A stretch of DNA of 64,000 bases, from the sequence record QB031382.1; one strand, given 5' to 3'. The notes below the pieces were generated by a model that had not been told where the DNA came from, searched no databases, and worked only from the letters and a program-made list of their open reading frames with translations. Of this stretch, positions 1 to 64,000 are shown piece by piece. The DNA comes from a phage. The position numbers and the translations under genes are program-made. Numbering within the stretch: the stretch's first letter is position 1; each line of letters begins with the position of its first letter.

Positions 1-1
1 C

Positions 2-1249
2 AACAAGGCCACAACTGACCTGTTGAATCAGAAAACGGCAGCTTTGACTGAGCAGTTAACCACTGCTAAAGGGCAGATTACAACCAACACCAATAATATT
101 ACTGGGTTGGACAATAAGCTGACTCAGACGAAGAAAGACTTGTCTGCGAATATTTCTGAAACTAATAACGCCACTGTTGATCTGATTAACGGCACAGCGT
201 CAGCTATTCGTCAAGAACTTGCTGTTGCTAAGCAGGAGATCATTGATGGTGTTGGCGATGTGTCCGAGATCAGGGCTGCAGTAGCTACAACAGCTAAGGC
301 TGTGACCGACTTAGAGGGTAAAGTAAATGCTCAGTGGGGTACAAAAATACAGGTAGACTCCGCAGGGAATAAATATGTTGCAGGTATCCAGTTGGGGATG
401 GAAGGGTCTGGGGGCCAAGTTCAATCCTACTTCATGGTTAGTGCAAACAATTTTGCGGTATACAATCCTGGCAATGGAACAGCAACCCTTGCTTTCGCAA
501 TCAAGAACAACCAAGCGTTCTTGAAAGACGCTTTTATAGAGAATGGCACGATCTCCTCTGCCAAGATCGCACAAGAAATTTCGTCAAACAACTACGATGG
601 CAACGGGTACCATAAATACGGTTGGTATATTAACAAGAACGGGCACGCCCAATTTATGGATGTGTGGGTGAAAGGCAACATCAACGCCAGTTCTGGTAAC
701 TTCACAGGGGCAGTTAACGCCACTAGTGGTACCTTCCGTGGGGATGTTTATGCCAATAATGGTAGCTTTAGAGGCACCATAGATGCAACCGGAGGTACCT
801 TCCGTGGTCGTGTAGAAGCTTCTGTTATCCGTGCCAACCAGTTCGAAGGTGCAATTGTTGCACACAGGACTTACGGGGATTGTGCTCCAGTATATAACTC
901 TCAGCAAAGGGTTTGCCGTTGGAGGTGGAGATACGTAGATAACGTTTCAGGTCAGGGTAAGAACGTAACATTCTTCTTTAAACTGAACGGTACTCTTGCC
1001 AGCTCCCAACTGAATGCATGGATAGCTGGTCATCAGATCCTTGCTGGCAAGAAGTATTTTAACGACAACAACGGCATGTGTGCGGTAGGGATAACAGGTC
1101 TGGGTGAACAAACTATAGACATTGTTATCGAGATTTACACACCGTGGTCAACGTCGAGCGTGACAGGTGTCACAATCTCCTGTCCCACTGTGATAGTAAG
1201 TCGTTCAAACTCTAGCTTCCAGGGACCTTGGAACGAGTCTCACAACTAA
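2..1249 (+). CDS. tail fibre / host-specificity protein, C-terminal part (5' end lies outside window)
   Basis: Frame open from base 2; repeated G-x-F-x-G motifs (GNFTGAVNATSGTFRGDVYANNGSFRGTIDATGGTFRG) typical of phage fibre repeats; intrinsic terminator follows. Confidence 0.55.
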   Translation, partial: NKATTDLLNQKTAALTEQLTTAKGQITTNTNNITGLDNKLTQTKKDLSANISETNNATVDLINGTASAIRQELAVAKQEIIDGVGDVSEIRAAVATTAKAVTDLEGKVNAQWGTKIQVDSAGNKYVAGIQLGMEGSGGQVQSYFMVSANNFAVYNPGNGTATLAFAIKNNQAFLKDAFIENGTISSAKIAQEISSNNYDGNGYHKYGWYINKNGHAQFMDVWVKGNINASSGNFTGAVNATSGTFRGDVYANNGSFRGTIDATGGTFRGRVEASVIRANQFEGAIVAHRTYGDCAPVYNSQQRVCRWRWRYVDNVSGQGKNVTFFFKLNGTLASSQLNAWIAGHQILAGKKYFNDNNGMCAVGITGLGEQTIDIVIEIYTPWSTSSVTGVTISCPTVIVSRSNSSFQGPWNESHN

Positions 1250-1257
1250 CCTTTAAA

Positions 1258-1285
1258 GCCCCGCTTCGGCGGGGTTTATTTTTAT
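1258..1285 (+). terminator. rho-independent terminator
   Basis: GC stem CCCCGC-TTCG-GCGGGG followed by TTTATTTTTAT. Confidence 0.6.
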
Positions 1286-1354
1286 GCTCAGATTGACTAT
1301 TGTTACAAAATTTGGTAAAATACCTTGTAGAGATTTTCATACCGGAGGAGTGAC

Positions 1355-2845
1355 GTGGCTAAGTATGGATTGACAGAGGCTGGTTTCGTTATACCAACCC
1401 TAAATGACCTAATCGTTGAAACTAAGCAAAGCCTGATCCGTGCTTTTGGCGAAAACTTCAACGTACAGAGTAACTCCGTTGCAGATAAGCTGACCACTAT
1501 CTTCAACGAGCGAGAGTATCAACTTATTCTTATGGCAGCATCTGTATACGCATCACAGACGCTGTATGGGGCAGAAGGTATTTACCTAGATGAGCTTCTT
1601 GGAAGACAGGGTATTTACCGAAGAGGCCGTTCTAAATCATCAGGTACCTGCCAGTTGACAATCAACACAACTGTGCCGTACAATATGATTTATGATTCCA
1701 AAACTTATACGCTGGACAGTGGCAACTTTGTTCTTAGCAACGATGTGCAAGTAGCAGGGAATCTTATTGCTCACAGAATAAATGCTCCAGACCTAAGGAT
1801 TGGGAAATACAACTTCCAAATTACCAACCAGACAGATGGAAGTATCAAAACAAAAAGCCTGGTTTTAACAGATAAGTCTCTGGACTCTTCTGATTTGCCA
1901 AGCTTTTACGGAGAGATTAAGCAATTCATTGTCGATAATACAACCCTGTTGAACGACGATTTGATTCAGATCGATATGTTGACAGGGACGTTGTGGATAG
2001 GGTACAATTCAAATCTTGATCAAGTTGGACTTAATAGCAGAGTAGATTTCAGAGTATCCCCGATTGTAGGGGAAAGAACTATCACACTGGATGTTATCGC
2101 TAACGAGGCTGGTGAGCTGTCAAGAGAAGCAGAAACCGTGACAACAATGTCGCCTACTCCTAGTGGATTTATCAAGCTTACCAACCGAGAAAGATTCAAT
2201 GAGGGCAGGGATGTTGAGAAGGACTCAGAGTATCGCTTAAGAGCTTCCAGCACTAAACAGTTAACATCTAAAGCTACCCGTCCTGCAATCCTTAGCGCTG
2301 TAAGCGAGGTGAAAGGTGTTGAGAAAGTAAGAGTGTTCTCTAACAACACCGATAAAACGGATGCGAAAGGTATACCACCTTATAAGTTTCAAGTGGTGGT
2401 GTTCGGTGGTGCAACAGAGGATATCTGTCAGGCGCTGTATCAAACCATAGCTTGCACAAACAGAACTTATGGGAATATCTTCTACGATATTACCACATCA
2501 GACGGTCAGACTGAAAGGATTTATTATTCTAAGGCAAACACTTACCGCCTGGATATGAGAATTACCTACTCAGGTGCTGCGCTTTCTACTACCGAAAAAG
2601 ATGCCATTACAGAGGCTCTTTTGCAGGTTGTTAACGGCTTGGATGTTGCCGATACGTTGTACAATATCCAATTGGTCGGTGCTGCATCTGCTGCTGTGTC
2701 GATAGGCAGATTTAATAGACTGGTAATTCAAGTTAAACCTGTGGGAGCTTCTGATGAAGCTTACACTACAAACGACATTGTTGCGAACATGACCGAGGTG
2801 TTTGACCTCGATGAAAGTAATATAACTTTCCAACAAACTATTTAA
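1355..2845 (+). CDS. baseplate J-like protein (baseplate wedge)
   Basis: 496 aa; N-terminal pattern AFG...F.ERE...VY.SQ...A.G..LD.L resembles Baseplate_J family (P2 gpJ / Mu gp47); lies in fibre/baseplate block. Confidence 0.5.
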   Translation: MAKYGLTEAGFVIPTLNDLIVETKQSLIRAFGENFNVQSNSVADKLTTIFNEREYQLILMAASVYASQTLYGAEGIYLDELLGRQGIYRRGRSKSSGTCQLTINTTVPYNMIYDSKTYTLDSGNFVLSNDVQVAGNLIAHRINAPDLRIGKYNFQITNQTDGSIKTKSLVLTDKSLDSSDLPSFYGEIKQFIVDNTTLLNDDLIQIDMLTGTLWIGYNSNLDQVGLNSRVDFRVSPIVGERTITLDVIANEAGELSREAETVTTMSPTPSGFIKLTNRERFNEGRDVEKDSEYRLRASSTKQLTSKATRPAILSAVSEVKGVEKVRVFSNNTDKTDAKGIPPYKFQVVVFGGATEDICQALYQTIACTNRTYGNIFYDITTSDGQTERIYYSKANTYRLDMRITYSGAALSTTEKDAITEALLQVVNGLDVADTLYNIQLVGAASAAVSIGRFNRLVIQVKPVGASDEAYTTNDIVANMTEVFDLDESNITFQQTI

Positions 2846-2856
2846 GGTGGCGGGAT

Positions 2857-3543
2857 ATGGCAGAGATTAAGTCGGATGTTAACCACATCCACACTCTGCC
2901 AGATTTTGTTCAGGGGGGTCTTGACTACCTGCCTGGAGATTTTCTGGCTGAGAAGGTTAATTTAGTCACATTCTTAACCGTGTACCTTAAAAGGTTGGAG
3001 GATGTTGATAAGATGCTGGTAGGTTTGGCTGAAGGAAGATTGCTTAACAATGCCAGCGGAAGATACCTTGACGAAGTTGGTAATCAACTTGGTATTCTTA
3101 GGAATGGACTTTCAGATGCTGATTTTCGTGCCACACTAATTATTCAGCAGGCCGCAGCATCAAGGGGCGGGACTCGCGAAGATGTCATCTCCACCTTGCG
3201 ACAATTGTTCGGAAGAGACAATTTCGATACGTGGAAAGGAGACAACTTCAGGCTTGACATAAATATTAGAAAAACTTGCTTTGACATATTGCAGTCTATT
3301 GATCAGATCTTAGACATGCTACCATTGCCTTGTCATTTGCGTCTTACAGAATCGCAAGGGCAAGCTTTTGGTTTTGAAGGGGACTCTACAGCTCTTGGCT
3401 TCGGATCGGTGTGGGAAGAAAACCAATTCGGAGTTGGTGGGCTGGCTACTTTGTTGTATGTTCCTGACGTAAGACCTGACTGGGACACCACAACCATTTA
3501 TTGTGAAAGTATTACAGTAAACGCAACTAGACAGGAGGGTTAA
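2857..3543 (+). CDS. putative baseplate/tail protein (gpI-like position)
   Basis: 228 aa directly after the J-like gene with good RBS; call is positional only. Confidence 0.3.
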   Translation: MAEIKSDVNHIHTLPDFVQGGLDYLPGDFLAEKVNLVTFLTVYLKRLEDVDKMLVGLAEGRLLNNASGRYLDEVGNQLGILRNGLSDADFRATLIIQQAAASRGGTREDVISTLRQLFGRDNFDTWKGDNFRLDINIRKTCFDILQSIDQILDMLPLPCHLRLTESQGQAFGFEGDSTALGFGSVWEENQFGVGGLATLLYVPDVRPDWDTTTIYCESITVNATRQEG

Positions 3544-5615
3544 TGGCAACAGCTGTTTTTAAACCTTACCGTGATTACTCTACAATGGCTGCACAGTTTC
3601 ATTACCGAACAGTTCAGGATACTGCTGTTCCTGGGAGGGATTATAATCATGTTGAGGGCGATGTAACTATCCCGGTTGGGGCAACCAGTATCGAGATCCC
3701 TGTAGAAATTGTTGACAAATTGCCAAACAGGTTGCCAAGAAGCTTCTTTATGGAGTTTTCATCAAACTCACAAGGGGTTATGATTGGAACACAAAGAGCG
3801 AAATGTACAATAGTTTCAGATGAGAATCTTGACAGAATATCTTGGGATACCGTTGAGGAGAGAATGTTTCACCCAAGATATTGGGTTACAACCACACAGC
3901 AGACTGAAAGCACCTGTATTGTTGCGGATAATAACTGCTGTATTAACCGTTTAGTGTCAAGAACATATGGAGGCATGGCTGGGTGCATTTGGGAAACAGT
4001 TGACAAGTATGACCATTTCGGCATTGGATTTGATGATCACTACGAGATGAGAAACACCAAGCTTTGGTTCAGAATGTCAATAACCAATGCCAGCAACTTC
4101 TCCACCCCTGAAAAGATGATTATGACTGTAGACCTTGTTGATGGCACAATCATCTATGTTCCTTTAGCTCAATATGCTGTCAGCATCTCAGAGGATAAGA
4201 ATGTTGCAGAAATTCATATTGATTTCGAGGACTGCGTCGGGATGGACCAGAACAACAACATGATGGGTGTTGATCCTCGGCAGGTGAGAAGGATTTTAAT
4301 ACCACTTATGCCTAAAGATTGGGTAAGTAATAGCACAGACCCAAGAACGGAAAATGTAGAGTGCGAGTTGCGTCTAGATCTGCTTCAGCCGGACACAGGC
4401 TGGAAAATGATGCAACTTAACAATATCCAGGTGAAAGAGCACGACGTCGGGATCTGCACAGCATATGACGATATGTGGAACGTATCTCCTTTAAGGGTGT
4501 TGAGCAATATCAAGCGTCTAGGCTATACCGGAACCATAAACCATTATGTTGGTATGAGCCATTATTATGATTACACATGGTCCGGAACTCAATGGTCTAT
4601 AAACAGAACAGGAGCTCTAAACGCTGCAGCTTACAAATGGCACGATGATTTTATGTACAATGCCAAACGACATGACTTTGATGTTATGCAGTCTGTAAGC
4701 TTTGAGCTTTACAGTGATGCCTGTCCGTTGGAATGGACCCAAAGGGATTGGAACGATAACTATGCTAAAACAGGCTATACACCTTGTAGTTACCTCCTGT
4801 CTCCAACCATTGAAGAGGGTATGAATTTCCTTACTGCAGTATTTAAGAATTTTGCATCAGCCGCTATGAGGAACAGCCTGCCAGTGATCATGCAGATTGG
4901 TGAACCGTGGTGGTGGTTCAATACCGATACTCGTAAGCCTTGTATTTATGACTACCCTACAAAACAGGCGTTTTATGATGAAACTGGTGAATATGCCCTA
5001 GACATTGGGACTATTGACGATCCTAAAACTGGTGGTGTTTATGACAAGTATGTAGCATTTTGTCGTGGTAAGCTTGGCGCTCGTATTGCAGCTATTTCAA
5101 AGGCAATAAAAGCACACGCTGCATCGGCTCAGATGACAGCCTTGCTGTTTTTCCCAACCATTATGGAAACCGAGCTTACGCAAAAACTGAACCTTGCCGA
5201 CCAATATAAAAAGGAAGCAGGCGCTCTTGATTTCTTCTGCACTGAGTGCTACGATTGGGTGATGCAGGGTGGTATTGAAAAGGCAAAAGAGTCTGTAAAC
5301 ATACCTATCGTTAAGTTAGGTTGGCAACCGTCTGAAATACAATACCTTGCAGGGTTCGTTCCTAGTAAAGAGCTTGCTCCAGTATATGGCTACGACCCAA
5401 CCAGGAATTACCAAGAATTTTTATGGAGATGTATTTGCGGAAACATGGCAACCATAGAGTATAGATACCCTGAGGTAAAACAGTATGTGTGGGCATACCC
5501 GCAAGTAATGTCTGACAGCATCACTGTTACCGCCAGAGATTCTACCGTGCTTCATATGGGGCAGGTTGCTCTGAAAGGGTATGTAGAAGATGTTGTCCCG
5601 CCAGACTTCTCATAA
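3543..5615 (+). CDS. hypothetical virion structural protein (690 aa)
   Basis: Long ORF, start overlaps upstream stop (TAATG), in tail module; no motif recognised. Confidence 0.4.
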   Translation: MATAVFKPYRDYSTMAAQFHYRTVQDTAVPGRDYNHVEGDVTIPVGATSIEIPVEIVDKLPNRLPRSFFMEFSSNSQGVMIGTQRAKCTIVSDENLDRISWDTVEERMFHPRYWVTTTQQTESTCIVADNNCCINRLVSRTYGGMAGCIWETVDKYDHFGIGFDDHYEMRNTKLWFRMSITNASNFSTPEKMIMTVDLVDGTIIYVPLAQYAVSISEDKNVAEIHIDFEDCVGMDQNNNMMGVDPRQVRRILIPLMPKDWVSNSTDPRTENVECELRLDLLQPDTGWKMMQLNNIQVKEHDVGICTAYDDMWNVSPLRVLSNIKRLGYTGTINHYVGMSHYYDYTWSGTQWSINRTGALNAAAYKWHDDFMYNAKRHDFDVMQSVSFELYSDACPLEWTQRDWNDNYAKTGYTPCSYLLSPTIEEGMNFLTAVFKNFASAAMRNSLPVIMQIGEPWWWFNTDTRKPCIYDYPTKQAFYDETGEYALDIGTIDDPKTGGVYDKYVAFCRGKLGARIAAISKAIKAHAASAQMTALLFFPTIMETELTQKLNLADQYKKEAGALDFFCTECYDWVMQGGIEKAKESVNIPIVKLGWQPSEIQYLAGFVPSKELAPVYGYDPTRNYQEFLWRCICGNMATIEYRYPEVKQYVWAYPQVMSDSITVTARDSTVLHMGQVALKGYVEDVVPPDFS

Positions 5616-5627
5616 TCAGGAGATAAA

Positions 5628-6668
5628 ATGTCAAAACCTAGTTTTCCATTAGAGATTTGGGCAGAGGAGGATCAGGTTCTGCCTAACACCCACAGACAGA
5701 ACAGGCTACGCCCGATTGATGATTTGTGGAGAAAAGGTTGGGATCTTGGTCAAAAGCCATCCTGTGAAGAACTTAACTATATTTTCAATATGCTCGGGAC
5801 TTGGGCAAAATACATTGCTGACGAGCAGATCCCCGCTCAAGAAGGCCGCTATCTGGTACGTGATAATAACTTGAGTGATCTTTTGAACATCCCTGTTGCC
5901 CGTAGAAACCTTGGAATTATTACTAAGGAAGAGGCAGACGCCAGGTATGTAAAAGTTACAGGTGATACAATGACAGGCCCATTGGGTTTGCAACGTATCA
6001 ACTTTAAAGCTGCCGAGACAGATAAGGCTTGGATAGAGACAACTATTGGCCCAGATAAGACAACTCTTGACTTTGGGTTAAGTGATAATATTGGAGCGTT
6101 CGATGATGGTGGCACATCTACAGTGGATGCGTTCCGTTGGAGATTCCAGCCAACTCAGCCGGACATTAACCCAGAGTTCACTTTAATGTACCTGAACGCA
6201 ATCACGGCTAATCGTGCGTTGTTGAAAGTGGTGGGCAATGTTGAAGTTGTTGATAACATGCGGTGTAATAACCTCACCATTAGTAGCACAGCAACATTCA
6301 CCAACTGCAATGTAGCCAGTCAGTTGACAGCTGGGTCAGTATATGTCAATGGCGGTGCAAGTTGTGATAGTATGGTTGTAAGAAGCCAGCATTGTGTTGT
6401 CGGTAACAGAAATGTGGTGCGCTCTGTGAATGGAGTGACGGCTAACGGCAACGGCGATGTAACGATCACCATCCTACAGACAGGTGTACAGGATATCAGA
6501 ATCGGTGCAAGACTTGTTGATGGTGTTTCTGAATCTCCAGTTCGCAACGGCTACGTTGTCACAGGTTGGCATTTTGGTGATAAAAAAGAGATGCGTGGTT
6601 CAACCTACTGGGCAGGGCCTTTACAAAAACTTGTAAATGGTCAATGGATCACTGTTAATTATGCGTAG
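5628..6668 (+). CDS. tail fibre protein, paralog 1
   Basis: 346 aa; N-terminus and C-terminal KLVNGQWITVNYA shared with ORF 7684-8727; followed by Tfa chaperone gene. Confidence 0.55.
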   Translation: MSKPSFPLEIWAEEDQVLPNTHRQNRLRPIDDLWRKGWDLGQKPSCEELNYIFNMLGTWAKYIADEQIPAQEGRYLVRDNNLSDLLNIPVARRNLGIITKEEADARYVKVTGDTMTGPLGLQRINFKAAETDKAWIETTIGPDKTTLDFGLSDNIGAFDDGGTSTVDAFRWRFQPTQPDINPEFTLMYLNAITANRALLKVVGNVEVVDNMRCNNLTISSTATFTNCNVASQLTAGSVYVNGGASCDSMVVRSQHCVVGNRNVVRSVNGVTANGNGDVTITILQTGVQDIRIGARLVDGVSESPVRNGYVVTGWHFGDKKEMRGSTYWAGPLQKLVNGQWITVNYA

Positions 6669-6682
6669 ATCGGAGGACTAGC

Positions 6683-7267
6683 ATGAAAATACTTCAAGAG
6701 TTTAAGCTTTACCAGCCGGGATCTGGCGAATACCACACCAACAAAGGTACCAAGGAGCTGACTCCTCAGGAGGTTGAGGATTACACGGCATACACTGGAT
6801 ATTTTTTACGTAATGATGATGGTGATTGGTATGTGCAATCACGAACACTACGACAAGAAAATCCAGGCTGTATCTTCCTACTTGTTGACGAGAAGGGTAT
6901 TCTTAAGACATCTACAGAAGAACCTGATGCCTTGTGGCCTGCTCCAGGTCTTCGTGTGGTTATCGCCAAAAAAGAAGAGGTACCAGAAAACATTATGCTC
7001 CACCACGACGCTTTGCGTTTAGTTGGTGATGAATTTGTCACAGACAATGAATTCTTTGTTCAACAGGCAGAGGGTGTCATAGAGACAGAACTTGCTTGGG
7101 CTACTGCTAGAATTGGTGCCTATCAAGACATGATTGACCTTGAATACGATCTCACTGATGACCAAAAACGCAACATCAGAGATTTGAAAATGTACAGGGT
7201 AAAACTTCTTGAAATAGATACATCTAAAGCCCCTGACATTTTCTTCCCGGAACGACCTACCCTCTAA
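6683..7267 (+). CDS. tfa: tail fibre assembly chaperone (lambda Tfa / P2 gpG family)
   Basis: C-terminal YRVKLLEIDTSKAPDIFFPERP matches the Tfa signature (YRV.L..D.S.APDI.WP..P); located immediately after a fibre gene. Confidence 0.8.
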   Translation: MKILQEFKLYQPGSGEYHTNKGTKELTPQEVEDYTAYTGYFLRNDDGDWYVQSRTLRQENPGCIFLLVDEKGILKTSTEEPDALWPAPGLRVVIAKKEEVPENIMLHHDALRLVGDEFVTDNEFFVQQAEGVIETELAWATARIGAYQDMIDLEYDLTDDQKRNIRDLKMYRVKLLEIDTSKAPDIFFPERPTL

Positions 7268-7278
7268 GAGGAGGTGTT

Positions 7279-7593
7279 GTGGAGTTGGATTTGGCGGCAT
7301 TGTACGGTATCTGCATGGGTACCGTTGTCCCGATCTGTGTATGGGCTTTCAACCAGTGGCACACCAAATGGAAAGGCATTTCCAAGAGGCTGGATGAGCT
7401 GGAGAAAGACCTCATTTTAGTGAAAAATAGCATGGTTACAAAAGATAGACTTGATTCCATTATTGAGACCCGGTTAAGTAAGCTAGAGGCCGATATTAAC
7501 GACCTTAAGCAAGATGTCAGGACAGATGTCTCCGGTATCAGAGCCGATGTGCAAAAGATTTTACACATGCTTGTAGAGCACAGTAAAAGGTAA
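7279..7593 (+). CDS. hypothetical protein with N-terminal hydrophobic helix and coiled coil
   Basis: 104 aa, GTG start after RBS GAGGAGG; hydrophobic N-terminus then heptad-like region. Confidence 0.35.
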   Translation: MELDLAALYGICMGTVVPICVWAFNQWHTKWKGISKRLDELEKDLILVKNSMVTKDRLDSIIETRLSKLEADINDLKQDVRTDVSGIRADVQKILHMLVEHSKR

Positions 7594-7603
7594 ACAAAGG
7601 TCA

Positions 7604-7632
7604 GAACGGCAAGGATGCCGTTCTTGCATTTT
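7604..7632 (+). terminator. rho-independent terminator
   Basis: Stem GAACGGCA-AGGA-TGCCGTTC followed by T-rich tract. Confidence 0.55.
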
Positions 7633-7652
7633 GTTCTCTAAAGTGTTAAAAT
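7624..7652 (+). promoter_or_regulatory. sigma70-like promoter
   Basis: -35 TTGCAT, 17-bp spacer, -10 TAAAAT upstream of gene at 7684. Confidence 0.4.
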
Positions 7653-7683
7653 AGTCCTTAAGGAATTTTCTCAGGAGAACGTG

Positions 7684-8727
7684 ATGACTAAACCAGTTAT
7701 CCCTCTTGATATTTGGGCCAATCAGGATGTTGTGCTTGAAAATACAGGAGAGTTGAACAAATCTCAACCGAACAAAGAAGAGAGATTGAAAGGTTGGGAT
7801 ATGACACAAAGGATAGCATGTGAAGTTGTTAACTTTGAACTCCACATGCTCTCTGCGTGGCTAAAGCATTTAACAGAAGATGTTGTCCCAGGATGGGATA
7901 ATAGATTCTTAAGGGTCACTAATAATCTGGCAGACGTTCCAGACAAAGCTGCTGCACGTCAAGTTCTCAATGTATACTCGCCTGAAGAAATGGATGACCT
8001 TTATGTTGACAAGGCTGGAGACACAATGATCCAGACTCAAACTTTAGGTCTTCAAAGAATCGAGTTTGCATCCGCGTCAACAGATAGTGCGGCGATATAC
8101 ACCACTATAACTCCAGACAAGACGATGATGGATTTCTGGATTATGGACAACATCGGTGGTGCTGACGGCACAGACCTTGATGATCCCTCTCACCAAATAG
8201 ACGGTTTCCGTTGGAGATTTCAACCTTCTGGTGGGCAGCCTGTGTTTTCGGCTATGAAGCTCAATGCTATAACTGCCAACCGTGCAAGACTGGCTATCCA
8301 AGGAAATCTTGAATGCAATGATGCAAAAAGCTCCTCTGCAAATGCTAATGCGGTAACGATACCTAGAGCCACTGTTAATGGACAACAATCCTGCGGCAGC
8401 GCTCAAATAGATGGAAGAGTAGATTGTAACGATAAAACCGCCAGGGGTCAATATGCAACAGTTGGTGGAAGAAACGTGGTCCGCAGGGTAAATGGTAGTA
8501 GCGCAGACAGTAGTGGTAACCTTACTATTCCTATGCCTAGTAGGGGTGTTGAAGATGTAAGGATAGCAAACCGTTTCAGAACCACCTACAGAGAATCAAG
8601 AGTATACCCTGGGCATGTAATGTGCTCCGGCAATTACGCCTATAAACACCCGTATCAGGGCGACTATTGGACTGGAGCTATTCAAAAATTTGTAAACGGT
8701 CAATGGATCACCATATCTTATGCTTAA
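7684..8727 (+). CDS. tail fibre protein, paralog 2
   Basis: 347 aa; N-terminal domain and C-terminal KFVNGQWITISYA paralogous to 5628-6668. Confidence 0.55.
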   Translation: MTKPVIPLDIWANQDVVLENTGELNKSQPNKEERLKGWDMTQRIACEVVNFELHMLSAWLKHLTEDVVPGWDNRFLRVTNNLADVPDKAAARQVLNVYSPEEMDDLYVDKAGDTMIQTQTLGLQRIEFASASTDSAAIYTTITPDKTMMDFWIMDNIGGADGTDLDDPSHQIDGFRWRFQPSGGQPVFSAMKLNAITANRARLAIQGNLECNDAKSSSANANAVTIPRATVNGQQSCGSAQIDGRVDCNDKTARGQYATVGGRNVVRRVNGSSADSSGNLTIPMPSRGVEDVRIANRFRTTYRESRVYPGHVMCSGNYAYKHPYQGDYWTGAIQKFVNGQWITISYA

Positions 8728-8736
8728 AGAGGGTAA

Positions 8737-9003
8737 ATGAAATTAACTCAGTTTTTATGGGGACTGGTTGCAGCATCTGATGACCCTACAAAAGTGTCCC
8801 AATCTAAGCTATGGTCAAACATAGGCATGGCAGTGATGACTGGGGTGTTTATTCATATGGGGTACAATGATACGCTTCCTGAATGGTATGCGTGGATATA
8901 CGCACCTTCAGTAGCCTGCCCCCAGCTTATTAGCAAATTCATCTCGCTCCGGTGGGGTTGCCAGCACCCTGACCACGTTAAAAACGAAGAGCAAAAAGCT
9001 TAA
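8737..9003 (+). CDS. hypothetical small hydrophobic protein
   Basis: 88 aa, RBS present, sits where a fibre chaperone would be but has no Tfa motif. Confidence 0.3.
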   Translation: MKLTQFLWGLVAASDDPTKVSQSKLWSNIGMAVMTGVFIHMGYNDTLPEWYAWIYAPSVACPQLISKFISLRWGCQHPDHVKNEEQKA

Positions 9004-9012
9004 GGAGAAATC

Positions 9013-10758
9013 ATGGCGCAAGACATGACAAGCTTCGAGCAGGCGGTAGATCAAGTAATTGTTGATTCTGAACGTTTGCACTTGATTGTCAACGGTAACG
9101 CTGTGGATGAAGTTGTCGTAGAGGATGGGACCACCATCCCTACGGTACGAAAAGCCATGCTTGACACCCTTTATTTTAAAACGCCACCAATCCCTTGGGC
9201 GTATGGTGCATCCACAACAGTTTTTAACCAGTTATATGAGTTTAAAGGGGACACAGGCCCTCAGTGGTGGTACGCTCCCGCAGCATCAAAATCTAACCCG
9301 GTTAGAATGCCAGCAGATCCTTCACAATCTCCGAACTGGAGATTATATACCGATTCTGCAGTAATGGCAAAATACTACGCAAAACTTAACAGCCCAAGAT
9401 TCGAAGGTGACCCGCGAGTACCTACACCTCCAATGGACGATAAGTCCGAGTCTATAGCAAACACAGAGTTTGTTGTGGACTATGTGGATAGCATATTTAA
9501 AGCCATGGAGGGGATGAAAGTTACTGTAGGGTCTTTGGTGGTAAAAGGTCTTACAGAACTTGCTAACACCATAGTTGGTGGCACCCTTACCTTACATGGG
9601 CCTGTTAATGGAGCGGATTCTACTGCACGCTTCAGGAACCTAATCCTTACTGCAAATACTTCTACACTGACTTTTGCGTGGAGCGATCCTAAGCATGCAG
9701 ACTGGAGAAGCACAGAGCTGCAACCTCATGAAGTAGCCACCCACAGAGTTATAGCTGACACTATAACTTCTGGGAAACCAGTGGCTAATAACAACGATGT
9801 GCATTTTGATGGTCTAGGTAATAACTTTTTTGACTACGTGTACATTCGTGGTAATGCCATGAAGGCAGCAACCGAACCGACATTGCAGGTCGATGGGACC
9901 ACCAGGGTTAAGAACCTTGAGGTGACAGGCACCGTTACAGGAATAACCTACTCTGTAGATGGCACCATGATCTACCCTAGCTATATTGAAAGCACAGGAG
10001 ATGCACTGATCAATGGAGATTTAGAGGTTGGCGGATCTATAGTCATTCGTGGCACAGCATCTGTCCAGAACATATCTTTAAATACTCTGAGGGTGAATGA
10101 GCGTGCCACTTTTGAAGGAGAAGGGCTTACAGCCAACAAAGGTGCAATTACCGAGCTGACAACCACTACTCTAACTGCAACAACTGCAAACTCTGAAAAC
10201 TGCAACGTTACCCGCAACTTGCAGGTAAATGGAGATGTTAGTTTAAACGCAGCAGGTACGGGAACCACTTATCTTCACAACCTTGGAATATCCGGCACGG
10301 TGACTGGGTGGCTGCCAGACTTCTCTAATGTTAACTTTGTCTGCAACGGCATTAACTCCAGTGGTAAGATAACCACCTCTCAAGAAATTGAGGCTGGTAA
10401 AACCATTACTGCCCCTACTTTCCACGCAGGAAAGGTAGATTTTGATTTAGAGGAGGTTGACGCATCTAGTGGGACATGGACACCTAACGGGCAGGCCAGC
10501 ATGTATGTTGTCCACGCGAAAGGGGATTTTACAATAGGCCAATGGCCTGGAACATCGGCTGAAGATAAACCTTACCCGTTTACTGCAATCATCTATGTCA
10601 TTCAAGATGCTGTAGGTCACAACGTGACTTTGCACGATAAGTATGCTATCCTGTCGGCAACACCTGTTATTAACAACAAGGCTAACAGTGTTACCTTGCT
10701 GCAATTAACGTATTGTGGTGTTGGTGATATCGTAGACGTAGTAATTGCACAACGTTAA
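9013..10758 (+). CDS. tail fibre / tailspike-like protein
   Basis: 581 aa, strong RBS AAGGAGA, Thr/Gly/Asn-rich repetitive beta-type sequence, in fibre block. Confidence 0.4.
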   Translation: MAQDMTSFEQAVDQVIVDSERLHLIVNGNAVDEVVVEDGTTIPTVRKAMLDTLYFKTPPIPWAYGASTTVFNQLYEFKGDTGPQWWYAPAASKSNPVRMPADPSQSPNWRLYTDSAVMAKYYAKLNSPRFEGDPRVPTPPMDDKSESIANTEFVVDYVDSIFKAMEGMKVTVGSLVVKGLTELANTIVGGTLTLHGPVNGADSTARFRNLILTANTSTLTFAWSDPKHADWRSTELQPHEVATHRVIADTITSGKPVANNNDVHFDGLGNNFFDYVYIRGNAMKAATEPTLQVDGTTRVKNLEVTGTVTGITYSVDGTMIYPSYIESTGDALINGDLEVGGSIVIRGTASVQNISLNTLRVNERATFEGEGLTANKGAITELTTTTLTATTANSENCNVTRNLQVNGDVSLNAAGTGTTYLHNLGISGTVTGWLPDFSNVNFVCNGINSSGKITTSQEIEAGKTITAPTFHAGKVDFDLEEVDASSGTWTPNGQASMYVVHAKGDFTIGQWPGTSAEDKPYPFTAIIYVIQDAVGHNVTLHDKYAILSATPVINNKANSVTLLQLTYCGVGDIVDVVIAQR

Positions 10759-10767
10759 TATATCTAA

Positions 10768-10795
10768 CCGCTCCTGACGGGGCGGTTTTCTTATC
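10768..10795 (+). terminator. rho-independent terminator
   Basis: Stem CCGCTCC-TGAC-GGGGCGG followed by TTTTCTT. Confidence 0.5.
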
Positions 10796-10806
10796 TGGAG
10801 AACACA

Positions 10807-13800
10807 ATGCTTCCAATCCCTTTGCTAAAACTTGGTCGTCATTTCCTCGATAAGAGGGGTGGAATTAAGGAACTTGCTGTTCTGTCATACCCAATAGACA
10901 ACAGTGATGGCACAAGCACTACAGTACCCTATGTAAATAGCTTAGCTATACTTTTTGATGATGGTCAACTTAATATCACGGGCTATAACAGGTTCGGAGA
11001 GTGCCGTACTGGGGATCTTGACACGATAAACTATCCCAACGAGGCTGCCTGGAACGTTGATCATGTGTGGAGAGCAGACCGTGCGTTTGTAATCCGAACT
11101 TTTGATAATCAGTTTTTCTACATCGGCTGCACTGCAGGGCTTATTGGGTCTGATGCCGCAGGCGGTAATGATGTTTGTGTAAGAGAGTGGACACCTCTTC
11201 CTGAACAGATCGTTAAAGGGTTGCACCTTGACACCCACCCAGAGCGCCTTATTGAGGTGATGGGTGGTATTAACAACACTGTCTGGGTTATTGCAGAGGC
11301 AGAAGGCACTGGTATACTGAACCTGTACGGGTCTGGTAACAACACCTACGGATCTTTGCATGTAGATAAAAATCAGCATGCAACCCCTGTAAAGATCGGT
11401 GAGACATCGGAAAATCCTGAAACAGGCCCTTGGAAAAACCCAAGCATTAACTGCGAGGTGCATGACAACTCTGTTATTTTCGGCGGTCCTAGAGGTTTCT
11501 GGATTGCTGGATACGATTTTCTGAGAAACAACAGTAGAAACGACCTTGTTTGGCCTCCTGTGCAGATTACTCGTAACGATTTGAGGGGCATTCCTGCAGA
11601 TGAGGAGTGGAAAGGGTTTATGTGCGGTCCTAACGGGGCAATAATTGCCACGCAGAGGATGCACACACCCAATGACCAGCAGCTTGTTAACGTATTCTAC
11701 GGGCAAAACGTCTGGGGAGATGACACATGGCGTTCCTTAAATATCACCTACACCCATGAGGTGATAATGGCTCGTGGATACGGCACAAGTGGCATTTTCT
11801 TCAATAATGGCACTAAGCAGTATCGTGGATTCTCTCGCAACTTGTGTAATGATATTGGCGCACAATCTGCAAACAATAGCCCTAGGGCCAATTTTATCCA
11901 CTATCAAGCTCTTGCCACAGCCAAATACGTTGAGCAACGCCTCCCAGTTAGCTGGACAGAGAGTGTTTATTTCCAAGGCATCCACAGGGAAGGTTTCTTA
12001 GGAACCTTTACTGTTGTTAATGGTAAACTTTGGTGGTCAGGCATCCCAAGGGGAAATTTTGCAGGATCTAATAACCTGTTTGGCGGCAGACTTAATAGCC
12101 AAGGGTTCACAGAGGTCCCCGAGAATTGGTATAAAAATGTCCCAGTAGACAGTTGGGGTGTTGAGGATATTTTCGACGTTAACGGTGTTAGCAGCGTTAG
12201 CAATATTTACATTGGTGATACGGTCAAGATGAAATTGAAGCCTCAGCCAGAAGGGGCCACGTTCATTATTGACAAGATTGAACTGGTAAATGCTGCAGGT
12301 ACGGTTGTTACAGATGCAAATTACCAATTCTCTACCAACTGGAACCACGGCGGGGCCAACGAAGTTATTGTTACCCAGTATAACAGGAATGTTAACAGGC
12401 GTGGCCTGTACTCTGTAAAAATAACCTATCATGACAAACATGGCACAGGAAGAACCCACACAACAAGGAATTTGAACTGGAACACTATCGTCCCAGCGTA
12501 TCCGTCTGATGGTAAATGGCATACTGTAGGTAGAAACAAACAGTTCCATGTTAACGACACTGTATACTTTGGACTAAATGCGGCCCAGCCTGCAGTAGAA
12601 GGGGATACATCGTATATGGTCAGACTCCATAGAATGGATGCTGGATCAGTAACTTATGATGTTACCCAAGAGATTTATAATCAGCGACGAAATACCTATG
12701 ATAACTTGGTGCAGACACAGGCCCTATGGGAGTTCAACCCAAACGGAAGGGGTGGTAAAATGTTGCAGGTCAACGAACAAAACGGGACATCGTTGACTGT
12801 TCACGAACACCCAAACCCTTGGCCTGATCCTGGGAAACCGAATTCAGGTGCTCGTACACTAAAAATTGTCAGCCATGACGTAGGATATTTCGGAATACGT
12901 TGGGAAGCCACAGTAAGATATGCCGACGGGACAACAAACAATATTGGGATTACCCTTGGCGGCACCAGTGAGGATAACTCACTGAAAATTGCCTACACTC
13001 CTAGAGGTATTTCTATTGATAATATGGATGTTGTTCGCAATGGTTACGGCGATGTGAATGTCAAAGTTACTCTTGGCGAGCACCTTGGTGGGGAAAGGAT
13101 TATCATGTATGCTTTTGATCATGATCCGCGCACCAATGGAACTTATGCAAATCAGGCATGGAGTTACCTAATAAATGCACCTGAGCCGAATACTAAAGAG
13201 TTCTACTATGGTATGAAGCGAGATGTGTGCAAGAAAACAGGAACACATGACTGGATTGCTATCTGCGTTAAAGATGAGCGCACAGCTTGGGATGAGCCTG
13301 TTAACAGATGGTTCATAGGTATTCCTACCAGAAGTGATAAGTATGTCGCAGAGTATATTGTATGCATGGGCGGTACCAACCTGAACATGTGTTGGAACGA
13401 AGATGTAAACAAATACTCTACTTATGACTATATGAGGGATTATGCTTGTAATCTGTGGTTTAGCCAAACTACAGGTTACCCTCCGCGTCAGGCGAGAGTA
13501 AATCCTGCAATCTTCACAGATACGCAGGTTTTCTTGACAAAACAGGCTAACGAGGTTCAGACCTTTAAGAACAAATACGACCCTAACAAGTGGTTCTACA
13601 ACTGTTCCGGAGCAATATTCTGGGGACCTGCTGAACTGCCTGATACAGGTTCTTGCTTAGGGGCTGCAACCTATGGCAGTGACTATATTATGGGTCAGGT
13701 CAAGAAGTACAAGATAATTCCTGGACCTGCAATTCTAGGTAATGCTGTTGACCCGTACATAAATTTCGCAGCTATACATGCTAATATGGATGGAGGGAGA

Positions 13801-16434
13801 TATCCGTTTGTTGTTCCGTTAAACTGGGGGTACAAACGTGTCGTGATGATTATTAAATGCGATCTGATCGGGAAGCAAGTTCTTGCAGAAAACGGAACCT
13901 CAACACATTTATTCGAGACTGCTCTGCACTACCAGTTTGCAGACTCACCATATGCAGGGGATAAAAGAATATCCGACACAGACTCTAAGCGCTGTAAGAA
14001 AGTTTTACTTGGAGCTGGGTGGTGGTGGTACGAGTTTGATTTGACAGATAAGTTCACAGATGATACCAAAACTCTCACAGGTATCCGTCTGAACCTTGGT
14101 GAGAACATGCATAAAAGTGTTTGTGATGGTACCTACGGTGACCCTACGGTATATCTAAAGTATGTTTCTCTTGAGCATCGCGAAGAGGATGTTTATGGTC
14201 CAAAACTGAGATTGTTTGGCTCATGGATTGCTAAAGACAGAGTAGGTATGGGTAAGAAGGTGAGAGGCTTCTTGATAGATGCAGGGACAGAAGACATGCT
14301 GGTTAATGCAGTATGGCCTGAATTACCAGGAACTCAGTGGGACAACTCTGCCAAATCTATAAACTGGTACAACATTCACAGAGCCATGTGGACCACCAAC
14401 TGCTACTTGTGGAGAGAGCTTAACGATCAGGCTTTCGGCTTCAGTAACGGTAGAAGGATGGCAATCATCTGCTGGACAACGCTGCAAAGATGTTATGACC
14501 ATGACTACGAGATTGGCGGTAGGGCATGGAAAGATATTAGGGATAGAATCATATACAATTTTGCAGATGATAATGGTGGCGGGGCGTATAACTTCGGCAC
14601 AAGCAGGCTCATCCATTTGAACGGATCCTTGGCCTACAAGAAAGAAGGCTACTCTGGGTCCATGATTGAGTGGGGTCTGGTGAAAGATGCTCGCGTATTG
14701 ATGGGTCAACAACTTGCTGCTGCAATAGGACCTAACGCAGTGCAGTCTGTCAAACCAGCGTGGTTCGATATCCCAATATGGTCACCGGGAACTGCGGCAA
14801 TCAACCCTACCACTGGGGATCTGGAAATCTCTTGGGAGGACTTAAAGCAGGTCGGTGGCTGGGATAAGACAGGCTACCAGGTGCAATGGTGGAGATCTGA
14901 CGGATCGTTAGCGGCTGATGAGTTTGTTAAGGACAATTTCTACACCATGTCCTCTGCAAAAGCACAGCAATTGTTTGGTCAGGCCACTCCGTCAACGATC
15001 ACCATGTCCATGTGCTGTAAAGACACCAGGACTGGAGCTCTGGGGCCAAGGGTTGCTAAAGTTTTCTCAGGTATTAAATGGAATCTCCCTGTTCAAGGTG
15101 TTTCATGGAAGCAAATAGGCGATAACAAGCTACTGGTTACTCCTGCCTGCCAGTTCGATGCAACTCTTGACGTTGATCCAGCTGTTGCAGCAAACTCAGC
15201 CAGAGCTTCTGACTTCTCTGTGTCTAACACTGCTATGGCAGATGTGAGAAAGATTGACACACTGAATGCCAGAATTACCTGTAAAAACACTTATGGCACA
15301 TTCCAAATCATCAACAACTTCACAGATACTGATTCTAAGGTGGTGAGGACAGCAAGCCAGACTATGCAGTTGGGTACTCTGGCATACTCTGCCCTGATCA
15401 CTGAACAGTCCTCCACTCTCCAGGGTGGTGGTGTTGGTAAGTTGATCACAACCCCTGTGTGGAAGCCAAACGAGTGGGTTGTGTTTGATTTGACTGTGGA
15501 CTTCTCCAGCGATAATAACTGGACATGGGTGAGGAATTGCTTGTCACAGCTGATGGGTGGCCCAAACTCCATTAGTGATAGCCATGACTCTACTGACCCG
15601 AGTGTGTTCCAGGTTGGTAAAACTCACCCAGAGACTGGGGCACTGTTGCCTGACAGGAAGTATGCTTTGGTTTGCATCTCCAACGGCAAGGCAGATGTAA
15701 CCTTCTCAGGGACACACACATATAACGGCACTTACAACTTCTCTAAAAAGTACAGCCTCAAGGCAGGTAACATTGTAGACGAGGTTGGTGCGTTGTATAA
15801 TCCAGGGAACGGGATAGGGATTGTGGGTGGTAAGCTGCAGATGCAGGAACCTTCTATTACCCCTTCCAATGTGCCAGGAATTAGGAAGACTTGGGAAAGT
15901 AGTGATACCAACATTGCAACAGTGGATGCTACCACAGGGCTGGTAACATTTAAAGCTACTGGGAATGTTACTATAAGGTTTGTAGTTACAGATGATGCAG
16001 GACGCAAAACGTCTTCAACATCGTTTACTGTCAAACAGATGGCACCACAGTGGAGAATGTGGATAGGTACAGCAACAAACGGGGCATATCCTAATCCGGC
16101 AGGGACTTCTGGTATGAAGACTTTCTCTACAAGCAAGCCGATGGAGTACGGCAGCGGTCCTAAGGTAGGGCAGATGGTGTACTTTGGTGCATATATTCCT
16201 GAAATTATAGGGCTTCCGAGAAGTCAGCTTCAGTTGCTGTTTGGGGCTGGTGTTGACGATCTTGCCACTTTCGGGTATAGCGACAACATCGAGGCTGCAA
16301 GGAGTTCAGGATGGGTAGGGTTCAGAATGGAGTCTGGAAAGGAAGGCAGGATTCTAGGGACAGCCTCTATAGGTGTTATGTTCCCTGGTGACCAGCAGTA
16401 TCGTCTGGGAGCCTACGCAACCTTTTCTCGTTAA
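10807..16434 (+). CDS. large virion structural protein (1875 aa) with Ig-like segment
   Basis: Single 5.6-kb ORF with RBS; C-terminal region (KTWESSDTNIATVDATTGLVTFKATGNVTIRFVVTDDAGRK) resembles bacterial Ig-like (BIG2) domain. Confidence 0.45.
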   Translation: MLPIPLLKLGRHFLDKRGGIKELAVLSYPIDNSDGTSTTVPYVNSLAILFDDGQLNITGYNRFGECRTGDLDTINYPNEAAWNVDHVWRADRAFVIRTFDNQFFYIGCTAGLIGSDAAGGNDVCVREWTPLPEQIVKGLHLDTHPERLIEVMGGINNTVWVIAEAEGTGILNLYGSGNNTYGSLHVDKNQHATPVKIGETSENPETGPWKNPSINCEVHDNSVIFGGPRGFWIAGYDFLRNNSRNDLVWPPVQITRNDLRGIPADEEWKGFMCGPNGAIIATQRMHTPNDQQLVNVFYGQNVWGDDTWRSLNITYTHEVIMARGYGTSGIFFNNGTKQYRGFSRNLCNDIGAQSANNSPRANFIHYQALATAKYVEQRLPVSWTESVYFQGIHREGFLGTFTVVNGKLWWSGIPRGNFAGSNNLFGGRLNSQGFTEVPENWYKNVPVDSWGVEDIFDVNGVSSVSNIYIGDTVKMKLKPQPEGATFIIDKIELVNAAGTVVTDANYQFSTNWNHGGANEVIVTQYNRNVNRRGLYSVKITYHDKHGTGRTHTTRNLNWNTIVPAYPSDGKWHTVGRNKQFHVNDTVYFGLNAAQPAVEGDTSYMVRLHRMDAGSVTYDVTQEIYNQRRNTYDNLVQTQALWEFNPNGRGGKMLQVNEQNGTSLTVHEHPNPWPDPGKPNSGARTLKIVSHDVGYFGIRWEATVRYADGTTNNIGITLGGTSEDNSLKIAYTPRGISIDNMDVVRNGYGDVNVKVTLGEHLGGERIIMYAFDHDPRTNGTYANQAWSYLINAPEPNTKEFYYGMKRDVCKKTGTHDWIAICVKDERTAWDEPVNRWFIGIPTRSDKYVAEYIVCMGGTNLNMCWNEDVNKYSTYDYMRDYACNLWFSQTTGYPPRQARVNPAIFTDTQVFLTKQANEVQTFKNKYDPNKWFYNCSGAIFWGPAELPDTGSCLGAATYGSDYIMGQVKKYKIIPGPAILGNAVDPYINFAAIHANMDGGRYPFVVPLNWGYKRVVMIIKCDLIGKQVLAENGTSTHLFETALHYQFADSPYAGDKRISDTDSKRCKKVLLGAGWWWYEFDLTDKFTDDTKTLTGIRLNLGENMHKSVCDGTYGDPTVYLKYVSLEHREEDVYGPKLRLFGSWIAKDRVGMGKKVRGFLIDAGTEDMLVNAVWPELPGTQWDNSAKSINWYNIHRAMWTTNCYLWRELNDQAFGFSNGRRMAIICWTTLQRCYDHDYEIGGRAWKDIRDRIIYNFADDNGGGAYNFGTSRLIHLNGSLAYKKEGYSGSMIEWGLVKDARVLMGQQLAAAIGPNAVQSVKPAWFDIPIWSPGTAAINPTTGDLEISWEDLKQVGGWDKTGYQVQWWRSDGSLAADEFVKDNFYTMSSAKAQQLFGQATPSTITMSMCCKDTRTGALGPRVAKVFSGIKWNLPVQGVSWKQIGDNKLLVTPACQFDATLDVDPAVAANSARASDFSVSNTAMADVRKIDTLNARITCKNTYGTFQIINNFTDTDSKVVRTASQTMQLGTLAYSALITEQSSTLQGGGVGKLITTPVWKPNEWVVFDLTVDFSSDNNWTWVRNCLSQLMGGPNSISDSHDSTDPSVFQVGKTHPETGALLPDRKYALVCISNGKADVTFSGTHTYNGTYNFSKKYSLKAGNIVDEVGALYNPGNGIGIVGGKLQMQEPSITPSNVPGIRKTWESSDTNIATVDATTGLVTFKATGNVTIRFVVTDDAGRKTSSTSFTVKQMAPQWRMWIGTATNGAYPNPAGTSGMKTFSTSKPMEYGSGPKVGQMVYFGAYIPEIIGLPRSQLQLLFGAGVDDLATFGYSDNIEAARSSGWVGFRMESGKEGRILGTASIGVMFPGDQQYRLGAYATFSR

Positions 16435-16445
16435 CAAGGGGTAAA

Positions 16446-16477
16446 TAAAAAGGGGCCAAACGGCCCCTTTCTTTTTA
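16446..16477. terminator. bidirectional rho-independent terminator
   Basis: Stem GGGGCC-AAAC-GGCCCC flanked by A-run upstream and T-run downstream; sits between convergent genes. Confidence 0.7.
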
Positions 16478-16480
16478 TAG

Positions 16481-16681
16481 TTAGTAATACTCCCAACATG
16501 CCCCATCTTCAGACGGCTTGACGCGCTTACCTTTATGGTCAACATAGGTATAGCCACAACCTTCACAAATAACAGGTGCTGCATAGCCTTCCTTCCACTG
16601 ATCCTCAGTGATCAGACCTTCCAAATCTTTGCAGTCAAAGCCAAACAACTCTTCAGAGCAATCTTTACAAAAATCAGCCAT
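16481..16681 (-). CDS. small Cys-rich (zinc-ribbon-like) protein
   Basis: 66 aa with CxxC...CxxC pairs (FCKDC ... CEGCG). Confidence 0.4.
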   Translation of the reverse strand: MADFCKDCSEELFGFDCKDLEGLITEDQWKEGYAAPVICEGCGYTYVDHKGKRVKPSEDGACWEYY

Positions 16682-16684
16682 TTC

Positions 16685-17167
16685 TCAGTCCTCGCATTTA
16701 ACAAATTTTTCTACAGATCCGCCAAGCACAGCTTGTTGCTTGATGGCACTTCCTTCATCATAGTGGATAGATTTATGCTCCGTTCCACCAAACTTCCCTG
16801 TGTGGAAAGTATGCACCCAAATCTCTTTGGGAAGGGATTTATTCTCTTCCTCCACCAACTCCCACATACCCCACAAGTGATCTGTGATATCTCTGATGAA
16901 ATATCCCTCACCAAGATTTGTATTCACACTGTAGGTGGATTTGTGATCTCCGCAAATATAACGGAAGGCAGTGTACTCTTTTCCCGGTGTGAAGTGGGTA
17001 TCCATCAGTATGGCTGTTAGAGAATAAGGGTCTCGAAAGCCCAAGAATTTTAGTTTAACAATTTCGACGTTCACACTTGCAAGATTATCCATGACAATCT
17101 CCTCTGTTTGGTTGGTGAGATAATCATATATAAGTCTGGTGTTAGTGTCAAGCTTAATTTTAAGCAA
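16685..17167 (-). CDS. hypothetical protein
   Basis: 160 aa ORF packed in leftward operon; no confident motif. Confidence 0.4.
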   Translation of the reverse strand: MLKIKLDTNTRLIYDYLTNQTEEIVMDNLASVNVEIVKLKFLGFRDPYSLTAILMDTHFTPGKEYTAFRYICGDHKSTYSVNTNLGEGYFIRDITDHLWGMWELVEEENKSLPKEIWVHTFHTGKFGGTEHKSIHYDEGSAIKQQAVLGGSVEKFVKCED

Positions 17168-17255
17168 TTTGAGAAGGTATTTTATTCAGAAGGGTAATCA
17201 CACAGAGGTAGGCAGTTTATGAAGGCACAGGCCTCTTTTGAGGCCTTAAAATCGA

Positions 17256-17636
17256 TTATGACACTTTGACGTAGCGCTCTGACAAAGCTGGAAAGCCAAC
17301 AGAAGTACCTATGCTGCCGTATGCTATCCACCATTGAAGTTCATCGTGACACCATTTTCCGATCAGAAAGGTGCTGGGGTAGCGAGTCAGTATTTTGGCA
17401 TAAGCTTTAGGATCTGCATCCTCTGGGATAATGATGCTTGGAGCATCTTTGTTATGACCACAGCAGCAGTTTAGAGTTTTCAATCCTGCCGCCCATAGAC
17501 TCATGATAGGCTTAACCATGCACTTATCAAGGCACACACGTTTTTTGCCGTCACGGAGCTTTTTAGGCACATCAACGATAACATTTTGATGCTTGGCACC
17601 TTTCACTTTCCAATTATAGGATTTACACTTGCACAT
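17256..17636 (-). CDS. hypothetical Cys-rich protein
   Basis: 126 aa with CLDKC and LNCCCGH clusters; family not identified. Confidence 0.4.
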   Translation of the reverse strand: MCKCKSYNWKVKGAKHQNVIVDVPKKLRDGKKRVCLDKCMVKPIMSLWAAGLKTLNCCCGHNKDAPSIIIPEDADPKAYAKILTRYPSTFLIGKWCHDELQWWIAYGSIGTSVGFPALSERYVKVS

Positions 17637-17687
17637 TTAATCAGTCTCCATTTAGAAGTACACACTATTACGTTTTTGAGGCATACC

Positions 17688-17858
17688 TTACTTAAAGTCT
17701 TTATCACCTGTTACGATTGCACGAATCCACTCATTGTGATGCTTAATGGCGGTAAGGTGTAACATAATGTAGTGATTGTCATTACCAAACACGGCGCGAC
17801 AAGCTTTAGCAGCACCATGGTGTAACTTCCACATCAAGTAATGGTATCTTCGTTTCAT
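17688..17858 (-). CDS. small hypothetical protein (56 aa, below ORF-track cutoff)
   Basis: ATG overlaps stop of upstream gene; fills otherwise empty 200-bp gap. Confidence 0.25.
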   Translation of the reverse strand: MKRRYHYLMWKLHHGAAKACRAVFGNDNHYIMLHLTAIKHHNEWIRAIVTGDKDFK

Positions 17859-18334
17859 GGCTCTTTCTCCGGTTCAGGATCTGGGTAATCTTCAATAATA
17901 AAGGGCCATCCGTTACGCTTAGCGTCAGACTTATACTCAATTTCCTTCATTGCAAACTCTAGCTGATTCTTGGCTGGAATGCAAGCTGGAGAATCATCAA
18001 CCCAGATGTCCGGGTAGATATCAAACTGCGCCAGATAAGCGGCCTTTTGAACACCTCCAGTATAAAACACTCCAACATCAAGTTCCTTGCGCCAGTATTC
18101 AATGTCCACATTATCTTGAGTGATGAATCGAAAAGTCACAAGGTAGACTGTCCACCCTTCCTTCTTCAGGTCCTTAATCAAGCGGGAGAAGATGAAAGGG
18201 CTCGCATTAAACGTTCCATCAAAGTCAATGGCTATGATATGTGTGCCGTGGCGAGTCTCATATGGATTGCTCGTGGTAAGATTGCTGTAGTTAAAAGGCA
18301 CTTCTTCCCCGCAGTAGCTGTAGTCCATATTCAC
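17855..18334 (-). CDS. HAD-superfamily phosphatase (nucleotidase-like)
   Basis: Motif I IAIDFDGT (DxDGT) near N-terminus and later acidic VDDSP. Confidence 0.5.
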   Translation of the reverse strand: MNMDYSYCGEEVPFNYSNLTTSNPYETRHGTHIIAIDFDGTFNASPFIFSRLIKDLKKEGWTVYLVTFRFITQDNVDIEYWRKELDVGVFYTGGVQKAAYLAQFDIYPDIWVDDSPACIPAKNQLEFAMKEIEYKSDAKRNGWPFIIEDYPDPEPEKEP

Positions 18335-18606
18335 ACCTTCTCGTTAATAAATTTACGGGCGGTTTGGTGAGTTGTTTCTGCTGTCTTCAGAATGATATTA
18401 ATTTTATTGTCAAGATCATTCATCTCAGCAGTTAATTCAGGAATCTCTCCAGCATGCATGGTGAAATCATACATAGACATGCCTAGAATCTCGTTAATGC
18501 GGCGGTTGCATTCTGCAGCACGCTGGTTCATTTTCCACGCTAACACCAAAGCCTCCTGTGTGGCTTCTAATGCAAAGTCTAATACGTCGGCCTCTTCTTT
18601 CGTCAT
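18331..18606 (-). CDS. hypothetical protein
   Basis: 91 aa, start/stop overlap with neighbours. Confidence 0.4.
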   Translation of the reverse strand: MTKEEADVLDFALEATQEALVLAWKMNQRAAECNRRINEILGMSMYDFTMHAGEIPELTAEMNDLDNKINIILKTAETTHQTARKFINEKV

Positions 18607-18661
18607 CTCAGTCTCTCCTGTTTATTGTTGATAGGTGCATGAATGCCTTATAACTAACTCT

Positions 18662-19228
18662 TTATTCAAATTGCAATAGCAAGTCCACCACCGCGCTAGG
18701 TCTGTCAACAAACTCCCCAGGCCCACATGCCCATAGAGGGTATCCGTCCACATACCTCCATATCCAACCTGAAGTGTGGAGCTCAAGAAGGGCAGTACCG
18801 TCCTCACTGTCAACCACTCTTTCCCACAGTGTTGGGCAGCGAAGCTTGAGGATCGGATCCCCGCCCTTATACCCATCCATGTAGATACCCATTGCAAAGT
18901 TCAGCATCATCTTTTTGTGCACTGACCTCTTACTGAGGGTGCTCATCACTTCCTCCTTGTGGATGTTTGTAAGCTTCTCCTTGGCTACCTGCAGATCGTT
19001 GCAGCCATTGTTCAGGAGATCTTCCAGACACTTTACCCTAAGGTCGTGGATATCTTTGTCGTGCACCGTTGGTACAGGGTCGTAGCGATATAGCACTGTT
19101 GATACAAGGTTGCTAGGGTGTGGGTCTGACAGCAGCCCATAACCCCAATACTCTTCTGTATCTGAAAGGACAAGACACCCAATATCTCTGTCAAGCTTTC
19201 CTGTGTTGTACGCCACATTGACCGCCAT
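18662..19228 (-). CDS. hypothetical protein
   Basis: 188 aa ORF in operon. Confidence 0.4.
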   Translation of the reverse strand: MAVNVAYNTGKLDRDIGCLVLSDTEEYWGYGLLSDPHPSNLVSTVLYRYDPVPTVHDKDIHDLRVKCLEDLLNNGCNDLQVAKEKLTNIHKEEVMSTLSKRSVHKKMMLNFAMGIYMDGYKGGDPILKLRCPTLWERVVDSEDGTALLELHTSGWIWRYVDGYPLWACGPGEFVDRPSAVVDLLLQFE

Positions 19229-19230
19229 GA

Positions 19231-19476
19231 TTATAGCTCCACTAACAAAGTGCTTTCAAAATGCCTCTCATGCAGACCGCTATAAGGAACCACTTCCACA
19301 ACACCGTCTCGGATATATGGAGTCATCATGGCAACATAATCACCGAATGGGTTGGCATTATCACTAACCACAACCACATGCTGCCCCTCCTTGGCAGAGT
19401 GCCAGATAGATCTGCATTTCATCATGTGTTCGAGAGCTCCAGGTAAAATCTTGTTACGTTCTTTACGGGTCTTCAT
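19231..19476 (-). CDS. hypothetical protein
   Basis: 81 aa, tightly packed. Confidence 0.4.
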   Translation of the reverse strand: MKTRKERNKILPGALEHMMKCRSIWHSAKEGQHVVVVSDNANPFGDYVAMMTPYIRDGVVEVVPYSGLHERHFESTLLVEL

Positions 19477-19922
19477 AACAGGTATAGCTCCTTATGAAAG
19501 TGGGCTTTCAATTTCTCACCGAGAAACTTCTTGATACCTTCCTCTAAGGTGTTTTCGATGTAGTCCAGCTTAACTGCTTCTATGGACATATCATAGATCG
19601 CCAGCTCTAAGCTGTCAAGTCCCATCATAGCATGAACCATAAGATTTTCATCTTCAGATACATTCAGGGGGCTGCCTATAACATCCGGGGGCAGAATAGT
19701 TTCCCAATTATTCTGGGTGGTAGATCTCTCGCCATCCACCTTACGTCGCAGCTCGAAGGTGTTTTTAGTGTAAAACACTTCATAAGAAACGATACGACTG
19801 TCGCTCTCGTAATAAACGAAGTTCAGGTAGGAGCCGAGCCGTAGTCGGCAAACTTCTACTCCAAACCATTGTTTCTTATAAGAATTCAGGCTAATGCTTT
19901 CGCATTCGCGTTTGCTCAACAC
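19473..19922 (-). CDS. hypothetical protein
   Basis: 149 aa, overlapping stop/start. Confidence 0.4.
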   Translation of the reverse strand: MLSKRECESISLNSYKKQWFGVEVCRLRLGSYLNFVYYESDSRIVSYEVFYTKNTFELRRKVDGERSTTQNNWETILPPDVIGSPLNVSEDENLMVHAMMGLDSLELAIYDMSIEAVKLDYIENTLEEGIKKFLGEKLKAHFHKELYLL

Positions 19923-19937
19923 GGCTCTCTCCTTTTG

Positions 19938-20171
19938 TTAATCTTCGTAAATCAGGATCTCTGCTTTAGGTTTTCGTGCTTTCAGGTCCAGCTCTATCCA
20001 GTGCACCACAGATGTTTCAAGAAAAACAGCCTGTATGCATCCGTCTTCAGCGTGTCCTACTAGCATAACAAGATCTTCACCTTCGTCATCTGCATCACGA
20101 ACATACAGAATCTCTCCAGATTCAAAGTCTTTCACAACCTGGTTGCTGGATAATTTACGAATTTTTGCCAT
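19938..20171 (-). CDS. hypothetical protein
   Basis: 77 aa. Confidence 0.4.
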   Translation of the reverse strand: MAKIRKLSSNQVVKDFESGEILYVRDADDEGEDLVMLVGHAEDGCIQAVFLETSVVHWIELDLKARKPKAEILIYED

Positions 20172-20172
20172 A

Positions 20173-20436
20173 TCAGAAACCCTCTAAAAAGCTCTTGTAG
20201 AAAATAATCTCAGTATCCACACCAGTCACGATCTTATCGTTCCTGATTTCATCTGTAAGATAGGTGTCAAAACGCAGAACCTGTGTGGTGTTGTCACACA
20301 TCCACTCGGCTGTGACCATGGCGAAAATCTTAGCATCTTCATTGTCAGGTGTGAATGTTACCACCTCACCGCATTTAAACTTTTCGATAGGCTGCGTGTT
20401 AGCTTTCGGTTCTGCAATGGTTATTTTTGTGGTCAT
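20173..20436 (-). CDS. hypothetical protein
   Basis: 87 aa. Confidence 0.4.
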   Translation of the reverse strand: MTTKITIAEPKANTQPIEKFKCGEVVTFTPDNEDAKIFAMVTAEWMCDNTTQVLRFDTYLTDEIRNDKIVTGVDTEIIFYKSFLEGF

Positions 20437-20702
20437 TGTTCTTCCTCCATAGTTTCACCAAATACTTCGATACGAGCGTCAAGCTCTGTTGCTTTCAGCT
20501 CTCCAACAAAATCTTTCAGTTCTTTCTCGTCAAGATCATATGCCCACACACAAGATGAGCACGCAGATTTCACGATTAGCAGTGTAGATACACGACCTGA
20601 CTCTGTAATCATGCTCACAATAGTTCCTACAGGAAACGTGTTGATAGCTTTTTTAACTGGGCGTTCAGCTTTAATTACTACTTCTGTTGCCATAAATAAC
20701 AT
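20433..20702 (-). CDS. hypothetical protein
   Basis: 89 aa. Confidence 0.4.
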   Translation of the reverse strand: MLFMATEVVIKAERPVKKAINTFPVGTIVSMITESGRVSTLLIVKSACSSCVWAYDLDEKELKDFVGELKATELDARIEVFGETMEEEQ

Positions 20703-20708
20703 CCTCTC

Positions 20709-22169
20709 TTATTTAGCGTACTCGATCAATTCTACAGTTTTCCCAAAGCTTGGGATATAATTTTTATTATACCCTTCGGTGAGAACCCATAAAGTATCGT
20801 ACTTTTTCCACTTGTTGTCAACAGCCTTTTGTTCAAAGTTATGCTCAAAGTATAGGTCGGTCAGGACGATGACATCTTTTGCATTTGGTATGTTAGCGTC
20901 CAGATACTCGAACACGCAAGCGGCTGTTGTTCCCCATGTTGAGTGGACCTCATAGTTGATCATCTCGTCGATGTTCCCACGAGTGTATACTTTAACCTCT
21001 CCAACCTCGGTTGACCAGCAGAACATCGTAACCTTGAACTCTTTATACAGATTGCACAACCCAGTGATCTCATTGAACATTTTCTTTAAAGTTCTTTGGG
21101 AGATCGATCCAGAAACGTCTAGAGCCACCACAATATCTATAGTGTTTTCCGGATTACGACCTGGAACAACAACGTGCTGATTCTTGTTTATAGCCCCAAC
21201 TTTTCGCATTGTGCTGGTCAAAGACCCAGATCGGCGACCGGGTTTTCTATAGGTTAGTTCAGCCTTTCGTTTAGACAGCATACGTTGCTTAATGATGTCT
21301 ATATAATTGATTACAGGCTTACCTCTGTTCTTGACAAACTCACGCACAGCCTCAGGGCAACGACCTCCGGAAGCCTGCATTGCTGCTTCCAACATGTCAC
21401 CAGAGTCCTGCATGGCTTGATCTTTATCAGATTGACTGATCACTGGTTGTGGCTGATCATACCCCATCGCCTTTCCAAGATCATCACTAGTGCCACCGTT
21501 ACCACTCATGTGATCATCGGTTTGTCGTTTATCTCCTTGAGAGTTCTCTCCTTTACCGTTCTTACTTTTACCGCTATTCTGATCTCTTTGCTTATCAAGA
21601 ACCGCATAGACGTTCTCAGCAATCCATCCATGGAACCTCATGTCACAGTAGCAACTAGCTAAGAAGCCAAAAGGCTTACCTTTTACAAACGTAGTGCTTT
21701 TCCCCTTCGGGAAGAAAACACAAGGTGGCTTGCTAAAGTCAACCACAAGACCTGTGTTGATAACATGATCACAGGCAATATTGAACAGCTCCGGCTCAAA
21801 GCTTTTACCACGGACCAGATGATCACAGATAATATGTCCCACCTCATGCGATAGAAGAAATGCCACCTCTTTCACAGATTTGGGGGAATAGAAAACCTCA
21901 GCCATCTCAAACTGCTTGTCAGTCAAAGATGCCTTAAGAATGGTTTTGCGCTCATCGGCCAATCCCATAACGAACTCAGGACTGTAATAAATGCGTTTAT
22001 GATCTGTTGCCATGGTGGAGCACCATGTGTGGTTTTCTACGAACTGCAACCCTGATAACAGTGTGCCATAAAACGGCAGTTTTTCAAGAAGATACATACG
22101 TGCTGCCTGCAGCATTCGCAAGGCGTCATCTTTTTGTGCGGCAATGATTTCTGAACTTCTGCTATCCAT
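20709..22169 (-). CDS. vWA-domain protein with N-terminal HExxH metallopeptidase-like domain
   Basis: HEVGH zinc-binding-like motif in N-terminal half; MIDAS-type VVALDVSGSIS (DxSxS) in C-terminal half. Confidence 0.6.
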   Translation of the reverse strand: MDSRSSEIIAAQKDDALRMLQAARMYLLEKLPFYGTLLSGLQFVENHTWCSTMATDHKRIYYSPEFVMGLADERKTILKASLTDKQFEMAEVFYSPKSVKEVAFLLSHEVGHIICDHLVRGKSFEPELFNIACDHVINTGLVVDFSKPPCVFFPKGKSTTFVKGKPFGFLASCYCDMRFHGWIAENVYAVLDKQRDQNSGKSKNGKGENSQGDKRQTDDHMSGNGGTSDDLGKAMGYDQPQPVISQSDKDQAMQDSGDMLEAAMQASGGRCPEAVREFVKNRGKPVINYIDIIKQRMLSKRKAELTYRKPGRRSGSLTSTMRKVGAINKNQHVVVPGRNPENTIDIVVALDVSGSISQRTLKKMFNEITGLCNLYKEFKVTMFCWSTEVGEVKVYTRGNIDEMINYEVHSTWGTTAACVFEYLDANIPNAKDVIVLTDLYFEHNFEQKAVDNKWKKYDTLWVLTEGYNKNYIPSFGKTVELIEYAK

Positions 22170-22202
22170 TAAAACTCCAGAAGGGGCCTTTGGCCCCTGT
22201 CA

Positions 22203-23258
22203 TTATTTAACGTGCTTGAAAATACCAGCCAACTCGGTCATTGTCATGCGGGTGGTCTTCATGAGGTCTGTCATAGCCTTCTCCATAATTGGAGATACTA
22301 CCATAAAGTTACCTTTGGTGAAACCTTTATTCCAGTCGGTAACTAATAGTGGTTTAAGTCCGGACCCGAGACGCTCACCAGTTAAAGCACAACATTTTCG
22401 AATGTATGTGCTCTTAAACTGGCTGAATGACAGATCAACTTTCATACCTGCATCGTAGAACGTCTGGCAATAGAAAGTGTAAGCTTTGGCAATCTCAACA
22501 TCGTCAGGCAGTGCAGGAACCTCTTCTGTAAGCTCTTCTTCGCCCCCTTGAGGCTCTTTTTCCTCTTCGTGGTCTTGTTGTATCATTTCTTCAATCTCTT
22601 CTGTTACAGGCTCGTTTACAATGTCAGAAATGTGCTTGTTGGCTCCACGATTAGCCATGAAGTTTTTAAAATCCTGCATTGGTGACATATCTTCCTCCCA
22701 TTCTTCGTCAAAGAGTGCTAGTTTATCCTCTTCCGTTCCATATTGCAAGATGAAATCTTCAAAAGTGTAATCACCTTTCAATTTCTCCATACGCTCTTCG
22801 CTCAGGTGGAGCATCATCTGCTGGACAATTTTTCGATCAGTTTTGTCTTTAATCAAGATTGCGGTCTTTTTATCTACCAGGCAGTCTTTCAGAGAGTTAC
22901 ACCTCAATCCTACCACACAACAGTTATCAATTGCGTAAGGACCTTCATCATCTATCCGCTCCAGAGATGGGTAGAAAGGATTCCCCAGCCCGTTTTCATC
23001 TGTGTGCATGTCGAAAGGTATAAGGGTATAGTCGCATACCCCCTCTCCTAAAAGTTTTTTACCAAATAGGAGGTATTCTTCCCATGACAGGTTGAACTCT
23101 ATATCTCGTTTCCGTGCATTATTTTGTTTGCGTCTGTATTTTTTGAGCAGGCGCTCTAACTCTTCTGGTGTATAATATTTTTCAAGATTCATGAGTTGTC
23201 TCTTGTGCTCTGTAGGTGGAGAAATCTTATCAAGTGCCTGGGAATATGTCAACCTCAA
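22203..23258 (-). CDS. hypothetical protein with acidic central linker
   Basis: 351 aa; Cys-containing terminal regions with a degenerate HNH-like stretch (ERIDDEGPYAIDNCCVVGLRCN), long Glu/Asp-rich linker. Confidence 0.35.
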   Translation of the reverse strand: MRLTYSQALDKISPPTEHKRQLMNLEKYYTPEELERLLKKYRRKQNNARKRDIEFNLSWEEYLLFGKKLLGEGVCDYTLIPFDMHTDENGLGNPFYPSLERIDDEGPYAIDNCCVVGLRCNSLKDCLVDKKTAILIKDKTDRKIVQQMMLHLSEERMEKLKGDYTFEDFILQYGTEEDKLALFDEEWEEDMSPMQDFKNFMANRGANKHISDIVNEPVTEEIEEMIQQDHEEEKEPQGGEEELTEEVPALPDDVEIAKAYTFYCQTFYDAGMKVDLSFSQFKSTYIRKCCALTGERLGSGLKPLLVTDWNKGFTKGNFMVVSPIMEKAMTDLMKTTRMTMTELAGIFKHVK

Positions 23259-23265
23259 AAACGTG

Positions 23266-23294
23266 TTGACTTTACTCTAAATCCACGATATAGT
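23266..23294 (+). promoter_or_regulatory. sigma70-like promoter in divergent intergenic region
   Basis: -35 TTGACT, 17-bp spacer, -10 TATAGT upstream of gene at 23335. Confidence 0.45.
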
Positions 23295-23334
23295 TCACCC
23301 ATTCGAAAGAAAACGAACACAGGAGTACTTAATC

Positions 23335-24234
23335 ATGGCAAATCTTAACAGCTTTAGCACTCGATGGAAACAAGATATCACAACTAATCTCTCTGCAGGC
23401 GATATCCTTTCTGCAATTTACGAGGCTTTGGATGATAAAGCTACTTCAAAATCGGTTTGTACCAACCCGTTAATTCCTATGGTAATGAAGGTGATTGAGC
23501 GTAGGTTGGTATCCGGATCTGATAAGTGGACATATCTGGATAATGGAGGCCACACTTACTCCAACGGCTATGTAGATATAAAAGTAGAATATGCGGTATC
23601 ATATCGCCGGAGCGGCTCTGTAACTTTCAACTTCTCTGGTGGTTTCCGATCTCTGGCAACTTCACCTTTTGTTTCCTCAGAGCAGAAGTTTGAACTTCCG
23701 TTCCTTTGGATGATGGCTAACGCGACAGGCAAAACCCCTGTAAGCATTCGCGTAAAATACAACTACAACGGATCTAGTAAGATCTATGCCGAGAGTGTCT
23801 CAGCAAGTTTTTATTTTGTGATGGGGGATGGAATCCTCAAACATATAAAGATGTGCGATATGCATGATGTTATAAATGAAGTGACTGATAAGAATGTTCT
23901 GGTGAAGGATCTCAACAATTTTTATACACCGGGAGACTATTACGTCAACCGTCCACTGTGCATCTTTAATGCTGCACACCCTTTAGGTGAGTATTTGATT
24001 GCCAATAGTGATATTGCCAATAACCGCTTCGAGGTAGCAAGAGTACAGAATGAGGTGTTGACATCTTGCAAGAGCGGTGATAAGTTTACCGAAGAAGAGA
24101 TGGGTGTTTTAGAAATGATGGGATATAAGTGTAGCCTTTGGGTAGATGAGGTGTTTAATGACGGCATCTATGGACAGGATATTTACCCGTTAAAGAAGTA
24201 TACTGATTCCAGTTTAATTTACGCGGAGATTTGA
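23335..24234 (+). CDS. hypothetical protein
   Basis: 299 aa, first gene of rightward block. Confidence 0.45.
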   Translation: MANLNSFSTRWKQDITTNLSAGDILSAIYEALDDKATSKSVCTNPLIPMVMKVIERRLVSGSDKWTYLDNGGHTYSNGYVDIKVEYAVSYRRSGSVTFNFSGGFRSLATSPFVSSEQKFELPFLWMMANATGKTPVSIRVKYNYNGSSKIYAESVSASFYFVMGDGILKHIKMCDMHDVINEVTDKNVLVKDLNNFYTPGDYYVNRPLCIFNAAHPLGEYLIANSDIANNRFEVARVQNEVLTSCKSGDKFTEEEMGVLEMMGYKCSLWVDEVFNDGIYGQDIYPLKKYTDSSLIYAEI

Positions 24235-24509
24235 CTATGATGAAGGCATGTGGTAGTGTATACTATGTGGGTGAAAATGTTCAGGCAGACAGTGTGTGGA
24301 AATCCATTAAGTCCACCACCGATGATGCCTTCTTGAGCGGGCTATGTTTCCCCAATCCTGGAGACATTCTCCCTCACCCTGGGGATTTTGTTGTTAACAA
24401 GACAGATGGTTATACTGTGTGCCTGATGGTTGAAAAAATCTTTTTAGACACTAGACACAATCACCGTCTTGTGTTAAAATTTCAAGAATGTAAAATGACA
24501 GTTGCCTAA
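24231..24509 (+). CDS. hypothetical protein
   Basis: 92 aa, overlapping start/stop. Confidence 0.35.
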   Translation: MTMMKACGSVYYVGENVQADSVWKSIKSTTDDAFLSGLCFPNPGDILPHPGDFVVNKTDGYTVCLMVEKIFLDTRHNHRLVLKFQECKMTVA

Positions 24510-24521
24510 GGAGGCCTACCA

Positions 24522-24881
24522 ATGTCTAAAGTTACTTATCGTGCAGCTATTTACTGCAATGAGCAACCAATCAATAGTGATGGTCACTGCTTTTTTAAAG
24601 AAAATCAGTTGGGCTGTATTGCCCTCCTTGATGAAGGGGAAGGTTATATGATTGCATTGACAGGGTTTGAGCCTGAAGCCTTGGAAGCCAATCTGGACTA
24701 CCTGGTAGAGAAGGGTGCTGCAGACTTGGTTGCCAATGGCCTCTCCATAAGCCTTGAAGAAGTGGAGCGCTTCATGGGCAATTACCGTGTAGTGCGTGAG
24801 TTTACTGTCGAGGTGGAAACTCCAGAGTGGGGTAGCACTGAAACTAATGCTGAAGAAAAAGAAGAGGGGGTAGAAGAATGA
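24522..24881 (+). CDS. hypothetical protein
   Basis: 119 aa, RBS AAGGAGG. Confidence 0.4.
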   Translation: MSKVTYRAAIYCNEQPINSDGHCFFKENQLGCIALLDEGEGYMIALTGFEPEALEANLDYLVEKGAADLVANGLSISLEEVERFMGNYRVVREFTVEVETPEWGSTETNAEEKEEGVEE

Positions 24882-25135
24882 AAGTGCAGATCTTGACTAA
24901 TGCCGAGAAGATGTTTATCGAAGATACGCCTTTTGAAACTGGTGAGCTACAGTTTGTATATTTTGTTGACTTAGATAAGGTTTTTCCTGCGCTGAATCTG
25001 GGTTTGGAGAAAGTACCTTATAAAACTCTATGCCAGGTTGTCCGTGCCTTAGCTGCAGATGGGGAGTTCCACACCCTTGAAGATATCCAGACCTATGGGT
25101 ATCTTGAACTGCAACGAGAAGAAGAGGTAGACTGA
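24878..25135 (+). CDS. hypothetical protein
   Basis: 85 aa. Confidence 0.4.
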   Translation: MKVQILTNAEKMFIEDTPFETGELQFVYFVDLDKVFPALNLGLEKVPYKTLCQVVRALAADGEFHTLEDIQTYGYLELQREEEVD

Positions 25136-25137
25136 TA

Positions 25138-25518
25138 ATGGCCCAGTGGAAGACAACAGTTGACCTTCATGATCAGTGGTTAGGACGCATAACTGAAGAC
25201 GGGAAACTGGTAGAGTGGGACAACAAGCATGTTAGCGAGTTGGCAAGTATTGTGGCTGGCAAGTTACGCTCCAAGTTCCCTGAACAACTGGATCCTGATA
25301 GTTCAAAGTTCGATCCTGAGTTGGAGGATGTTGTATACTACTTCGACACCGTGGATGACTACGATGCGTGGTTTGCAGCACTGGAGTTATACCCACAAGG
25401 ATCCGCTATGCGCCGGATGGAAGAAGATTACCCTCCGTGTGAGCAATTCAATAGTGCAATGACTTGCCTTTATGATTGGGCAGATAAGAACCTTGTCTGG
25501 ATTCGGACTGCATTTTAG
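25138..25518 (+). CDS. hypothetical protein
   Basis: 126 aa. Confidence 0.4.
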   Translation: MAQWKTTVDLHDQWLGRITEDGKLVEWDNKHVSELASIVAGKLRSKFPEQLDPDSSKFDPELEDVVYYFDTVDDYDAWFAALELYPQGSAMRRMEEDYPPCEQFNSAMTCLYDWADKNLVWIRTAF

Positions 25519-25562
25519 TGGGTAGGGATGGCGGCAAGGATGCTGCTTAAGGAGCAGTAGAG

Positions 25563-25832
25563 ATGTTATACCAGCAGTACGAACTTCGTGCAGAAAAAGA
25601 ATTAAATTTTGACAAAGATATTCACAGATATTATTATGGGAAAGTTAGAGGACAAGCAAGAAAGTGTACTCCAACACTCTTTCATGCCAGCAGACGACTA
25701 GCTCCAGAAGAGGCAACAGCAGAAAGGGTTGCATATGGCTGGAGAGTTGCGTATGATATTGACAGATCCGATGTGATGTCTGTTTTGGAAAACTTTGAAA
25801 ACACTTACACACAAGTAGAGGACTTTTACTAA
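25563..25832 (+). CDS. hypothetical protein
   Basis: 89 aa. Confidence 0.4.
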   Translation: MLYQQYELRAEKELNFDKDIHRYYYGKVRGQARKCTPTLFHASRRLAPEEATAERVAYGWRVAYDIDRSDVMSVLENFENTYTQVEDFY

Positions 25833-27016
25833 TGTCAAGAAACGTATTCGAAAGTGGTCAAATCACTGTCCGCGAGTTGCCAGCTATTATTCAATTTGCC
25901 CAGCGTCATAACCGATCTGTCCTGATTTTAGGACCGATGGGTGTGGGGAAGAGCCAGGTGATGAAGCAGATTGCTGATAATATGTTCGGTGAGCGAGATG
26001 ACAACCTGGTTGACGTGCGGCTGTCAGATAAAGATCCTGCTGACTTATCTGGACTACCTATCCCTGTAGAGGCAGATGGAACTACACGCACAGTGTTTGC
26101 AATTCCAGAATTTTGGCCTGCAGACTCGGACTGGAGCGGAATTATCTTTCTGGATGAGCTTACTCATGCAGATAACTACCTGCAGAAGGTTGCAATGCAA
26201 ATTATGCTCGACCACAAGTGCGGCACCTATGCATTTCCTAAGGGCTCTGTTTTTGTAGCTGCAGGTAACCGTGCTACAGATGGTGCTGTTCTTTCGGCGC
26301 TCGAAGCTCCTCTGGCTAACCGCTTTATCATTGTAGAAGTTACAAGCAATGCAGAGGTATTTATTGAGGACTACGCATTCCTTAATGGTGTACATTCCTC
26401 TGTAATTGGATATCTGAAAAGAGTTCCATCAGCTATCGATAATTATGAGGCTATGGCTGAGATTAATTGTCCGTCTTTTGCCACACCGCGATCTTGGGTT
26501 GCTGCATCTGACATCCTGCACGATTTTGACAGCGGTATTATTTCTGACGCTATGGCTCGTGTTCTTCTGCAAGGTGCTATTGGTCACACTGCAGCGGTAG
26601 AAATCTGGACCTACCACACCAAGAAACGAAACTTGCCAGAAATCGGTCGGATTATGGCAGGGGGTTGCAAAGAGTATGTAGGTCCTAAGCAGCCAGACAT
26701 CTTGTGGATTCTGGGGTCTGAAGGTTGTATCGCTATTCGTAACATGATGGAAAATGCAAGTATCTCCGACGAAGATCTTGTCAGCTGTGTGGCAAACTTC
26801 CTTGATTTCCTTTGGGAAAATTTCAAAGATGAAAACCGAGACTTTGTATTCTCAGTCTTTATGGCGATGATGAAACCCAACGCCCTAGGGAATGCCTTAC
26901 TTATTGGTAAAGGCCGGGACAAGATCGTTGCTCAGCTGATCAAAGCATACCCAAACCTGATGAAGATTGTAAAAGAGTTTGGTGAAGAGTTTAGCGCCAT
27001 TTTAGCTAAAGCTTGA
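25832..27016 (+). CDS. AAA+ ATPase (MoxR/CobS-like)
   Basis: Walker A ILGPMGVGKSQ and Walker B IIFLDELTHAD; about 390 aa. Confidence 0.7.
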   Translation: MSRNVFESGQITVRELPAIIQFAQRHNRSVLILGPMGVGKSQVMKQIADNMFGERDDNLVDVRLSDKDPADLSGLPIPVEADGTTRTVFAIPEFWPADSDWSGIIFLDELTHADNYLQKVAMQIMLDHKCGTYAFPKGSVFVAAGNRATDGAVLSALEAPLANRFIIVEVTSNAEVFIEDYAFLNGVHSSVIGYLKRVPSAIDNYEAMAEINCPSFATPRSWVAASDILHDFDSGIISDAMARVLLQGAIGHTAAVEIWTYHTKKRNLPEIGRIMAGGCKEYVGPKQPDILWILGSEGCIAIRNMMENASISDEDLVSCVANFLDFLWENFKDENRDFVFSVFMAMMKPNALGNALLIGKGRDKIVAQLIKAYPNLMKIVKEFGEEFSAILAKA

Positions 27017-27025
27017 GGAGGTTGT

Positions 27026-27406
27026 ATGGCTAAAGTAGGTAAGCGGGGAAACTACCTGGTGGTATTGACAGAGGAGCCGGAGAAGGAGTACGAATGCAGC
27101 TCCACCTGCGTGATCGATATCCGAGAAAAAGATGTAGATGAAATCTGGTTTAAAATACTGGACGCTTGCGACAGTAGTGATTATTTCTTCATCTATGTCA
27201 ACGATAAAGCTGGGTTCTTCCATGACGATGGAGAGTTACCGTATGAAATCTATGAACTTGTAGAGGCTTGCCATCGTGGAGATGCGGAGTTGTTTGGTCT
27301 ACGGCTGAAAAGCGGTAAATTTTTCTACCAAGATGAGTGCATGAATCTTCACAACTTCGTAGAGGGGACTTGCAATGATGGAGAGATTTTGGCACACTAC
27401 GACTAA
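27026..27406 (+). CDS. hypothetical protein
   Basis: 126 aa, followed by terminator. Confidence 0.4.
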   Translation: MAKVGKRGNYLVVLTEEPEKEYECSSTCVIDIREKDVDEIWFKILDACDSSDYFFIYVNDKAGFFHDDGELPYEIYELVEACHRGDAELFGLRLKSGKFFYQDECMNLHNFVEGTCNDGEILAHYD

Positions 27407-27418
27407 TTTCTAAGACCA

Positions 27419-27446
27419 CCCCCGCTTCGGCGGGGATTTTCTATTT
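27419..27446 (+). terminator. rho-independent terminator
   Basis: Stem CCCCGC-TTCG-GCGGGG then ATTTTCTATTT; same stem core as the terminator at 1258. Confidence 0.6.
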
Positions 27447-27455
27447 GGAGTTATT

Positions 27456-27956
27456 GTGAAAATTAAGATCTTTGCTATTATTTTGAGCGCATTTTTATCG
27501 CTGCCTGTTGTTGCAGCACCAAAACAAAAAGTATATCACACCTGCAAGCCATCGGATACTAAGGAAAACATTCTAGCATGTAATATCTACAGGGAGGCTA
27601 GAGGGGATGGCACGATGGGTATGCTGGCATCAGGGTTTGCCACACTAAACAGGAAATCTCACCCCAAATACCCGGACACCATAAGAAAGATTGTCTACCA
27701 ACCTAACCAGTTTTCGTGGACAAACCACGGCAAAACTTTTAAGGTGACAGAAAAAGATTCATGGGATCACGCTAAAAGTCTTGCAAAGATGCTTCTAAAG
27801 GTCTATAATAACAACCATGTTGCATACATGGCTATGGATATAACAGGTGGAGCAACACACTATCATACAACAAAAGTACGACCGAAATGGGCAAAAAAGA
27901 TGCAGAGGACAGCTCAATTCGGGAGTCATATCTACTACAAGGAGCGCAATAAATGA
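27456..27956 (+). CDS. secreted cell-wall hydrolase, SleB-like (candidate endolysin)
   Basis: N-terminal signal peptide MKIKIFAIILSAFLSLPVVAAP; motif NIYREARGDG resembles the GEARGE signature of SleB-type hydrolases. Confidence 0.55.
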   Translation: MKIKIFAIILSAFLSLPVVAAPKQKVYHTCKPSDTKENILACNIYREARGDGTMGMLASGFATLNRKSHPKYPDTIRKIVYQPNQFSWTNHGKTFKVTEKDSWDHAKSLAKMLLKVYNNNHVAYMAMDITGGATHYHTTKVRPKWAKKMQRTAQFGSHIYYKERNK

Positions 27957-29935
27957 TTGTAAACAGTAATGAAACTAAAGCAGTGCTAACTGGGAATTTG
28001 GAGGTAACAAGGGGATCAATTTCTCTGAACAAAGAAACTTTTGGGTTAATCATTAAAGGGATTTATGAAGATAAGGTGCTGGCAAGCTGCCGTGAACCAA
28101 TCTTCAATGCTGTGGACTCTCATGTTGAGTCTGGACGTGGTGATGTTCCGATCATCATTCACTCCCCTACAGATCTTGAACCATACTTCTTTGTGCAGGA
28201 CGTTGGCCTCGGTATGTCAGAAGAGATGGTCCGCAACACTTTCATGAACCTCGGCGAGTCAACCAAGCGCGACAGCAACGATCTGGTAGGCAATAAAGGT
28301 GTTGGTTCAAAGGCCCCGTTCAGCATGGTGGACACTTTCGATGTAATCAGTGTGCACAATGGTGTGGAAAGCACATACCTATTGTTCTTGGACCAGGGTA
28401 TCCCAAATGTCACCAAGATCCGTGAGCGGAAGACTGAAGAGCACAATGGAGTAAAAGTTCAGTTTCATGTTAAGAAAGAGCATGTTCTGAAATATCGCAC
28501 CGCTATTGCATCATGTCTGCGCTATGCAAAATTTCCGTTCACTGTCACCGATCCGATGACGAGCAAGATGCTGGAGGGAGACAAAGTAGAGGCGCAGTAT
28601 TATTATGAAAAAGATGGTTGGAAGATGACCATCCTGAAGGGCTATACCAGCTCTGACGAGAGTCGTGTGGTAATGGGTCACCAACCTTACCGTTCTAAGT
28701 TCCTGGAAACACTAACAGATTATCCTGCAATTTGTGTAGAGATCCCTATCGGAGATTGCAATATTAACCCAGGGCGTGAATGGACCATAGAAGGTCACGA
28801 CGATGGTGGATTCCAAGAGCGTTTGGAAGCTTTTGTCAAAGAAGGCATTCGCCTTCGTGGAGCAGAAGTTGTTGCAGAACTGGAGACAGCAAAAACATCC
28901 TCAGAAGCACGCGAGATGATGAAGAACAGTGGAGTGTTCGGGCACATCTTCGGTAAGAATTTTATGTATAACCGTTGGGAAGAAACAGGACTAGGGAATT
29001 TGGGGGACTGCGAGATCTTCGCGGGTGGCTTAAATAAAGGCCGCATAGGCTACGCTTGTTACGGAAAGGTAGAATTCTTACGAGGAGTCTATTTAGTATT
29101 TAACGACGGAGACGGTAAATATAACCGAAATAAGTGTAACTACTTAAGCGAGATCACCGGACGCAACGTTTTCTATTGCCGGAACACGGATCTGGTAAAA
29201 GAGTTTAAAGAGGCGGCACACCATCCGTTTTTTGCAGATACGGTCAAATTGTTATCAGAGCTTCCTCGCCGACCTGTGAAGAAAGGTGAAACCAAAACTC
29301 GTTACGAGCCAGGCTATTGGGTTAAAAAACTTGAGAAGGATGGTTACTTCCGTCGTGAGCGTATTACTAAGGCAGAGTTCAGGAAGATTAAGCACTGCAT
29401 TCCTTATGAGGGTGATATCCAACGTGGAAGTTGTTGGCTGGGACAGCTGAGTAACATCTACCAGCAAAATTATGACCGTGTGCGTGCGGCACTCCAGATT
29501 CCTGAAGGGGAAGATCTGTACCTAGTATCAGAATCTCGTCTGCTTTGGACTGATCCTGATTGCCAGTATGTTACAGAGAAGAATGTGGAACATTTGTTGA
29601 AAGAGGACGCCTGGAAATTCTTACTGACTCGCGCAGCAAATGAAACTTCATATGACAGCCTGTATAGACAATTAGGGAAAATTATTCCCATGCAAGATTT
29701 TGGAAATTATCGGCCACATTTCCACAAGTGGGAAGGTAACACCGCGTGGAAGCACAGTGAGCTAAATCATCGTGCCAAAATCTTAATCGCCAACCGAGTT
29801 AAATGCGGGAAGGCCTATATTGCAAGATTGGAAAAGAAATACCCACTTTTGAAGCATGTAGGCTTGAAATATTGGGACACTCCTGCTATGATTGAATACC
29901 GTGAACTGATCGATACAAAGAATAACATCAAATAA
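27953..29935 (+). CDS. HSP90/HtpG-like GHKL ATPase
   Basis: N-terminal KETFGL...YEDKVL...REPIFNAVDS, G1 box VQDVGLGMS, G2 box GNKGVGSKA line up with the HSP90 ATPase domain; start overlaps upstream stop (ATGA). Confidence 0.55.
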   Translation: MIVNSNETKAVLTGNLEVTRGSISLNKETFGLIIKGIYEDKVLASCREPIFNAVDSHVESGRGDVPIIIHSPTDLEPYFFVQDVGLGMSEEMVRNTFMNLGESTKRDSNDLVGNKGVGSKAPFSMVDTFDVISVHNGVESTYLLFLDQGIPNVTKIRERKTEEHNGVKVQFHVKKEHVLKYRTAIASCLRYAKFPFTVTDPMTSKMLEGDKVEAQYYYEKDGWKMTILKGYTSSDESRVVMGHQPYRSKFLETLTDYPAICVEIPIGDCNINPGREWTIEGHDDGGFQERLEAFVKEGIRLRGAEVVAELETAKTSSEAREMMKNSGVFGHIFGKNFMYNRWEETGLGNLGDCEIFAGGLNKGRIGYACYGKVEFLRGVYLVFNDGDGKYNRNKCNYLSEITGRNVFYCRNTDLVKEFKEAAHHPFFADTVKLLSELPRRPVKKGETKTRYEPGYWVKKLEKDGYFRRERITKAEFRKIKHCIPYEGDIQRGSCWLGQLSNIYQQNYDRVRAALQIPEGEDLYLVSESRLLWTDPDCQYVTEKNVEHLLKEDAWKFLLTRAANETSYDSLYRQLGKIIPMQDFGNYRPHFHKWEGNTAWKHSELNHRAKILIANRVKCGKAYIARLEKKYPLLKHVGLKYWDTPAMIEYRELIDTKNNIK

Positions 29936-29945
29936 GGAGACCAAG

Positions 29946-31151
29946 ATGATTTTCATCTACGAACATTTCAAAACCCGTAAAGAAGCAAGAGACCGCCGTG
30001 CAGAACTTGAGAAGAAGGGTTTCATATGTGCCATTGAGAAAGGCGACACAACCTGGACACTGGCAGTTGGTGCCCCAGAGTTGTTCGATCCTGACCGTGA
30101 CAGCGTCTGCTACACCCGTGAAGATTTTGAAACCCGCGAAGAGGCCCGTTTATTTCGATACGGTCTGGAAGATAACGGTAAGTACGCCATGATCTTAGAT
30201 TTAGGCGAAGGGTCCGTTAAACGTTGGGGCGTGGTATACCCACTGTGTGTTGTTCATGGTGTGGGGTTCACTGGGGTAGCAATCAAGTCAGAAGAACCTT
30301 TAGTAGAAGTCAAAGATCCGGTGCTGGAGGTGGTGAGCAGTGTATCTCAGCAACAGACTCGAAGTATTGAGCCTTTGGTAGTTATTTGTGGGGAACTCCT
30401 CCAGATCACCTGCAACGAAGGCATTTTTGAAATTCGCCGCAGTGAAAGTGAGGAAGTTTACCAGAAAGTCTTCGACCATATCTCTGCCCAGAAATATGAC
30501 GAGGCAATTGGTGAAATCCTTGTCTGGTTGGAACGCAAGAATGAGTTCACTACACTTGCAGACAACCTGATCATGAAAGATGGTAAGCTCTACTACTACG
30601 GTGTAGAGATGCGATCCACCATTGCAAAGAAAATTGAGAAAGATTATGCAGACGGAACACTAGATGACCGCTATGTGAAATTCCTAGTTCGCCTGCTACG
30701 CAATCCTTCTGCAAAATCTGTAAACATGCTCTACGATTTTATGCAGGCCAACGATATCCAGGTTGCAGAAGATGGTCGAATCATTTGCTACAAAGGGGTT
30801 CAGTTTAACGGCAGCAAGTGGGTGGATTGGCACAGTGGTAAAGTTCCACAATACCAGGGTGCTTTTGTATCCATGCCTCGTAACTTTGTAGAGGATGATC
30901 CTGAAGCTGCTTGCTCCTATGGCTTACACTGCGCCAGCAAAGAGTATGCAAAGAGCTACGGCACTGTAATGACTGTTATGGTTGATCCTGCAGATGTGGT
31001 CAGTGTGCCATACCAACACAATAGCGCTAAGTGCCGTGCATGCCGCTATGAGATTGTGGTAGCTCCGGAAGCACGCAAAGACGGAGACCCTATTGAATAT
31101 GTAGTTGATCGTGACGGTAACACTATCGACATTCTTTACGAGGAGGCGTAA
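29946..31151 (+). CDS. hypothetical protein with duplicated N-terminal module
   Basis: 401 aa; two about 35-aa repeats (FKTRKEARDRRAELEKKGF / FETREEARLFRYGLEDNGK); Cys/His-rich C-terminal part. Confidence 0.45.
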   Translation: MIFIYEHFKTRKEARDRRAELEKKGFICAIEKGDTTWTLAVGAPELFDPDRDSVCYTREDFETREEARLFRYGLEDNGKYAMILDLGEGSVKRWGVVYPLCVVHGVGFTGVAIKSEEPLVEVKDPVLEVVSSVSQQQTRSIEPLVVICGELLQITCNEGIFEIRRSESEEVYQKVFDHISAQKYDEAIGEILVWLERKNEFTTLADNLIMKDGKLYYYGVEMRSTIAKKIEKDYADGTLDDRYVKFLVRLLRNPSAKSVNMLYDFMQANDIQVAEDGRIICYKGVQFNGSKWVDWHSGKVPQYQGAFVSMPRNFVEDDPEAACSYGLHCASKEYAKSYGTVMTVMVDPADVVSVPYQHNSAKCRACRYEIVVAPEARKDGDPIEYVVDRDGNTIDILYEEA

Positions 31152-32521
31152 TGGAAAAAGGGCAGTATGATGTAGGCACAGATGCTGCCCTCGTTGCAAT
31201 CATGAGCGGTGAGAATGTCTTCGTTTCAGGACCTGCAGGTTGTGGGAAGACGTATCTCATCAACATGATCCAGTCAATGTATGGAGACTCTTGCATAACG
31301 GTTGCCCCGACAGGGGTAGCCGCTTTAAACGTTAATGGAGCAACAGCACACCGAACCTTCGATCTTGCAGCAGGTGTGAGCATGGAGTCAGACTGGACCG
31401 CAATAAGGGCAAAAACAGCAAAGCCTTTGAAAAGCAAGGCATTTACCATCCTAATTATCGATGAAATCTCTATGATCCGTGCTGATAAGTTTATAGAGAT
31501 GGATAGGAAACTCCGCTTCCTTCGAAAAAATGACAAACCTTTCGGAGACATACAGGTCATATTGTTTGGCGATTTTTACCAGGCACCTCCTGTTGTCTCT
31601 TCTATGGAGAAGGAAGCCTACTTCAACTTCTACCATACGGACCTGTGTTGCTATACCGAATCTTGGAAAGAGCTTGACCTCCACAACATAGCCCTAGTAG
31701 ATCAGTTCCGACAGGAGTCTATTCGATTTGCCACAATGCTCAACTGTGTTCGTGAGGGTCGTCGCATAAAAGAGGTTGTAGCAGAACTTAATGCTCGCTG
31801 TTACAAAGGCGGTGTACCAACAGACGCTCTCACAATTTGCGCCACCAACAAACAAGCGGAGGAAGTGAACAGAAGGTTCTATGATGCCATCAACGCCCCA
31901 GAGAAGGTATACACTGGTGAAATGAAGGGTAAGTTTCCCTCCACCCTGCCAGTTGAGCAGGAGATGAAGTTGAAAATTGGCATGAAAGTTATGATAACCG
32001 CCAACGATGTTGACCCGACGCACAAGGTACCTTATTATGTTAACGGAACACGTGCCACAATTGTTAAATTTAAGAACAAGGCGGTGGTGGTAGAGCTTGA
32101 AGATGGAACACAGGTTGACATAGAGCAGAGGTTGTGGGAGAATAACGAGTATAAGCCATCTCAGAGATACAACATTGCAGAAAGGAAGATGGAGAAGTTT
32201 ATAGAGAGGGTAGTGATTGGGTCATACAAGCAACTTCCTCTGAAATCTGGGTACGCCGTAACATCTCATAAAAGTCAAGGGCTTACGCTAGATTGTTACA
32301 ACCTAGACCTTGGAAAGAACGGAGCTTTCTCTCCTGGGATGACGTATGTCGCTTTGAGTAGAGTTAAGACAATACAAGGAATAAACTTGTTGCGTCCACT
32401 AAGAGAAGTTGACATTATTGTTGACCCGCGAGTCGTAGAGTTTTACAATACAACATTCCCTGACTTAGACAAAATTGTCAGGAAAGATTTTGAAACCAGA
32501 GTAGAAGAGGGGGACGTATGA
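31151..32521 (+). CDS. SF1B DNA helicase (Dda / Pif1 / RecD-like)
   Basis: Walker A GPAGCGKT, Walker B IIDEISMI, C-terminal TSHKSQGLTLD. Confidence 0.75.
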   Translation: MEKGQYDVGTDAALVAIMSGENVFVSGPAGCGKTYLINMIQSMYGDSCITVAPTGVAALNVNGATAHRTFDLAAGVSMESDWTAIRAKTAKPLKSKAFTILIIDEISMIRADKFIEMDRKLRFLRKNDKPFGDIQVILFGDFYQAPPVVSSMEKEAYFNFYHTDLCCYTESWKELDLHNIALVDQFRQESIRFATMLNCVREGRRIKEVVAELNARCYKGGVPTDALTICATNKQAEEVNRRFYDAINAPEKVYTGEMKGKFPSTLPVEQEMKLKIGMKVMITANDVDPTHKVPYYVNGTRATIVKFKNKAVVVELEDGTQVDIEQRLWENNEYKPSQRYNIAERKMEKFIERVVIGSYKQLPLKSGYAVTSHKSQGLTLDCYNLDLGKNGAFSPGMTYVALSRVKTIQGINLLRPLREVDIIVDPRVVEFYNTTFPDLDKIVRKDFETRVEEGDV

Positions 32522-32859
32522 GTTTGTGGAGAAATATCGTTAACTACGTGTGTGGCAATCCGACTCCTGAAGAGAAGGTTGTTGTGATTCACGATTTTAC
32601 TAAAAGATCTCGTGAAAAAGATCTACTGCTAACAAAGGTGACTGATAAAGATCCTGCAGTAGGGGACTGGGCAGGTTTTGCGTTTACATCGGACAAATAC
32701 ACCTTTAACAAAGGTGACTACCTTGTTGTAGATTTTAACGAAGACATTGAGGGTGCTGAACCTTACTATCAAACCCTTATTGTTGCAGGGTGTGTTAATC
32801 TCTCTGCAGGCATGCACAGTTTGATTCTTTTTGAGCTTGACTCTGAAGACCTTGAGTAG
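32518..32859 (+). CDS. hypothetical protein
   Basis: 113 aa, start overlaps helicase stop. Confidence 0.4.
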   Translation: MSLWRNIVNYVCGNPTPEEKVVVIHDFTKRSREKDLLLTKVTDKDPAVGDWAGFAFTSDKYTFNKGDYLVVDFNEDIEGAEPYYQTLIVAGCVNLSAGMHSLILFELDSEDLE

Positions 32860-32920
32860 TAAGATGTGAGTATAAAGGGGAGGCACTCCTCCCCACAAAA
32901 ACTAAGGAGAGCACCAAACG

Positions 32921-34249
32921 ATGAGTAAAACCAAATTAGAACTTACCTGGGTAGGTAAAAACGAGCGCAAAAAGTTAGAGCCGCACATTTTGTTAGAAGA
33001 TTCTAGCAAATCTTACCACAGCCAGAAAGTGACCGAAAACGATATTTTTGATAATAAACTGATTTTTGGAGATAACTTATTAGCATTGAAGGCGCTAGAG
33101 CAAGAGTATGCAGGCAAAGTGAAGTGTGTTTACATAGACCCACCATTCAATACCGGGAGGGCTTTTGAGCACTACGATGATAGCCTGGAGCATTCCATTT
33201 GGCTGGGCTTAATGAGGGATAGGTTAGAAATAATTCGTAATCTTCTGAGTGATGATGGGGTAATATTCGTTCACTTAGATGGTTGCGAAATGGCGTATTT
33301 AAAAGTTTTGATGGACGAGATTTTTGGTCGTGCAAATCAGTTAAATACCATCTCGATGACCACAAATTCCCCTTCAGGATTTAAGGCAACAGGAGCCACA
33401 GTTTTCTCCACAGCAAACTTTTTGCTTGTATATGCAAAAGATCGCAACCAGAAACCGCTTAACAAAATCTATATACCTAAAGGGTATGATACAGGATATA
33501 ACAAATACCTATTAAACCCGGATGACCATTATAAAAATTGGACGTGGTGTGGTATTGCCGATGCGTTTGCAAAGGCCCATGGCTATAAAGATGCAAAAGA
33601 AGCCAAGAAAAAACTGCCTGACACATTCGATGATGAATTAGCACAATTCGCAATTGATAATGCAGAACGTGTATTTCAATCTGTTGCAATTGGTGGTGGT
33701 GCTAAAATAAAGAGAAAAGAAACTATCGAGAAGTCAAAGAAAGATAGGGATAAGGTTTATGTACATCCAAATGAGGATGTTGAAGGATTTTATATCGCAA
33801 ATGGTAGGCAAATGGTCTTTTACTCCAACAGGCTTTTGGAAATTGACGGTGAGATGCAGCCTGCGGAACTAATAACTGATGTTTGGACAGATATTAGTTG
33901 GAATGGAATAGCAAATGAAGGTGGCGTTAGTTTCAAAAATGGTAAAAAACCAGAAGCGCTTTTGAAGCGGATTTTCGAAATGTGTACGCGAGAAGGCGAT
34001 TTGGTATTGGATTCATTCGGTGGTTCGGGAACTACTGCTGCTGTAGCTCACAAAATGAAAAGACGTTGGATCTTGATCGAACTGGGTGATCATTGTCATA
34101 CCCATATTATTCCGCGCTTGGAAAAAGTGATCGATGGCGAAGATCAAGGTGGTATTTCTAAGTCTGTAAACTGGCAAGGTGGTGGTGGTGGCTTCCGTTA
34201 TTACAAACTTACCCCGGCCTTAATTGCGAAAGATATGTCTGATCAATAA
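32921..34249 (+). CDS. DNA methyltransferase, beta-class amino-MTase (N6-adenine or N4-cytosine)
   Basis: Motif IV DPPF (CVYIDPPFNTG) precedes motif I FGGSGTT (DSFGGSGTTAAVA); strong RBS AAGGAGA. Confidence 0.75.
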   Translation: MSKTKLELTWVGKNERKKLEPHILLEDSSKSYHSQKVTENDIFDNKLIFGDNLLALKALEQEYAGKVKCVYIDPPFNTGRAFEHYDDSLEHSIWLGLMRDRLEIIRNLLSDDGVIFVHLDGCEMAYLKVLMDEIFGRANQLNTISMTTNSPSGFKATGATVFSTANFLLVYAKDRNQKPLNKIYIPKGYDTGYNKYLLNPDDHYKNWTWCGIADAFAKAHGYKDAKEAKKKLPDTFDDELAQFAIDNAERVFQSVAIGGGAKIKRKETIEKSKKDRDKVYVHPNEDVEGFYIANGRQMVFYSNRLLEIDGEMQPAELITDVWTDISWNGIANEGGVSFKNGKKPEALLKRIFEMCTREGDLVLDSFGGSGTTAAVAHKMKRRWILIELGDHCHTHIIPRLEKVIDGEDQGGISKSVNWQGGGGGFRYYKLTPALIAKDMSDQ

Positions 34250-34262
34250 AGAGTACAATCAA

Positions 34263-34568
34263 ATGATGAAACGTTATAAACCATACACTTTTGAAATCGA
34301 TTTCGAACTTGACGATATGTTTACTGTAGAAGCTCAGGCAGTTGTCCAGTTGCCAGACCCGGAGTGCCGTGATTCTGATGTTGACTATTACGGATTTAGA
34401 CAAATTACCGATGTGCATGTTTACCACAACGGTGAAGAGGTGGACCTCCACCAACTGCCAAACGATTTGCGACACTCAATTTACAAACGTGCAGCCCGTG
34501 AACTAGAGTCCTATCTGGATGCAGCGACGACAGCAGCTGCATTTGCTGAAGAAGTGGGAGGTTTCTGA
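34263..34568 (+). CDS. hypothetical protein
   Basis: ORF-track frame from 34224; first ATG at 34263; start uncertain. Confidence 0.35.
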   Translation: MMKRYKPYTFEIDFELDDMFTVEAQAVVQLPDPECRDSDVDYYGFRQITDVHVYHNGEEVDLHQLPNDLRHSIYKRAARELESYLDAATTAAAFAEEVGGF

Positions 34569-34966
34569 TGATTACAGGTGTGAAGATTATCCAATACCAC
34601 TTAACTAAATTGGAAGATGCTGAAAAAGAGCTTGCAGAAGTTCTGAATAGCGGATATACTTTGCTATCATGCGCCTGCTCAGATACCTACGCTGTGTGGA
34701 CACTTATCCGGAAGGAAGAGCCTGCGGGGATCTTGGTGCCAAACCCTAAGATCATTAGTGAGGTGGATGACTATGCTCAGGACGGCCTGCCAGAAGGCTG
34801 GGAAGTATGGGAAGGTGGTGAAAACCCTGCACCAGGTAAGTGGGTAAAATACAAACTACGTAGCGGTGCACAGTACGCTGACTACTCTGATGACCTGGAT
34901 TGGAGTCATTCTTCACCAGGATCATCTGCAAGTTCATATGATATCATAGCTTTTCAGGAAGAATAA
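34568..34966 (+). CDS. hypothetical protein
   Basis: 132 aa. Confidence 0.4.
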   Translation: MITGVKIIQYHLTKLEDAEKELAEVLNSGYTLLSCACSDTYAVWTLIRKEEPAGILVPNPKIISEVDDYAQDGLPEGWEVWEGGENPAPGKWVKYKLRSGAQYADYSDDLDWSHSSPGSSASSYDIIAFQEE

Positions 34967-34978
34967 GGAGATAGTGTT

Positions 34979-35461
34979 ATGTCAGATTTTATGTGGAAAG
35001 TAGGTTACGCAGCTCCTGAAATGTGTGAGGCTTGCTTTGTGAAAATAGGCCGCGAGGATATCGACAAAGTGATCCTTAAGTTTCGTGATGTGGCTGTGAT
35101 CGGCAACCGAGTGCTTAAGCACTTAAAGAATTTGAAGCTCACTAAAAAGAAGTTCTTCGGACTTTTCGAAGAGAAAGTTGATGCTTGGACCCATTGCATC
35201 CAGGAAGCTAAATCTCACTACAGTGCTATCGTTACTCCAGAACGGGTAGCCAAGATGGAAGGATTCATCAACAGCACAGAATTTGAGTGTCTGAAAGCTG
35301 CACTCGATAGTTATCCGAAATGCCTCAAGCACTTGGACAAGTATGTAGAAAAGGATGGGGAAATGTATCTCACCCTGGACGCATACTATGAGATGCAAGA
35401 AATTTTAAATTTAGATTTGACATTGGTATCCACCGAGTATACAATAGGTATCCGGGTTTAA
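34979..35461 (+). CDS. hypothetical protein
   Basis: 160 aa, RBS AAGGAGA. Confidence 0.4.
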   Translation: MSDFMWKVGYAAPEMCEACFVKIGREDIDKVILKFRDVAVIGNRVLKHLKNLKLTKKKFFGLFEEKVDAWTHCIQEAKSHYSAIVTPERVAKMEGFINSTEFECLKAALDSYPKCLKHLDKYVEKDGEMYLTLDAYYEMQEILNLDLTLVSTEYTIGIRV

Positions 35462-35466
35462 CACTA

Positions 35467-35494
35467 GGCCCTGCCCGAAAGGGTGGGGCTTTTT
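35467..35494 (+). terminator. rho-independent terminator
   Basis: Stem CCCTGCCC-GAAA-GGGTGGGG (two G-U pairs) then CTTTTT; same element recurs at 45952. Confidence 0.55.
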
Positions 35495-35512
35495 GCATTA
35501 GGAGACAGCAAA

Positions 35513-36277
35513 TTGAAATTCATCTACAAAGAACACTACCACAAAGGTGTTGTGTGGAGTCTATTTGACGGGTCTGGTGGTGCAGTTATTGACTGGGCAA
35601 AAGCTGGGTACCTGTGCCTGTGCTTTAATGCAGAAGGTGCTGACCACGGCAGTTATGCAGAGGTGATAACCGATCATCCAAATATTCACTATGTGGATTA
35701 TTGGATTGACCCATGGTTCCCTCAAGAAACTTTTTGCATGTATCCAGCTCCAGACTTTATTCTTGCATTTCCTCCGTGCACGCATTTAGCGGTATCAGGA
35801 GCTGCACACTTTAAGAAAAAGCTGGCTAAGGACCCACTGATCCAGATTAACGCTGTAAAGGATGCTCGGGTTGCAGAAGAGTTGGGAGAGATTTACGATT
35901 GCCCGTGGCATGTAGAGAATCCTGTGGGTGTTATGTCCACGCTGTGGCGCAAACCTGATTACCGTTTTCACCCTTCTGATTATGGCGGGTATTTACCGGA
36001 GGATGATGTAAACCCCTGGTTTCCTGAATTTATAGCTCCACGTGATGCCTATCCAAAAATAACTTGCGGCTGGATAGGTAATGGATTTATAATCCCGGTC
36101 ACAAAACCTGTCCCGCAAATAGTTGACGCGGTTAGCGGGTATTCCATGCAACACGCCAAGCTGGGGGGAAAGAGTGCAAGAACAAAGATGATTCGAAGCC
36201 TCACACCCCGTGGCTGGGCAAAAGCTGTATTCTTAGCAAACGAGCCTGCAGTAAGGAGCAGAATTAATGGGAAGTAA
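35513..36277 (+). CDS. cytosine-C5 DNA methyltransferase-like protein
   Basis: Motif I LFDGSGG, motif IV-like FPPCT (PCQ variant), motif VI ENPVG, C-terminal RSLTPRGWAKA resembling motif X; start taken as TTG after RBS AGGAGA, uncertain. Confidence 0.5.
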   Translation: MKFIYKEHYHKGVVWSLFDGSGGAVIDWAKAGYLCLCFNAEGADHGSYAEVITDHPNIHYVDYWIDPWFPQETFCMYPAPDFILAFPPCTHLAVSGAAHFKKKLAKDPLIQINAVKDARVAEELGEIYDCPWHVENPVGVMSTLWRKPDYRFHPSDYGGYLPEDDVNPWFPEFIAPRDAYPKITCGWIGNGFIIPVTKPVPQIVDAVSGYSMQHAKLGGKSARTKMIRSLTPRGWAKAVFLANEPAVRSRINGK

Positions 36278-38345
36278 ATTTATGGCATCTGCATACAACC
36301 GTTTCGGTGAGCCAAACCCGAAAGCAACTAAGTATAAAAGTGGGGGAAGTGTGAAACGAGACTATCGTGATGAAAAAGAAGTTGAAACTGTAGAGACTGT
36401 TTTAGAAAATACCAAAATTGTCCCCGTCCCACAACAAAATATCGGTCTGATGGCTGCACAATATTTTGGTGTGCGATCAGCATTATCCCAAGAAGATGGT
36501 GTGACAGTCACTGCAACATATTTCCCATATTACGACCGCTACGGAAATCTGTCCGGTTTCAAAAAGCGTGACTGGACGATTCCTAAAGAGCAAAGAGGCC
36601 ATTTCTCCGTTGTTGGCATAGTAAAGGCTAACTCTCAGATGTTTGGTCAAAAGCTGTGTGCATCTTCCAACAACCGTAAGCAGATTAACGTTTGTGAGGG
36701 AGAAGGTGATGTTATTGCAGCATGGCAGGCTGCATATCAGATACAAGTAAAAGGGATTCTCACCAACGCTAAAGCCCCGGCAAAGGTGAAACAGTGGGCT
36801 AAAGAGGTCCAGGACGGGATCGATGCAGTTATCAACGGTGGCGATCTGGCAGGAAAACCATGCCTGCCTTTTGTTGGAATTAACTGTGGATGTGCAAACG
36901 CAGTAGATACTTTTGCAAACAATGAGAAGTTTATCCGTAGCTATGGAACAGTTGTGCTGGCAATGGATAACGATGCAGCTAACGAGGTAGAGAAGCAAAA
37001 ACACGTCATTAAAGGTGTTGAGGCCACGCACAATATCGCAGCATTTTTGATGGCTGATAACGTTTACCACGTGGAATATCCTGGCGAGGTAAACGACCCT
37101 GATGGTGTAAAAGATATCCGTGACATGCTGAAGGCTAAAAAGCTGGAAGATATTGTAAACATGTTCCGGCATCCTGTTAAGTATGTGCCGGATGCTGTGT
37201 CGGATTTAGAAGACTTCTCTATCGAATCTTTGCGGAAAAAGACTTCCAACGGGGTAGATATCAGCGCAGAGTTCCCAAAACTGCAAAAAATGCTGAAAGG
37301 CTTGCACAAAGGGACACTCGTAATGCTTACAGGGCCATCAGGGGGCGGTAAAACAACTGTAGCTAAAAAACTGGAACATTGTATTGCAAGATACTTGATG
37401 GACCCGACATGCCCGAAGGCCGATGACTATGAAGAGGATGATCGTCTATGCATGATCCATCTTGAGGAGGACCCAGAGGAAGCAATTAACTCCTTGTATG
37501 CAAACCAGTTAGGGTTTGATGTTAAAGAGTTTGTTGAAGATCCTAGCCAGTTTTTAACTGATCAAGAACACGCAGAGATTCACCAATCATGGGCAAAAGC
37601 TGGAAAAATCAAAGTGTTCAAACATTTCGGATCTATTCCGGTGGACGAGTTGATTACCAAGCTTAAGCAAATGGTTTGCCTGTACCATTGCCGTTATATT
37701 GTGCTGGATCACCTGTCCATGGTAATTTCAGGGCTTAATGTTAAGGATGAGCGAAAAGAGCTGGACATGGCTATGACCCAACTGGCTGCGTTTTGTAAGC
37801 AGTTTAACGTGTTTATCCTAGTGATCGCTCACCTCAAACGTACAGAGATTGTGCCTCCTAAGGACAAGGATGGTAACCCGTTACCTTTCTGGTATCCTGT
37901 GCGAAAAGAGAATTTGCGAGGATCGGCTGGGCTTGAACAGTTGAGTTGGGTAGTCATAGGTGTTGAGGCTGAAGAAATGGTAGATCGTTCTCGTGGTCGT
38001 GTCCGTTTAGTAGGTCTTAAAAACCGTCCAGCAAAAACATTGGGTATTGCGGATACTTTGGTTATGGACCCACATACAGGTAAGTTCCATGATGCCAGTA
38101 ATTGGTACTGGGACAAAGAAATGCAGATGTTTACAGACGGAGAAGGTGGGGAGGTTGTTTGGAGACCTCAGGCCATGTTTGAGGACCAAGAGCATGCAGT
38201 TGTAGAAACACCTATGGGCAAGGTTGTAGCTGATAAGGTTGTAACTCCTACTATTAAGCCTGTTGACACGCAGGAAGACCTCCAGTACGATGATCCATCT
38301 TCTGATCCGGTCCCCGGTTTTGAAGATGATGAAACACCTTTTTAA
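36267..38345 (+). CDS. primase-helicase (TOPRIM primase fused to DnaB/gp4-like helicase)
   Basis: TOPRIM acidic motifs VCEGEGD and LAMDNDAANE; helicase Walker A LTGPSGGGKTT. Confidence 0.7.
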   Translation: MGSKFMASAYNRFGEPNPKATKYKSGGSVKRDYRDEKEVETVETVLENTKIVPVPQQNIGLMAAQYFGVRSALSQEDGVTVTATYFPYYDRYGNLSGFKKRDWTIPKEQRGHFSVVGIVKANSQMFGQKLCASSNNRKQINVCEGEGDVIAAWQAAYQIQVKGILTNAKAPAKVKQWAKEVQDGIDAVINGGDLAGKPCLPFVGINCGCANAVDTFANNEKFIRSYGTVVLAMDNDAANEVEKQKHVIKGVEATHNIAAFLMADNVYHVEYPGEVNDPDGVKDIRDMLKAKKLEDIVNMFRHPVKYVPDAVSDLEDFSIESLRKKTSNGVDISAEFPKLQKMLKGLHKGTLVMLTGPSGGGKTTVAKKLEHCIARYLMDPTCPKADDYEEDDRLCMIHLEEDPEEAINSLYANQLGFDVKEFVEDPSQFLTDQEHAEIHQSWAKAGKIKVFKHFGSIPVDELITKLKQMVCLYHCRYIVLDHLSMVISGLNVKDERKELDMAMTQLAAFCKQFNVFILVIAHLKRTEIVPPKDKDGNPLPFWYPVRKENLRGSAGLEQLSWVVIGVEAEEMVDRSRGRVRLVGLKNRPAKTLGIADTLVMDPHTGKFHDASNWYWDKEMQMFTDGEGGEVVWRPQAMFEDQEHAVVETPMGKVVADKVVTPTIKPVDTQEDLQYDDPSSDPVPGFEDDETPF

Positions 38346-38403
38346 TGTTTAACAAAGAGTGGGAGGGGTAGTACAACCGCCTCCCCTTTAAGGAGAACTG
38401 TAT

Positions 38404-40827
38404 ATGAGCATGTGGTCGTTCGATTTTGAGTCATCCGGTTTGCTGGAAGACCCAGATCTTTATTATCACTGCGGTCTGTTTAAAGAGTTGAATAAGAACC
38501 GTTTTATGCTGTTCCTTCCTCTAAATGACCGCACACACTACTCCGAGGAGGATATAGAAAAGGCTAAGAACTTCATTCTGGCAAAGAAAACTCTTTATAA
38601 AGATTTTGAAGTTCGCATAGCAGATTTTTCGGAGTTGGAAGGTTGGCTTACAGGAAATTCTGACTGGTCACCAACAGCTTTGAACTGCCATAACTGCTAC
38701 AGTTATGACTTTATGCTGATGGAAAGATTATCCGGTATTCATTTTGATATGTTCCGTGATCCTAAATGCATGGGGACTATCAACGACCACCAGGTTAACC
38801 TGTTTGATACGTTGGCGATGAGCCGAATCTTATGGCCTGATCGCCCTTTACCAAAAGGTTGTCCTGACTCCGTATTCAACCCGGTTACTAAGAAAATGCA
38901 GCCTGTTGGTCCTCACGGCCTTATGGCATGGGGCTACGCCCTTGGTAACCAGAAAGTTCAAATTGATGACTGGCGCGATCTTCCGTTGTGGAAGTATGTG
39001 GATCGTGTATTCGAGGACGTTATCATCCAGGAGCTGCTCTGGAAAGAGCTGGTAGCGGAATCAAAAGGTGTATTCTACGGCAAATCTGACATGCAGAACT
39101 TTATGTACGATCCTGCCAAAGAGAAGCCGAAAGGGTTCAAGAAGATCACCTGGAAGAACGCATTGCGCCGGGGTATGCTGCAACACTTCCTGATGGAGCT
39201 GCAGGCCCGTCAGGGTGTGTATTTTGACATAGATGGGGCTATTGCTTTACGTGACCGTTGCGATGCGTGGATGAAAGAAATCGCTGATCGTGTTGAACCA
39301 CAACTACCTTTAAAAGAGCTGTCAATGTCTCAGCGGCCCAAGTTCCCTGAAAAGCCGTTTAACCAAGATGGGACAATCTCCAATAATGGTTGGAAATGGT
39401 TAAAAGATAAGCTTGGCTATCCTGTGGACATGAGCGCTTTAGAGTTCAAAGCCCCACCTAAGCGAGCATTTACCTCCACAGGGGATGTCAGTAAGATGGG
39501 GATAAAATGGTGTGAAGAGATGGGCTGTAAAGACCCTGATAAGATGGCTGATTTCTTGAGGGGCTATATTAAGGGCACTTCCACACCACAACCTTTACCT
39601 AAAGAGCTAATGGATCAGGCAATAAGTGATCTACAGCAGAAGCGAATGCCTGACTGCAAGATACCTATGAAAATCAGCAATCAGGACGACATTAAGCGAT
39701 ACCTGATTAGTGCTGGTTGGCTTCCGACAATGTGGAGAACTAAGGATGTAACTAAAGACAGCAAGAAGAAAGCTCTACCTGATGCAGATGTTGATGCACG
39801 AGTATATGCATATATGGACGAGCTTTTAGAGTCAGAGTATTGTGACCTGATTATCAACTTCTGGAACAAAACTGATGCTAAGTTCCAGACAACCGTGCAC
39901 AAGTTCCGAAGCTTTCCTAACTCCGAAAGGATTAAAAAGGAAGTATTCGGGAAAATACGTAGAAAAGCTAGGGCACTTATTACTTCTCCGCAACTGAAAG
40001 ATACGTTTGGACACCTATGCCCTAATCTTGAAAAATTGAACGGAGAGATGGCTAAAGATATCGTCTTGTGGTTATCATTGCGAAACCGCAGATCGGTACT
40101 TGATCCAATTAAGGAGGATAAGGTTGATACTGGTCTTCTTAATCACCCACGTTTGAAGATTGACCATAAGCTTCCTGCTAAAAGTTCTGGGTTAACAAAC
40201 ACTTCCCGACAGAAACACAGTATTTGTGCGAACATGCCTAAACCATCTCCTAAAGTGGTTATGGGTAAAGAGATGCGTAGTCTGTGGGGTGTTCCTCCGG
40301 GATACTTTGAGATCGGTATTGACGGGTCCAACTTAGAGCAGCTTATCGGGGCTTGGGGTGCCTTTGAGTTCGACAACGGCTTGTATTATGATGTTGTAAG
40401 TAACGGGGACGCACACCAAAACAATGCTGAGGCATATACAAAAGTAGCAGGCAGAGAGGTGTCTCGTAACGACGGTAAACCTATCACGTATGGGGTTATG
40501 TACGGGGCACAAAAAGATAAAGTTGCAGACATGCTGGATATCTCTCCAGAGTTGGGGCAAAGGGTAATCGATGCGCTTTGGGATGCCAACCCCGGTCTTA
40601 AGGGGCGTAAAGAGGATCTAGAGAAATTCTGGGAAGCAACAGGTAAGAAATTTATCTACTCTTTTGACGGTCATGCCATTTGGACCCGCTCTAAACACTC
40701 TTTGCTTAATGCATATCAGCAAAATGGCGGTGCCTCGTTGTGCGACTTGGTCGGAATCCTCATGCACCACCAAATGGTGAAGCGTGGATGGTATGATGAG
40801 GGTGTTCGTCGTATTATTTATTACCAT
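38404..40827 (+). CDS. DNA polymerase family A, exon 1 (3'-5' exonuclease, polymerase motifs A and B)
   Basis: Exo motif FDFESSGL; motif A IGIDGSNLEQLIGAW; motif B RNDGKPITYGVMYGAQ; tail aligns with T7 gp5 up to just before HDE; the in-frame stop at 40831-40833 is intronic. Confidence 0.8.
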
Positions 40828-41155
40828 AAATAACATTGTGGCTTCGTGCAGTGATGCACGTCGAAAACCTCTTTAATTGACGGGAAGGCTAAGTTGACTT
40901 TTACACCTAAACATGGTAAAAGCTCAATATGCTAATCCGCAGCGAAGCATCCGAGAGGATGAACGTTCAGAGACTATCGAAAGCATAGCTCCAACATAGT
41001 TTGGTGTGAAGAAGCGAGTAGAGTAGGCCAGCAAGTGCGGTCGAAATGAGAGGTGCCTTGGTAACAAGGCAGTGAGATAGTCCGATCCATACGGGAAACT
41101 GTATGGCTATGCACGTAATGGTGCGGGGTAGCTTAACGACCTACCTGAACTATTG
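40828..41155 (+). ncRNA. group I self-splicing intron (no internal ORF)
   Basis: Conserved P/Q/R/S elements in order: AATTGACGGGAAG (40875), AATCCGCAGC (40934), GTTCAGAGACTA (40965), GAGATAGTCC (41074); exon ends in U (40827) that can pair with GTGG guide at 40838; intron ends in G (41155); splicing gives YYH-DEYQLQV. Confidence 0.8.
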
Positions 41156-41509
41156 GATGAGTACCAACTTCAAGTACCTGACACACCGAAGTATAAGACT
41201 GTGTACACCTTCGACACAATCGAAGAACTGGAAGCATTTAAGGCAGAGCAGGAGGCCAAACTTCATGTGTTCGACGGTCATAAGTACAAAAAGGCACGCA
41301 AGGATGAGGACGGAAACGAAGTGGTTGACAAGGACGGAAATACGGTATACGATCCTATCTTGAACGATGACGGAAAGCTTGAACTTATCTGGAGCCCTGT
41401 GGGCGAAATGGTGGTGCATTGCTTCTGGCAAGCTTCTAAAATGATGGGCGTTCCGTTCCAGATCACAGGTGAATACTTGTGTGGTCGTAATTGGGGTGAT
41501 TGTCACTAA
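41156..41509 (+). CDS. DNA polymerase family A, exon 2 (motif C HDE and C-terminus)
   Basis: Starts GAT GAG (D-E of HDE); ends GRNWGDCH, comparable to T7 gp5 C-terminus GPNWAICH. Confidence 0.75.
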   Translation, partial: DEYQLQVPDTPKYKTVYTFDTIEELEAFKAEQEAKLHVFDGHKYKKARKDEDGNEVVDKDGNTVYDPILNDDGKLELIWSPVGEMVVHCFWQASKMMGVPFQITGEYLCGRNWGDCH

Positions 41510-41558
41510 TGTAAACTATCAACACATGGAAGTGTTGTTGAGCAAAGAGGAGACTTTT

Positions 41559-41843
41559 ATGGTAGTAGAACCAACAAAAACATTTACATCCATGACTATC
41601 CCTGTTATTATGCAGGTGGAGTGTGTTCAGGTATCTCAAGTGTGGCCAGGCACTAAAATCCCAACAGGGCCTGATTTCTTTCAGGTTGGCAAAGTGTACA
41701 ATGTCTGGAAGGCACCAGATTGTTACCCTTTCATCAAAGATGACCGTGGAATGCTGTGGTATCTTGGAAATGATTTGACACTGCACCTTGGGAATGCTAT
41801 TATTGCAGTATTCAGACTTAACAAGAAGGAGACTGATCAATGA
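41559..41843 (+). CDS. small protein, KDDxG paralog family member
   Basis: Start at ATG with RBS AGGAGA; motif GKVYNVWKAPDCYPFIKDDRGMLWYL. Confidence 0.4.
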   Translation: MVVEPTKTFTSMTIPVIMQVECVQVSQVWPGTKIPTGPDFFQVGKVYNVWKAPDCYPFIKDDRGMLWYLGNDLTLHLGNAIIAVFRLNKKETDQ

Positions 41844-42067
41844 CGACTTTGGTTAAAGCTACCTTTGTAGAAGAAAAGATGACAGACCTGTCATTCTTTA
41901 AAGAAGGAAAGACCTACGAGGTTTATTACGATAAAGCTCGTGCAAACAAGATGATTAAAGACGAGGAAGGGATTGCTTGGTTTATCTCCCATCTGGCAAA
42001 CGGTGAGTATCATATCTACGGAACCACCCTGCTTGCCAAGTTTGTAGCTGTTGAAGAGGACCTATGA
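41840..42067 (+). CDS. small protein, KDDxG paralog family member
   Basis: 75 aa; GKTYEVYYDKARANKMIKDEEGIAWFI. Confidence 0.4.
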   Translation: MTTLVKATFVEEKMTDLSFFKEGKTYEVYYDKARANKMIKDEEGIAWFISHLANGEYHIYGTTLLAKFVAVEEDL

Positions 42068-42258
42068 AAGTAAAGTATCTGGCTGAGGGTATGAGTAGGT
42101 ATTTCACCCTTGGTGAAGAATATTGGCCCTTTACGGAAAATGGAGATGTATACGTGAAGGATGACCAAGGTGTGCCGTGGTTTCTGCACCATAATGGGTT
42201 GGGGTATTCCATCTACTGCGGTGCAGTGAACAACACAACCCTTGCAGAGTTTGTCTAG
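42064..42258 (+). CDS. small protein, KDDxG paralog family member
   Basis: 64 aa; GEEYWPFTENGDVYVKDDQGVPWFL. Confidence 0.4.
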   Translation: MKVKYLAEGMSRYFTLGEEYWPFTENGDVYVKDDQGVPWFLHHNGLGYSIYCGAVNNTTLAEFV

Positions 42259-42268
42259 AGGAGGCAGA

Positions 42269-42640
42269 ATGTTAGTAAAAGGTACCCACACAGTAAAGCA
42301 ACGTATTGAAGTTGAGATCGATGATTGTGAGCTGAAGCATATTTTGCGGTCATGCTCCAACGTTTTGCTCCTTAGTATTCTCCAGGAGCGAGCGGAGAAC
42401 GAGTTCTTAAATGCACTGGCAGGCCGTCCTGGGGACTTCTGTGTGCGTAAGCGTGAAGATCATAAGTCATGGTTGTGGGAAATCGATGCCGACTGGGATT
42501 ACCACAAAAATGAGGGCATAGATGAGCCTATTCGTGAATTGACAGATAAAGAGATTCAGATGTACAATGAAGTTTGTCATTGGGCAAAACGCCAACAAAT
42601 TTACCTCGACCCTGTGTGGATGATTGAAAATAGCCATTGA
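42269..42640 (+). CDS. hypothetical protein
   Basis: ATG after RBS AGGAGG; about 123 aa. Confidence 0.4.
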   Translation: MLVKGTHTVKQRIEVEIDDCELKHILRSCSNVLLLSILQERAENEFLNALAGRPGDFCVRKREDHKSWLWEIDADWDYHKNEGIDEPIRELTDKEIQMYNEVCHWAKRQQIYLDPVWMIENSH

Positions 42641-42665
42641 CAAGAAGTAAGATTGGATATAAGAT
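42637..42665 (+). promoter_or_regulatory. sigma70-like promoter
   Basis: -35 TTGACA overlapping upstream stop, 17-bp spacer, -10 TAAGAT. Confidence 0.45.
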
Positions 42666-42716
42666 GCTTCACACAAACAGAGAGTTGATTTTTAAATAAT
42701 TGAGGAGACTGCCAAG

Positions 42717-42971
42717 ATGAAAATTACTTTGAAGCCAGAATGCGTTGCAAATGACCGAGCTTTTAAAGATTGCACAGTCGGTGCAATTTATGAAGCAGAG
42801 TTTTGTGAGAACCCTCTGGTAAAAGCCCTTCTGGAAGAAGGGGCCCCTTTATCACAAGAAGAGATTGATGAGCTGGAAAACTCAGCACAGTGCCTTACCT
42901 TTAAAGATGACGAAGGAGACTCTGTCTGGTGCACTGTTAATGAAGTAGTTTTTGTAAAACCTGAACATTAA
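42717..42971 (+). CDS. small protein, paralog of 43035-43307
   Basis: 84 aa; shares RAFKDCT and KDDEGD...CT motifs with next gene. Confidence 0.45.
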   Translation: MKITLKPECVANDRAFKDCTVGAIYEAEFCENPLVKALLEEGAPLSQEEIDELENSAQCLTFKDDEGDSVWCTVNEVVFVKPEH

Positions 42972-42974
42972 TAC

Positions 42975-43003
42975 TTGACAACAGTGATGTGGCCTAATAT
43001 AAT
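42975..43003 (+). promoter_or_regulatory. sigma70 consensus promoter
   Basis: -35 TTGACA, 17-bp spacer, -10 TATAAT; the ORF-track TTG start at 42975 is this -35 hexamer. Confidence 0.55.
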
Positions 43004-43034
43004 GGCCCTATCGAAACGGAAGGGGATCACAGCA

Positions 43035-43307
43035 ATGACCAAACAATATCAACGAATTAAAGCCAAGGTTAAGCCAGACTACTTGGAGAAGGACTCTGCT
43101 TTTCGGGACTGCACCGCAGACAAAGTTTACACAGGGGCCGTCCTGTTGAACGACGAATTTGAAGTGGATGTGCTGGGTAAAGAGGCTACTATCAAGGACG
43201 ACCAGGGAGATTATGTTTGCTGCACCACACGCGAGCTAGAAATCTTAGAATACTTCGGTGAAATCTTCACCTCTCTTGATGATTACTTAGATGATGAGGC
43301 AGAGTGA
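43035..43307 (+). CDS. small protein, paralog of 42717-42971
   Basis: ATG after RBS AAGGGG; motifs SAFRDCT and KDDQGDYVCCT. Confidence 0.45.
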   Translation: MTKQYQRIKAKVKPDYLEKDSAFRDCTADKVYTGAVLLNDEFEVDVLGKEATIKDDQGDYVCCTTRELEILEYFGEIFTSLDDYLDDEAE

Positions 43308-43708
43308 TGAAAAACATTTGGGATATCAATATCTTTGAAGCCTCTGAGCTTGACGGTGCCGATGGGGTTATTATAGTTTCTGATGGAAAGGCAACACTGA
43401 CCTCTGGACTGACCTATGAGGACACTACCTACGCATTGGGCGATCTTGCCTTGTTGAAATCAACAGGCGACTCTCTGGAAGAACGTCTGCAAGGATTTGC
43501 CTTTAAAGAAGGCACAAACACCACACTGATGTGCACTACACGCACTGTTCAGTTGGGCAACGGGGTATATATGGTCATTGCAGTGTGCCCCAAATTCAGC
43601 AACATTAATAAAGATGATGCTGACGCTGTCAACGACGTGGTTGTCCTATTCGTGGGTGACGCTATGGCAGATCTGATGAATGCAGGAGAAGCAGCAAATG
43701 AAGACTGA
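43304..43708 (+). CDS. hypothetical protein
   Basis: 134 aa. Confidence 0.4.
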   Translation: MMKNIWDINIFEASELDGADGVIIVSDGKATLTSGLTYEDTTYALGDLALLKSTGDSLEERLQGFAFKEGTNTTLMCTTRTVQLGNGVYMVIAVCPKFSNINKDDADAVNDVVVLFVGDAMADLMNAGEAANED

Positions 43709-44000
43709 AAACATTACACCAGAAGGATTCCTGAAAGTATACCGTGAACTATTGTATACCACAGAGGATAGTGTTCTAGAGTACCCAGAATATCTTTTGC
43801 TGTATAAGTATCTGCAGGAAGCTGGTGAAAATCTTCCAATTAGCGCAGAAGGTGGTCCAAACTGGGTCTACAGTGCATGGAGAAAGGTTGACATTCTCCC
43901 AGATCCCGGTAAAGATATGGTAGTTTGGCAGCTTATCAACAACATCGGGATTCCAATCTTTGATGAAGCTGTTAAAATCTATTTTGAACTTGACGATTAA
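43698..44000 (+). CDS. hypothetical protein
   Basis: ATG after RBS GGAGAAG. Confidence 0.4.
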   Translation: MKTENITPEGFLKVYRELLYTTEDSVLEYPEYLLLYKYLQEAGENLPISAEGGPNWVYSAWRKVDILPDPGKDMVVWQLINNIGIPIFDEAVKIYFELDD

Positions 44001-44017
44001 TATCAGGAGACCTTAAG

Positions 44018-44263
44018 ATGGCTGAAGTAGTTGCTCGTGCAGGACAGAAAGTGCGTTGTGTTGAAGTGGGTTTTGGTGGCAAAGGGTGTCAAAACTTGAC
44101 TCAAGGTAAGGAATACACTGTTGTTTCTGGCGGTGGTGACGAAAGTATTGTGTTCGATGACCATATTCTGGATGTTGAAAACTTTGAAATAATTGATGAT
44201 GATGGTGATCCGATCACCTGCCTGCTGAACGGGAGTTGGGGTACTTTCGAAGTAATTGGCTAA
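44018..44263 (+). CDS. small protein, distant KDDxG-family-like
   Basis: 81 aa; QGKEYTVVSGGGDESIVFDDHIL. Confidence 0.35.
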   Translation: MAEVVARAGQKVRCVEVGFGGKGCQNLTQGKEYTVVSGGGDESIVFDDHILDVENFEIIDDDGDPITCLLNGSWGTFEVIG

Positions 44264-44345
44264 CAAATATCTGTTGTAATTTACAGAAGGAGATGCTAAA
44301 ATGGTGTCTCCTTTATGTTGTTCAAATAAAATCGGAGATTCCATA

Positions 44346-44711
44346 ATGGAACAAATGAACGATCAAGCGTCGGTTGCGATGAACGAGCAAGAACAACCTC
44401 AAGAATTTTTCTTAGGGTTAAGCAAAGATCAGGTGTCTCTCCTGCTAGTGCTCTCTTCTTTCATGGGGAGACTTCAGGAGCTCACACAACAACCAGAGGC
44501 TGAACAATTATTTCAGGCTCTGCGCGAAGAAGAAAAATATCGTCGTTTGGATTATGCCTTAGGTTGGGTAGCTCAGCAACGAGATATGCTAATGGCCCTT
44601 TCTGGGACGACAAGTTTTGCAATGGGCCTGTTGGCTCAAGTGCAGGACAAATTAATTCAAGCAGGGTTTGCACACACAGCAAACACCAACGAAGAACAAG
44701 GAGACAAATAA
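44346..44711 (+). CDS. hypothetical protein
   Basis: ATG after RBS GGAGA; Gln/Glu-rich. Confidence 0.4.
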   Translation: MEQMNDQASVAMNEQEQPQEFFLGLSKDQVSLLLVLSSFMGRLQELTQQPEAEQLFQALREEEKYRRLDYALGWVAQQRDMLMALSGTTSFAMGLLAQVQDKLIQAGFAHTANTNEEQGDK

Positions 44712-45937
44712 TGAGCGTTATTCAACAATTTGCCAACCCGATGAATCCGCGTGAAACTGTTTTACTGGCTCACGGCATGATTAAACGTGTCAGCATCAAA
44801 CCTATCAAAGGTGCTGATCCTACAACAGGTATTAAAACCACTGTGTGGCAAGGTAAGAAAATCGAGTCCAGTCACACCATCTCTTTACTGATTTCTGAAC
44901 TGGATTCTTCTGATAACCTACTTCAAGGTGGTGAAGAAGTTTGGATCAGTATGGGTGATAAATTGCTCAAACCTGGTCATCAAGATTCCGTCTCTGTTAA
45001 AATTGATGACAAGTGGGAAACAGTAACGCCAGGATGGATCGTAAATATCCCTTTAAAGGCAAATGAGCATAACGGTAAGACCTACTACAAAGGCTCATTG
45101 GCTAAAATGGTTAAGCTGGGGGCAGGAGAGGCTCCAGCAGCTCCACAGCAACAAAAACAGCAACAAGGCACACAATCACAAGGCCAGAAGCAGAAACCTC
45201 AGCAGAATGCCAATCAGGACGTTTTACGCATCTATGGTGATGTGACTCAGATTGTTGGTAACGTGGTTACTGTCAATGACCACAAGATTGGCGAAGGTGC
45301 TATGGTTGTCTCCGATGAGCAGCTTAAAGACCTGGTGGTTGGCGGTCGTGTTGCAGCTATTGTTGACAAAGACACCGGGAATATTATCAGCGGCTTCAAG
45401 GCCTACCCGCCTAAAGCAGAGAACGGTACACAAGGTTCTGGTGGTAAGCGTAAATCCTCTTACGACCCCATTGGTGTAGAGACAGGGCACAGTATCAATG
45501 CGTTGCAGATCATTCTGGATCGCGGGTTTAAGATTGACAGCCCTTTAGATGTGGCTAAAACATTGCACGTGGTCACCATCGAGCTTAAGAAAGAGTACGC
45601 TCAAGCCACCAACCGGACTGAAGATGAAGTAGGTGCCAGTGTTGGTAACGCGGTATTGAATGCTTGTCGCCGTATTGACAAGAAAACGAAAGTTGATGAT
45701 TTTGCAGCAGCAATTACTGCAGAGGCAAAAGATGTCTTGACTAATCTTGCTGAACCGTTGTACGATTGGATCAAGAATGGTGCGGGGACTACTGAGCATC
45801 AAGAACCTCAAGCTGCCAAACAGGAAGCCACTCCACAGCAAAACACTGTAGATGCCCCTCCTGTAGATGATGACGGAGATGACCCGATGGATCAGAATCC
45901 GGCACAATACGCCTTTGATGATGACATTCCTTTTTAA
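44711..45937 (+). CDS. SSB-like protein with acidic C-terminal DDDIPF tip
   Basis: Start ATG after RBS AAGGAGA; terminal ...AFDDDIPF matches the bacterial SSB C-terminal tip; Gln-rich linker; N-terminal body not a clear canonical OB fold by eye. Confidence 0.5.
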   Translation: MSVIQQFANPMNPRETVLLAHGMIKRVSIKPIKGADPTTGIKTTVWQGKKIESSHTISLLISELDSSDNLLQGGEEVWISMGDKLLKPGHQDSVSVKIDDKWETVTPGWIVNIPLKANEHNGKTYYKGSLAKMVKLGAGEAPAAPQQQKQQQGTQSQGQKQKPQQNANQDVLRIYGDVTQIVGNVVTVNDHKIGEGAMVVSDEQLKDLVVGGRVAAIVDKDTGNIISGFKAYPPKAENGTQGSGGKRKSSYDPIGVETGHSINALQIILDRGFKIDSPLDVAKTLHVVTIELKKEYAQATNRTEDEVGASVGNAVLNACRRIDKKTKVDDFAAAITAEAKDVLTNLAEPLYDWIKNGAGTTEHQEPQAAKQEATPQQNTVDAPPVDDDGDDPMDQNPAQYAFDDDIPF

Positions 45938-45951
45938 CATCTAGTTAACAT

Positions 45952-45980
45952 AGCCCTGCCCGAAAGGGTGGGGCATTTTT
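45952..45980 (+). terminator. rho-independent terminator
   Basis: Stem CCCTGCCC-GAAA-GGGTGGGG then CATTTTTG; duplicate of 35467 element. Confidence 0.55.
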
Positions 45981-45999
45981 GTATAAGGAGATCTGAAAA

Positions 46000-46416
46000 A
46001 TGACATTAGAAGATATCATTGTTAAACCTGAGAACTATGACCAATACAATCTATCAACTCAATCTGTGGACCTTGGATGCGCCACTGCCAGTGCGTGGCT
46101 GGTTAACGGAAAAGAGCTGGATAAATGCTTAGAAGCTCACATGTCTATTAACAAGTTTCTGGATGAAAATACTCACTGGCTTGAGGGTGCAGGCGTATAT
46201 GCTTCATGGTTGGAGAGTATGGGATTCGACTACCAATCTGAAGAGGGGTGGTGGAGCTATTTAGCTATCTGTCCAGAGACGCTACAATGCTTCATGAAAT
46301 ATTCTGAAGATTTGGAGTACCGGGCGATGGTTGATAGTGCTATTGCCCGTTATAGCCGTAAACCTTTTTCCCACGACATTAAAACTGTGGAAGAATTTGT
46401 TGAAGTTTTCTGTTGA
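46000..46416 (+). CDS. hypothetical protein
   Basis: 138 aa, RBS AAGGAGA. Confidence 0.4.
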   Translation: MTLEDIIVKPENYDQYNLSTQSVDLGCATASAWLVNGKELDKCLEAHMSINKFLDENTHWLEGAGVYASWLESMGFDYQSEEGWWSYLAICPETLQCFMKYSEDLEYRAMVDSAIARYSRKPFSHDIKTVEEFVEVFC

Positions 46417-46441
46417 CACAGATTGAAAGGTGTGCAATTAT
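46413..46441 (+). promoter_or_regulatory. sigma70-like promoter
   Basis: -35 TTGACA overlapping stop codon, about 17-bp spacer, -10 AATTAT/TATAAC. Confidence 0.35.
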
Positions 46442-46512
46442 AACTTCATAGAACGGGAGGACGTGATGAACGAAGAAAACTGGGATGTATAACTAACAGG
46501 AGGCCACTGCCC

Positions 46513-46710
46513 ATGATTTATCGAATCCGTGTAAGAGAAGATGCACCAGGCTGTTACTTTGACTGGCGTGGGTGGTGGTTTCTCCACCCGATGGATGGAC
46601 TCACAGATAGAATGCTGGATGCTGCCCTTTATACAGATACCGACATAGAATATAATCTCTATCTGAAGGACGGTATAGATAACGGTCTATTTGAAGCAAT
46701 TCCTGTGTAA
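46513..46710 (+). CDS. hypothetical protein
   Basis: 65 aa, RBS AGGAGG. Confidence 0.35.
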   Translation: MIYRIRVREDAPGCYFDWRGWWFLHPMDGLTDRMLDAALYTDTDIEYNLYLKDGIDNGLFEAIPV

Positions 46711-46778
46711 GAGGATGTGATAGCCATGTTTTATGATCTTCCTATAGCGCCACCACCTGTTGAACCCGGAGAACTAAG

Positions 46779-47204
46779 ATGACCTATGAAATGCCAAAAC
46801 TGATTCGTGACGATGCCCAAAACGCTCACACCATTATTATGGGCAAACGCATGGATATTATTTGTCATAAAGATTTCTGGGAAGGAAGTTACTTCACAGA
46901 GTATTTTGGTAAACTGGACAATGGTCTGCTGATCCAGTTCTACACCGATGCGGAAAACAACATTCACTGGGAGTTCGAAACTGAAGATATCCATAAACTT
47001 TTCACCTTCCTCGGTATTAAGGTTGAGGCCAAGTTTGAAGAAGGTGAGTGCGACGATTGTGGATTCTACGAGGTAACAGATTTCTATCTTCCGAGTGGTG
47101 AGAACCTTTACTATGAAAGCCACTTCGGTAACTCCAATATGCCACAGTGCTGGACTGAGTTTTTTGAAATTGTGGAAGAGGAGTTGGCATATCGTGATTA
47201 TTGA
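46779..47204 (+). CDS. hypothetical protein
   Basis: 141 aa. Confidence 0.4.
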   Translation: MTYEMPKLIRDDAQNAHTIIMGKRMDIICHKDFWEGSYFTEYFGKLDNGLLIQFYTDAENNIHWEFETEDIHKLFTFLGIKVEAKFEEGECDDCGFYEVTDFYLPSGENLYYESHFGNSNMPQCWTEFFEIVEEELAYRDY

Positions 47205-47652
47205 TACTGTAGAGGGAGATTTAATCTCCCTTTTTAAGAGTGGTGCTGGTCACCTGATCCACGGTTGTAACTGCTTCCACACAATGGGCAAGGGTGTAGC
47301 AAAACAGATTGCCCGTGAGTTCCCTCAAGCATTGGCAGCTGACAAAACGACTACCTACGGTTGCCTAAGTAAGCTAGGTGCGTTCTCTCGGTGGGAGCAC
47401 TTATCTCCGAAAGGTATTGTCTACGGAATCAATCTATACACTCAGTTCTACCCAGGGCCTAATGCTGAATATTTCTCAATTCTGAAAGGCTTTGAACGAG
47501 TCAATGAGATATTCAAGGGATCTACTTTACCATTCTACATCCCTAAGATTGGGTGCGGCATAGGCGGCTTGAAATGGGGACACGTAGAGGACGTTATTAA
47601 CCTTGCCACTTTTGATATAGATATTATCGTGGTGGAGTACAAAGAGTGTTGA
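47194..47652 (+). CDS. macro-domain protein (ADP-ribose binding/processing)
   Basis: GTG start after RBS GGAG; motifs IHGCNCFHTMGKGVAKQI and IGCGIGGLKWG match macro-domain signatures. Confidence 0.55.
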   Translation: MIIDTVEGDLISLFKSGAGHLIHGCNCFHTMGKGVAKQIAREFPQALAADKTTTYGCLSKLGAFSRWEHLSPKGIVYGINLYTQFYPGPNAEYFSILKGFERVNEIFKGSTLPFYIPKIGCGIGGLKWGHVEDVINLATFDIDIIVVEYKEC

Positions 47653-47677
47653 CAGCCGGATTTTAAGGTGGTATAGT
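47649..47677 (+). promoter_or_regulatory. sigma70-like promoter
   Basis: -35 TTGACA, 17-bp spacer, -10 TATAGT. Confidence 0.45.
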
Positions 47678-47705
47678 CACCACAACGATTAAGACAGGGG
47701 GCACT

Positions 47706-47906
47706 ATGGAGACTAAAATCTTAATTCTAGCTGTGATAGATACAACAGAAGGGGCTATATTTGAATCTGCAGGAGGGTATTTCTACCTGCCCTATGGAAA
47801 AAGAACTTCCGAGCCGAGTAAAGATTCAATCCTCAAAGTGTTCCCGTGTTCTTTCTGGCTGGAGATTCTGGTAGAGGATTGCAAAGGATTGGAGAGACAA
47901 TTATGA
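47706..47906 (+). CDS. hypothetical protein
   Basis: 66 aa. Confidence 0.35.
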   Translation: METKILILAVIDTTEGAIFESAGGYFYLPYGKRTSEPSKDSILKVFPCSFWLEILVEDCKGLERQL

Positions 47907-48097
47907 GAAACAAGAAAGAGCTTTACTCTGGTGAGTGGATCAACGATCAACAGATCGGAGAGGTAACCTGCTTCCGATGTTTTACCAGGTACAATATTAA
48001 AACTGCACCAAAAAGTGTTCCAAAGACTGACGGTTATTACATAAAAGAACCTCATTGCCCAAAATGTAAATGCCGATTGTACTGGAGCAATCTGTAA
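47903..48097 (+). CDS. small zinc-ribbon protein
   Basis: ATG after RBS GGAGAGA, ATGA overlap; CFRCF ... CPKCKC. Confidence 0.4.
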   Translation: MRNKKELYSGEWINDQQIGEVTCFRCFTRYNIKTAPKSVPKTDGYYIKEPHCPKCKCRLYWSNL

Positions 48098-48101
48098 GAG
48101 G

Positions 48102-48129
48102 TTGACATCTGAAAACTGCAGTGTATAAT
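48102..48129 (+). promoter_or_regulatory. sigma70 consensus promoter
   Basis: -35 TTGACA, 16-bp spacer, -10 TATAAT. Confidence 0.5.
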
Positions 48130-48160
48130 ATACTCATAAACTAACAGAGAGCGATGTATT

Positions 48161-48352
48161 ATGGTAATTTTTAACCGGGATGGTATCATAGTTAGACAGC
48201 ACCCGTTCCTTGAATACTATCAAATTGAGCAATGGTGCTACGGGGATTGCAGTCACTCCTATGGGCAAAGTTGGGGATATCGCACAGTTTTTGAATCAAC
48301 AGACCTTGACAAAGTAAGACAGAAAGTTTTAGAACTTATTAACAACAAGTGA
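48161..48352 (+). CDS. hypothetical protein
   Basis: 63 aa. Confidence 0.4.
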   Translation: MVIFNRDGIIVRQHPFLEYYQIEQWCYGDCSHSYGQSWGYRTVFESTDLDKVRQKVLELINNK

Positions 48353-48359
48353 GTATGAT

Positions 48360-48692
48360 ATGGTAACATTAGAAAGACGTAAAGCTATTGCCGCTACACT
48401 GGCAGACATCTTTTGGGATTGTAATTTAAAAGATACCCGATATTGCGGCGCATCTGTAGATGTATTATTCCCACGGCCCACCATTGTTGCAATGGGCAGT
48501 CTACTGGGCGTAGTTGCAGGTGCATGGGATAAGGAAGGCGGTTTTTATATCTGGCAACCTGACTACGGTACCTGGAAAGAAGTAAGGGGTGCTGATGACT
48601 TTGGGCCTGCAGTTGCTAAGATGGATGGCTGGGAAATTTATGTTGGAAACGACATGAAGCTGAAAGGCGAGATTGTTTACTGGTTACCTTAA
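48360..48692 (+). CDS. hypothetical protein
   Basis: 110 aa. Confidence 0.4.
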   Translation: MVTLERRKAIAATLADIFWDCNLKDTRYCGASVDVLFPRPTIVAMGSLLGVVAGAWDKEGGFYIWQPDYGTWKEVRGADDFGPAVAKMDGWEIYVGNDMKLKGEIVYWLP

Positions 48693-48712
48693 GAAAGTGC
48701 AGGAGATAAAGT

Positions 48713-48958
48713 ATGAACAAAGGGTGGACATTCGTAGACGGCGTTGAAAACATGCCTCTCGGAAAGTATATCGTAGCCATGGCTGACAAGAATGGCAATG
48801 TAGATTTCGGAGCTTGCGAGGTTGTTCTTGCAGGATCTGGTGGCTATGTGCACAAAACTGGGGTAATTAATGGTCAGTTCTACTTTGATCACAACCCTGT
48901 TGTAGCGTATATGGCTATGCCAGAGTTCAAGCTACCAAAGGAAGGTGCTGATGTTTAA
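48713..48958 (+). CDS. hypothetical protein
   Basis: 81 aa, RBS AGGAGA. Confidence 0.4.
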   Translation: MNKGWTFVDGVENMPLGKYIVAMADKNGNVDFGACEVVLAGSGGYVHKTGVINGQFYFDHNPVVAYMAMPEFKLPKEGADV

Positions 48959-49184
48959 GCTTAAATCTGCATGGAACATTGCTGTAGGCGATGAGATCCG
49001 CATTCCGGGTGGGAAGACCGTTATGAAGATATCCCGTATTGAATACGAAGGTGACCGTGTATTCCATATTTTTGCAGAAGATGGTCGAGAAATTTATATA
49101 CAGGCGGGCTCACACATCTATATTCGTAAAGGGGATGACAAACGACAGAGATCATCATTTCAACTGCAGGGTATGTATTCCTGA
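48951..49184 (+). CDS. hypothetical protein
   Basis: ATG after RBS AAGGAAGG. Confidence 0.4.
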   Translation: MFKLKSAWNIAVGDEIRIPGGKTVMKISRIEYEGDRVFHIFAEDGREIYIQAGSHIYIRKGDDKRQRSSFQLQGMYS

Positions 49185-49784
49185 CAATCATTGCGCTGAT
49201 CATCTTGGTGGTGGTGTATGGATTTGTTATCCTGCCTATTCTTGAGACATTTAGTTTGTGTCGGTGTTGGAGAAAGGCTTACGGACCACAGCCGTGGAAA
49301 GACTGGCCTCATCTGTTACGCATAGCGTTCTCCTATGCCTATGATCACTCCAGCAGTGCATGCATAACTGGGTATCACGCCCACAACTGGAACTGGGAAG
49401 GGTTGGGGAGATGGAATGTTATAAAAACTATACCTCTACGCATGTACAAGCCTAAAAACAAAGATAGTTGATACTTGAAAATCCCTGGCACATCAAACAT
49501 AAGGAGGATTTCTAAAATGGATTTCCTCCTTTTGATATTTTACCTGGCCGGATATTTTAAAATTCTTAGAAAATCAGAAAATGGATCGAAAACTAAAATG
49601 GATTTTTTCAAGACAGGCACGATAAGCTGTGCTAATCATCCTATCGTTCGCACCGTACTTCAAATCACCGTTCCAGATTTTCCGCACACACTCTCACCCT
49701 TCTACCAGAACTTTCCCAACTTACCTTCGGCCTTTTATGACAATAAGTTAATTATTATCAGTAAGTTTTGATACATCTCTCTCA

Positions 49785-49975
49785 GTACTCGATCTGTTTT
49801 TCATTTCAAAGATTGGATTTTCTGAAAATTTTTCTCGATAAATTTTTCGGTACTCGATCTGTTTTTCGTTTTCTGAATCGGATTTTCTTGAAATTGGTCC
49901 AGCACCAGATCTAAAATTTTTGGGAACGAAAGCGATTTTTCGTTTTCAGAAATGGATTTTTAAAATTTCTATATG
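49785..49975. repeat. AT-rich tandem direct repeats (about 64 bp, two full copies plus a partial)
   Basis: GTACTCGATCTGTTTTTC(A/G)TTT... at 49785 and 49849, partial third copy near 49930. Confidence 0.5.
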
Positions 49976-50082
49976 GGAATATTTTATGAGGTATTATTTT
50001 ATATAGAATTGTCACGGTAGGTAATTAGCATGCTAACTAAATTTATGAAATGCGAAAAGTTCTCATTTAGAATTTTGAATGA

Positions 50083-50135
50083 TAATCATTCTCGTTTGCA
50101 GAATAACGGGCACCCCCGGTGATTGTCTCCCGGCC
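50083..50135 (+). repeat. GC-rich repeat element, copy A
   Basis: 50103-50131 ATAACGGGCACCCCCGGTGATTGTCTCCC is the exact reverse complement of 58211-58239. Confidence 0.6.
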
Positions 50136-50218
50136 CCTACTGCCCCGGCTTGCTATTATAGTATCACACAGGACAAAGAAAGCAAGGAGTTTTTGCATAA
50201 ATTTTTAGACGATAATGA

Positions 50219-50280
50219 TAATCGTTCTCATTTCATGCAGCGCCCATCCCCGGTGGTTGTCTCCCCCGTCACCGGTGCCT
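50219..50280 (+). repeat. GC-rich repeat element, copy C (direct, degenerate)
   Basis: GATAATCGTTCTC...CCCCGGTGGTTGTCTCCCCCGTCACCGGTGCC, about 85 percent identical to copy A and to the inverted copy B. Confidence 0.5.
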
Positions 50281-50640
50281 GCCGTCCTTTCGATATGTAT
50301 ATTGTGCCACCTGGCGGGGCCGCTGTCAACACTTTTCAAAAATTTTTTTCTAACCTGATGCACTAACCGCTGCAACCTGGCGGGGCCAGCCTGGCAGGAC
50401 CTAACTGACCAGGTGGGCCTATGCTATAGGATAGGTAACAATTGAAGAGGAGGTACAAAAAATGGAAGGTAATATGATCCCCTGGAAAATGTAGCTATTA
50501 ATGACGCTGAGGCTATCGCCCTGGTTGAAAAGGCTATGGCGGGAGCGTTGGAACATAAAGAAGAGTACGAAAAAATTATGGTTAACCTGGCAGGGTCGGC
50601 GGCTGAGGAATTTTGCCCAAAAAATAATTTTAACTAGTGG

Positions 50641-50669
50641 TTGACAGCTCGGACAGTTTTTGCTATTCT
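50641..50669 (+). promoter_or_regulatory. sigma70-like promoter
   Basis: -35 TTGACA, 17-bp spacer, -10 TATTCT. Confidence 0.45.
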
Positions 50670-50721
50670 TATCCTCGCAAGGTGAACAACACCACACTAA
50701 TTAACAGAGAGGATAAAAATC

Positions 50722-50919
50722 ATGAACGCCTACGGAATCAAAGTACGTCGCAACACTCGCCAGGTGGTCACCAATCAAGTGATTTGCCGGGCGGATGTAA
50801 CCATCAACAACGGGCAAGGCCTTTATAAATTTCGTCGCGGTCATAGTTATACCCTGCAACAGCTTAATCGTTGCGCCCTGACAAAAGGCCAGATCAACCA
50901 CTGGTTTAATAAAAAATAA
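50722..50919 (+). CDS. small hypothetical protein
   Basis: 65 aa, RBS GAGAGGA. Confidence 0.45.
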   Translation: MNAYGIKVRRNTRQVVTNQVICRADVTINNGQGLYKFRRGHSYTLQQLNRCALTKGQINHWFNKK

Positions 50920-50922
50920 GTA

Positions 50923-50951
50923 TTGACATATAGCCTGACACAAAATACACT
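50923..50951 (+). promoter_or_regulatory. sigma70-like promoter
   Basis: -35 TTGACA, 17-bp spacer, -10 TACACT. Confidence 0.45.
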
Positions 50952-50983
50952 AAAAGCACAAAAGACACTAAGAGGATAAAATC

Positions 50984-51382
50984 ATGAAAACCACTACCTT
51001 TAATTTTGACAATGCGGACTTTTCTTTTTCTGATGTCAAGAACTGCCGCCGTGATCGTGGATTTTATAAGGCTTATAATCTGGTGGGCCTGGACGATGAC
51101 AATAATTTGCACGAAGTAGCTGAGATCCGGTATTATGCCGCCGCCAGTGGGAACACTCACTACTGCGTTTTTTGGATACACGACAACAAGAACAATAAGT
51201 ACGGCTATACTGGCGGCAAGGCGAGCGGTCACGGTTATGATAAAGCTAACGCAGCACTTGAGAGCGCATTAAATGCTATGGGGATCACTGCCGACGGCTG
51301 GATCTACGAAGAAGAGTTTTTGTCGGCACTTGCTGACCGCCTGGGATATAAAAAGCACATTGTAACATGTGCCCACGAATAA
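50984..51382 (+). CDS. small hypothetical protein
   Basis: 132 aa, RBS AAGAGGA. Confidence 0.5.
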   Translation: MKTTTFNFDNADFSFSDVKNCRRDRGFYKAYNLVGLDDDNNLHEVAEIRYYAAASGNTHYCVFWIHDNKNNKYGYTGGKASGHGYDKANAALESALNAMGITADGWIYEEEFLSALADRLGYKKHIVTCAHE

Positions 51383-51393
51383 AAAAAAAATTA

Positions 51394-51421
51394 TTGACAC
51401 GCTGCAAAATTCAAGTAAACT
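51394..51421 (+). promoter_or_regulatory. sigma70-like promoter with 5' leader hairpin
   Basis: -35 TTGACA, 16-bp spacer, -10 TAAACT; leader hairpin GGCGGGAA-TGT-TTCCCGCC. Confidence 0.45.
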
Positions 51422-51469
51422 AGACACAAAAGGCGGGAATGTTTCCCGCCAACACAAAGGAAAAAGATC

Positions 51470-51874
51470 ATGAATAAGAACGTACGCCGCATCATGAACG
51501 AGTTGGCAAACGATGAAAAAATTATTGACATGCATTTGATCAACATTTGCCGCCGTTGTGTAACATATAACAACCGCGCCGCAAAAGCGCGTGAGATGAA
51601 CGCAAAAGGCACCTTAAAGCCATTCCAGGTGGTGGTAAAGGCCATTAAAAATGTAACTAATACGGCAAACCAGGTACAGGGGAACACCAACGAGAGTACC
51701 AATATTGATCCGGCTTACATCATGAAACGGATCCGGACCTGTAAGAACAAAGAGCAAGTGTATAATGTTATAGACTGGTTGGATTCTATGGGCGACGTGG
51801 TGTACAATAGATTCTCGGCAGCTATTGAGATCCAGCTTGACAGGTTGGACGGTAAAGTACTGAAAACTTATTAA
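51470..51874 (+). CDS. small hypothetical protein
   Basis: 134 aa. Confidence 0.5.
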   Translation: MNKNVRRIMNELANDEKIIDMHLINICRRCVTYNNRAAKAREMNAKGTLKPFQVVVKAIKNVTNTANQVQGNTNESTNIDPAYIMKRIRTCKNKEQVYNVIDWLDSMGDVVYNRFSAAIEIQLDRLDGKVLKTY

Positions 51875-51875
51875 G

Positions 51876-51921
51876 TTTATTTTTAGATGGCCTTGACTCC
51901 AGGGCCATCAATAAAGTAAAC
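51876..51921 (+). promoter_or_regulatory. conserved palindromic intergenic element, copy 1
   Basis: TTTATTTTTAGATGGCCTTGACTCCAGGGCCATCAATAAAGTAAAC; 7-bp stem GATGGCC/GGCCATC with TTGAC in loop; T-rich upstream, A-rich downstream. Confidence 0.4.
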
Positions 51922-51954
51922 TAGTCTCAACTAAGCGAAAAAGGGGGCTTTAAG

Positions 51955-52074
51955 ATGAGCACTACACGCCAATACACAAAGGTAACTATTATCGTTTGCG
52001 TTGTCGGTTACATCCTGGCGCAAATGTTAATGAGTAGCGCCAACAGTTTTGCAAAATTTTTCTTAAATTTTTAA
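51955..52074 (+). CDS. small hydrophobic peptide (39 aa, below ORF-track cutoff)
   Basis: ATG after RBS AAAGGGGG; sequence MSTTRQYTKVTIIVCVVGYILAQMLMSSANSFAKFFLNF. Confidence 0.3.
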   Translation: MSTTRQYTKVTIIVCVVGYILAQMLMSSANSFAKFFLNF

Positions 52075-52102
52075 TTGACAAGCTAACCCAAATCAGTATA
52101 CT
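52075..52102 (+). promoter_or_regulatory. sigma70-like promoter with leader hairpin
   Basis: -35 TTGACA, 16-bp spacer, -10 TATACT; hairpin GGGAA-AAC-TTCCC. Confidence 0.5.
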
Positions 52103-52153
52103 TAAACACGTAAACGGGAAAACTTCCCAGAACACACAAAAGGAGAAAACACC

Positions 52154-52495
52154 ATGACTACTATGACCGCCGCAGAAAAAGCTATGCAGATCGCCGCGCT
52201 GAAAAAACAGATCGCAGACCTTGAGAACAAGATCGATAACTTTGAAATCGACGAGGACAAGTACGACGAAAACTATAATGAATGGCTAGACGAGATCCAC
52301 GGCGAAATTATGATCGGTAACATTTCTTTTCTTCCGTCGCGTATCCTCAAGGAGTTAGATCCTATCGCTTACCGCTGCGGATTTAGCGACTACATCGACA
52401 GCCTGGGCATTGAGGACGACGAAGACTATCAAGAATTGCAGACAGAGTTGGAAGAAATGAAAGAGGAGCTTTCAAAGCTGGAAGAAAACGAGTAA
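52154..52495 (+). CDS. small acidic hypothetical protein
   Basis: 113 aa, RBS AAGGAGA. Confidence 0.5.
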   Translation: MTTMTAAEKAMQIAALKKQIADLENKIDNFEIDEDKYDENYNEWLDEIHGEIMIGNISFLPSRILKELDPIAYRCGFSDYIDSLGIEDDEDYQELQTELEEMKEELSKLEENE

Positions 52496-52497
52496 AA

Positions 52498-52543
52498 TTT
52501 ATTTTTAGATGGCCTTGACCCCAGGGCCATCAATAAAGTAAAC
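52498..52543 (+). promoter_or_regulatory. conserved palindromic intergenic element, copy 2
   Basis: TTTATTTTTAGATGGCCTTGACCCCAGGGCCATCAATAAAGTAAAC. Confidence 0.4.
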
Positions 52544-52581
52544 TTTACACTGTTACACTGAACTAATGAGGAGTTAAAACT

Positions 52582-52827
52582 ATGGCAGCACTAATCACAA
52601 AATATTATGCGCCCACCAACACCAAAAGCGCCCGTATCATGGTAAAAGGTTTCGGACGTAAAAAGGTCTACACCTGGGACTATTCCCTAGATATGGAAGA
52701 CAATTATACCAACGTAATGACTGATTTTATTAATGATCTGAATAAACAGATCCTAACCGACTACAAAGTGACCGATATTGTTTACATAGGTGAAGGCGGG
52801 ATCTGTTTTGTAGGCATTGTGAAATAG
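52582..52827 (+). CDS. small hypothetical protein
   Basis: 81 aa, RBS GAGGAG. Confidence 0.45.
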   Translation: MAALITKYYAPTNTKSARIMVKGFGRKKVYTWDYSLDMEDNYTNVMTDFINDLNKQILTDYKVTDIVYIGEGGICFVGIVK

Positions 52828-52875
52828 TTATTTTTTCGGTGGTCCTGGTTGCAGGGGCCATCTATAAAGATAATT
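52828..52875 (+). promoter_or_regulatory. conserved palindromic intergenic element, variant copy
   Basis: TTTTTTCGGTGGTCCTGGTTGCAGGGGCCATCTATAAAGATAAT; shares GGGCCATC(A/T)ATAAAG core. Confidence 0.3.
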
Positions 52876-52903
52876 TATTAACACCATGAAAGGAGAAAGT
52901 AAC

Positions 52904-53257
52904 ATGATCAGCGGGGCCAGTTTTATTATCGGCGCTATTGCTACGGCTTTAATTGTAAACAAGATCCAGGATAAAAAGGAAAGAGGAAGTACCGCCCTTG
53001 CAGAATATCCATTTTGGACATTCAACGATAACGAAGATTATATTATAAAGTATAAAAATAAAGAAGGCGACCAAGTAACACCGCGACCGATCCCGGCTTA
53101 CAAAATGCAGGAAACACTATACCGCCTTGAGGCGGGCGGCGCAAAAATTGTTGACTTTTGGGGATACGACCACACAGATCAGGAAGTTATAAAGCGCCGT
53201 ATCCGGGCTATTCAGGCCAATATTGAGGTTAGCAAGAGGGGAATATATGAAAATTAA
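52904..53257 (+). CDS. small membrane-anchored hypothetical protein
   Basis: ATG after RBS AAAGGAGAAAG; N-terminal hydrophobic helix ISGASFIIGAIATALIV. Confidence 0.45.
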   Translation: MISGASFIIGAIATALIVNKIQDKKERGSTALAEYPFWTFNDNEDYIIKYKNKEGDQVTPRPIPAYKMQETLYRLEAGGAKIVDFWGYDHTDQEVIKRRIRAIQANIEVSKRGIYEN

Positions 53258-53444
53258 TTTCGAGAAAATTGTAAAGCGCCCTCATGATTCCGAAGAGTTG
53301 CCAGAACGCCGCCAGCGCAACAATAAGCTGAATAAGCCAAAAAGGTTTGGGAAGATCTGGCGTAATCATTATGATCGTAAATTGCCCGGCCTACTTTTGG
53401 AACGTGAACGACAGGCAGAACGCTACCGCCATAAAGACAAATAA
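53247..53444 (+). CDS. small basic hypothetical protein
   Basis: ATG after RBS AAGAGGGG; 65 aa. Confidence 0.35.
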   Translation: MKINFEKIVKRPHDSEELPERRQRNNKLNKPKRFGKIWRNHYDRKLPGLLLERERQAERYRHKDK

Positions 53445-53452
53445 CAACCAAC

Positions 53453-53480
53453 GCCCCGCCATTGTGCGGGGCTTTTTATT
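53453..53480 (+). terminator. rho-independent terminator
   Basis: Stem GCCCCGC ... GCGGGGC followed by TTTTTATTTC. Confidence 0.6.
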
Positions 53481-53601
53481 TCTATCCTACGAATAGCGCC
53501 CCTGGTTGGCCCTGTAAGCGCCAAAAAGGCCCCCACCTATGCAATCGCCCCTTTAACCTGAAAACATCGCCCAGGGCCGTCCTATGGCGTTAAAAATATC
53601 A

Positions 53602-53629
53602 TTGACATCGTCAACAGGTTAGCTATACT
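53602..53629 (+). promoter_or_regulatory. sigma70-like promoter
   Basis: -35 TTGACA, 16-bp spacer, -10 TATACT. Confidence 0.5.
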
Positions 53630-53661
53630 AACCACATCAAAGAGAGAAAGGAGTAAACGCC

Positions 53662-53922
53662 ATGCGTAAATTAAAAAATTTTGATAAAGTTGATGTTATC
53701 CTGAATAATTTTTACTACTGCAACAATAAAGCTATCTGGTGGCGGGATAGTTCCACCGATAAAGTCAAAGCGCGCTTTCTTCAAGGGCACTGGCAAGGCC
53801 GCCCAGTGATTAAAATCATGGGGCAATTGGTAGCGTTTAAAAATTGCCGCCGCGTTGATGACGTTGAGGAGATTTTAAACATTTTGCGCCACAATAATTT
53901 AAAAAATAGTGTTGACAAGTAG
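53662..53922 (+). CDS. small hypothetical protein
   Basis: 86 aa, RBS AAAGGAG. Confidence 0.45.
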   Translation: MRKLKNFDKVDVILNNFYYCNNKAIWWRDSSTDKVKARFLQGHWQGRPVIKIMGQLVAFKNCRRVDDVEEILNILRHNNLKNSVDK

Positions 53923-53939
53923 ATCTCAATAAGTATAAT
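53912..53939 (+). promoter_or_regulatory. sigma70 consensus promoter with leader hairpin
   Basis: -35 TTGACA inside end of upstream ORF, 16-bp spacer, -10 TATAAT; hairpin GGCGGGAA-AAC-TTCCCGCC. Confidence 0.55.
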
Positions 53940-53996
53940 TAAACACACAGGCGGGAAAACTTCCCGCCACTAACAAAGAAAACAGGAGAAAATATC

Positions 53997-54620
53997 ATGA
54001 CCACCGTTAACATTACCACAGGTTACAATTTATCTTTCGACGTGCTGACCGACGAACAAAAAGAAAAAGCCATTGAAATGGTCCGCGAAAGAGAAGAACG
54101 TAGCGGGGACGATTTTTTCGCAGAAAATGTAATTGAATACTATAAAGAACAAGTTTTTCCAGAGTACGGCCTTGAGGATACCGAAGTACATTGGTCCGGC
54201 TTTTGGTGTCAAGGCGATGGCGCATCGATCAGTGCTGAAAATGTAGACTTAGAAAAATTCTTGCGTAAAGTCAAGGCCCTGACCAAGTTCAGATCAATTC
54301 GTCACTTGTTCGGCACAATGCACGATGGCGAACTATCCGCCAGTGTTGAACGCGACAAGTACAGCCATTACAGCCATGAAAACACTATAAGCGGGTACAT
54401 TGATACCACTTGGATAGATCTGACCGCCAAACAAGAAAACAAAGTGGAAGACCTGGAAGAATTGATCACCGAGACGGTACGGGAGCTATCCCGCAAGGTT
54501 TACGTAGACCTTGAGGAGGCCTATCTAGAACAGTTCACCGCAGAAAACCTGATCGGCCTTATTCAGGCCAATGATTGGCGGTTTGATGTCGATGAATATG
54601 GTGAGATGACTTTTTCATAA
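53997..54620 (+). CDS. hypothetical acidic protein
   Basis: 207 aa, RBS CAGGAGAAAA. Confidence 0.5.
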   Translation: MTTVNITTGYNLSFDVLTDEQKEKAIEMVREREERSGDDFFAENVIEYYKEQVFPEYGLEDTEVHWSGFWCQGDGASISAENVDLEKFLRKVKALTKFRSIRHLFGTMHDGELSASVERDKYSHYSHENTISGYIDTTWIDLTAKQENKVEDLEELITETVRELSRKVYVDLEEAYLEQFTAENLIGLIQANDWRFDVDEYGEMTFS

Positions 54621-54628
54621 ATAAAGTG

Positions 54629-54656
54629 TTGCAATAACCTAAAAACCTGCTATATT
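54629..54656 (+). promoter_or_regulatory. sigma70-like promoter with leader hairpin
   Basis: -35 TTGCAA, 16-bp spacer, -10 TATATT; hairpin GGGCAA-GACAT-TTGCCC. Confidence 0.45.
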
Positions 54657-54713
54657 AAAACTCAAGGGGGGCAAGACATTTGCCCGCCAACACAAAACAA
54701 AGAGGATAACATC

Positions 54714-55094
54714 ATGAAAAATACTACTAAGGCTATTGACACCGTTATGTTTAACCTGGTTACACTCCGTGAAGATATGAAAGATCTTCCGCGTGAAACA
54801 GTGTGCGACCATATCGAAAACTATCGCAAACTAATCAAAGAGTTGCCATTAAAACGAGATCAGTACGCGGCTAACGCTATGCTAAACGCCATGATCAAAA
54901 AGATGATCCAGTGTGATCTAACCCTGGCCTATGATTATGCAGGCGGTCGTTTTGCAGTATACAATCAGCCCGTGCCTGGTATGAGCACCACCGAAGAATT
55001 GCACGCGCTCAATCTAAAACAGGACGTGTGGGATAGTATGCCTCGCGTGGTGGTATGGGTAGAAAGCGGGAAGATTTACGGCGATAATTTTTAA
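54714..55094 (+). CDS. small hypothetical protein
   Basis: 126 aa, RBS AAGAGGA. Confidence 0.5.
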   Translation: MKNTTKAIDTVMFNLVTLREDMKDLPRETVCDHIENYRKLIKELPLKRDQYAANAMLNAMIKKMIQCDLTLAYDYAGGRFAVYNQPVPGMSTTEELHALNLKQDVWDSMPRVVVWVESGKIYGDNF

Positions 55095-55103
55095 TCAGGT
55101 AGC

Positions 55104-55131
55104 AGGCGGCATAATTGCCGCCTTATTGTTG
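55104..55131 (+). terminator. rho-independent terminator
   Basis: Stem AGGCGGCA-TAAT-TGCCGCCT then TATTGTTG. Confidence 0.45.
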
Positions 55132-55158
55132 ATCAGAACTGCAAAAGGGGTACATAGA

Positions 55159-55530
55159 ATGGAATTTATTATTTTGGCCGTATTGGTTGCCTTATTTAAC
55201 GCCTGGATCGCTGGCAAGATGGGAAGATCCGCCTTTTTATGGTTTATTATATCTATTTTCCTGGGGGTGGTTGCAACTATTGTACTGGTTATCCTTGCAA
55301 TTGTTGACAAGGGGAATAATAGAAAGGGTAAAGTATTTTCAGACCTGTACGACGCTCAAACGTTTGTCAACGCCTATTACAGCGATCTTCCAGTCTCCCT
55401 ACGTTGCAGCCTTGCACAACAGGTTTTTGATGAGGCTAAAACCAGAGATCACGCCCATGAGATTTGTTTAACTGAGGCGGATCGCTTATTTGAGAGGAAT
55501 AGAAAATATGTGGGCCAGCCGTTTAAATAA
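55159..55530 (+). CDS. small membrane protein
   Basis: ATG after RBS AAAGGGG; two hydrophobic helices. Confidence 0.45.
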   Translation: MEFIILAVLVALFNAWIAGKMGRSAFLWFIISIFLGVVATIVLVILAIVDKGNNRKGKVFSDLYDAQTFVNAYYSDLPVSLRCSLAQQVFDEAKTRDHAHEICLTEADRLFERNRKYVGQPFK

Positions 55531-55729
55531 TACCACGTTAATTAATCCATTTAGTGAAGATTTGAGGCCAGCCGCCTGGCGGAATGGATTCAATAACGAA
55601 AAATTTACTTTTAGGCCTGATCTTGAGGAATTTTATAACAATGGATCGAACAACGACAGAAATAATTTTTCTCGTAATGTGCGTGGCGATAATACTCCTG
55701 GGGGCCATTGTAAACCACGTCACTGCTAA
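55508..55729 (+). CDS. small hypothetical protein
   Basis: ATG after RBS GAGGAA, overlaps upstream gene end; Asn-rich. Confidence 0.3.
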   Translation: MWASRLNNTTLINPFSEDLRPAAWRNGFNNEKFTFRPDLEEFYNNGSNNDRNNFSRNVRGDNTPGGHCKPRHC

Positions 55730-55749
55730 CAGGAGGAAAGGGGGAGACG

Positions 55750-55869
55750 ATGACAACCAAGGATAAGCCCAGCACCGACAAGGCGCGCCGCGTTATGGTA
55801 TGGCTTGAGATTATCGCCCTTGAAATATTGTTAGGCGTAGGGATGTATTTTATCGCCGTACGTACCTGA
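55750..55869 (+). CDS. small hydrophobic peptide (39 aa, below ORF-track cutoff)
   Basis: ATG after strong RBS AGGAGGAAAGGGGGAG; C-terminal hydrophobic helix; terminator follows. Confidence 0.3.
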   Translation: MTTKDKPSTDKARRVMVWLEIIALEILLGVGMYFIAVRT

Positions 55870-55873
55870 TAAC

Positions 55874-55905
55874 GGCCCCCGATCCCTGGGGGCCTGACTT
55901 TTTTC
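55874..55905 (+). terminator. rho-independent terminator
   Basis: Stem GGCCCCC-GATCCCT-GGGGGCC then TGACTTTTTTC. Confidence 0.6.
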
Positions 55906-55933
55906 AAAAAAAAAAATTTTTTCTTCCGGGGTG

Positions 55934-55961
55934 TTGCAATCCGGTCCGGAATATGGATAAT
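55934..55961 (+). promoter_or_regulatory. sigma70-like promoter with leader hairpin
   Basis: -35 TTGCAA, 16-bp spacer, -10 GATAAT; hairpin GGGGAG-ACA-CTCCCC. Confidence 0.45.
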
Positions 55962-56020
55962 AACAATCAACGGGGAGACACTCCCCACCACACAGACAAA
56001 GTTCCAAAAGGAGAAACAAA

Positions 56021-56221
56021 ATGAGCAACAATATCCGCGTTATTAACTTCAAAAAAGAAGAAAAAATAGCTGTGCTGGTTGATGGTCAAGAAATATTCAA
56101 GGGGTATTACGAAGATCATCAGGCGGCGATCAGTATTACCCGCGTAATTGGTTACCATAATTTTTACCCTCAAGGCGCTGAGGCAGCAGTAAAACGAATT
56201 AAGGAGATTGTAGGCCTGTAA
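56021..56221 (+). CDS. small hypothetical protein
   Basis: 66 aa, RBS AAGGAGAAA. Confidence 0.5.
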   Translation: MSNNIRVINFKKEEKIAVLVDGQEIFKGYYEDHQAAISITRVIGYHNFYPQGAEAAVKRIKEIVGL

Positions 56222-56223
56222 AA

Positions 56224-56270
56224 TTTATTTTTAGATGGCCTTGACCCCAGGGCCATCAAATAAAGTAAAT
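56224..56270 (+). promoter_or_regulatory. conserved palindromic intergenic element, copy 3
   Basis: TTTATTTTTAGATGGCCTTGACCCCAGGGCCATCAAATAAAGTAAAT. Confidence 0.4.
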
Positions 56271-56313
56271 TTAAAACCTGTTAAAATAATCAGTGCAAAA
56301 AGGAGAAATGATC

Positions 56314-56613
56314 ATGTTTATACCCGCCAATGATCTTTATTTCTTTGATGGTCAGATCGTAGACGGCGTGGAAGTTGAGATCGCTGGATGTAAAGGCGGC
56401 CAGGTAATGATCTTCCGCAATAGTGCCTTTAACGATCATTTTATTACAATGACTGTGGAAGTTAAAAAGCTGGATGATAAGAAAACACTCATTGACTATT
56501 CCGTGAAAGATCATCCAGACTACCACATGATCTATGGTGATTTGTGCATTGTTGACCGTGACAAGGTGGGCGGCATTGTGATCGCTATTGTGAACGATGT
56601 TTTCTCTGAATAA
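56314..56613 (+). CDS. small hypothetical protein
   Basis: ATG after RBS AAAGGAGAAA. Confidence 0.45.
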   Translation: MFIPANDLYFFDGQIVDGVEVEIAGCKGGQVMIFRNSAFNDHFITMTVEVKKLDDKKTLIDYSVKDHPDYHMIYGDLCIVDRDKVGGIVIAIVNDVFSE

Positions 56614-56672
56614 TTCCGGCAAATGATGCAAAATAAGGCCCATGGCAGGGCCTGCAGCGATATAATCACACA

Positions 56673-56704
56673 AAGGCTATGCAGTTGCATGGCCTTTTTA
56701 TTTT
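56673..56704 (+). terminator. rho-independent terminator
   Basis: Imperfect stem GGCTATGCA...TGCATGGCC then TTTTTATTTT. Confidence 0.45.
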
Positions 56705-56751
56705 AGCGCTACAGCGGCCCCCAAGGCGTTTAAAAAATTTTTAAAAAGTAC

Positions 56752-56779
56752 TTGCATCAAGTCCGACAATATGGATAAT
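56752..56779 (+). promoter_or_regulatory. sigma70-like promoter
   Basis: -35 TTGCAT, 16-bp spacer, -10 GATAAT; G/C hairpin in leader. Confidence 0.4.
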
Positions 56780-56838
56780 AGGACTTATCAGGGGGGGGCG
56801 GCCCCCAATCATTAACCGGATAGATGGGAGTTAAAATC

Positions 56839-57123
56839 ATGGCTATTGTTACCGTGGGCGATGTAGTAGAAATGGAAGCAAAATACTTAAAAGCGGGTAT
56901 GCATATCCTACGCAACGATCTTGAACTAGTCCTGACAATGGTCGACTATAATCCCGGTCAGGATTATCCAAGCATCGACTACTTTTTCCAGTATGTTGAC
57001 GAAGAATTAAAAGAAGATGACGCTTATCGTGGTGAATTTTGCAATTTCTTTTGCCCTGATGAGGTTGTAAAAGTTATCTATCAACCTGGCGTACCTTTCC
57101 CGTTGCACGCCATCAATAAATAA
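56839..57123 (+). CDS. small hypothetical protein
   Basis: Second ATG chosen (RBS GGGAG); 94 aa. Confidence 0.45.
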   Translation: MAIVTVGDVVEMEAKYLKAGMHILRNDLELVLTMVDYNPGQDYPSIDYFFQYVDEELKEDDAYRGEFCNFFCPDEVVKVIYQPGVPFPLHAINK

Positions 57124-58195
57124 GCCTGGCGGGGCCGAAAAAGGCCCCTCCTGAAACTATGAAAAAATAAAGATAGGTGAATCATCATGATGGAACAAAT
57201 TAAACGCGCTGAGGCTATTAATGGCAATGATGCCGCCAACATGACAGAATGAAAAACATCATTTACAGATTGACAAAACGCAACATCATGATCGCCACCG
57301 TGATCGCTTGCCTTTTCGCTTTCGTGAGTAACGCAACGTTTAACGCCGTGGGCCGGGTGGTGTTTAATGCTGGCAGTGTTTCAACAGCTAACACAATAAT
57401 CGATTGTTTGCAACTTTTCTTTTATGTTGCCTTTCGTTTAAAAATAGCTTGCAAGGTAGACCGTTTTGATTTACCTTTTATTTGTGGCGGCGTGATCGCT
57501 ATCGTATGCTAACAGAGGATCAGAAGAAAAGTGTACGACATAGGGCGGGGCAATAAGGCAACGCCCATTAATGAGGGTGGAATCATGTTAGAAAAAATTT
57601 TCACGGTTGTAGTAGTTGGCATGGCATTATCGGTTGGAGTGGTTGCAACTATGGCTAACATGATCCTATCTTCCCACGGTATCGGGTAAGGTGAAACAAA
57701 TGATCACGAACAAAACAGGAAAAACGGAATTTTTACGCGGCTTGCAAATAGGTAAGCCTGAGATCTGGTATTGCACTAAAACACCACGTGACGAAATGAA
57801 AGATTTTACCGCCACGCTGAAGCGGGTAAAGATATCTATCACGCAGAAAAAGCCTTGATAGTGGTGGAAGGTGAGATCCCTCAAGCCGTTGTTATAGTTG
57901 AGCGTACAGCATAGTTTAATCTATACCGTACGCCCCATTAACTAACAAAGCATAAGCAGGCGGCGGTGACCGCCTTGAACGCAACAGAAAGAGAATAGAA
58001 AAGCATGAGAAAGGTAATTATCACCATAGGGATCGTGGCGGCAATGTTGGCGATCTTTCCCTTTATGGTTAGGTATGTGCTGATCAGTATTGTCCTGATA
58101 GTCAGTGGTCTATTGGAAACGGTTGGCAACTGGTTTTAAGATAATAAACAGGGCTTGCAATGGTCCTGTTTTTTGTTATACTTATCTCACGGGTG

Positions 58196-58239
58196 GCACC
58201 TGGCGACGGGGGGAGACAATCACCGGGGGTGCCCGTTAT
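58196..58239 (-). repeat. GC-rich repeat element, copy B (inverted)
   Basis: Reverse complement of 58211-58239 equals 50103-50131 exactly; lies just upstream of promoter at 58259. Confidence 0.6.
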
Positions 58240-58258
58240 ATAAAAACTATAAAAACAG

Positions 58259-58287
58259 TTGACATCTGCCAGGTGGTTAGGTAACAT
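58259..58287 (+). promoter_or_regulatory. sigma70-like promoter with leader hairpin
   Basis: -35 TTGACA, 17-bp spacer, -10 TAACAT; hairpin GGGCA-AAAG-TGCCC. Confidence 0.45.
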
Positions 58288-58341
58288 TTATCTTGAAGGG
58301 GCAAAAGTGCCCACACAACAACCAGAAGAGAGGAAAACATT

Positions 58342-58614
58342 ATGTCAAGCTGGATTAATCAAAAAGTTGAATCACGTTTTAATGCTATCTGGGATCTCAT
58401 CGAAAAAGAGGACGGAACATCAAGCCCTTACCTCAATAATCTTGAATTCCATTTTGTGGAAGCGATGAACGCAGAACATGATCACAAAGGTGGCGCGGAT
58501 GAGTTCGCTCAAGGGTATGGCTTCAACAATGCCAACGAAATGATTGAAGCGGTTGTACTTCAGGCTGAGGAAGATTATCAATTAAAAACACTTGAATTTT
58601 GCCGCCGTAAGTAA
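58342..58614 (+). CDS. small hypothetical protein
   Basis: 90 aa, RBS AGAGAGGAAAA. Confidence 0.45.
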   Translation: MSSWINQKVESRFNAIWDLIEKEDGTSSPYLNNLEFHFVEAMNAEHDHKGGADEFAQGYGFNNANEMIEAVVLQAEEDYQLKTLEFCRRK

Positions 58615-58675
58615 TAAGATAATGACACGGGCCAAAAGGCCCACCAAACCAGAACCCCATAAAGAGGAAAACATC

Positions 58676-58939
58676 ATGAAACGCCTTGATCAGCTCAAAC
58701 TAGTTCAGTACATGGCCTACAAAGTTATTGAAGTCCAAAAAGGTAGTAAAAAGGAGGTTTGCGAGAAAGCGTATAAGATCTTTACTCGTAAAAAAGATGA
58801 TTGGATGTTACGCCAGACCAAAAAGGCTGATATCCTGGGGTACCTGGAAGAAGAGATCCGGCTTGAAGAGCAAGAAGAGATCCGCCGCAGTGAGGCAGAT
58901 TATCAGGCAGCTTGGGAAAGCTGGATGAGAAACAAATAA
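58676..58939 (+). CDS. small hypothetical protein (Lys/Glu-rich)
   Basis: ATG after RBS AAGAGGAAAA; leader hairpin GGGCC-AAAA-GGCCC. Confidence 0.45.
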   Translation: MKRLDQLKLVQYMAYKVIEVQKGSKKEVCEKAYKIFTRKKDDWMLRQTKKADILGYLEEEIRLEEQEEIRRSEADYQAAWESWMRNK

Positions 58940-58951
58940 TAAACATTATCA

Positions 58952-58978
58952 AGGGGCTTAGGCCCCTTTCTTTTTGTT
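58952..58978 (+). terminator. rho-independent terminator closing the rightward small-gene block
   Basis: Stem AGGGGC-TTAG-GCCCCT followed by TTCTTTTTGTTTG. Confidence 0.65.
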
Positions 58979-59583
58979 TGCTCTTTTCCTACCATAAACG
59001 GCCCTACCTGGCAAGTGGAATAATTGACGAGCCATTAATCCCGCACACTGTACAAATATACATATAAAATAACTATTGCATAATCTTTCATCTTGTGGTA
59101 GCAGGGTCATTTTTACACGTTTTTCCTTCCAAAAATGCACGTAATGCAGCTATTGCACAAAATTTAACCTGATGCACATTTTCAGCATACTGTCAACAAT
59201 TAAAAACCCTTATAAATCATACACTTACACAAACCAAAAAGCGTGTCCTACGTGAAAAATCGGGTGTAACTATAGCCGACAGATCTCAGAATCCACGTAC
59301 GATCACCATTCTATAGCCTGCTAAGTATTTATTCCAACCACAGAATAACGGAATAGTCAATACCTGTACAAAATAATTATTCGTATAAACTGCATAACAT
59401 AAATTTTCTCATGTGTAAACATTTTTCGTAAACAGTCCGAAATTGTCACGATAGGTTACTATAATCAGAGAAATCTTTAGTCGTCTAATGTTTACTGCAC
59501 ATAACTATACTGACTGGAATCATTAGATGACTAAGAGAAAGATAAGAAATAGTTAACAATGTAATTGTTTTACCTGTAACAAT

Positions 59584-59760
59584 AAGGCAACTATGCAAAC
59601 GAATGTCATGGCGCGACGGAGTCGCGACATAATATAAAAGCAGTAACCATCACCCCCGTGATAGTTTATCTGCAAACTATTGATCAGATCATAGTTGCCT
59701 TAGATTTAGTTAATCATGACATAATAAGCAAGGCAACTATAGATCTGATAATAGTTGCCC
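59584..59760. repeat. cluster of four AGGCAACTAT motifs in alternating orientation
   Basis: AAGGCAACTAT at 59584(+), 59691(-), 59730(+), 59751(-); last pair forms 10-bp inverted repeat with 10-bp spacer; 19-bp direct repeat ATGCAAACGAATGTCATGG at 59595 and 59852. Confidence 0.55.
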
Positions 59761-59790
59761 TGCTTTTATATTATGTCATATATTATTAAC

Positions 59791-59850
59791 CTGTTAATTG
59801 TCAGCTTATTGGCTGTTAGCTTGTCAATTGTTAACTTGTTAATTGTTATC
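59791..59850. repeat. four tandem about 15-bp repeats (TTGTYAATTGTYARC)
   Basis: tgttaattgtcagc / ttattggctgttagc / ttgtcaattgttaac / ttgttaattgttatc. Confidence 0.5.
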
Positions 59851-59878
59851 ATGCAAACGAATGTCATGGCTTATCATC

Positions 59879-59986
59879 TTTGTGTAAACTGTCAGGGTGT
59901 AGACTATTCAAGGTGTAAATTATTCAGATGCAAACTATCCAGGCGTAAACAGTCTATGCGGGAACAATCTGCACGTGAACAATGAA
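59879..59986. repeat. six to seven degenerate tandem about 16-bp repeats (iteron-like)
   Basis: gtgtaaactgtcagg / gtgtagactattcaag / gtgtaaattattcaga / tgcaaactatccaggc / gtaaacagtctatgcg / ggaacaatctgcacgt. Confidence 0.5.
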
Positions 59987-61482
59987 ACATGAAATAATAA
60001 CAGTCGTTATTGTATCGAAAGTGTATAAGGTGTCAGATTATGGCATATTGTGTGACATTGTGTCAGACAAGTTTTTCTCCTCTTTGTCAAGTGCTGCATG
60101 TAAAATTTACAAACTGGTATGGTAGCATTTTTGCGGCCCTGTTTACATTCAGGAGTGTATGTATAACCCTTGTTGTGTGGGCGTTTAGACGTCTGGACGG
60201 TCAGAAGTCTGCAGGTTAATATCTAATCTATTGGTCGCTAACTATATCCCCACAAATAATAAGAAATGCAATTGTTATATGCGTAAACAGTAACTCATGT
60301 TATCAATCCCTGTATGTATCGCCAGTGGTGCGCATAATGGGTATTATGTTAAATTGCCCGTAATGATAACGATTCTCACAATGATAGGTATTCTCATTCA
60401 CCCGCCCAGGATAGGTTGCAAATGTTGTGCCACTGTGTGAACGGCCTCGCCTATTAATTTGCCTCACTGCCCCGATATTTGAGAATTATTATAAGAATGA
60501 GAAGTATTCCCATTTCGTCCGCCTGGCAGCACTCCTGTAGGACAAGCACAAAATCGTGGCATAACTGTACCTGTTCAGATATTTCTGGCTGACTCTTCAG
60601 GTCTGTGTGGGAAAAGCCAACCTCTCCGGCGGCGGGGAGTGGGTCAATTAAAAAATTTACGTGGTGTATGAAGCGCTCTTCAGGTAAGGCAGGTATTATG
60701 GGATGAATCACTCTTCAGGTGATGATATTTGTAGGTGTGATATTTGCTGGAAAGCCAGATATGACGGGACTCCCGGCGGGGCAGGGGTAGTACAGACAGG
60801 GAAAATGTGGAGAATGTGGTGGGTAAATTGATCAAGCAGGTAGAGTATGGAATATGTTACAGGTATGTTAAATATGGAGGTAAGATATTTGTAAGATTTG
60901 TGTGTAAAATCAAAGACTTAAGTAGTGTTGTGGTATTTTCTATAAATAATTCAAGTTTAATAGGGAATATTTGCCTCTATCCACTTTGTATGGTAACTAT
61001 ATTCTAATTGAATTGGTTTACAAGTGTATATAAAGTATACAAATTAAAGATACAAGAAACCCCCCTCCCCCTTCGGCTACCATTCACCTTTTCCTCTGAC
61101 TGGTACTTAAACACTTATTCAGACTCTTCAGGTTATCACTCATATATCATATGGCAGTGACTGGTGTCCTCCGGCCCCTCTTTCGTCACCCGTCCGCTTC
61201 GCCATGCTAATGCCATAGCTAACTGTTCGGTTGTTCACCCTGTTCACTCAGGTGTATCTCCATACCCCTTCAAACCGAAGAGAACAGAAAACCCGAATTA
61301 CTCGGTAAAAGAAAAGAGAAGAACTTAATTTTATCAGGATAGGCAAGAATGTCAAGGCATGACTGCTCACTAAACAAGCAAACAGTCATGTGTGGGAGGT
61401 AAGTGATTGTGGTGGTAGGAAATTTAGTTGAAAGATGTGTTATAGGTGCTTCCAGCACTTTAGCCTGGCAGCTAATTGTGTG

Positions 61483-61698
61483 TCAGTCCAGCGGTTCATC
61501 CTCTACTTCACTGAAATCAATGTTCAGGGTCTCTTCCCAACCATCGATCTCAGCACAAGAGTGGAGTTCTTTAGGGTTTACTCCCAAAGCCTCAGCAACA
61601 GAGTCTATATTTAACACCTCTGGCAGGTATGATTCATCGAATTCAAGGTAAATCAGGCCACGAGTGTTGTCAGCTCCACCAAATATTTCTATCTTCAT
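61483..61698 (-). CDS. small acidic hypothetical protein
   Basis: 71 aa; RBS GAGGAG upstream of ATG on minus strand. Confidence 0.4.
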   Translation of the reverse strand: MKIEIFGGADNTRGLIYLEFDESYLPEVLNIDSVAEALGVNPKELHSCAEIDGWEETLNIDFSEVEDEPLD

Positions 61699-62280
61699 AA
61701 AATCTCCTCTGGAAATGAGAGTGTGAACAGGGTTATACGTTCCAATGCGCAGGAATTTATATACGTTTGCCTCTTCAGGCCATGCTTTAGCATGATAAAC
61801 TTATGTGGGCTCGGTGCTTCATAGTCTGCCACCTCTGAACTCTTCGTGCTCGGGCAGGATAGAGAACCAGATGTCTAAGATGTCTTCCCACGTCAGGTCA
61901 TCAGCCTCAGGGTCTAAGTTTTCCTCTACGGTCACTTCTTCAGATGTCTCTTCAGATGCATGTGTGTTGGTCATGTTCCACCCGTTAGTATTCCGGCAAC
62001 AGCCGCTATGGACGTAATGATCATCAGGATCACCACTAAAACTTCGGACAATGTTTTCATTGCGTATTCCATATTCTTCAAACGATGTGAGGATACTATC
62101 ACAGGAGCGGTAATGTGTCAACAGAAACGCCGCGAGGGTTGGTTAAAATCCGAGCGTATGGTGATTTGGGTCAAAACGGACGTGCGTTCTCGCTACGCTC
62201 GAAATAGAGAGTTGTTTACAGGCCGCCCTTAAACGCTCTGTAATAAGATTATCCATCTAAGGTATGCAATCGTGCACCAG

Positions 62281-62308
62281 ATAAAGAAAAGGACGCCACA
62301 GAGCGTCC
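62281..62308 (-). terminator. rho-independent terminator (minus strand)
   Basis: Stem GGACGC-CACAGA-GCGTCC with T-run on minus strand (plus-strand ATAAAGAAAA). Confidence 0.5.
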
Positions 62309-62333
62309 TAGGTGCCTTAAATTTGATATTTTG

Positions 62334-62645
62334 CTATACCCATGAGGGCTTGTCCAGGTTGGAGTAACTGAAAGGGGTCAAAAGGTGACTGTCAAAATCT
62401 TTCAAACTGTCCAGATCTTTTTCCTCGTCCTGACACCATCTGTGTCTACATTTATTGTTGTAGTGCATGGAATGCATAGCGTTCTGCAACTTAATAGGCA
62501 CAAGTGATTCAGGAGTAGATAGAATTGTTGGGTATGCCAGAACTATCTCAAACAATGGAAACACATCGAAACTAAAGTCTACCTCTGCAGAGGTTGATGG
62601 CATATAGGAGTATTTAGCCGCCCTTGTAGACATAATCCACCTCAC
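62334..62645 (-). CDS. hypothetical protein
   Basis: 103 aa ORF ending just upstream of minus-strand terminator. Confidence 0.35.
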   Translation of the reverse strand: MRWIMSTRAAKYSYMPSTSAEVDFSFDVFPLFEIVLAYPTILSTPESLVPIKLQNAMHSMHYNNKCRHRWCQDEEKDLDSLKDFDSHLLTPFSYSNLDKPSWV

Positions 62646-62872
62646 ACAGGTTTGATAATACCTTTACCGAATAACTCTTCGTATCTAATCTTATCCGGAT
62701 CCCACTCCTGGATAATTTCGAAGACAATATCTAACCCAGGGATAATCACTTCTCCAGTATCAAGTTTGGCAAGAACAAAACCAGAAGGCTGAATGGTTTC
62801 CCAGTTGCGACGATTGGAATAGAAGACCTCAAAAATATCACCGACCTCGATCTGTTGATCAAGATGGTTCAA
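62642..62872 (-). CDS. hypothetical protein
   Basis: 76 aa; TTG start in ORF track, true start uncertain. Confidence 0.3.
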   Translation of the reverse strand: MNHLDQQIEVGDIFEVFYSNRRNWETIQPSGFVLAKLDTGEVIIPGLDIVFEIIQEWDPDKIRYEELFGKGIIKPV

Positions 62873-62985
62873 GATTCTCTTTCATACGGACGCAGCGGAT
62901 TTTTCGTGCAGGCCATAGACCACCTGCATCACGTTCATTCAACTCTTTTACAGTGATCGGTATACCCATCTCAAATCTCCTTCAT

Positions 62986-63016
62986 AGATAGTAAAAAGAG
63001 GGGCCCAAGCCCCTCT
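62986..63016 (-). terminator. rho-independent terminator (minus strand)
   Basis: Stem AGAGGGGC-CCAA-GCCCCTCT; T-run on minus strand. Confidence 0.55.
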
Positions 63017-63024
63017 CTTTGTCA

Positions 63025-63330
63025 TTATTCTACAGAGCGTTTGAACAGAATGTCTGCTTCAGACATGTGCTCAACCTCTTCTTCGATTTTAGCTCGACGT
63101 TTTTCAGCTTCGTAGCGGATATCGAACTCGGTAGCCACCAGAGATTTGATGAATTTAGGAGAATACAGATGATCCTGCTTCTCAACAAGAATGATATCTT
63201 TGATAGCATCTTTCAGATCTTTGATCTGAAGCTGGAGTTCCACCAGTTCTTCGATTGTTTTGCGAAGGCGATCACGTTCTGCAGTGTCAGAAGGAAGAGA
63301 GGTGAACAGTTCAACTTTAGATTTAGCCAT
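63025..63330 (-). CDS. hypothetical coiled-coil protein
   Basis: 101 aa, Lys/Glu-rich heptad-like. Confidence 0.4.
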   Translation of the reverse strand: MAKSKVELFTSLPSDTAERDRLRKTIEELVELQLQIKDLKDAIKDIILVEKQDHLYSPKFIKSLVATEFDIRYEAEKRRAKIEEEVEHMSEADILFKRSVE

Positions 63331-63358
63331 AGTAAAAGTCTCCTTATGTTGTTTTAAA

Positions 63359-63610
63359 TTAACGTTCTACAAAAATACCGTTCAGTTCAATAACCAGGAA
63401 TTTCTGGTCTTCACTATCGTCTCGTGCCAGAACCTCACAGACGTATCGGTCATCCCCATCATCATCGCAGTCAAATACAAGACTGAGGACTTTATCATGG
63501 TAAACCTTCGCCACTACCGCCTCGTAAGTATTGCCGATTGTGAATCCAAGATAATCTCCGATGCATTTGACAACAACATGGTCGCCAGCATTTAAGTCAA
63601 TCTTCGTCAT
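63359..63610 (-). CDS. small hypothetical protein
   Basis: ATG at 63610 preceded by RBS AAGGAG on minus strand; ORF-track upstream extension lacks RBS. Confidence 0.4.
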   Translation of the reverse strand: MTKIDLNAGDHVVVKCIGDYLGFTIGNTYEAVVAKVYHDKVLSLVFDCDDDGDDRYVCEVLARDDSEDQKFLVIELNGIFVER

Positions 63611-63765
63611 TACTGTGCTCCTTGGGTGATAATATGGTATGTAAAACTTTAACCAGAGATGTGAATAACGCCCCAAAACACACAGATAGCGCTAAAACGG
63701 ATAAGGCCATCATTAAAGCTTCAGTAAAATCAGTCATTCCTCACCTCTTGTTAGTAACTATACTA

Positions 63766-63966
63766 TCATTTATCTTCGCCGTCAAGAACTTTTTTAAATC
63801 TCTCAGGAATATCTCCTGTTCTTAGATAGCTCATGACCTCCCAAGGTTTCCACTTGAACTTCTTGCACAGTAAGGCAGCCGAGATCGTCTCGTTGCGAAA
63901 AGAAAGGATATTAATATCCCACTCTGAGAACCCCAATTTCCGAAGAGTGGCTATAGAAATCCTCAC
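63766..63966 (-). CDS. small hypothetical protein
   Basis: 66 aa near window edge. Confidence 0.3.
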   Translation of the reverse strand: MRISIATLRKLGFSEWDINILSFRNETISAALLCKKFKWKPWEVMSYLRTGDIPERFKKVLDGEDK

Positions 63967-64000
63967 AGCAACCTAACAAGAGAGGCACGCAACAAACGCC

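Follow-up and report, generated by a model that had tools for sequence, protein, structure and literature searches.

In phage lambda, nutL and nutR, and in HK022, putL and putR, are related RNA elements lying close behind promoters; they occur as inverted copies because the promoters diverge, and they form inverted repeats around a block of genes although no recombination sets their orientation. The T7 primary origin comprises the tandem promoters phi1.1A and phi1.1B and an AT-rich region, and oriF and oriG of T4 comprise a promoter and a downstream unwinding element. T4-type promoter-early stem-loop (PeSL) units, in which a stem-loop is joined to an early promoter, are regulatory cassettes that recur between small early genes. 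Invertible segments of the Hin/Gin/Cin type are stretches of DNA of a few kb that end in a short inverted repeat, and in Fur-repressed promoters of Enterobacteria a 19-bp Fur box lies over the -35 and -10 elements.

The window (the whole 64,000-nt stretch of phage DNA that was analysed) belongs to an rV5-like phage (Vequintavirus), and the locus described here is its early small-gene region. The original prediction reported a GC-rich repeat with an exact reverse-complement pair, and this is correct: 50103-50131 (ATAACGGGCACCCCCGGTGATTGTCTCCC on the plus strand) and 58211-58239 form a perfect 29-nt inverted repeat whose arms are separated by 8079 nt. In 100 dinucleotide shuffles there were no matches to it at three or fewer mismatches. 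An 18-mer, CCCCGGTGRTTGTCTCCC, matches exactly at 50114, 50248 and, on the minus strand, 58211 (expected 0.10), and the 24-nt core has four mismatches to 50242-50265. A core profile run over the 64 kb finds exactly three sites (E = 4e-11, 2e-10 and 1e-5; next best, E = 4.4). The degenerate direct copy placed at 50246-50280 is thus real, but the core match and the profile sites show its coordinates to be slightly off. The likeness of this copy also extends leftward, into a common palindrome (TGATAATCATTCTCGTTT / TGATAATCGTTCTCATTT). The repeat itself has no dyad symmetry. The features of the locus are as follows.

49775-49960, no strand: three iteron-like repeats of about 65 nt (GGTACTCGATCTGTTTTTCGTTTTCTGAATCGGATTTT) in an AT-rich stretch (GC 0.29)
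50077-50091, no strand: Fur-box-like palindrome GAATGATAATCATTC, adjoining copy A
50103-50131, minus: core copy A; minus-strand reading GGGAGACAATCACCGGGGGTGCCCGTTAT
50155-50185, minus: predicted sigma70-like promoter of copy A, TTGCTT (50185-50180)-19-TATAAT (50160-50155) or TTGCTT-16-TACTAT; predicted start about 50148
50211-50229, no strand: Fur-box-like site GATAATGATAATCGTTCTC, adjoining copy B; 17/19 to the E. coli Fur consensus (expected 0.02)
50242-50265, minus: core copy B, degenerate; minus-strand reading GGGGGAGACAACCACCGGGGATGGGC
50301-50329, minus: predicted promoter of copy B, TTGACA-17-CACAAT with TG extension (10/12); predicted start about 50294
50310-50321 and 50376-50387, plus: two copies of the 12-mer CCTGGCGGGGCC, within the leader that separates copy B from the first gene downstream
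57125-57136, plus: third CCTGGCGGGGCC, overlapping the 5' arm of a hairpin (GGGGCC-GAAAAA-GGCCCC) just past a stop codon
58146-58171, plus: terminator hairpin of the upstream gene; its loop holds the -35 of the copy C promoter
58155-58182, plus: predicted promoter of copy C, TTGCAA-16-TATACT with TG; predicted start about 58189
58211-58239, plus: core copy C, GGGAGACAATCACCGGGGGTGCCCGTTAT

The 12-mer occurs exactly three times (50310, 50376 and 57125; expected 0.18), as originally noticed, although the positions then given (50311, 50377 and 57124) were off by one. It is kept at the homologous positions of each of the six other Vequintavirus-type loci searched, one of which, a metagenomic contig, covers the first two positions only. 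The first 12-mer falls in the spacer of the leftward copy B promoter.

Copies A and B lie in tandem within the largest intergenic region and are read leftward, against every flanking gene; copy C is read rightward, along the gene direction. Each copy is coupled to a promoter. Twenty-five instances were drawn from about two dozen phages of eight genera and from two unclassified or mislabelled records, and in all of them the core follows the -10 of a sigma70-type promoter of its own by 24-36 bp (all promoters here being consensus matches), in constant orientation. The best upstream site has a TTG in its -35, a TAnnnT -10 and a spacer of 16-18 nt; the exception is two Vequintavirus A copies, for which the scan chose a CTTTCT -35, with TTGCTT 3 nt farther upstream. 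From the end of the -10 to GGAGACAA there are 24-29 nt, or 36 nt in the B type. Promoter scores average 8.6 of 12 against 6.2 in random windows, and reach at least 9 in 64% against 4.4%; the reverse orientation of the C-type copies, scanned likewise, gave no consistent promoter. Given this fixed distance, the conserved motif GGAGACAAWCACCGG...GCCCGYTAT is predicted to fall between about +18 and +50 in a short transcript rich in G. The weakest promoter of all is that of copy A in the window (8/12, or else a spacer of 19 nt): the scan's own best site was CTTTCT-16-TATAAT (8/12), the TTGCTT -35 being read by eye. Homologous A promoters in other genera are stronger (TTGCAA-17-TATATT). Placement of the -35 in a terminator loop is common to 11 of 11 C-type units and recurs elsewhere in the window's region.

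Copy C is therefore "inverted" only because its promoter fires rightward and those of A and B leftward. We consider the three GC-rich copies to be paralogues of one small non-coding module that is complete in itself and linked to a promoter, the conserved GC-rich stretch coming after that promoter, and put the probability of this reading at about 0.55. There is no terminator behind any of the three cores, so a discrete small RNA is not evident. Against the module, no obvious product can be assigned to the predicted leftward transcripts of A and B, which would be antisense to the upstream genes that they enter.

All the sampled phages of the rV5-like (Vequintavirinae) and phi92/phAPEC8-like (Stephanstirmvirinae) groups have kept the module. 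The non-coding stretches that bear the element are kept in 201 and 212 phage records, reaching other genera, and the neighbouring genes differ. The order of iterons, palindromes spaced by 29 nt, core and promoter is found in Certrevirus, Seunavirus, Mydovirus, Henunavirus, Phapecoctavirus and a Serratia phage, and Certrevirus CR8 also has an inverted C-type copy, 10.6 kb off and followed by a palindrome. In other genera a second leftward promoter (TTGACR-17-TATAMT, behind an A/T tract) lies right of the A-type unit; about 110 highly conserved nt follow it, holding a core-like GGAGAC..CACC and two compensatory base pairs, so that tandem leftward non-coding units are the rule. Only a short motif, RA.A.AAWCACCRG plus GCCYGY.AT, is invariant across genera, and the flanks vary freely. 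Between the A and C copies there are four mismatches in V18 and five in 24 nt in CR8, and in phAPEC8-type phages the two kinds of copy have only about 12 nt in common; the long A/C identity is specific to the window's lineage. No Rfam family matches the element and none of 5426 E. coli genomes has a counterpart. In 185,579 species genomes the 18-mer was matched only seven times, at scattered places and never in enterobacterial records.

Recombination sites of an invertible or mobile cassette had been proposed, and a perfect 29-bp inverted repeat flanking an 8.1-kb segment does resemble the ends of a Hin/Gin/Cin-type segment. There is, however, next to no chance that this is the explanation, which is already largely refuted. 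In five related genomes everything that aligns to 49.0-59.5 kb does so on a single strand (0 nt on the other), and the listed Vequintavirus-type records all cross A/B and C into both flanks in the parental arrangement (their A/B-spanning matches all begin at query position 1-2). Even CR8, a distant phage of the genus Certrevirus, has the same plus/minus arrangement. The 20 window ORFs of at least 170 aa yielded no recombinase domain, and the rV5 genome paper mentions no integrase, recombinase or invertase. Unlike the Hin/Gin/Cin systems, the locus has no dyad-symmetric crossover site, no flipped orientation in relatives and no conserved repeat identity, the A/C identity falling to about 12 nt in related subfamilies; moreover, the third copy is direct. 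The observation that only rightward small genes lie between the arms matches the annotation of relatives, but the genes beyond the arms are rightward too, so the repeat brackets no distinct transcription block.

A structured RNA had also been suggested. The position of the elements, shortly after promoters, fits this, and individual sequences fold at about -20 kcal/mol; a covarying conserved structure, however, was not found, and conserved RNA secondary structure is not supported. Consensus folds of two alignments are nearly empty (-2.9 and -0.3 kcal/mol), and pairing of the 5' and 3' flanks is no better in cognate (-9.9 kcal/mol) than in non-cognate (-10.7 kcal/mol) combinations. One helix is kept in A-type copies (82% of cells paired versus 27-50% when slid), with covariation not above that of shuffles. 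A strand bias is nevertheless visible: G exceeds C in the read orientation in 20 of the 25 instances (mean skew +0.14), and the predicted helices of the two alignments have 25 G-U cells versus 4 A-C cells. This bias, with the polarity and distance fixed by the promoter, counts against a pure DNA site, which needs none of these. Such a site, bound by a phage or host protein (a regulator, as had been suggested too, or a replication initiator) just downstream of particular promoters and serving for example as a roadblock or loading site, would be indifferent to its genome orientation. That invariance is confined to a short primary-sequence motif, some 10-15 nt long, that RNA covariation was not found, and that palindromic operator-like boxes and iteron-like repeats accompany the element all speak for this explanation; the motif is non-palindromic, however, and no candidate binding protein conserved beside the element was found, and we regard it as unlikely.

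The odds are poorer for a trans-antisense pair, in which rightward copy C RNA would be complementary to a rightward leader RNA across A/B, downstream of the Fur-box promoters, and would control that leader much as P4 CI RNA acts on seqA/seqC or P1 c4 RNA on its targets. With A/B on the plus and C on the minus strand, one transcribed strand does give a perfect 29-nt complement in the window, and the A and C alleles are equal in most Vequintavirus genomes (GGGT/GGGT in the window and phage WM; GCCT/GCCT in EdH4, JES2013 and phita32). Complementarity is lost, though, in V18 (A GCCT, C GGGT), CR8 and phAPEC8-type phages, and A and B have inward promoters of their own that would make RNA of the same sense as C, which a mere target does not need. 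We are equally sceptical that the copies are homology patches of a shuffling regulatory cassette, PeSL-like terminator-promoter units whose core serves mainly for crossovers when phages exchange modules and whose 29-nt identity is a recent product of gene conversion. The copy C terminator loop holding the next promoter's -35, a design repeated in the region, fits this, as do the Vequintavirus alignment breakpoints clustered beside copy C (57.2-58.15 kb and 58.945 kb) and the phita32 C unit, a mosaic with its junction inside the core. It leaves unexplained why the motif is kept at a fixed promoter distance across two subfamilies, and why A and B point away from every gene, towards palindromes and iterons. 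Compared with T4 PeSLs, which share the -35 in a terminator loop and adjoining gene-content breakpoints, the window has in addition a specifically conserved GC-rich core downstream of the promoter, in three copies only, and A/B run against the genes.

We return to the promoter-linked module and its surroundings. Leftward of A/B come the Fur-box-like palindrome, a hairpin-bearing AT-rich stretch and the three iteron-like repeats, which are downstream of A and B in their reading direction; CR8, phiTE and Kashira have homologous repeats with a CTCGATC core. The region directly follows replication genes (PIF1 helicase, DnaB-like primase-helicase and DNA polymerase). GAATGATAATCATTC sits in the spacer of a candidate rightward promoter read by eye, TTGAAT (50075-50080)-18-CAGAAT (50099-50104), which is convergent with the leftward copy A promoter and is present in nearly all A-type loci; GATAATGATAATCGTTCTC overlaps the -10 of another such candidate, TTGCAT (50193-50198)-18-GATAAT (50217-50222). 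As at Fur-repressed promoters, the boxes overlap the spacer or -10 of these candidates, and the palindromes beside A and B match the consensus, at 17/19 for the one at B and 15/19 for the other (16/19 for the box of phage 4MG). The phage box consensus AATGAGAATNATTCTCATT differs from that of Fur by one position in each half-site, and with 1-5 copies at 29-nt spacing the boxes look more like initiator iterons.

The nut and put elements resemble the module in lying just past promoters, but here genes in the leftward direction are absent, the boxA-like stretch (CGCUAUUC) is not kept, other genera having GUCAUUC instead, and a conserved two-hairpin structure is unsupported, with no Rfam match. The T7 and T4 transcription-dependent origins, like the module, have one or two tandem promoters leading into an AT-rich, repeat-bearing non-coding region by replication genes, with transcripts that are non-coding in function and start G-rich (as those of the window are predicted to). 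The window differs in its host sigma70-type promoters, in place of phage-polymerase or MotA promoters, in its additional palindromic boxes and iterons of about 65 nt, and in having a third copy away from the iterons.

By analogy with these origins, in promoter arrangement, G-rich start, AT-rich unwinding region with iterons and position just past the replication-gene block, we tentatively prefer origin-associated transcription, in which the transcripts may activate or prime replication. Copy C, with two genes between it and the next non-coding region, weakens this reading where C is concerned. A trans-acting small RNA with the conserved motif as its recognition sequence is an unlikely role, and control of the Fur-box promoters at A and B by antisense or convergent transcription a rather more doubtful one. 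In the proposed mechanism, host RNA polymerase would start at the module promoters early in infection and the resulting non-coding transcripts would act locally on non-coding control regions. Our best guess is that non-coding transcripts coupled to these promoters act at a region that controls replication or regulation.

The 29-nt sequence at 50103-50131 (copy A) is, as first noticed, the exact reverse complement of 58211-58239 (copy C), 8079 nt away; none of 100 shuffles gave such a match, and the repeat is real and non-random. The degenerate direct copy (copy B) is also present, in the orientation of copy A, but it lies at 50242-50265 and not at 50246-50280. Scanned with a profile of 20 homologues, the 64 kb yields these three sites and no others (E = 4e-11, 2e-10 and 1e-5; the next is at 4.4). 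The short motif said to recur nearby, CCTGGCGGGGCC, does occur at three sites, but these are 50310, 50376 and 57125 rather than 50311, 50377 and 57124. The six other Vequintavirus-type loci searched retain it at the corresponding positions, of which a metagenomic contig (L005) covers the first two only. The genes between the inverted arms are rightward, as claimed, but so are those outside the arms, so that the repeat brackets no distinct block.

Comparing the 9.3 kb around the repeat with phage records gave 251 matches, headed by Escherichia phage VB-EcoM-WM (96.7%) and FV3 (96.1%). The matched phages are rV5-like myoviruses (Vequintavirus), and annotated relatives have all genes on the plus strand from DNA polymerase (about 38-41 kb) to past 59 kb. 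The replication genes (PIF1 helicase, DnaB-like primase-helicase, polymerase) are at 31-47 kb, and copies A and B come directly after this block. A group I intron (Rfam RF00028, 75.6 bits) is found at 40818-41105, at the end of ORF 38404-40833, the positional counterpart of the gene annotated as DNA polymerase in relatives. The repeat itself sits within the early small-gene region, where almost all genes come with a TTGACA-type promoter of their own and many with a terminator. Terminator hairpins with the -35 of the next promoter in the loop (e.g. GATGGCCTTGACCCCAGGGCCATC) occur at 51862-51922, 52484-52544, 56210-56270 and 58146-58182.

The leading idea of the original prediction, that the inverted pair marks the recombination sites of an invertible or mobile cassette of about 8.1 kb, is largely refuted: relatives are collinear, no recombinase domain was detected, and the long identity is not kept. 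The perfect 29-nt pair is an inverted repeat of the kind that bounds Hin/Gin/Cin/Pin segments, but such segments also have a recombinase within or adjoining them and occur in both orientations, and neither was found for the phage segment. Across 49.0-59.5 kb five related genomes match on one strand throughout (0 nt on the opposite strand), and among the matches listed (out of 201 and 212 records) all those of Vequintavirus type continue past the repeat on both sides in the parental order. The distant Certrevirus CR8 keeps the layout, with a plus copy and a minus copy 10.6 kb apart and all intervening genes on the plus strand. No recombinase domain was found in the 20 ORFs of at least 170 aa in the 64-kb window of this genome of about 137 kb, nor in the small proteins adjoining the repeat, and the rV5 genome paper mentions no integrase, recombinase or invertase (PMC3606486). 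As for the identity of copies A and C, they have 4 differences in V18 and 5 in 24 nt in CR8, and in phAPEC8-type phages about 12 nt are common to both kinds; strict concerted evolution of A and C was rejected, as V18 and CR8 break it.

The copies have in common a predicted promoter. From about two dozen phages 25 instances were assembled, all placed in the orientation in which the core reads GGAGACAAWCACCGG. These were Vequintavirus (the window, WM, EdH4, JES2013, V18 and phita32, the last unclassified in its record), Certrevirus (phiTE, CR8, F5M1E, POP17), Seunavirus (GAP31, 4MG, LNA4, GEC_vB_MG), Phapecoctavirus (phiWec181, phAPEC8, ZCKP1), Justusliebigvirus (KKP_3264, cardinal), Mydovirus, Henunavirus, the unclassified Serratia phage Kashira, and Salmonella phage vB_Sen_SG_WM_SEW_6S, whose record is labelled Demerecviridae. 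In 25 of 25 a sigma70-like promoter lies upstream of the core on the same strand, with TTG at -35, TAnnnT at -10 and 16-18 nt between them; in the two Vequintavirus A copies the scan chose CTTTCT-16-TATAAT, and a TTGCTT -35 was found 3 nt further upstream. The -10 ends 24-29 nt ahead of the core (36 nt in the B type). Promoter match averages 8.6/12 vs 6.2 for random windows, and 64% of instances vs 4.4% of random windows score at least 9. Between genera the hexamers and their spacing are kept and the spacer sequence is variable, which is the pattern expected of working promoters. Since the -10 stands at a fixed distance, the core would occupy about +18 to +50 of the predicted transcript, which should run leftward from A and B and rightward from C; copy C would be inverted because its promoter points the opposite way. 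The predicted features around the three copies are as follows.

Predicted features around the core copies (coordinates, strand, feature)
58155-58182, plus strand: predicted promoter of C, TTGCAA-16-TATACT, with its -35 inside the loop of the terminator hairpin that precedes it
50329-50301, minus strand: predicted promoter of B, TTGACA-17-CACAAT with TG
50185-50155, minus strand: predicted promoter of A, TTGCTT-19-TATAAT or TTGCTT-16-TACTAT, the weakest of the three
50077-50091: palindrome by A, GAATGATAATCATTC, carrying the central 13 nt of the Fur consensus exactly
50211-50229: palindrome by B, GATAATGATAATCGTTCTC, 17/19 to the E. coli Fur consensus (0.02 expected)
50075-50104, plus strand: candidate rightward promoter TTGAAT-18-CAGAAT, palindrome in the spacer, kept in nearly all A-type loci
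50193-50222, plus strand: candidate rightward promoter TTGCAT-18-GATAAT, palindrome over the -10
49775-49960: three iteron-like tandem repeats of about 65 nt, GGTACTCGATCTGTTTTTCGTTTTCTGAATCGGATTTT, with one GATC each, in an AT-rich stretch

Homologues of the A promoter in other genera read TTGCAA-17-TATATT. The terminator hairpin at 58146-58171, which holds the -35 of promoter C in its loop, is of a design common to all 11 C-type units. No intrinsic terminator was found 3' of the core, and a literature search found no transcriptome of these phages. Judged by this comparison, the element is a conserved promoter-proximal non-coding module, undescribed but of an ordinary kind.

Copies A and B lie within the largest intergenic region of the stretch (49.77-50.46 kb), and the first reading frame past this non-coding region is a tiny 10-codon ORF, MEGNMIPWKM (50463-50495), with a perfect Shine-Dalgarno GAGGAGG upstream. 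Leftward, as the cores would be read, there is one palindrome past each, then an AT-rich stretch (GC 0.29, 49.8-50.1 kb) and the three repeats of about 65 nt. Other genera have the same order: repeats with a CTCGATC core plus T-tracts, one to five palindromes, core, promoter. The homologous CTCGATC repeats were found in CR8, phiTE and Kashira, and the palindrome copies are spaced by 29 nt with consensus AATGAGAATNATTCTCATT. The palindromes by A and B resemble the 19-bp Fur box consensus GATAATGATAATCATTATC and overlap candidate promoters, the promoter overlap being our own reading of the sequence; such palindromes may be bound by host Fur or may act as initiator/operator sites. The candidate rightward promoters are likewise our reading, weaker matches of about 8/12 that would converge with the leftward ones. 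Further Fur-box-like palindromes are present at 60361-60375, 60379-60393 and 60495-60509.

In other genera a further leftward unit lies to the right of the A-type unit, in which an A/T tract and TTGACR-17-TATAMT precede some 110 nt of conserved sequence (ACAGGAGAGGAGACGCCACCCCACGGCGAAAAGGCGGGGCUAACGUACCGGG...GGAAGGUGGAUCGCCGGUAGUUCGUCC). Across six genera this stretch has 75% identity per alignment column, two compensatory pairs in a hairpin and a core-like GGAGAC..CACC. It is absent from the 64-kb window and has no Rfam match. In CR8 it is at 12130-12250 of locus L009, with homologues in compared loci L004, L008, L010, L011 and L013-L017; transcription is predicted to be leftward from its own UP-element/TTGACR-17-TATAMT promoter, and one record labels the stretch 'tRNA-Ile'. 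The presence of this unit argues that tandem leftward non-coding units facing iterons are ancestral; in Vequintavirus the tandem units are B and A. A minus-strand small gene, the sole leftward gene at these loci, adjoins the non-coding region in phiTE (L004 2776-3207), phiWec181 (L016 1179-1445) and Kashira (L011 2279-2545), and its product has the motif LMxALGWQGGTVHQVAxxTGL. A helix-turn-helix fold was guessed from its sequence, but no Pfam domain matches it and the window lacks a homologue. Domain searches assigned no function to any neighbour gene of the element, and a regulator gene beside the element was rejected.

The genes 3' of C-type units are unrelated from phage to phage, so C is not the leader of one particular gene, and a gene-specific leader or riboswitch was rejected. 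One or two palindromes again lie 3' of the C-type core in CR8, POP17 and the Salmonella phage. In the window, two genes and a terminator lie between C and a region of about 2.1 kb (58.97-61.1 kb) with no plausible ORFs, apparently the 'non-coding' box drawn on the rV5 map. It holds the three further palindromes mentioned above (60361, 60379, 60495), along with several arrays of 15-16-nt repeats, in tandem at 59814-59848 and 59882-59950; inverted repeats GGCAACTAT/ATAGTTGCC surround GATC sites at 59680-59765. The numbering of several deposited genomes begins within this region (58970-61100). Breakpoints in Vequintavirus gene content cluster at 57.23-58.15 kb and 58.945 kb, adjoining C. The C unit of phita32 (L025 21076-21150) is a mosaic with its junction in the conserved core: the terminator/promoter and 5' half are Certrevirus/phAPEC8-like, and the 3' half is of EdH4 type. 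This mosaic suggests that the core may serve as a crossover point between divergent phages. T4 promoter-early stem-loop cassettes are among the nearest analogues in form: copy C has their design, with the breakpoints clustered beside it and the phita32 unit a mosaic, and the other terminator hairpins with a -35 in the loop resemble them too.

Several other identities were rejected. The tRNA-Met and tRNA-Ile of a Klebsiella phage record are spurious, since ARAGORN is negative there and in the window and no tRNA features are present. ORFs that some records call over the element (e.g. 50079-50366) have no ribosome-binding site and are made of the repeats themselves; a conserved reading frame is ruled out by the substitution pattern and by an indel of 2 nt within the core (GAP31 type). 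An origin or target in the host was dismissed, there being 0 matches in 5426 E. coli genomes; an 18-mer gave 7 scattered matches in 185,579 species genomes, 0 of them in enterobacterial records, and an IMG/VR scan for a 22-mer found only three contigs, all of the same phage groups. Four G-tracts that might form a G-quadruplex occur in copy A only, a pattern that other instances do not keep. By eye, against textbook consensus, no sigma54 promoter, no CRP, DnaA, IHF or LexA site and no sigma70-dependent pause (-10-like GACAAT) is conserved across instances. Inverted copies in lambda nutL/nutR and HK022 putL/putR are due to diverging promoters, and the inversion set by promoters is alike here; unlike those sites, the boxA-like stretch and hairpins are not conserved, CGCUAUUC (6/8 to boxA) occurring only in some genera and GUCAUUC in others, and a nut/put antitermination site was rejected. 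With the covariance models of Rfam 15 at gathering score the only match in the window was the group I intron; relaxing the threshold to E = 10 added nothing over the element region but chance matches of miRNA type.

Taken singly, the sequences give folds of -12 to -26 kcal/mol, about equally on either strand, and the consensus folds are nearly empty (C type, -2.9 kcal/mol, 6 pairs, 0 compensatory; A/B type, -0.3 kcal/mol, 2 compensatory pairs). Most A-type copies have an outer helix, AUAGCGGG / CCCGCUAU, with 82% of cells paired (27-50% with a slid partner); its covariation is not above shuffles (183/500), and 5' and 3' flanks from the same phage pair no better than those from different phages (-9.9 vs -10.7 kcal/mol). 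The conserved part, as far as alignment can tell, is primary sequence at a fixed promoter distance. A core that is a protein-binding DNA site would fit such conservation, and we consider this improbable; G exceeds C in the transcribed sense in 20 of 25 instances, and predicted helices have 25 G-U cells vs 4 A-C cells, strand biases that would favour the transcribed sense.

Comparison of the loci shows a conserved, apparently autonomous unit of predicted promoter plus GC-rich start, with orientation set by the promoter; A and B are predicted to be read counter to every gene, towards the palindromes, the AT-rich DNA and the iterons. Non-coding transcripts from these units would act at control regions. 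The reading we put first, at a probability of only about 0.3, is by analogy a transcription-dependent origin. The layout most resembles that of the T7 primary origin and T4 oriF/oriG, through the tandem promoters of A and B, the G-rich start and the AT-rich, repeat-bearing region. The anatomy of an iteron or transcription-activated origin is present (repeats, low GC, leftward promoters at 50.16 and 50.30-50.33 kb, replication genes near), and 49775-49960 is a candidate origin. The rV5 paper failed to locate an origin, and its skew analysis follows transcription direction only (PMC3606486). That the units make a trans-acting small RNA is unlikely, and antisense or convergent control of the Fur-box promoters is more doubtful still. 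The transcription-dependent origin could be part of a larger and quite speculative scheme, an undescribed non-coding control hub common to Vequintavirinae and Stephanstirmvirinae, perhaps the rV5-like replication origin and Fur/iron-gated. In such a hub, tandem non-coding RNAs driven by host promoters (the core family, and the RNA of about 110 nt in other genera) would fire against the genes and run into Fur-box-like operators and iterons; the origin would be started by transcription, with host Fur, and hence iron status, perhaps as its gate, and copy C, read rightward, would offer a second point of entry.

Phages of the rV5-like and phi92-like groups are much used as candidates for therapy and biocontrol, and most annotation pipelines put spurious ORFs, even 'tRNAs', over the element region. 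The analysis largely removes a false lead, that of an invertible gene cassette, and the element sits within a possible replication or regulatory hub of these phages. The module, the Fur-like boxes and the iterons provide concrete coordinates for early non-coding transcription, replication initiation and possible host-iron sensing.

Follow-up and report, generated by a model that had tools for sequence, protein, structure and literature searches.

The window analysed here, a stretch of 64,000 nucleotides, belongs to a Vequintavirus, an rV5/FV3-like coliphage with 96–97% identity to FV3 and VB-EcoM-WM. Located 3' of the replication genes, between two ORF-free stretches, is an array of about 8 kb (positions 50640-58940) with about 24 small ORFs of 34–207 amino acids on the + strand, slightly more than the 20 or so genes initially proposed; in close relatives 19–26 CDS are annotated across the equivalent array. 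Several products had been described as membrane-associated, which agrees with a TM-like hydrophobic stretch in 8 of the 24. All 20 products tested were assigned to PHROGs of unknown function. The statement that none is recognisable does not hold for the product of 53247-53441, which belongs to the T7 gp1.1 family (Pfam PF08200, E 2.6e-11). The array comprises eight hairpin units, one of them with a weak promoter, three to four repeat-type promoters and three plain promoters. Several genes are promoter-less and lie inside short operons, so that a promoter or hairpin of its own is not universal for an array gene.

Sigma70 matches of at least 10/12 within 50640-58940 number 9 on the + strand and 0 on the - strand (1.5 ± 1.2, maximum 7, in 200 dinucleotide shuffles), and those of at least 9/12 number 23 and 8, respectively (9.3 ± 3.1 in the shuffles). 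The initial annotation had claimed ten or more near-consensus promoters; 11 intergenic sites on the + strand reach at least 9/12, though only 7 of these reach at least 10/12, and the perfect TTGACA-16-TATAAT quoted as an example is present at 53912-53939. The 25 nt upstream of the array promoters are A/T-rich (75% vs 57% regionally), and several of these promoters are already included in the rV5 annotation. The three plain promoters, all on the + strand and without a hairpin, are P50641 (50641-50669, TTGACA-17-TATTCT, TG-extended), which is the first of the array and serves 50722-50919, P50923 (50923-50951, TTGACA-17-TACACT), which is followed by an A-rich UTR of about 26 nt and the gene 50984-51382, and P53602 (53602-53629, TTGACA-16-TATACT).

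All eight hairpin units lie on the + strand and share one layout, namely a promoter, a gap of 9–13 nt, a G-first GC hairpin of 5–9 bp, a leader, a strong Shine-Dalgarno sequence (SD) and the ATG. The unit 51394-51469 consists of the promoter 51394-51421 (TTGACA-16-TAAACT), a 10-nt gap, the hairpin 51432-51450 (GGCGGGAA-tgt-TTCCCGCC) and the leader 51451-51469 before the ATG at 51470. It is followed by the unit 52075-52153 with the promoter 52075-52102 (TTGACA-16-TATACT), a 13-nt gap, the hairpin 52116-52128 (GGGAA-aac-TTCCC), the leader 52129-52153 and the ATG at 52154. The perfect promoter at 53912-53939 (12/12) opens the unit 53912-53996, where a 10-nt gap, the hairpin 53950-53968 (GGCGGGAA-aac-TTCCCGCC) and the leader 53969-53996 precede the 207-aa gene starting at 53997. 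In the unit 54629-54713 a TG-extended promoter (54629-54656, TTGCAA-16-TATATT) is separated by 9 nt from the hairpin 54666-54688, with the leader 54689-54713 and the ATG at 54714. Directly 3' of a terminator, the unit 55934-56020 carries the promoter 55934-55961 (TTGCAA-16-GATAAT), a 10-nt gap, the hairpin 55972-55986 (GGGGAG-aca-CTCCCC), the leader 55987-56020 and the ATG at 56021. The unit 56751-56838 has a weak -35 combined with GATAAT (56751-56779), an 11-nt gap, the hairpin 56791-56806 (G8/C5) and the least CA-rich leader of the set (56807-56838, ATG at 56839). The promoter 58259-58287 (TTGACA-17-TAACAT) of the unit 58259-58341 is followed by an 11-nt gap, the hairpin 58299-58312 (GGGCA-aaag-TGCCC), the leader 58313-58341 and the ATG at 58342. 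Finally, 58592-58675 shows the hairpin 58629-58642 (GGGCC-aaaa-GGCCC) and a CA leader (58643-58675, ATG at 58676) behind only a weak promoter match, P58592 (TTGAAT-17-TAAGAT). The hairpins at 53950, 55972 and 58299 had been quoted before and are found at their places.

A second promoter class, overlooked in the initial annotation, is formed by a 61-nt repeat (D1) with a 10-bp hairpin around the -35 of three promoters; this hairpin is part of the promoter and is not included in its own transcript. In the first copy (51862-51922) the hairpin 51886-51909 encloses the -35 TTGACT, the -10 is TAAACT, and a 39-aa TM gene at 51955 is served. The second copy (52484-52544, hairpin 52508-52531 around TTGACC, -10 TAAACT) serves gene 52582, and the third (56210-56270, hairpin 56234-56257 around TTGACC) serves gene 56314. 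A degenerate fourth copy (52828-52880) precedes gene 52904, all four being on the + strand. It is uncertain whether a GC-rich element on the same strand (58186-58245, core GGGAGACAATCACCGGGGGTGCC), situated behind TTGCAA-16-TATACT at 58155-58182 and present in inverted copies at 50095-50160 and 50222-50292, is part of this system.

True terminators, likewise overlooked before, divide the array into units. On the + strand, an intrinsic terminator at 53453-53472 (GCCCCGC-cattgt-GCGGGGC followed by TTTTTATTT) ends the 52904/53247 operon, a terminator-like hairpin at 55104-55123 (AGGCGGCA-taat-TGCCGCCT followed by TATTGTTGAT) stands after the gene 54714-55094, and a strong intrinsic terminator at 55874-55894 (GGCCCCC...GGGGGCC followed by a T-run) ends the membrane-protein operon 55159-55869. 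Further intrinsic terminators on this strand are found at 56672-56697 (11-bp stem, then TTATTTT) and at 58146-58171 after the gene 58005-58139, and a bidirectional-looking terminator at 58951-58968 closes the array; beyond it about 2 kb contain no ORFs. Genuine terminators directly precede three hairpin units. As terminators between cassettes are few, read-through from promoters further upstream reaches array genes as well.

The position of the hairpins relative to the promoters is far from random. On the + strand the whole window contains 43 perfect GC hairpins and 100 promoter-like sites, and 7 hairpins begin 9–12 nt past a -10, compared to an expectation of 0.27 (P ~1e-8); the seven include the 58951 terminator, which follows a weak promoter match due to chance. 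In a larger set, drawn from TH18 and 12 Vequintavirus loci, the stem of each genuine unit starts 9–12 nt after the -10, and a few units missed by that scan extend the gap to 13 (P52075) or 14 nt (one TH18 unit). This spacing places the entire hairpin within the predicted transcript, as had been claimed. When about 20 distinct gap sequences were inspected by eye, almost every one kept a Y7-R8 step after the -10, which points to a transcription start 2–5 nt 5' of the stem; the 5' overhang would then be 2–4 nt, mostly 3. On folding, the predicted UTRs form the 5' hairpin and leave the ribosome binding site open (P unpaired 0.63–0.93).

Between stem and ATG the leaders, 19–34 nt in length, are A/C-rich and U/G-poor. 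Upstream of the SD block A+C amounts to 85% compared to 53% regionally (p = 3e-13), T and G to 7% each, and ACA occurs at a frequency of 0.093 vs 0.022, which bears out the CA-rich leaders noted earlier (e.g. AACACAAAACAAAGAGGATAACATC-ATG). In enterobacteria it has been proven that ACA motifs 5' of the SD enhance translation (PMC3879156), and the open ACA-rich leader probably does so here.

Among 11 relatives the stems are 2–3 times less variable than loops or spacers, pairwise diversity being 0.037 and 0.077 in the two stem arms, 0.136 in loops, 0.116 in spacers and 0.126 in leaders. Stem sequence differs from unit to unit while the geometry is retained, and pair-preserving variants are present among orthologs. 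The covariation is thin (9 G.U vs 5 A.C events, few double changes), and in a few orthologs the stem is broken by C-to-A changes. In the 5' arm G equals or exceeds C in nine of nine units of the window (G minus C is 0 at 58629); terminator arms are mixed. The units also share partial homology (repeats D4, D10 and D11), and the constant spacing could in part stem from their common descent.

Relatives differ by the gain and loss of entire cassettes, with crossovers within shared regulatory blocks. Two genes are missing from L005 owing to a crossover within the D1 repeat. YP-6 lacks 53915-54618, which comprises the 207-aa gene and extends from the -35 of the 53912 unit to the following -35, with the junction at these two boxes. 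An additional cassette flanked by a TTGACAT repeat is inserted at the -35 of P53602 in S127 and L006, and an additional gene at the SD block (58652-58670) in rV5, L005 and Mangalyan. The window phage itself bears a deletion scar (57187-57252, + strand), at which a truncated 21-codon ORF is fused at GGCAATG with what is left of a post-promoter hairpin, namely its 3' half (57223-57236). Another 504 nt are retained at this place in FV3 and YP-6, and gene 57249 therefore has no promoter of its own in the window phage. The mapped junctions mostly fall in -35, D1 or SD blocks and not in hairpins, with one inside a hairpin.

This architecture, including the cassette-wise gain and loss, is essentially that of the published PeSL cassette (definition and shuffling model in PMC2839356 and PMC4122927), and the array is a further example of these promoter/stem-loop cassettes already known from T4-like phages, a link missed in the initial annotation. 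It matches the cassettes of RB49/phi1, except that its hairpin usually lies within the transcript; in RB49, as in the D1 class, the hairpin belongs to the promoter and is not part of its own transcript. The same layout is present in the phi92-like TH18, where the ortholog of the 207-aa gene is among the cases, and in the unrelated jumbo phage 121Q; RB49 ORF207 is a further instance of recurrence. The pattern initially seen in promoters, post-promoter hairpins and CA leaders is thus non-random and strand-specific; orthologs conserve it, and it reappears in other phage lineages.

We consider it somewhat more probable than otherwise that the interval is a hyperplastic array of accessory genes built from PeSL-type early-expression cassettes, whose function is most likely autonomous and strong early expression. 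Each cassette begins, right against the preceding stop codon, with an A/T-rich tract that leads into a sigma70 promoter close to consensus, which host RNA polymerase would fire upon entry of the DNA into the cell. In the main class the 5' UTR would consist of a G-first GC hairpin from about +2 to +6, an unstructured ACA-rich leader and a strong SD, of which the latter two would allow efficient translation initiation, while the hairpin may limit 5'-end-dependent decay and/or insulate the leader from upstream sequence. The shared regulatory blocks would serve as homology patches for the deletion, insertion and exchange of entire modules of promoter plus gene. The consensus promoters and the homolog of a T7 early-gene product make early transcription, as initially claimed, a reasonable reading. 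Our literature search found no TSS or expression data for the rV5-like group, and we therefore infer early timing and the exact 5' end, as we do translation enhancement and mRNA stabilisation. A host-takeover role may only be surmised.

That the 5'-proximal hairpin stabilises or insulates the mRNA is probable, but its part as a stabiliser is plausible rather than secured because of the predicted overhang of 2–4 nt. RppH and RNase E need at least 2 unpaired 5' nucleotides and prefer at least 3 (PMC8833179), and RNase E scans past simple stem-loops (PMC9943677), so that protection may be weak. On the other hand, rV5 gp11 is a probable homolog of Srd, the T4 protein that stimulates RNase E acting on host mRNA; a decay-limiting or insulating hairpin would make sense in a phage group encoding such a protein. 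The short overhang suits the idea that the hairpin serves promoter escape or the prevention of backtracking, or insulates the leader in read-through transcripts instead of acting on decay. Escape from the T5 N25 and N25anti promoters is reportedly strongly affected by the initial transcribed sequence; here a purine-rich start and fast hairpin folding would aid escape from tight consensus promoters, the position is fixed relative to the TSS, the G/purine-rich 5' arm is invariant, and read-through does reach the genes. Against it, three equally strong promoters manage without a hairpin and the D1 and RB49 classes cannot act in this way on their own transcripts, and we regard it as unlikely. These same promoters and classes suggest that a role common to all the hairpins may not concern the mRNA 5' end. 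Attenuation of read-through from upstream cassettes, as proposed for the RB49/phi1 stem-loops, would suit hairpins outside their own transcript, and G-first GC stems do resemble terminator stems; the PeSL211/210 stem-loop lowered lacZ expression to much the same extent as rrnB T1 (PMC2839356), and the EdH4 GenBank record labels the ortholog of hairpin 51432-51450 a putative terminator. The unit stems, however, lack a U-tract, with 0–1 T in the following 10 nt (3 in one case) compared to 6–8 in five of the array's seven terminator-like hairpins and 3 in 57128, the weakest of these. They stand between every possible promoter and the gene, which termination would silence, are still present at three of the four promoters located behind genuine terminators, and are accompanied by consensus promoters, strong SDs and enhancer-like leaders which are hard to square with attenuation. 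A terminator role is therefore unlikely.

The inverted repeats might also act as DNA, either as operators for a phage or host repressor shutting the early promoters or as cruciform or protein-bound hot spots of cassette recombination. Perfect palindromes at +3 to +22 would be well sited to obstruct RNA polymerase, stems of the GCGGGAA/TTCCCGC type are found repeatedly in rV5-like phages, TH18, 121Q and RB49, the PeSL authors speculated on a recombination protein binding GGGG...CCCC, and there is the one deletion junction inside a hairpin. The stems nevertheless vary widely between units (GGGCA, GGGGAG, GGGCC, GGCGGGAA) and the loops of 3–5 nt change among orthologs, which argues for selection on structure and not on a protein recognition sequence. 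Moreover, G-first polarity and tolerated G.T positions are unexpected for a symmetric duplex site and most junctions avoid the hairpins, so that we give this explanation little credence. Still less probable is that the hairpins are now functionless passengers of duplicated promoter modules, for instance terminator relics. The partial homology between units, the promoters working without a hairpin and the broken pairs would be in line with it, but not the low variability of the stems, the retention of pairing and spacing between units whose stem sequences have fully diverged, the non-random spacing or the recurrence of the layout in distant lineages.

One further hairpin unit lies outside the array, at 32837-32894 on the + strand, where TTGACT-17-TAAGAT is followed by an 11-nt gap, the hairpin GGGGAGG-cact-CCTCCCC and an A/C-rich leader.

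Over its full length, the interval 50640-58940, which carries the array of small genes, shares 96-97% identity with the Escherichia phages VB-EcoM-WM and FV3; many further Vequintavirus (rV5-like) genomes reach 90-95%, and the search matched 245 phage records. In the best-annotated relative, replication genes (helicase, primase/helicase, DNA polymerase and endonuclease VII) are located upstream of the array, which is flanked by ORF-free stretches of about 1.3 kb on the left (about 49.2-50.5 kb of the window) and about 2 kb on the right (about 58.95-61 kb). Genes on the opposite strand begin beyond the latter. All CDS of the interval are labelled 'hypothetical' in the FV3 record, and the GenBank record of rV5 already marks the sigma70 promoters P195A, P192, P186, P168 and P164 within the array. 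The rV5 genome paper lists 33 consensus-like promoters genome-wide and does not mention 5' hairpins and leaders.

The initial annotation had described a cassette of small genes with promoters, whose products are partly membrane-associated and none recognisable. We found about 24 ORFs of 34-207 aa on the + strand, only some of which have their own promoter. Membrane-type products are indeed present, as 8 of the 24 contain a TM-like hydrophobic segment, and one product can be recognised: the 65-aa protein encoded by 53247-53441 (+) belongs to Pfam family PF08200 (bacteriophage T7 protein 1.1; E 2.6e-11, exceeding the gathering score), the sole Pfam assignment among the array products. PF08200 is an early-gene family in T7. 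All 20 array products submitted to PHROG assignment fell into PHROGs without known function. The 207-aa protein (53997-54620, +; PHROG 5162) is 57-59% identical to homologs from phi92-like phages and from jumbo coliphages (121Q, PBECO4 group), including those at 7992-8615 of L002 (phi92-like phage TH18) and 5001-5612 of L003 (jumbo phage 121Q). Remoter homologs occur in jumbo phages of Klebsiella, Salmonella, Serratia, Erwinia, Xanthomonas and Caulobacter, and also in one Bacillus phage; the gene is a widely travelled accessory gene. A tRNA scan over the window detected no tRNA, and an Rfam covariance-model scan of 48000-61000 gave zero matches at E <= 1.

Some labels in public records of this region look doubtful. 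The 87-aa product of 58676-58939 (+) is called 'DNA translocase (FtsK)' in the WM, nimi, S127 and SophiaRose records, which looks like a propagated mis-annotation, since the protein has no Pfam match and belongs to PHROG 11701, which has no assigned function. Two more labels of the WM record look doubtful as well, in which a 99-aa ORF is called 'portal vertex protein' and a 65-aa ORF '30S ribosomal protein S2'.

All sequences quoted in the initial annotation are present where it had placed them. Promoters were scanned as TTGACA-N16-18-TATAAT, with expectations taken from dinucleotide shuffles. Matches of at least 10/12 number nine on the + strand of the array and none on the - strand (1.5 +/- 1.2 expected), those of at least 9/12 number 23 and eight, respectively (9.3 +/- 3.1 expected), and 11 intergenic sites at 9/12 or better bear out the claim of 'ten or more' promoters. 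The 25 nt upstream of the promoters average 75% A+T against 57% for the region, and the stop codon of the preceding gene lies 3-15 nt before the -35 box or overlaps the promoter.

Three classes of promoter and two of hairpin can be distinguished in the array. Hairpin units precede the genes with ATG at 51470, 52154, 53997, 54714, 56021, 56839, 58342 and 58676 (all +), the last having a weak promoter. In these units an A/T-rich tract is followed by the promoter, a gap of 9-13 nt, a stem-loop, a leader of 19-34 nt, an SD of the AGGAG/GAGG type and the ATG; promoter, hairpin, CA leader and SD together span about 90 nt. The stems comprise 5-9 bp with a G-rich 5' arm and a C-rich 3' arm, closed by loops of 3-5 nt. 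The other hairpin class belongs to the 61-nt D1 repeat, of which three intact copies, all within the array, and one degenerate copy exist; its 10-bp hairpin, GATGGCCTTG-accc-CAGGGCCATC, holds the -35 box TTGAC, with TAAACT downstream. Plain promoters without a hairpin are found at 50641, 50923 and 53602 (all +), with UTRs of about 26 nt (50923 and 53602) or 45 nt (P50641). Genuine terminators are located at 53453, 55874, 56672, 58146 and 58951, and a weaker one at 55104. Terminators form a class distinct from the post-promoter hairpins: their arm polarity is mixed, and 6-8 T follow within 10 nt of the stem in five of the array's seven terminator-like hairpins (3 T in the weakest, at 57128), whereas post-promoter hairpins have 0-1, with a single exception of 3.

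The spacing of the post-promoter hairpins described in the initial annotation proved to be non-random, and within the array only eight units have them. Perfect GC hairpins 9-12 nt after a promoter-like -10 occur seven times in the whole 64-kb window against 0.27 expected (P about 1e-8), the seven including the terminator at 58951, which follows a weak chance -10 match, and a hairpin at 32837, outside the flagged region. The leaders are CA-rich as stated in the initial annotation: A+C reaches 85% between hairpin and SD block (region 53%, p = 3e-13), leaving 7% each for T and G. ACA has a frequency of 0.093 in the leaders against 0.022 in the region, a fourfold excess of which mononucleotide composition alone, predicting 0.064, accounts for a part. 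Promoters, hairpins and leaders are confirmed as a real, well organised and conserved arrangement.

When about 20 distinct units from several phages were inspected by eye, nearly all had a pyrimidine-purine step, which is the preferred initiation context, at positions 7-8 after the -10 box (Y7-R8). From this fixed place it follows that the predicted transcription start leaves 2-4 unpaired nt (mode 3) before the stem, and the distance of 9-13 nt between -10 and stem together with the conserved Y7-R8 predicts that the hairpin is within the transcript, at +2 to +6. In folding predictions, the UTRs form this very 5' hairpin and leave the RBS open. A literature search on the Vequintavirinae gave no usable TSS or RNA-seq data.

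To compare orthologs, 13 unit families were aligned from 11 relatives (nine GenBank records and two IMG/VR loci); covariation rests on these 11, because an IMG/VR search with the 207-aa protein yielded only two close loci. The mean pairwise difference per column was 0.018 for the -35 box, 0.061 for the -10 box and 0.037 and 0.077 for the two stem arms, whereas loops reached 0.136, spacers 0.116 and leaders 0.126; the stems are thus under purifying selection while the loops drift. Loops vary among orthologs (tgt, aca and atgtc in one case, aca, gaca and gctaa in another), and stem variants that preserve pairing include GGGGCAAG/TTTGCCCC, GGGGGCAAG/TTTGCCCCC and GGGGCGAG/CTTGCCCC as well as GGCGG..CCGCC versus GGTGG..CCACC. 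Covariation is thin: a few orthologs have broken stem pairs, RNAalifold kept the stem in 9/9 sequences of the most variable ortholog set with a single clean double change, and a comparison of G.U with A.C events as an indicator of strand-specific RNA structure (9 versus 5) was not decisive. Between units, the stem sequences are wholly diverged while pairing, polarity and distance from the -10 box are retained, which is a stronger argument than the ortholog covariation.

In the phi92-like phage TH18, some of the promoters show the same layout; its ortholog of the 207-aa gene is preceded by TTGACA-17-TACTAT, 11 nt, GGCG...CGCC and then accaaccaacc. In the unrelated jumbo phage 121Q (NC_025447, 133954-144532), 5 of the 18 small-array genes examined have a hairpin unit, which consists of TTGCAA-16-TATAAT, a conserved gttttaCAtca and a G-first hairpin, with a -10/stem gap of 11-14 nt. 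Its stems are GCGGGAA-nnn-TTCCCGC, nearly identical to stems of rV5-like units, or GGGGAGAA-atga-TTCTCCCC. A transfer of the regulatory module into 121Q together with the 207-aa gene was considered and rejected, as the homolog there has a 12/12 promoter and no hairpin.

Gene content of the array differs among relatives, and the break-points of homology between the window and the 11 relatives recur at few positions. In L005, one of these relatives, genes 51955 and 52154 are absent through a crossover inside two D1 copies. The entire 207-aa cassette is missing from YP-6, where the -35 boxes of P53912 and P54629 form the junction. S127 and the relative L006 carry an extra promoter-plus-gene cassette at P53602 with a TTGACAT direct repeat on both sides, and rV5, L005 and Mangalyan have an extra gene within the CAYAAAGAGGAAAACATCATG SD block upstream of 58676. 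The window itself has lost 504 nt compared to FV3 and YP-6, which have two cassettes there; the crossover took place on GGCAATG, within a post-promoter hairpin. The deletion left a 21-codon remnant ORF (57187-57252, +) overlapping the start of gene 57249 (ATGA), which lost its own promoter through the same event. With these junctions in D1 repeats, -35 boxes, an SD block and a hairpin, the array is a hyperplastic region in which the regulatory blocks serve as recombination joints.

These features match the promoter-early stem-loop (PeSL) cassettes known from the T4-type phages RB49/phi1, PST and nt-1 (Arbiol 2010, PMC2839356; Comeau 2014, PMC4122927). In RB49/phi1 a PeSL is a small composite cassette in which a strong, sigma70-like early promoter, preceded by an A/T-rich tract, is combined with a polyG/polyC stem-loop, an SD and an ATG; PeSLs accompany the ORFans of hyperplastic regions and bring about the shuffling of modules (PMC2839356, PMC4122927). 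Excised PeSL mini-circles have been probed by inverse PCR on infected cells (PMC2839356). All sequence-testable defining features of PeSLs were found in the array: intergenic, near-consensus sigma70 early promoters with an A/T-rich tract upstream, an adjoining stem-loop of polyG followed by polyC, a 3' end that carries SD and ATG, one such unit for each small ORFan, a clustered arrangement within a hyperplastic region, and close relatives that differ by cassette indels with crossovers inside the motif. The PeSL stem-loop falls into five positional subclasses, including overlap with the -35 box and a position downstream of the -10 box, and the array likewise has three D1 hairpins around the -35 box and eight G-first hairpins 9-13 nt after the -10 box. 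TH18 has two promoter copies, upstream of 9414 and 13667, with a hairpin ATGCCGTG...CACGGCAT overlapping the -10 box TAGAAT, which would represent a further PeSL positional class within the Vequintavirinae.

Scanning ORF185-233 of RB49 with the detector used for the window, we found that the hairpin fills the -35/-10 spacer in eight cases and overlaps the -10 box in six, and that it follows the -10 box by 9 nt, the geometry of the array units, in one (ORF207). RB49 leaders are also A/C-rich, and the rV5 annotation notes similarity to RB49 proteins for some ORFs within or next to the array. The array differs in its hairpins, which are predicted to be mostly transcribed, or are located around the -35 box (D1), and in the phage lineage, since the known PeSLs are of the Straboviridae whereas the array type occurs in Vequintavirinae and in the Asteriusvirus 121Q. 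Our literature search retrieved no paper linking PeSLs with rV5. To judge from sequence, the array represents a new lineage of PeSL-type early cassettes, a known kind of element whose promoters were in part already annotated in rV5, and the novelty would lie in the lineage (Vequintavirinae, also Asteriusvirus) and in the prevailing geometry, which places the hairpin within its own transcript. The PeSL idea, i.e. portable promoter/stem-loop/SD blocks that both drive early accessory ORFans and supply homology for shuffling, is in this way carried beyond T4-type phages to the Vequintavirinae, and apparently to Asteriusvirus jumbo phages.

The initial annotation had interpreted the array as an early host-takeover region with engineered mRNA stability, a reading that is supported in part. 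Early, strong and autonomous expression of the cassettes may soundly be inferred and engineered stability is plausible, but a role in host takeover is a guess. For the mechanism, we infer from the consensus promoters and the UP-like tracts that host sigma70 RNA polymerase would transcribe each cassette on phage entry. The ACA-rich, G/U-poor leader, unable to self-pair, would then, together with the strong SD, lead to high translation. ACA motifs upstream of the SD are proven enhancers of translation initiation in enterobacteria (PMC3879156). Such ACA or C/A-rich enhancers are present in yifK, dppA and gltI, a decrease of translation upon ACA mutation having been shown for yifK and dppA only (PMC3879156), and the array leaders resemble them in that a C/A-rich stretch containing several ACA motifs immediately precedes the SD.

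The 5'-proximal hairpin would modulate the fate of the message, in the classical reading by shielding it from 5'-end-dependent decay by RppH and RNase E. Stabilising 5'-terminal stem-loops are present in ompA, papA and the T7 gene 10 leader (work of the Belasco laboratory, as referenced in PMC3997798), and the array hairpins would likewise be short, sequence-independent GC hairpins near the 5' end of a strongly expressed mRNA, followed by an open RBS. The genome paper of rV5 names a probable Srd homolog, and in T4 the Srd protein stimulates RNase E on host mRNA while phage mRNA is stabilised, which makes protection from decay an attractive reading. Protection of the ompA type however needs fewer than about 2 unpaired 5' nt against the predicted 2-4 of the array hairpins, so that membership in this type depends on the transcription start. 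RppH and RNase E need at least 2 unpaired 5' nt and prefer at least 3 (PMC8833179), and RNase E steps over simple stem-loops (PMC9943677); protection may therefore be partial at the predicted overhang and hinges on the true TSS.

Several other functions of the hairpins have to be weighed against modulation of the message. The PeSL authors proposed a terminator or attenuator role, which is also implied by the EdH4 record, where the post-promoter hairpin before the ortholog of gene 51470 (L017, 1062-1080) is annotated as a putative transcriptional terminator. The array hairpins do share GC-rich stem-loops with intrinsic terminators, but they have no U-tract, are situated between every promoter and its gene and also occur directly after real terminators, making this role unlikely; the EdH4 annotation is probably wrong, because its hairpin lies downstream of a 10/12 promoter and has no T-run. 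Against a function at the DNA level, as operator or recombination site, speak the varied sequences of stems and loops, the constant G-first polarity and the location of most indel junctions elsewhere. The hairpins might also act in promoter escape or insulation. D1 and RB49 hairpins are promoter-embedded, and the common denominator of the hairpin classes may hence not be the mRNA 5' end. We consider it rather improbable that the '+3' G-first hairpin with its ACA-rich leader constitutes a cross-family early-mRNA signature of coliphages with a specific job beyond generic stability. The module is seen in rV5-like, phi92-like and 121Q-like jumbo phages and occasionally in RB49; its fixed geometry would then be functional and not inherited, and it might mark phage messages for survival under Srd-like boosting of host RNase E or allow a factor of the host or the phage to select them for preferential translation.

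Other known elements were rejected as identities of the post-promoter hairpins. RNase III sites need longer stems than the 5-9 bp found here. Intrinsic terminators of the + strand were rejected for the absent T-run, and antisense terminators because a - strand T-run exists only at the hairpin 51432-51450. Antitermination sites of the lambda nut/boxB type do not fit loops that vary in length and sequence between units and orthologs, N4-type hairpin promoters do not fit hairpins downstream of normal sigma70 promoters, and a switch sequestering the SD by the C-rich 3' arm does not fit, as a minority of the arms is anti-SD-like and the RBS is predicted to be open. As self-contained accessory units of promoter plus small gene in a variable region, the cassettes also resemble the lambdoid 'morons' and the pre-early/early accessory arrays of T5/T4; the mobility of morons however does not rely on shared flanking motifs (PMC2839356), whereas in the array the shared motifs are the junctions.

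Phages of the rV5 type find wide use against E. coli O157 and in phage collections such as BASEL. The array is their main variable gene pool, with a gene content that can be changed by simple homologous deletion or insertion, and some of the 'terminator' and 'DNA translocase' labels given in public records are probably erroneous. With a length of about 90 nt, the compact units may provide ready-made strong expression parts for E. coli as well as a tractable system for the role of a hairpin 2-4 nt from the 5' end.

In addition, a GC-rich element exists in three copies at 58186-58245 (+), 50095-50160 (-) and 50222-50292 (-). The left pair, just outside the left end of the array, is inverted relative to the right copy, which is inside the array before the last two genes, and a 29-nt exact inverted repeat connects 50103-50131 with 58211-58239. 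Copies B and C are each located behind their own promoter-like site. The invariant core, GGGAGACAA[T/C]CACCGGGG[G/A]TG, is confined to Vequintavirus loci; the element had no match in Rfam, and its RNA folds weakly better than shuffled sequences (z -2.0, +0.3 and -2.2). An sRNA or a leader element would be conceivable, as would a site of protein binding or of recombination.

Short direct repeats are present in the ORF-free A/T-rich flanks (49475-50100 and 58970-61200), namely units of 47-49 nt at 49775-49960, a 20-nt exact repeat at 59593/59851 and ATTRTTAACYTGTTAATTGT at 59782/59827. The GenBank records of EdH4, bov10K2, ECP2303, YN3 and C12 start 1.3-2.2 kb past the last array gene, so that these deposited genome ends fall in the right-hand ORF-free stretch, which may hold the terminus, a pac site or an origin.

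Follow-up and report, generated by a model that had tools for sequence, protein, structure and literature searches.

Copies and genetic context

In an rV5-like phage of E. coli, the same short palindrome recurs between the cistrons of a group of small early genes, and this raises the question of whether it serves as a DNA signal, as an RNA structure, or as both. The window analyzed here is a 64,000-nucleotide stretch of phage DNA (sequence record QB031382.1) that belongs to a Vequintavirus (rV5/FV3-like myovirus). A preliminary description regarded the palindrome as a recurring element distinct from terminators and sigma70 promoters, and proposed a second promoter class, an operator, or an RNA processing site. 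That interpretation receives partial support: its account of the anatomy is correct, and of its three candidates one fits the evidence. We consider it probable (about 0.6) that the element is a composite of rV5-like phages resembling the promoter-early stem-loops (PeSLs) of T4-like phages, and that it combines an RNA hairpin, an optional promoter, and a recombination site.

The 51-base repeat is confirmed as real, with four intergenic copies among the small early genes:

51874..51924, + strand: copy 1, beginning in the TAA stop of ORF 51470-51874; next start at 51955
52496..52546, + strand: copy 2 (reference copy), following the TAA stop of ORF 52154-52495; next start at 52582
52826..52877, + strand: copy 4 (variant), beginning in the TAG stop of ORF 52582-52827; next start at 52904
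56222..56273, + strand: copy 3, following the TAA stop of ORF 56021-56221; next start at 56308

Each copy starts at, or inside, the stop codon of the preceding ORF, and its end is separated from the next start codon by 28–38 nt. As described earlier, three copies are near-identical and one is a variant. The core GATGGCCTTGACCCCAGGGCCATC is found on the + strand at 51886, 52508, and 56234 with no more than one mismatch each, while 0 of 100 dinucleotide-preserving shuffles gave a match. Compared with the 46-mer, the copy at 51876 has one mismatch and the copy at 52498 has none. The family covariance model gives copies 1, 2, and 3 scores of 76.4, 74.3, and 72.2 bits, respectively, and the variant 64 bits. 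About 45 of the 51 positions are conserved, and the 3′ arm sequence CAGGGCCATC-W-ATAAAG is strongly conserved, copy 4 included. In a direct-repeat search of the 13-kb region, the element turned out to be the top-ranked family (D1). The genome-wide count suggested in the preliminary description was run on the closest relative's complete genome (139 kb): the covariance-model search returned exactly four copies, all within one 4.4-kb small-ORF segment. No further copies were found in that genome or elsewhere in the window.

The neighboring genes are small ORFs (ORFan cassettes), and the following features surround the copies:

51394..51421, + strand: canonical-looking promoter-like TTGACA-16-TAAACT found by the scan; transcripts would read through copies 1, 2, and 4
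51925..52495, + strand: cassette between copies 1 and 2, with a 39-aa ORF (51955-52074), a canonical promoter with a 5′UTR hairpin (52075-52140), and a 113-aa ORF (52154-52495)
53453..53472, + strand: canonical terminator-like site, a GC hairpin then TTTTTATTT; the first such + strand site downstream of copies 1, 2, and 4
55934..55961, + strand: promoter-like TTGCAA-16-GATAAT upstream of ORF 56021-56221 and copy 3
56672..56697, + strand: terminator-like site downstream of copy 3 and ORF 56308-56613

The rV5 paper lists the site orthologous to 51394..51421 as P194; a literature search found no transcriptomic study of these phages. Because the copies follow promoter-like sites (51394, 52075, 55934) and precede the next canonical U-tract terminator-like sites (53453, 56672), the element would lie between the cistrons of polycistronic early mRNAs, from the upstream stop codon onward.

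A bipartite RNA hairpin

Folding predictions show that the mRNA-sense transcript can fold as a bipartite hairpin of 20 bp that takes up the whole element: the lower stem (10 bp, A/U) leads through a 2x3 internal loop into the upper stem (10 bp, G/C; arms GATGGCCTTG/CAGGGCCATC), which is capped by the tetraloop ACNN. In the reference copy, these parts and the putative -35 are placed as follows:

52496..52505, + strand: lower stem 5′ arm AATTTATTTT, pairing with 52535-52544; also the A/T-rich tract 5′ of the putative -35
52508..52531, + strand: upper stem-loop GATGGCCTTG / ACCC / CAGGGCCATC; stem pairs invariant or with G·U-only changes
52515..52520, + strand: putative -35 TTGACC, spanning the top of the upper stem and the loop
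52535..52544, + strand: lower stem 3′ arm AAAGTAAACT, holding the putative -10 TAAACT at 52539-52544

The GC stem, reported earlier as 7 bp, is 10 bp long. The T-tract and the A-rich tract on its two sides were also seen correctly; their mutual pairing as a second 10-bp stem was missed. The predicted fold energies are -24.3, -20.3, and -21.5 kcal/mol for copies 1, 2, and 3 (z of -5.6, -4.5, and -5.4, respectively) and -16.7 kcal/mol over 63 nt for copy 4 (z -2.1). The 51-nt element of copy 4 folds with -18.2 kcal/mol on the + strand vs. -6.6 kcal/mol on the - strand. In copy 3 (56224) of the window phage, a 1-nt A inserted 3′ of the stem leads to a wider internal loop.

The pairing was analyzed in 28 distinct copies from 11 genomes (559 pair cells). 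On the + strand 98.4% of the cells are paired, as compared to only 41–56% when the partner is slid by 1–3 columns and 86.4% on the minus strand, and the minimum free energy is better on the + strand by 3–15 kcal/mol in every copy. Four upper-stem pairs vary solely via G·U-compatible transitions, and an invariant U·G on the + strand becomes a C·A mismatch on the reverse strand. Four lower-stem pairs vary on both sides (26 cells), these compensatory changes being few independent events among closely related sequences, mostly copy 4 vs. copies 1–3 and copy 1 vs. copy 3. Since the pairing holds on the + strand only, an mRNA-sense RNA structure is indicated, and the comparison shows the hairpin to be the feature that selection appears to have preserved. 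Copy 4 keeps it through G·U and compensatory changes (six pairing-compatible pair differences), and a diverged copy in an IMG/VR contig retains it (z -5.7) despite a -35/-10 spacing of 20.

Promoter-like hexamers

The view that the element is distinct from sigma70 promoters is not supported. At an 18-nt spacer the -10 position reads TAAACT rather than GTAAAC: copies 1–3 carry TTGACN-18-TAAACT/TAAATT, which scores 9/12 in the promoter scan at the 18-bp spacer, as with TTGACT-18-TAAACT at 51893-51922 of copy 1. In phage Gotham, copies 2 and 3 carry promoter annotations made by PhagePromoter. A non-palindromic TTGCAA-16-TAAACT site of phage UAB_1 has the element's spacer/-10 segment AATAAAGTAAACT as well, and the P194 site of rV5 carries the similar AAGTAAACTAG. 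TTGAC is invariant across copies 1–3 in the alignment (A3), and the sixth base is C, T, A, or G, the consensus A being found in some phages.

The putative promoter is suboptimal, having an 18-bp G/C-rich spacer and a -10 match of 4/6. Its spacing is not conserved: the inserted A gives copy 3 of the window a 19-nt spacer before TAAATT, while relatives have the 18-nt form, and the spacing is 20 in copy 1 of L003, where the hairpin is kept. Copy 4 has no -35-like hexamer, TTGAC being absent. Because the variant is without a -35 and some relatives deviate in spacing, the hairpin is, judging from the aligned copies, better conserved than the promoter hexamers.

Possible modes of action

The hairpin most likely acts post-transcriptionally, either through RNase III-type processing or by blocking 3′ exonucleases, and would set the relative stability of the flanking small-ORF messages. 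Of the earlier candidates, the RNA processing site is the one that stands, in the wider form of an RNA-level processing or stability signal; this fits a strand-specific, covariation-supported intercistronic hairpin, its biochemical role being putative. REP-type extragenic palindromes and intercistronic mRNA stabilizers likewise recur as palindromes behind stop codons, and their RNA hairpin can hold up 3′ exonucleases, whereas the present element is phage-borne, has four copies and another sequence, and contains promoter-like hexamers. Less certainly, the same DNA in copies 1–3 may serve the downstream ORF as an internal sigma70 promoter of moderate strength, with the A/T tract upstream, TTGACN at the stem top, the 18-bp spacer, and TAAACT/TAAATT in the lower stem's 3′ arm. 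Copy 4 would be a hairpin only.

A narrower reading, possible though tentative, is an RNase III processing signal of the T7 early-region type (e.g., R1.1). Cleavage by host RNase III, at the internal loop or close to it, would separate the cistrons and leave the upper stem on the upstream message as a protective 3′ hairpin. The T7 signals lie between cistrons of polycistronic early mRNA, just past a stop codon, and in each an internal loop divides a hairpin of about two helical turns into an upper and a lower stem; the element shares this layout, its interrupted helix having 20 bp in total and lying directly 3′ of stop codons inside apparent operons. If the cut is placed where the internal loop meets the upper stem, the proximal pairs are GC, UA, AU, and GC, three of four matching the optimal proximal box, and the invariant U·G falls at the distal box position. 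However, the element has no sequence relationship to the T7 signals, only one of the two distal box pairs matches, so that agreement with the optimal boxes is partial overall, and Rfam reported no match in the region. By the reactivity rules of Pertzev & Nicholson 2006 (PMC1540722), the upper stem of 10 bp (vs. at least 11 in T7) falls short of the 11 bp from cleavage site to tetraloop that good reactivity takes, and the G-C pair adjoining the presumed scissile bond is a described catalytic antideterminant.

A non-canonical attenuator or terminator that damps read-through into the next ORF, as proposed for PeSL stem-loops, seems rather unlikely. PeSL stem-loops cut downstream lacZ expression as strongly as rrnB T1 (PMC2839356), and the hairpin considered here is stable and placed right after stop codons. 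Nevertheless, the RNA 3′ of the stem is AAUAAAG. The element is without a U-tract and is not a canonical terminator, in agreement with the preliminary description; the terminator scan does not call it, although canonical U-tract terminator-like sites lie nearby. Fletcher et al. (bioRxiv 2026, doi 10.64898/2026.08.19.745784) describe promoter-coupled terminators, in which stem-loop-encoding DNA similarly supplies the -35 of the next unit's promoter. Their stem, however, is separated from the -10 by a T-tract, whereas the element is A-rich at that position and pairs there with its upstream T-tract.

That the element is solely a sigma70 early promoter, with a palindrome that is incidental or merely tunes the promoter DNA, appears improbable. 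The 9/12 score, the two PhagePromoter annotations, the -10 segment common to non-palindromic promoter-like sites, and the A/T-rich tract upstream all agree with it, yet copy 4 has the full hairpin and no -35, L003 copy 1 retains the hairpin at a 20-bp spacer, compensatory and G·U-only changes are not expected of a promoter, and the conservation goes far beyond promoter need.

We find slightly less credible an operator bound by a dimeric phage regulator that would switch early genes off. It would account for the long dyad symmetry overlapping a -35 and for the strongly conserved 3′ arm. Against this, the upper-stem differences are all one-sided transitions that keep G·U on the + strand and break the half-site symmetry of the DNA, the reverse strand is just 86% paired, no DNA-binding protein gene adjoins the copies, and only four sites exist, in a single 4.4-kb stretch. 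That the copies form a class of promoters read by a phage-modified RNA polymerase or a phage sigma factor is very improbable: conservation is high well beyond the sigma70 hexamers, but such a class should recur upstream of many genes, while the full-genome search gave only the four copies in one 4.4-kb segment, strong consensus sigma70-like promoters are interleaved in the same orientation, and the supposed recognition loop differs in copy 4, which lacks TTGAC.

Recombination and the likeness to PeSLs

The PeSL-like composite rests on the comparison with T4-like phages (Arbiol et al. 2010, PMC2839356; Comeau et al. 2014, PMC4122927). PeSLs, too, are short intergenic cassettes that recur in an early region rich in ORFans. 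In them, an A/T-rich tract, sigma70-like -35/-10, and a stable stem-loop precede the next ORF's Shine-Dalgarno sequence and start codon, and inter-copy recombination deletes, inserts, or replaces the flanked ORFans. The element differs in that its phage belongs to an unrelated group (Vequintavirinae), its copies are confined to 4.4 kb, and its putative promoter is below consensus strength and missing in one copy. PeSL stem-loops are usually between the -35 and -10 or over the -10, often with polyG/polyC tracts, whereas here the stem encloses the -35, and the A/T tract and -10 region form a second stem of the bipartite helix. Any promoter, terminator, or mini-circle activity of the present element is hypothetical. 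Four copies per genome, vs. many PeSLs in T4-like phages, count against the likeness.

Comparison of genomes shows the element, a dispersed direct repeat of ~50 bp, to be a substrate of homologous recombination, by which flanked ORFan cassettes are deleted, converted, and exchanged. This aspect was missed in the preliminary description. Loop variants are common to paralogues within a genome and differ between genomes, and mismatch density changes stepwise at copy 1 in rV5 and at copy 4 in EdH4 and ime. In phage Gotham copy 1 is damaged, and in phage C7 the 3′ arm of copy 3 is replaced; individual copies are therefore dispensable. Phages ime and phiWec189 are missing the 620-bp cassette between copies 1 and 2 and have a single chimeric element, flanked on the left as copy 1 is and on the right as copy 2 is. 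KKE7M, a Justusliebigvirus of another subfamily, shows 94.7% identity to the window exactly over 52074-52542. Its equivalent stretch stands in place of a different UAB_1 gene, with the right joint inside AATAAAGTAAA, and KKE7M has, by this alignment, acquired the right part of the cassette between copies 1 and 2, with an end inside the element.

Genomic setting and copies of the element

The segment 51000-57000 of the window matches 124 phage records, essentially all from the genus Vequintavirus (rV5-like myoviruses), with the Escherichia phages VB-EcoM-WM and FV3 being 97% and 96% identical to it, respectively. Judged from the annotation of its closest relative, the window carries, in order, tail-fibre genes, a replication block (rIIA/B, helicase, primase, DNA polymerase), and a run of small ORFs. 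These ORFs of unknown function occupy the + strand from about 41 kb on, and the repeated element studied here lies among them. Proteins flanking its copies gave no informative family match, except for a 65-aa ORF at 53247-53444 with the domain of the bacteriophage T7 gene 1.1 protein (Pfam PF08200, E 2.6e-11, above the curated cut-off).

Copies of the element in the window
51874..51924, + strand, copy 1
52496..52546, + strand, copy 2 (reference)
52826..52877, + strand, copy 4 (variant)
56222..56273, + strand, copy 3

The preliminary description listed three near-identical copies and one variant. A covariance model of the family finds exactly those four in the window, the variant at 52828 being confirmed in the sequence. 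It likewise finds exactly four copies in the closest relative, whose complete genome has 139,468 bp, and all of them lie within 4.4 kb. With one mismatch at most, the 24-nt core GATGGCCTTGACCCCAGGGCCATC is present at 51886, 52508, and 56234, and none of 100 shuffles gave a match. The full 46-mer is found at 52498 without mismatch and at 51876 with one, and the copy at 56224 has one additional A 3' of the stem. All four copies are in the + orientation, start at or inside the upstream stop codon, and end 28-38 nt before the next start codon. The element repeats within an ORFan-rich plastic region and is bounded downstream by the Shine-Dalgarno sequence and start of the following ORF.

With a 57-nt query, BLAST detected the near-identical form of the element in 121 records, usually three per genome. 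A pattern scan of IMG/VR with GGGCCATCWATAAAG returned 120 stretches, nearly all by chance; it added no new variants of the element, since the sole clear relative was a contig already known. A protein-anchored search of IMG/VR recovered a close contig together with seven distant contigs that all lack the element. Individual copies can decay: copy 1 of Gotham has lost 5 nt of the 3' arm, and copy 3 of C7 the lower 3' arm.

A conserved bipartite RNA hairpin

The T-tract and the A-rich tract, previously described as bordering a GC stem, are mutually complementary in the + strand fold, and the element is therefore one bipartite hairpin.

Parts of the hairpin (+ strand)
Lower stem, ~10 bp, AGTTTATTTT / AAAGTAAACT, one U·G pair included
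Internal loop, 2 x 3 nt between the stems (2x4 in window copy 3)
Upper stem, 10 bp, GATGGCCTTG / CAGGGCCATC, one U·G pair included
Tetraloop, ACNN

Copies 1-3 fold with -20.3 to -24.3 kcal/mol (z -4.5 to -5.6) and the variant copy 4 with -16.7 kcal/mol (z -2.1), while folds of the reverse strand are poorer (z -1.8 and -0.8). In the diverged copy 1 of the IMG/VR contig the loop has 5 nt, the internal loop is wider, and a U·G pair has become U-A, but the same hairpin shape is kept (-22.4 kcal/mol, z -5.7). Rfam gave no match in the window at 47-60 kb, even at permissive thresholds. A sliding RNAfold scan for hairpins of at least 17 bp yielded 166 clusters in the window and was too unspecific for use.

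Selection on the structure was assessed with 28 distinct element sequences, drawn from ten related genomes (EdH4, Gotham, an IMG/VR contig, rV5, KKE7M, A147, MaxTheCat, ime, phiWec189, and C7) in addition to the window. Standard pairs occupy 98.4% of the 559 pair cells of this structure. None of 500 shuffles matched the observed pairing percentage or covariation score, and sliding the 3' partner by 1-3 columns lowers pairing to 41-56% of cells. In four pairs of the lower stem both partners change: G-C in copy 1 corresponds to A-U in copy 3; copy 4 swaps A-U and U-A; the copy-4 orthologues differ by U-A vs. C-G; and columns 5-47 carry U-A, A-U, G·U, or G-C. In the upper stem four pairs vary, solely by transitions that preserve G·U pairing, and for this reason the + strand is better paired than the reverse strand, which reaches 86.4% of cells. 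The minimum free energy is also better on the + strand in every copy, by 3-15 kcal/mol. Because the sequences are closely related, the compensatory changes represent few independent events; their pattern points to an mRNA-sense RNA structure and not to a symmetric double-stranded DNA site. The element is a strand-specific, conserved, bipartite RNA hairpin.

Promoter-like sequences within the element

The element had been set apart from sigma70 promoters on the ground that the position of a -10 reads GTAAAC. That reading presumes a 17-nt spacer; at 18 nt the hexamer becomes TAAACT in copies 1 and 2 and TAAATT in copy 3 of most phages. A promoter scan reports TTGACT/TTGACC-18-TAAACT at 51893 and 52515, each with a 9/12 match, and in phage Gotham copies 2 and 3 are annotated as promoters by PhagePromoter. 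In copies 1-3 TTGAC is invariant and the sixth position of the -35 is C, T, A, or G, the consensus A being found in EdH4 and the IMG/VR contig. All copies have the A/T-rich tract TTTATTTTTA 8 nt upstream of TTGAC. Promoter-like hexamers are present in three of the four copies; in copy 4, as read from the copy sequences, no permitted spacing gives a -35-like hexamer.

Related sequences occur at other sites. AATAAAGTAAACT is also the spacer/-10 of a non-palindromic TTGCAA-16-TAAACT site in Justusliebigvirus UAB_1, which is followed by the usual 5'UTR hairpin and a Shine-Dalgarno sequence, and the similar AAGTAAACTAG is present in P194, a promoter named by the rV5 authors. The element is missing from the table of promoters and terminators in the rV5 genome paper, whose promoter list is a stringent one. 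Spacing drifts as well, to 19 nt in window copy 3 and to 20 nt in copy 1 of the IMG/VR contig, and the promoter hexamers are clearly less conserved than the hairpin. Weighing the points for and against, we therefore regard promoter activity of copies 1-3 as plausible, with the balance close to even.

The same region contains strong consensus-like promoters of the form TTGACA-16/17-TAnAnT. Downstream of each consensus-like sigma70 promoter, no more than a few bases away, lies a 5'UTR G/C hairpin of the GGCGGGAAnnTTCCCGCC type, and after it come leaders of the CAACACAAAGGA type.

Promoter-plus-hairpin modules
52075-52140
53912-53977
51394-51450
54629-54690
55934-55995

These predicted modules form a second family of repeated regulatory cassettes; two of them share 74% identity over 66 nt. 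The region also holds terminator-like hairpins of the canonical kind, with U-tracts, and the phage evidently relies on such ordinary terminators where they are needed. Copies 1, 2, and 4 lie between a promoter-like site at 51394 and a terminator-like site at 53453, and copy 3 between the corresponding sites at 55934 and 56672. If these predictions hold, the hairpins are intercistronic within operons.

Possible roles of the hairpin

We infer that the hairpin acts on polycistronic early transcripts. It may be a specific site for a dedicated RNA-binding protein or endoribonuclease, encoded by the phage or the host, that times the decay or processing of a few early ORFan mRNAs, a proposal to which we assign a probability of only about one in eight. 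The near-invariant 3' arm CAGGGCCATC-W-ATAAAG and the U·G pair would then reflect sequence-specific recognition. If true, cassettes moving between phage subfamilies would take their own regulation along, the element serving as a portable 'promoter plus processing site' module.

Two helical turns with an internal loop directly after a stop codon are the architecture of an E. coli RNase III processing signal. In such signals the internal loop can restrict cleavage to one strand, so that a protective 3' hairpin is left; the criteria include a helix of about two turns, at least 11 bp from the cleavage site to the loop, and favourable proximal and distal boxes (PMC1540722). The element agrees with these rules in part. 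Its helix of 10 + 10 bp corresponds to about two turns, and the internal loop (2x3, or 2x4 in window copy 3) is of the expected kind. As read by eye, three of four pairs match in the proximal box and one of two in the distal box. However, the upper stem has 10 bp vs. the minimum of 11, and a G-C pair adjoins the presumed scissile bond, which according to the same source suppresses cleavage but not binding. The anatomy would be accounted for as well by a passive barrier to 3'-exonucleases or by weak attenuation.

The suggestion of an RNA-level signal in the preliminary description is plausible, while its two other candidates, a new promoter class and an operator, are disfavoured. For a DNA operator, dyad symmetry should matter, but it is not kept: the changes preserve G·U-type pairing only, and the two strands differ in their paired fraction. 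A canonical intrinsic terminator is unlikely because the sequence 3' of the stem is AATAAAG on the + strand and TAAAAATAAA on the - strand, leaving a U-tract on neither, and because the terminator scan omits the element. Function of the reverse strand is likewise rejected, given the missing U-tract, the weaker reverse folds, and the lack of a convincing promoter on that strand by eye. From the sequence alone we also rejected an N4-type hairpin promoter, nut/put antitermination sites, and the T4 late-promoter motif (TATAAATA), since they disagree with the element in stem and loop size and in motif, and the genes around it are small ORFs of early type.

Recombination between copies

Genome comparisons show in three ways that the copies act as substrates for recombination. 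In phages ime and phiWec189 a lone chimeric element joins the left flank of copy 1 to the right flank of copy 2, and the 620-bp segment comprising the 39-aa ORF, the promoter, and the 113-aa ORF is precisely absent from both. The interior of this cassette is present in 116 records, with coverage of at least 80% in 113.

KKE7M, a Justusliebigvirus of another subfamily (Stephanstirmvirinae), is 94.7% identical to 52074-52542 of the window; the match begins precisely at the -35 of the promoter at 52075 and stops at the end of copy 2. A different gene occupies this slot in its relative UAB_1 (KKE7M 5581-6048 vs. UAB_1 1063-1278). A shared TTGACAAG...AAAATC promoter, one of the promoter-plus-hairpin modules, contains the left joint, and the right joint falls in AATAAAGTAAA, which is common to the element and a resident promoter-like site. 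By this comparison a gene cassette is exchanged between subfamilies, from Vequintavirinae to Stephanstirmvirinae, and both joints fall inside predicted promoter sequences.

Loop variants are common to paralogues within one genome and differ among genomes, which is a signature of gene conversion: copies 2 and 3 share CCC in the window, TTC in rV5, and ACC in the IMG/VR contig, copies 1 and 2 share ACC in EdH4, and copies 1 and 3 share GCC in C7. The density of mismatches between genomes steps near copy 1 (rV5) and near copy 4 (EdH4, ime); further breakpoints are located elsewhere than at the copies. The ORF at 51470-51873, upstream of copy 1, exists in two allelic classes, one at least 95% identical (41 records) and the other 80-90% identical (66 records). 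The segments beside it split differently, which indicates mosaicism around copy 1.

Relation to known systems

The promoter-early stem-loops (PeSLs) of T4-like phages are repeated cassettes composed of an A/T-rich tract, sigma70-like hexamers, and a stem-loop, reaching up to the next ribosome-binding site; they cluster among ORFans, where recombination leads to deletion, insertion, and replacement (PMC2839356, PMC4122927). PeSLs are further characterized by measured promoter and attenuator activity and by the formation of mini-circles. The present element similarly has an A/T-rich tract upstream of the -35 and a stable stem-loop, is repeated amid ORFans with its end at the Shine-Dalgarno sequence and the start of the next ORF, and recombines between copies with indels or replacements of the flanked ORFans. 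Its hexamers are TTGACN-18-TAAACT/TAAATT (9/12) in copies 1-3, copy 4 being without a -35. Whereas PeSLs belong to T4-type genomes and have many copies, the element occurs in the unrelated Vequintavirus with four copies per 139-kb genome. Its geometry is different: the stem encloses the -35, and the A/T tract pairs with the -10 region as a second stem. Its putative promoter is weaker and dispensable. On account of these differences in phage group, copy number, geometry, and promoter, we consider the element, known here from its sequence, to be a probable analogue of PeSLs and not a member.

Fletcher et al. reported promoter-coupled terminators in which -35 hexamers lie inside terminator stem-loops and a T-tract precedes the -10 (bioRxiv 2026, doi 10.64898/2026.08.19.745784). 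A -35 within a stem-loop is common to both, but the spacer after the stem of our element is A-rich and has no T-tract, and it is not assigned to this class.

A literature search in a limited collection found no publication describing the repeat in rV5-like phages and no Vequintavirus transcriptome study. Phages of this kind are widely used in therapy and biocontrol against E. coli. To our knowledge, the regulation of their early genes is described solely by sequence predictions. The element, with its covarying RNA structure, the precise deletion of a cassette between copies, and the movement of a cassette between two subfamilies, suggests that T4-like phages are not alone in having composite cassettes that combine promoter, stem-loop, and recombination site. 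It may serve as a compact test case for how the same DNA could act at once as promoter, RNA structure, and recombination site. In practice the benefit is modest: about 120 genomes could be better annotated, and end-mapping would have a defined target.

Additional observations

Seventeen 'Campylobacter phage' records (MG0656xx) match this E. coli Vequintavirus region, those listed being ~93% identical, and the ones inspected are marked UNVERIFIED. Their host label seems doubtful, perhaps owing to contamination or co-isolation. At 59593-59612 and 59851-59870, 258 nt apart and with few convincing ORFs around, ATGCAAACGAATGTCATGGC forms a perfect 20-nt direct repeat. Finally, the segment 49772-50078 comprises 307 nt without ORFs and contains three ~47-nt direct repeats (GTACTCGATCTGTTTTTCGTTT...GGATTTT) spaced by 65 and 74 nt; by its arrangement this array looks iteron-like, and the repeats are candidate iterons.
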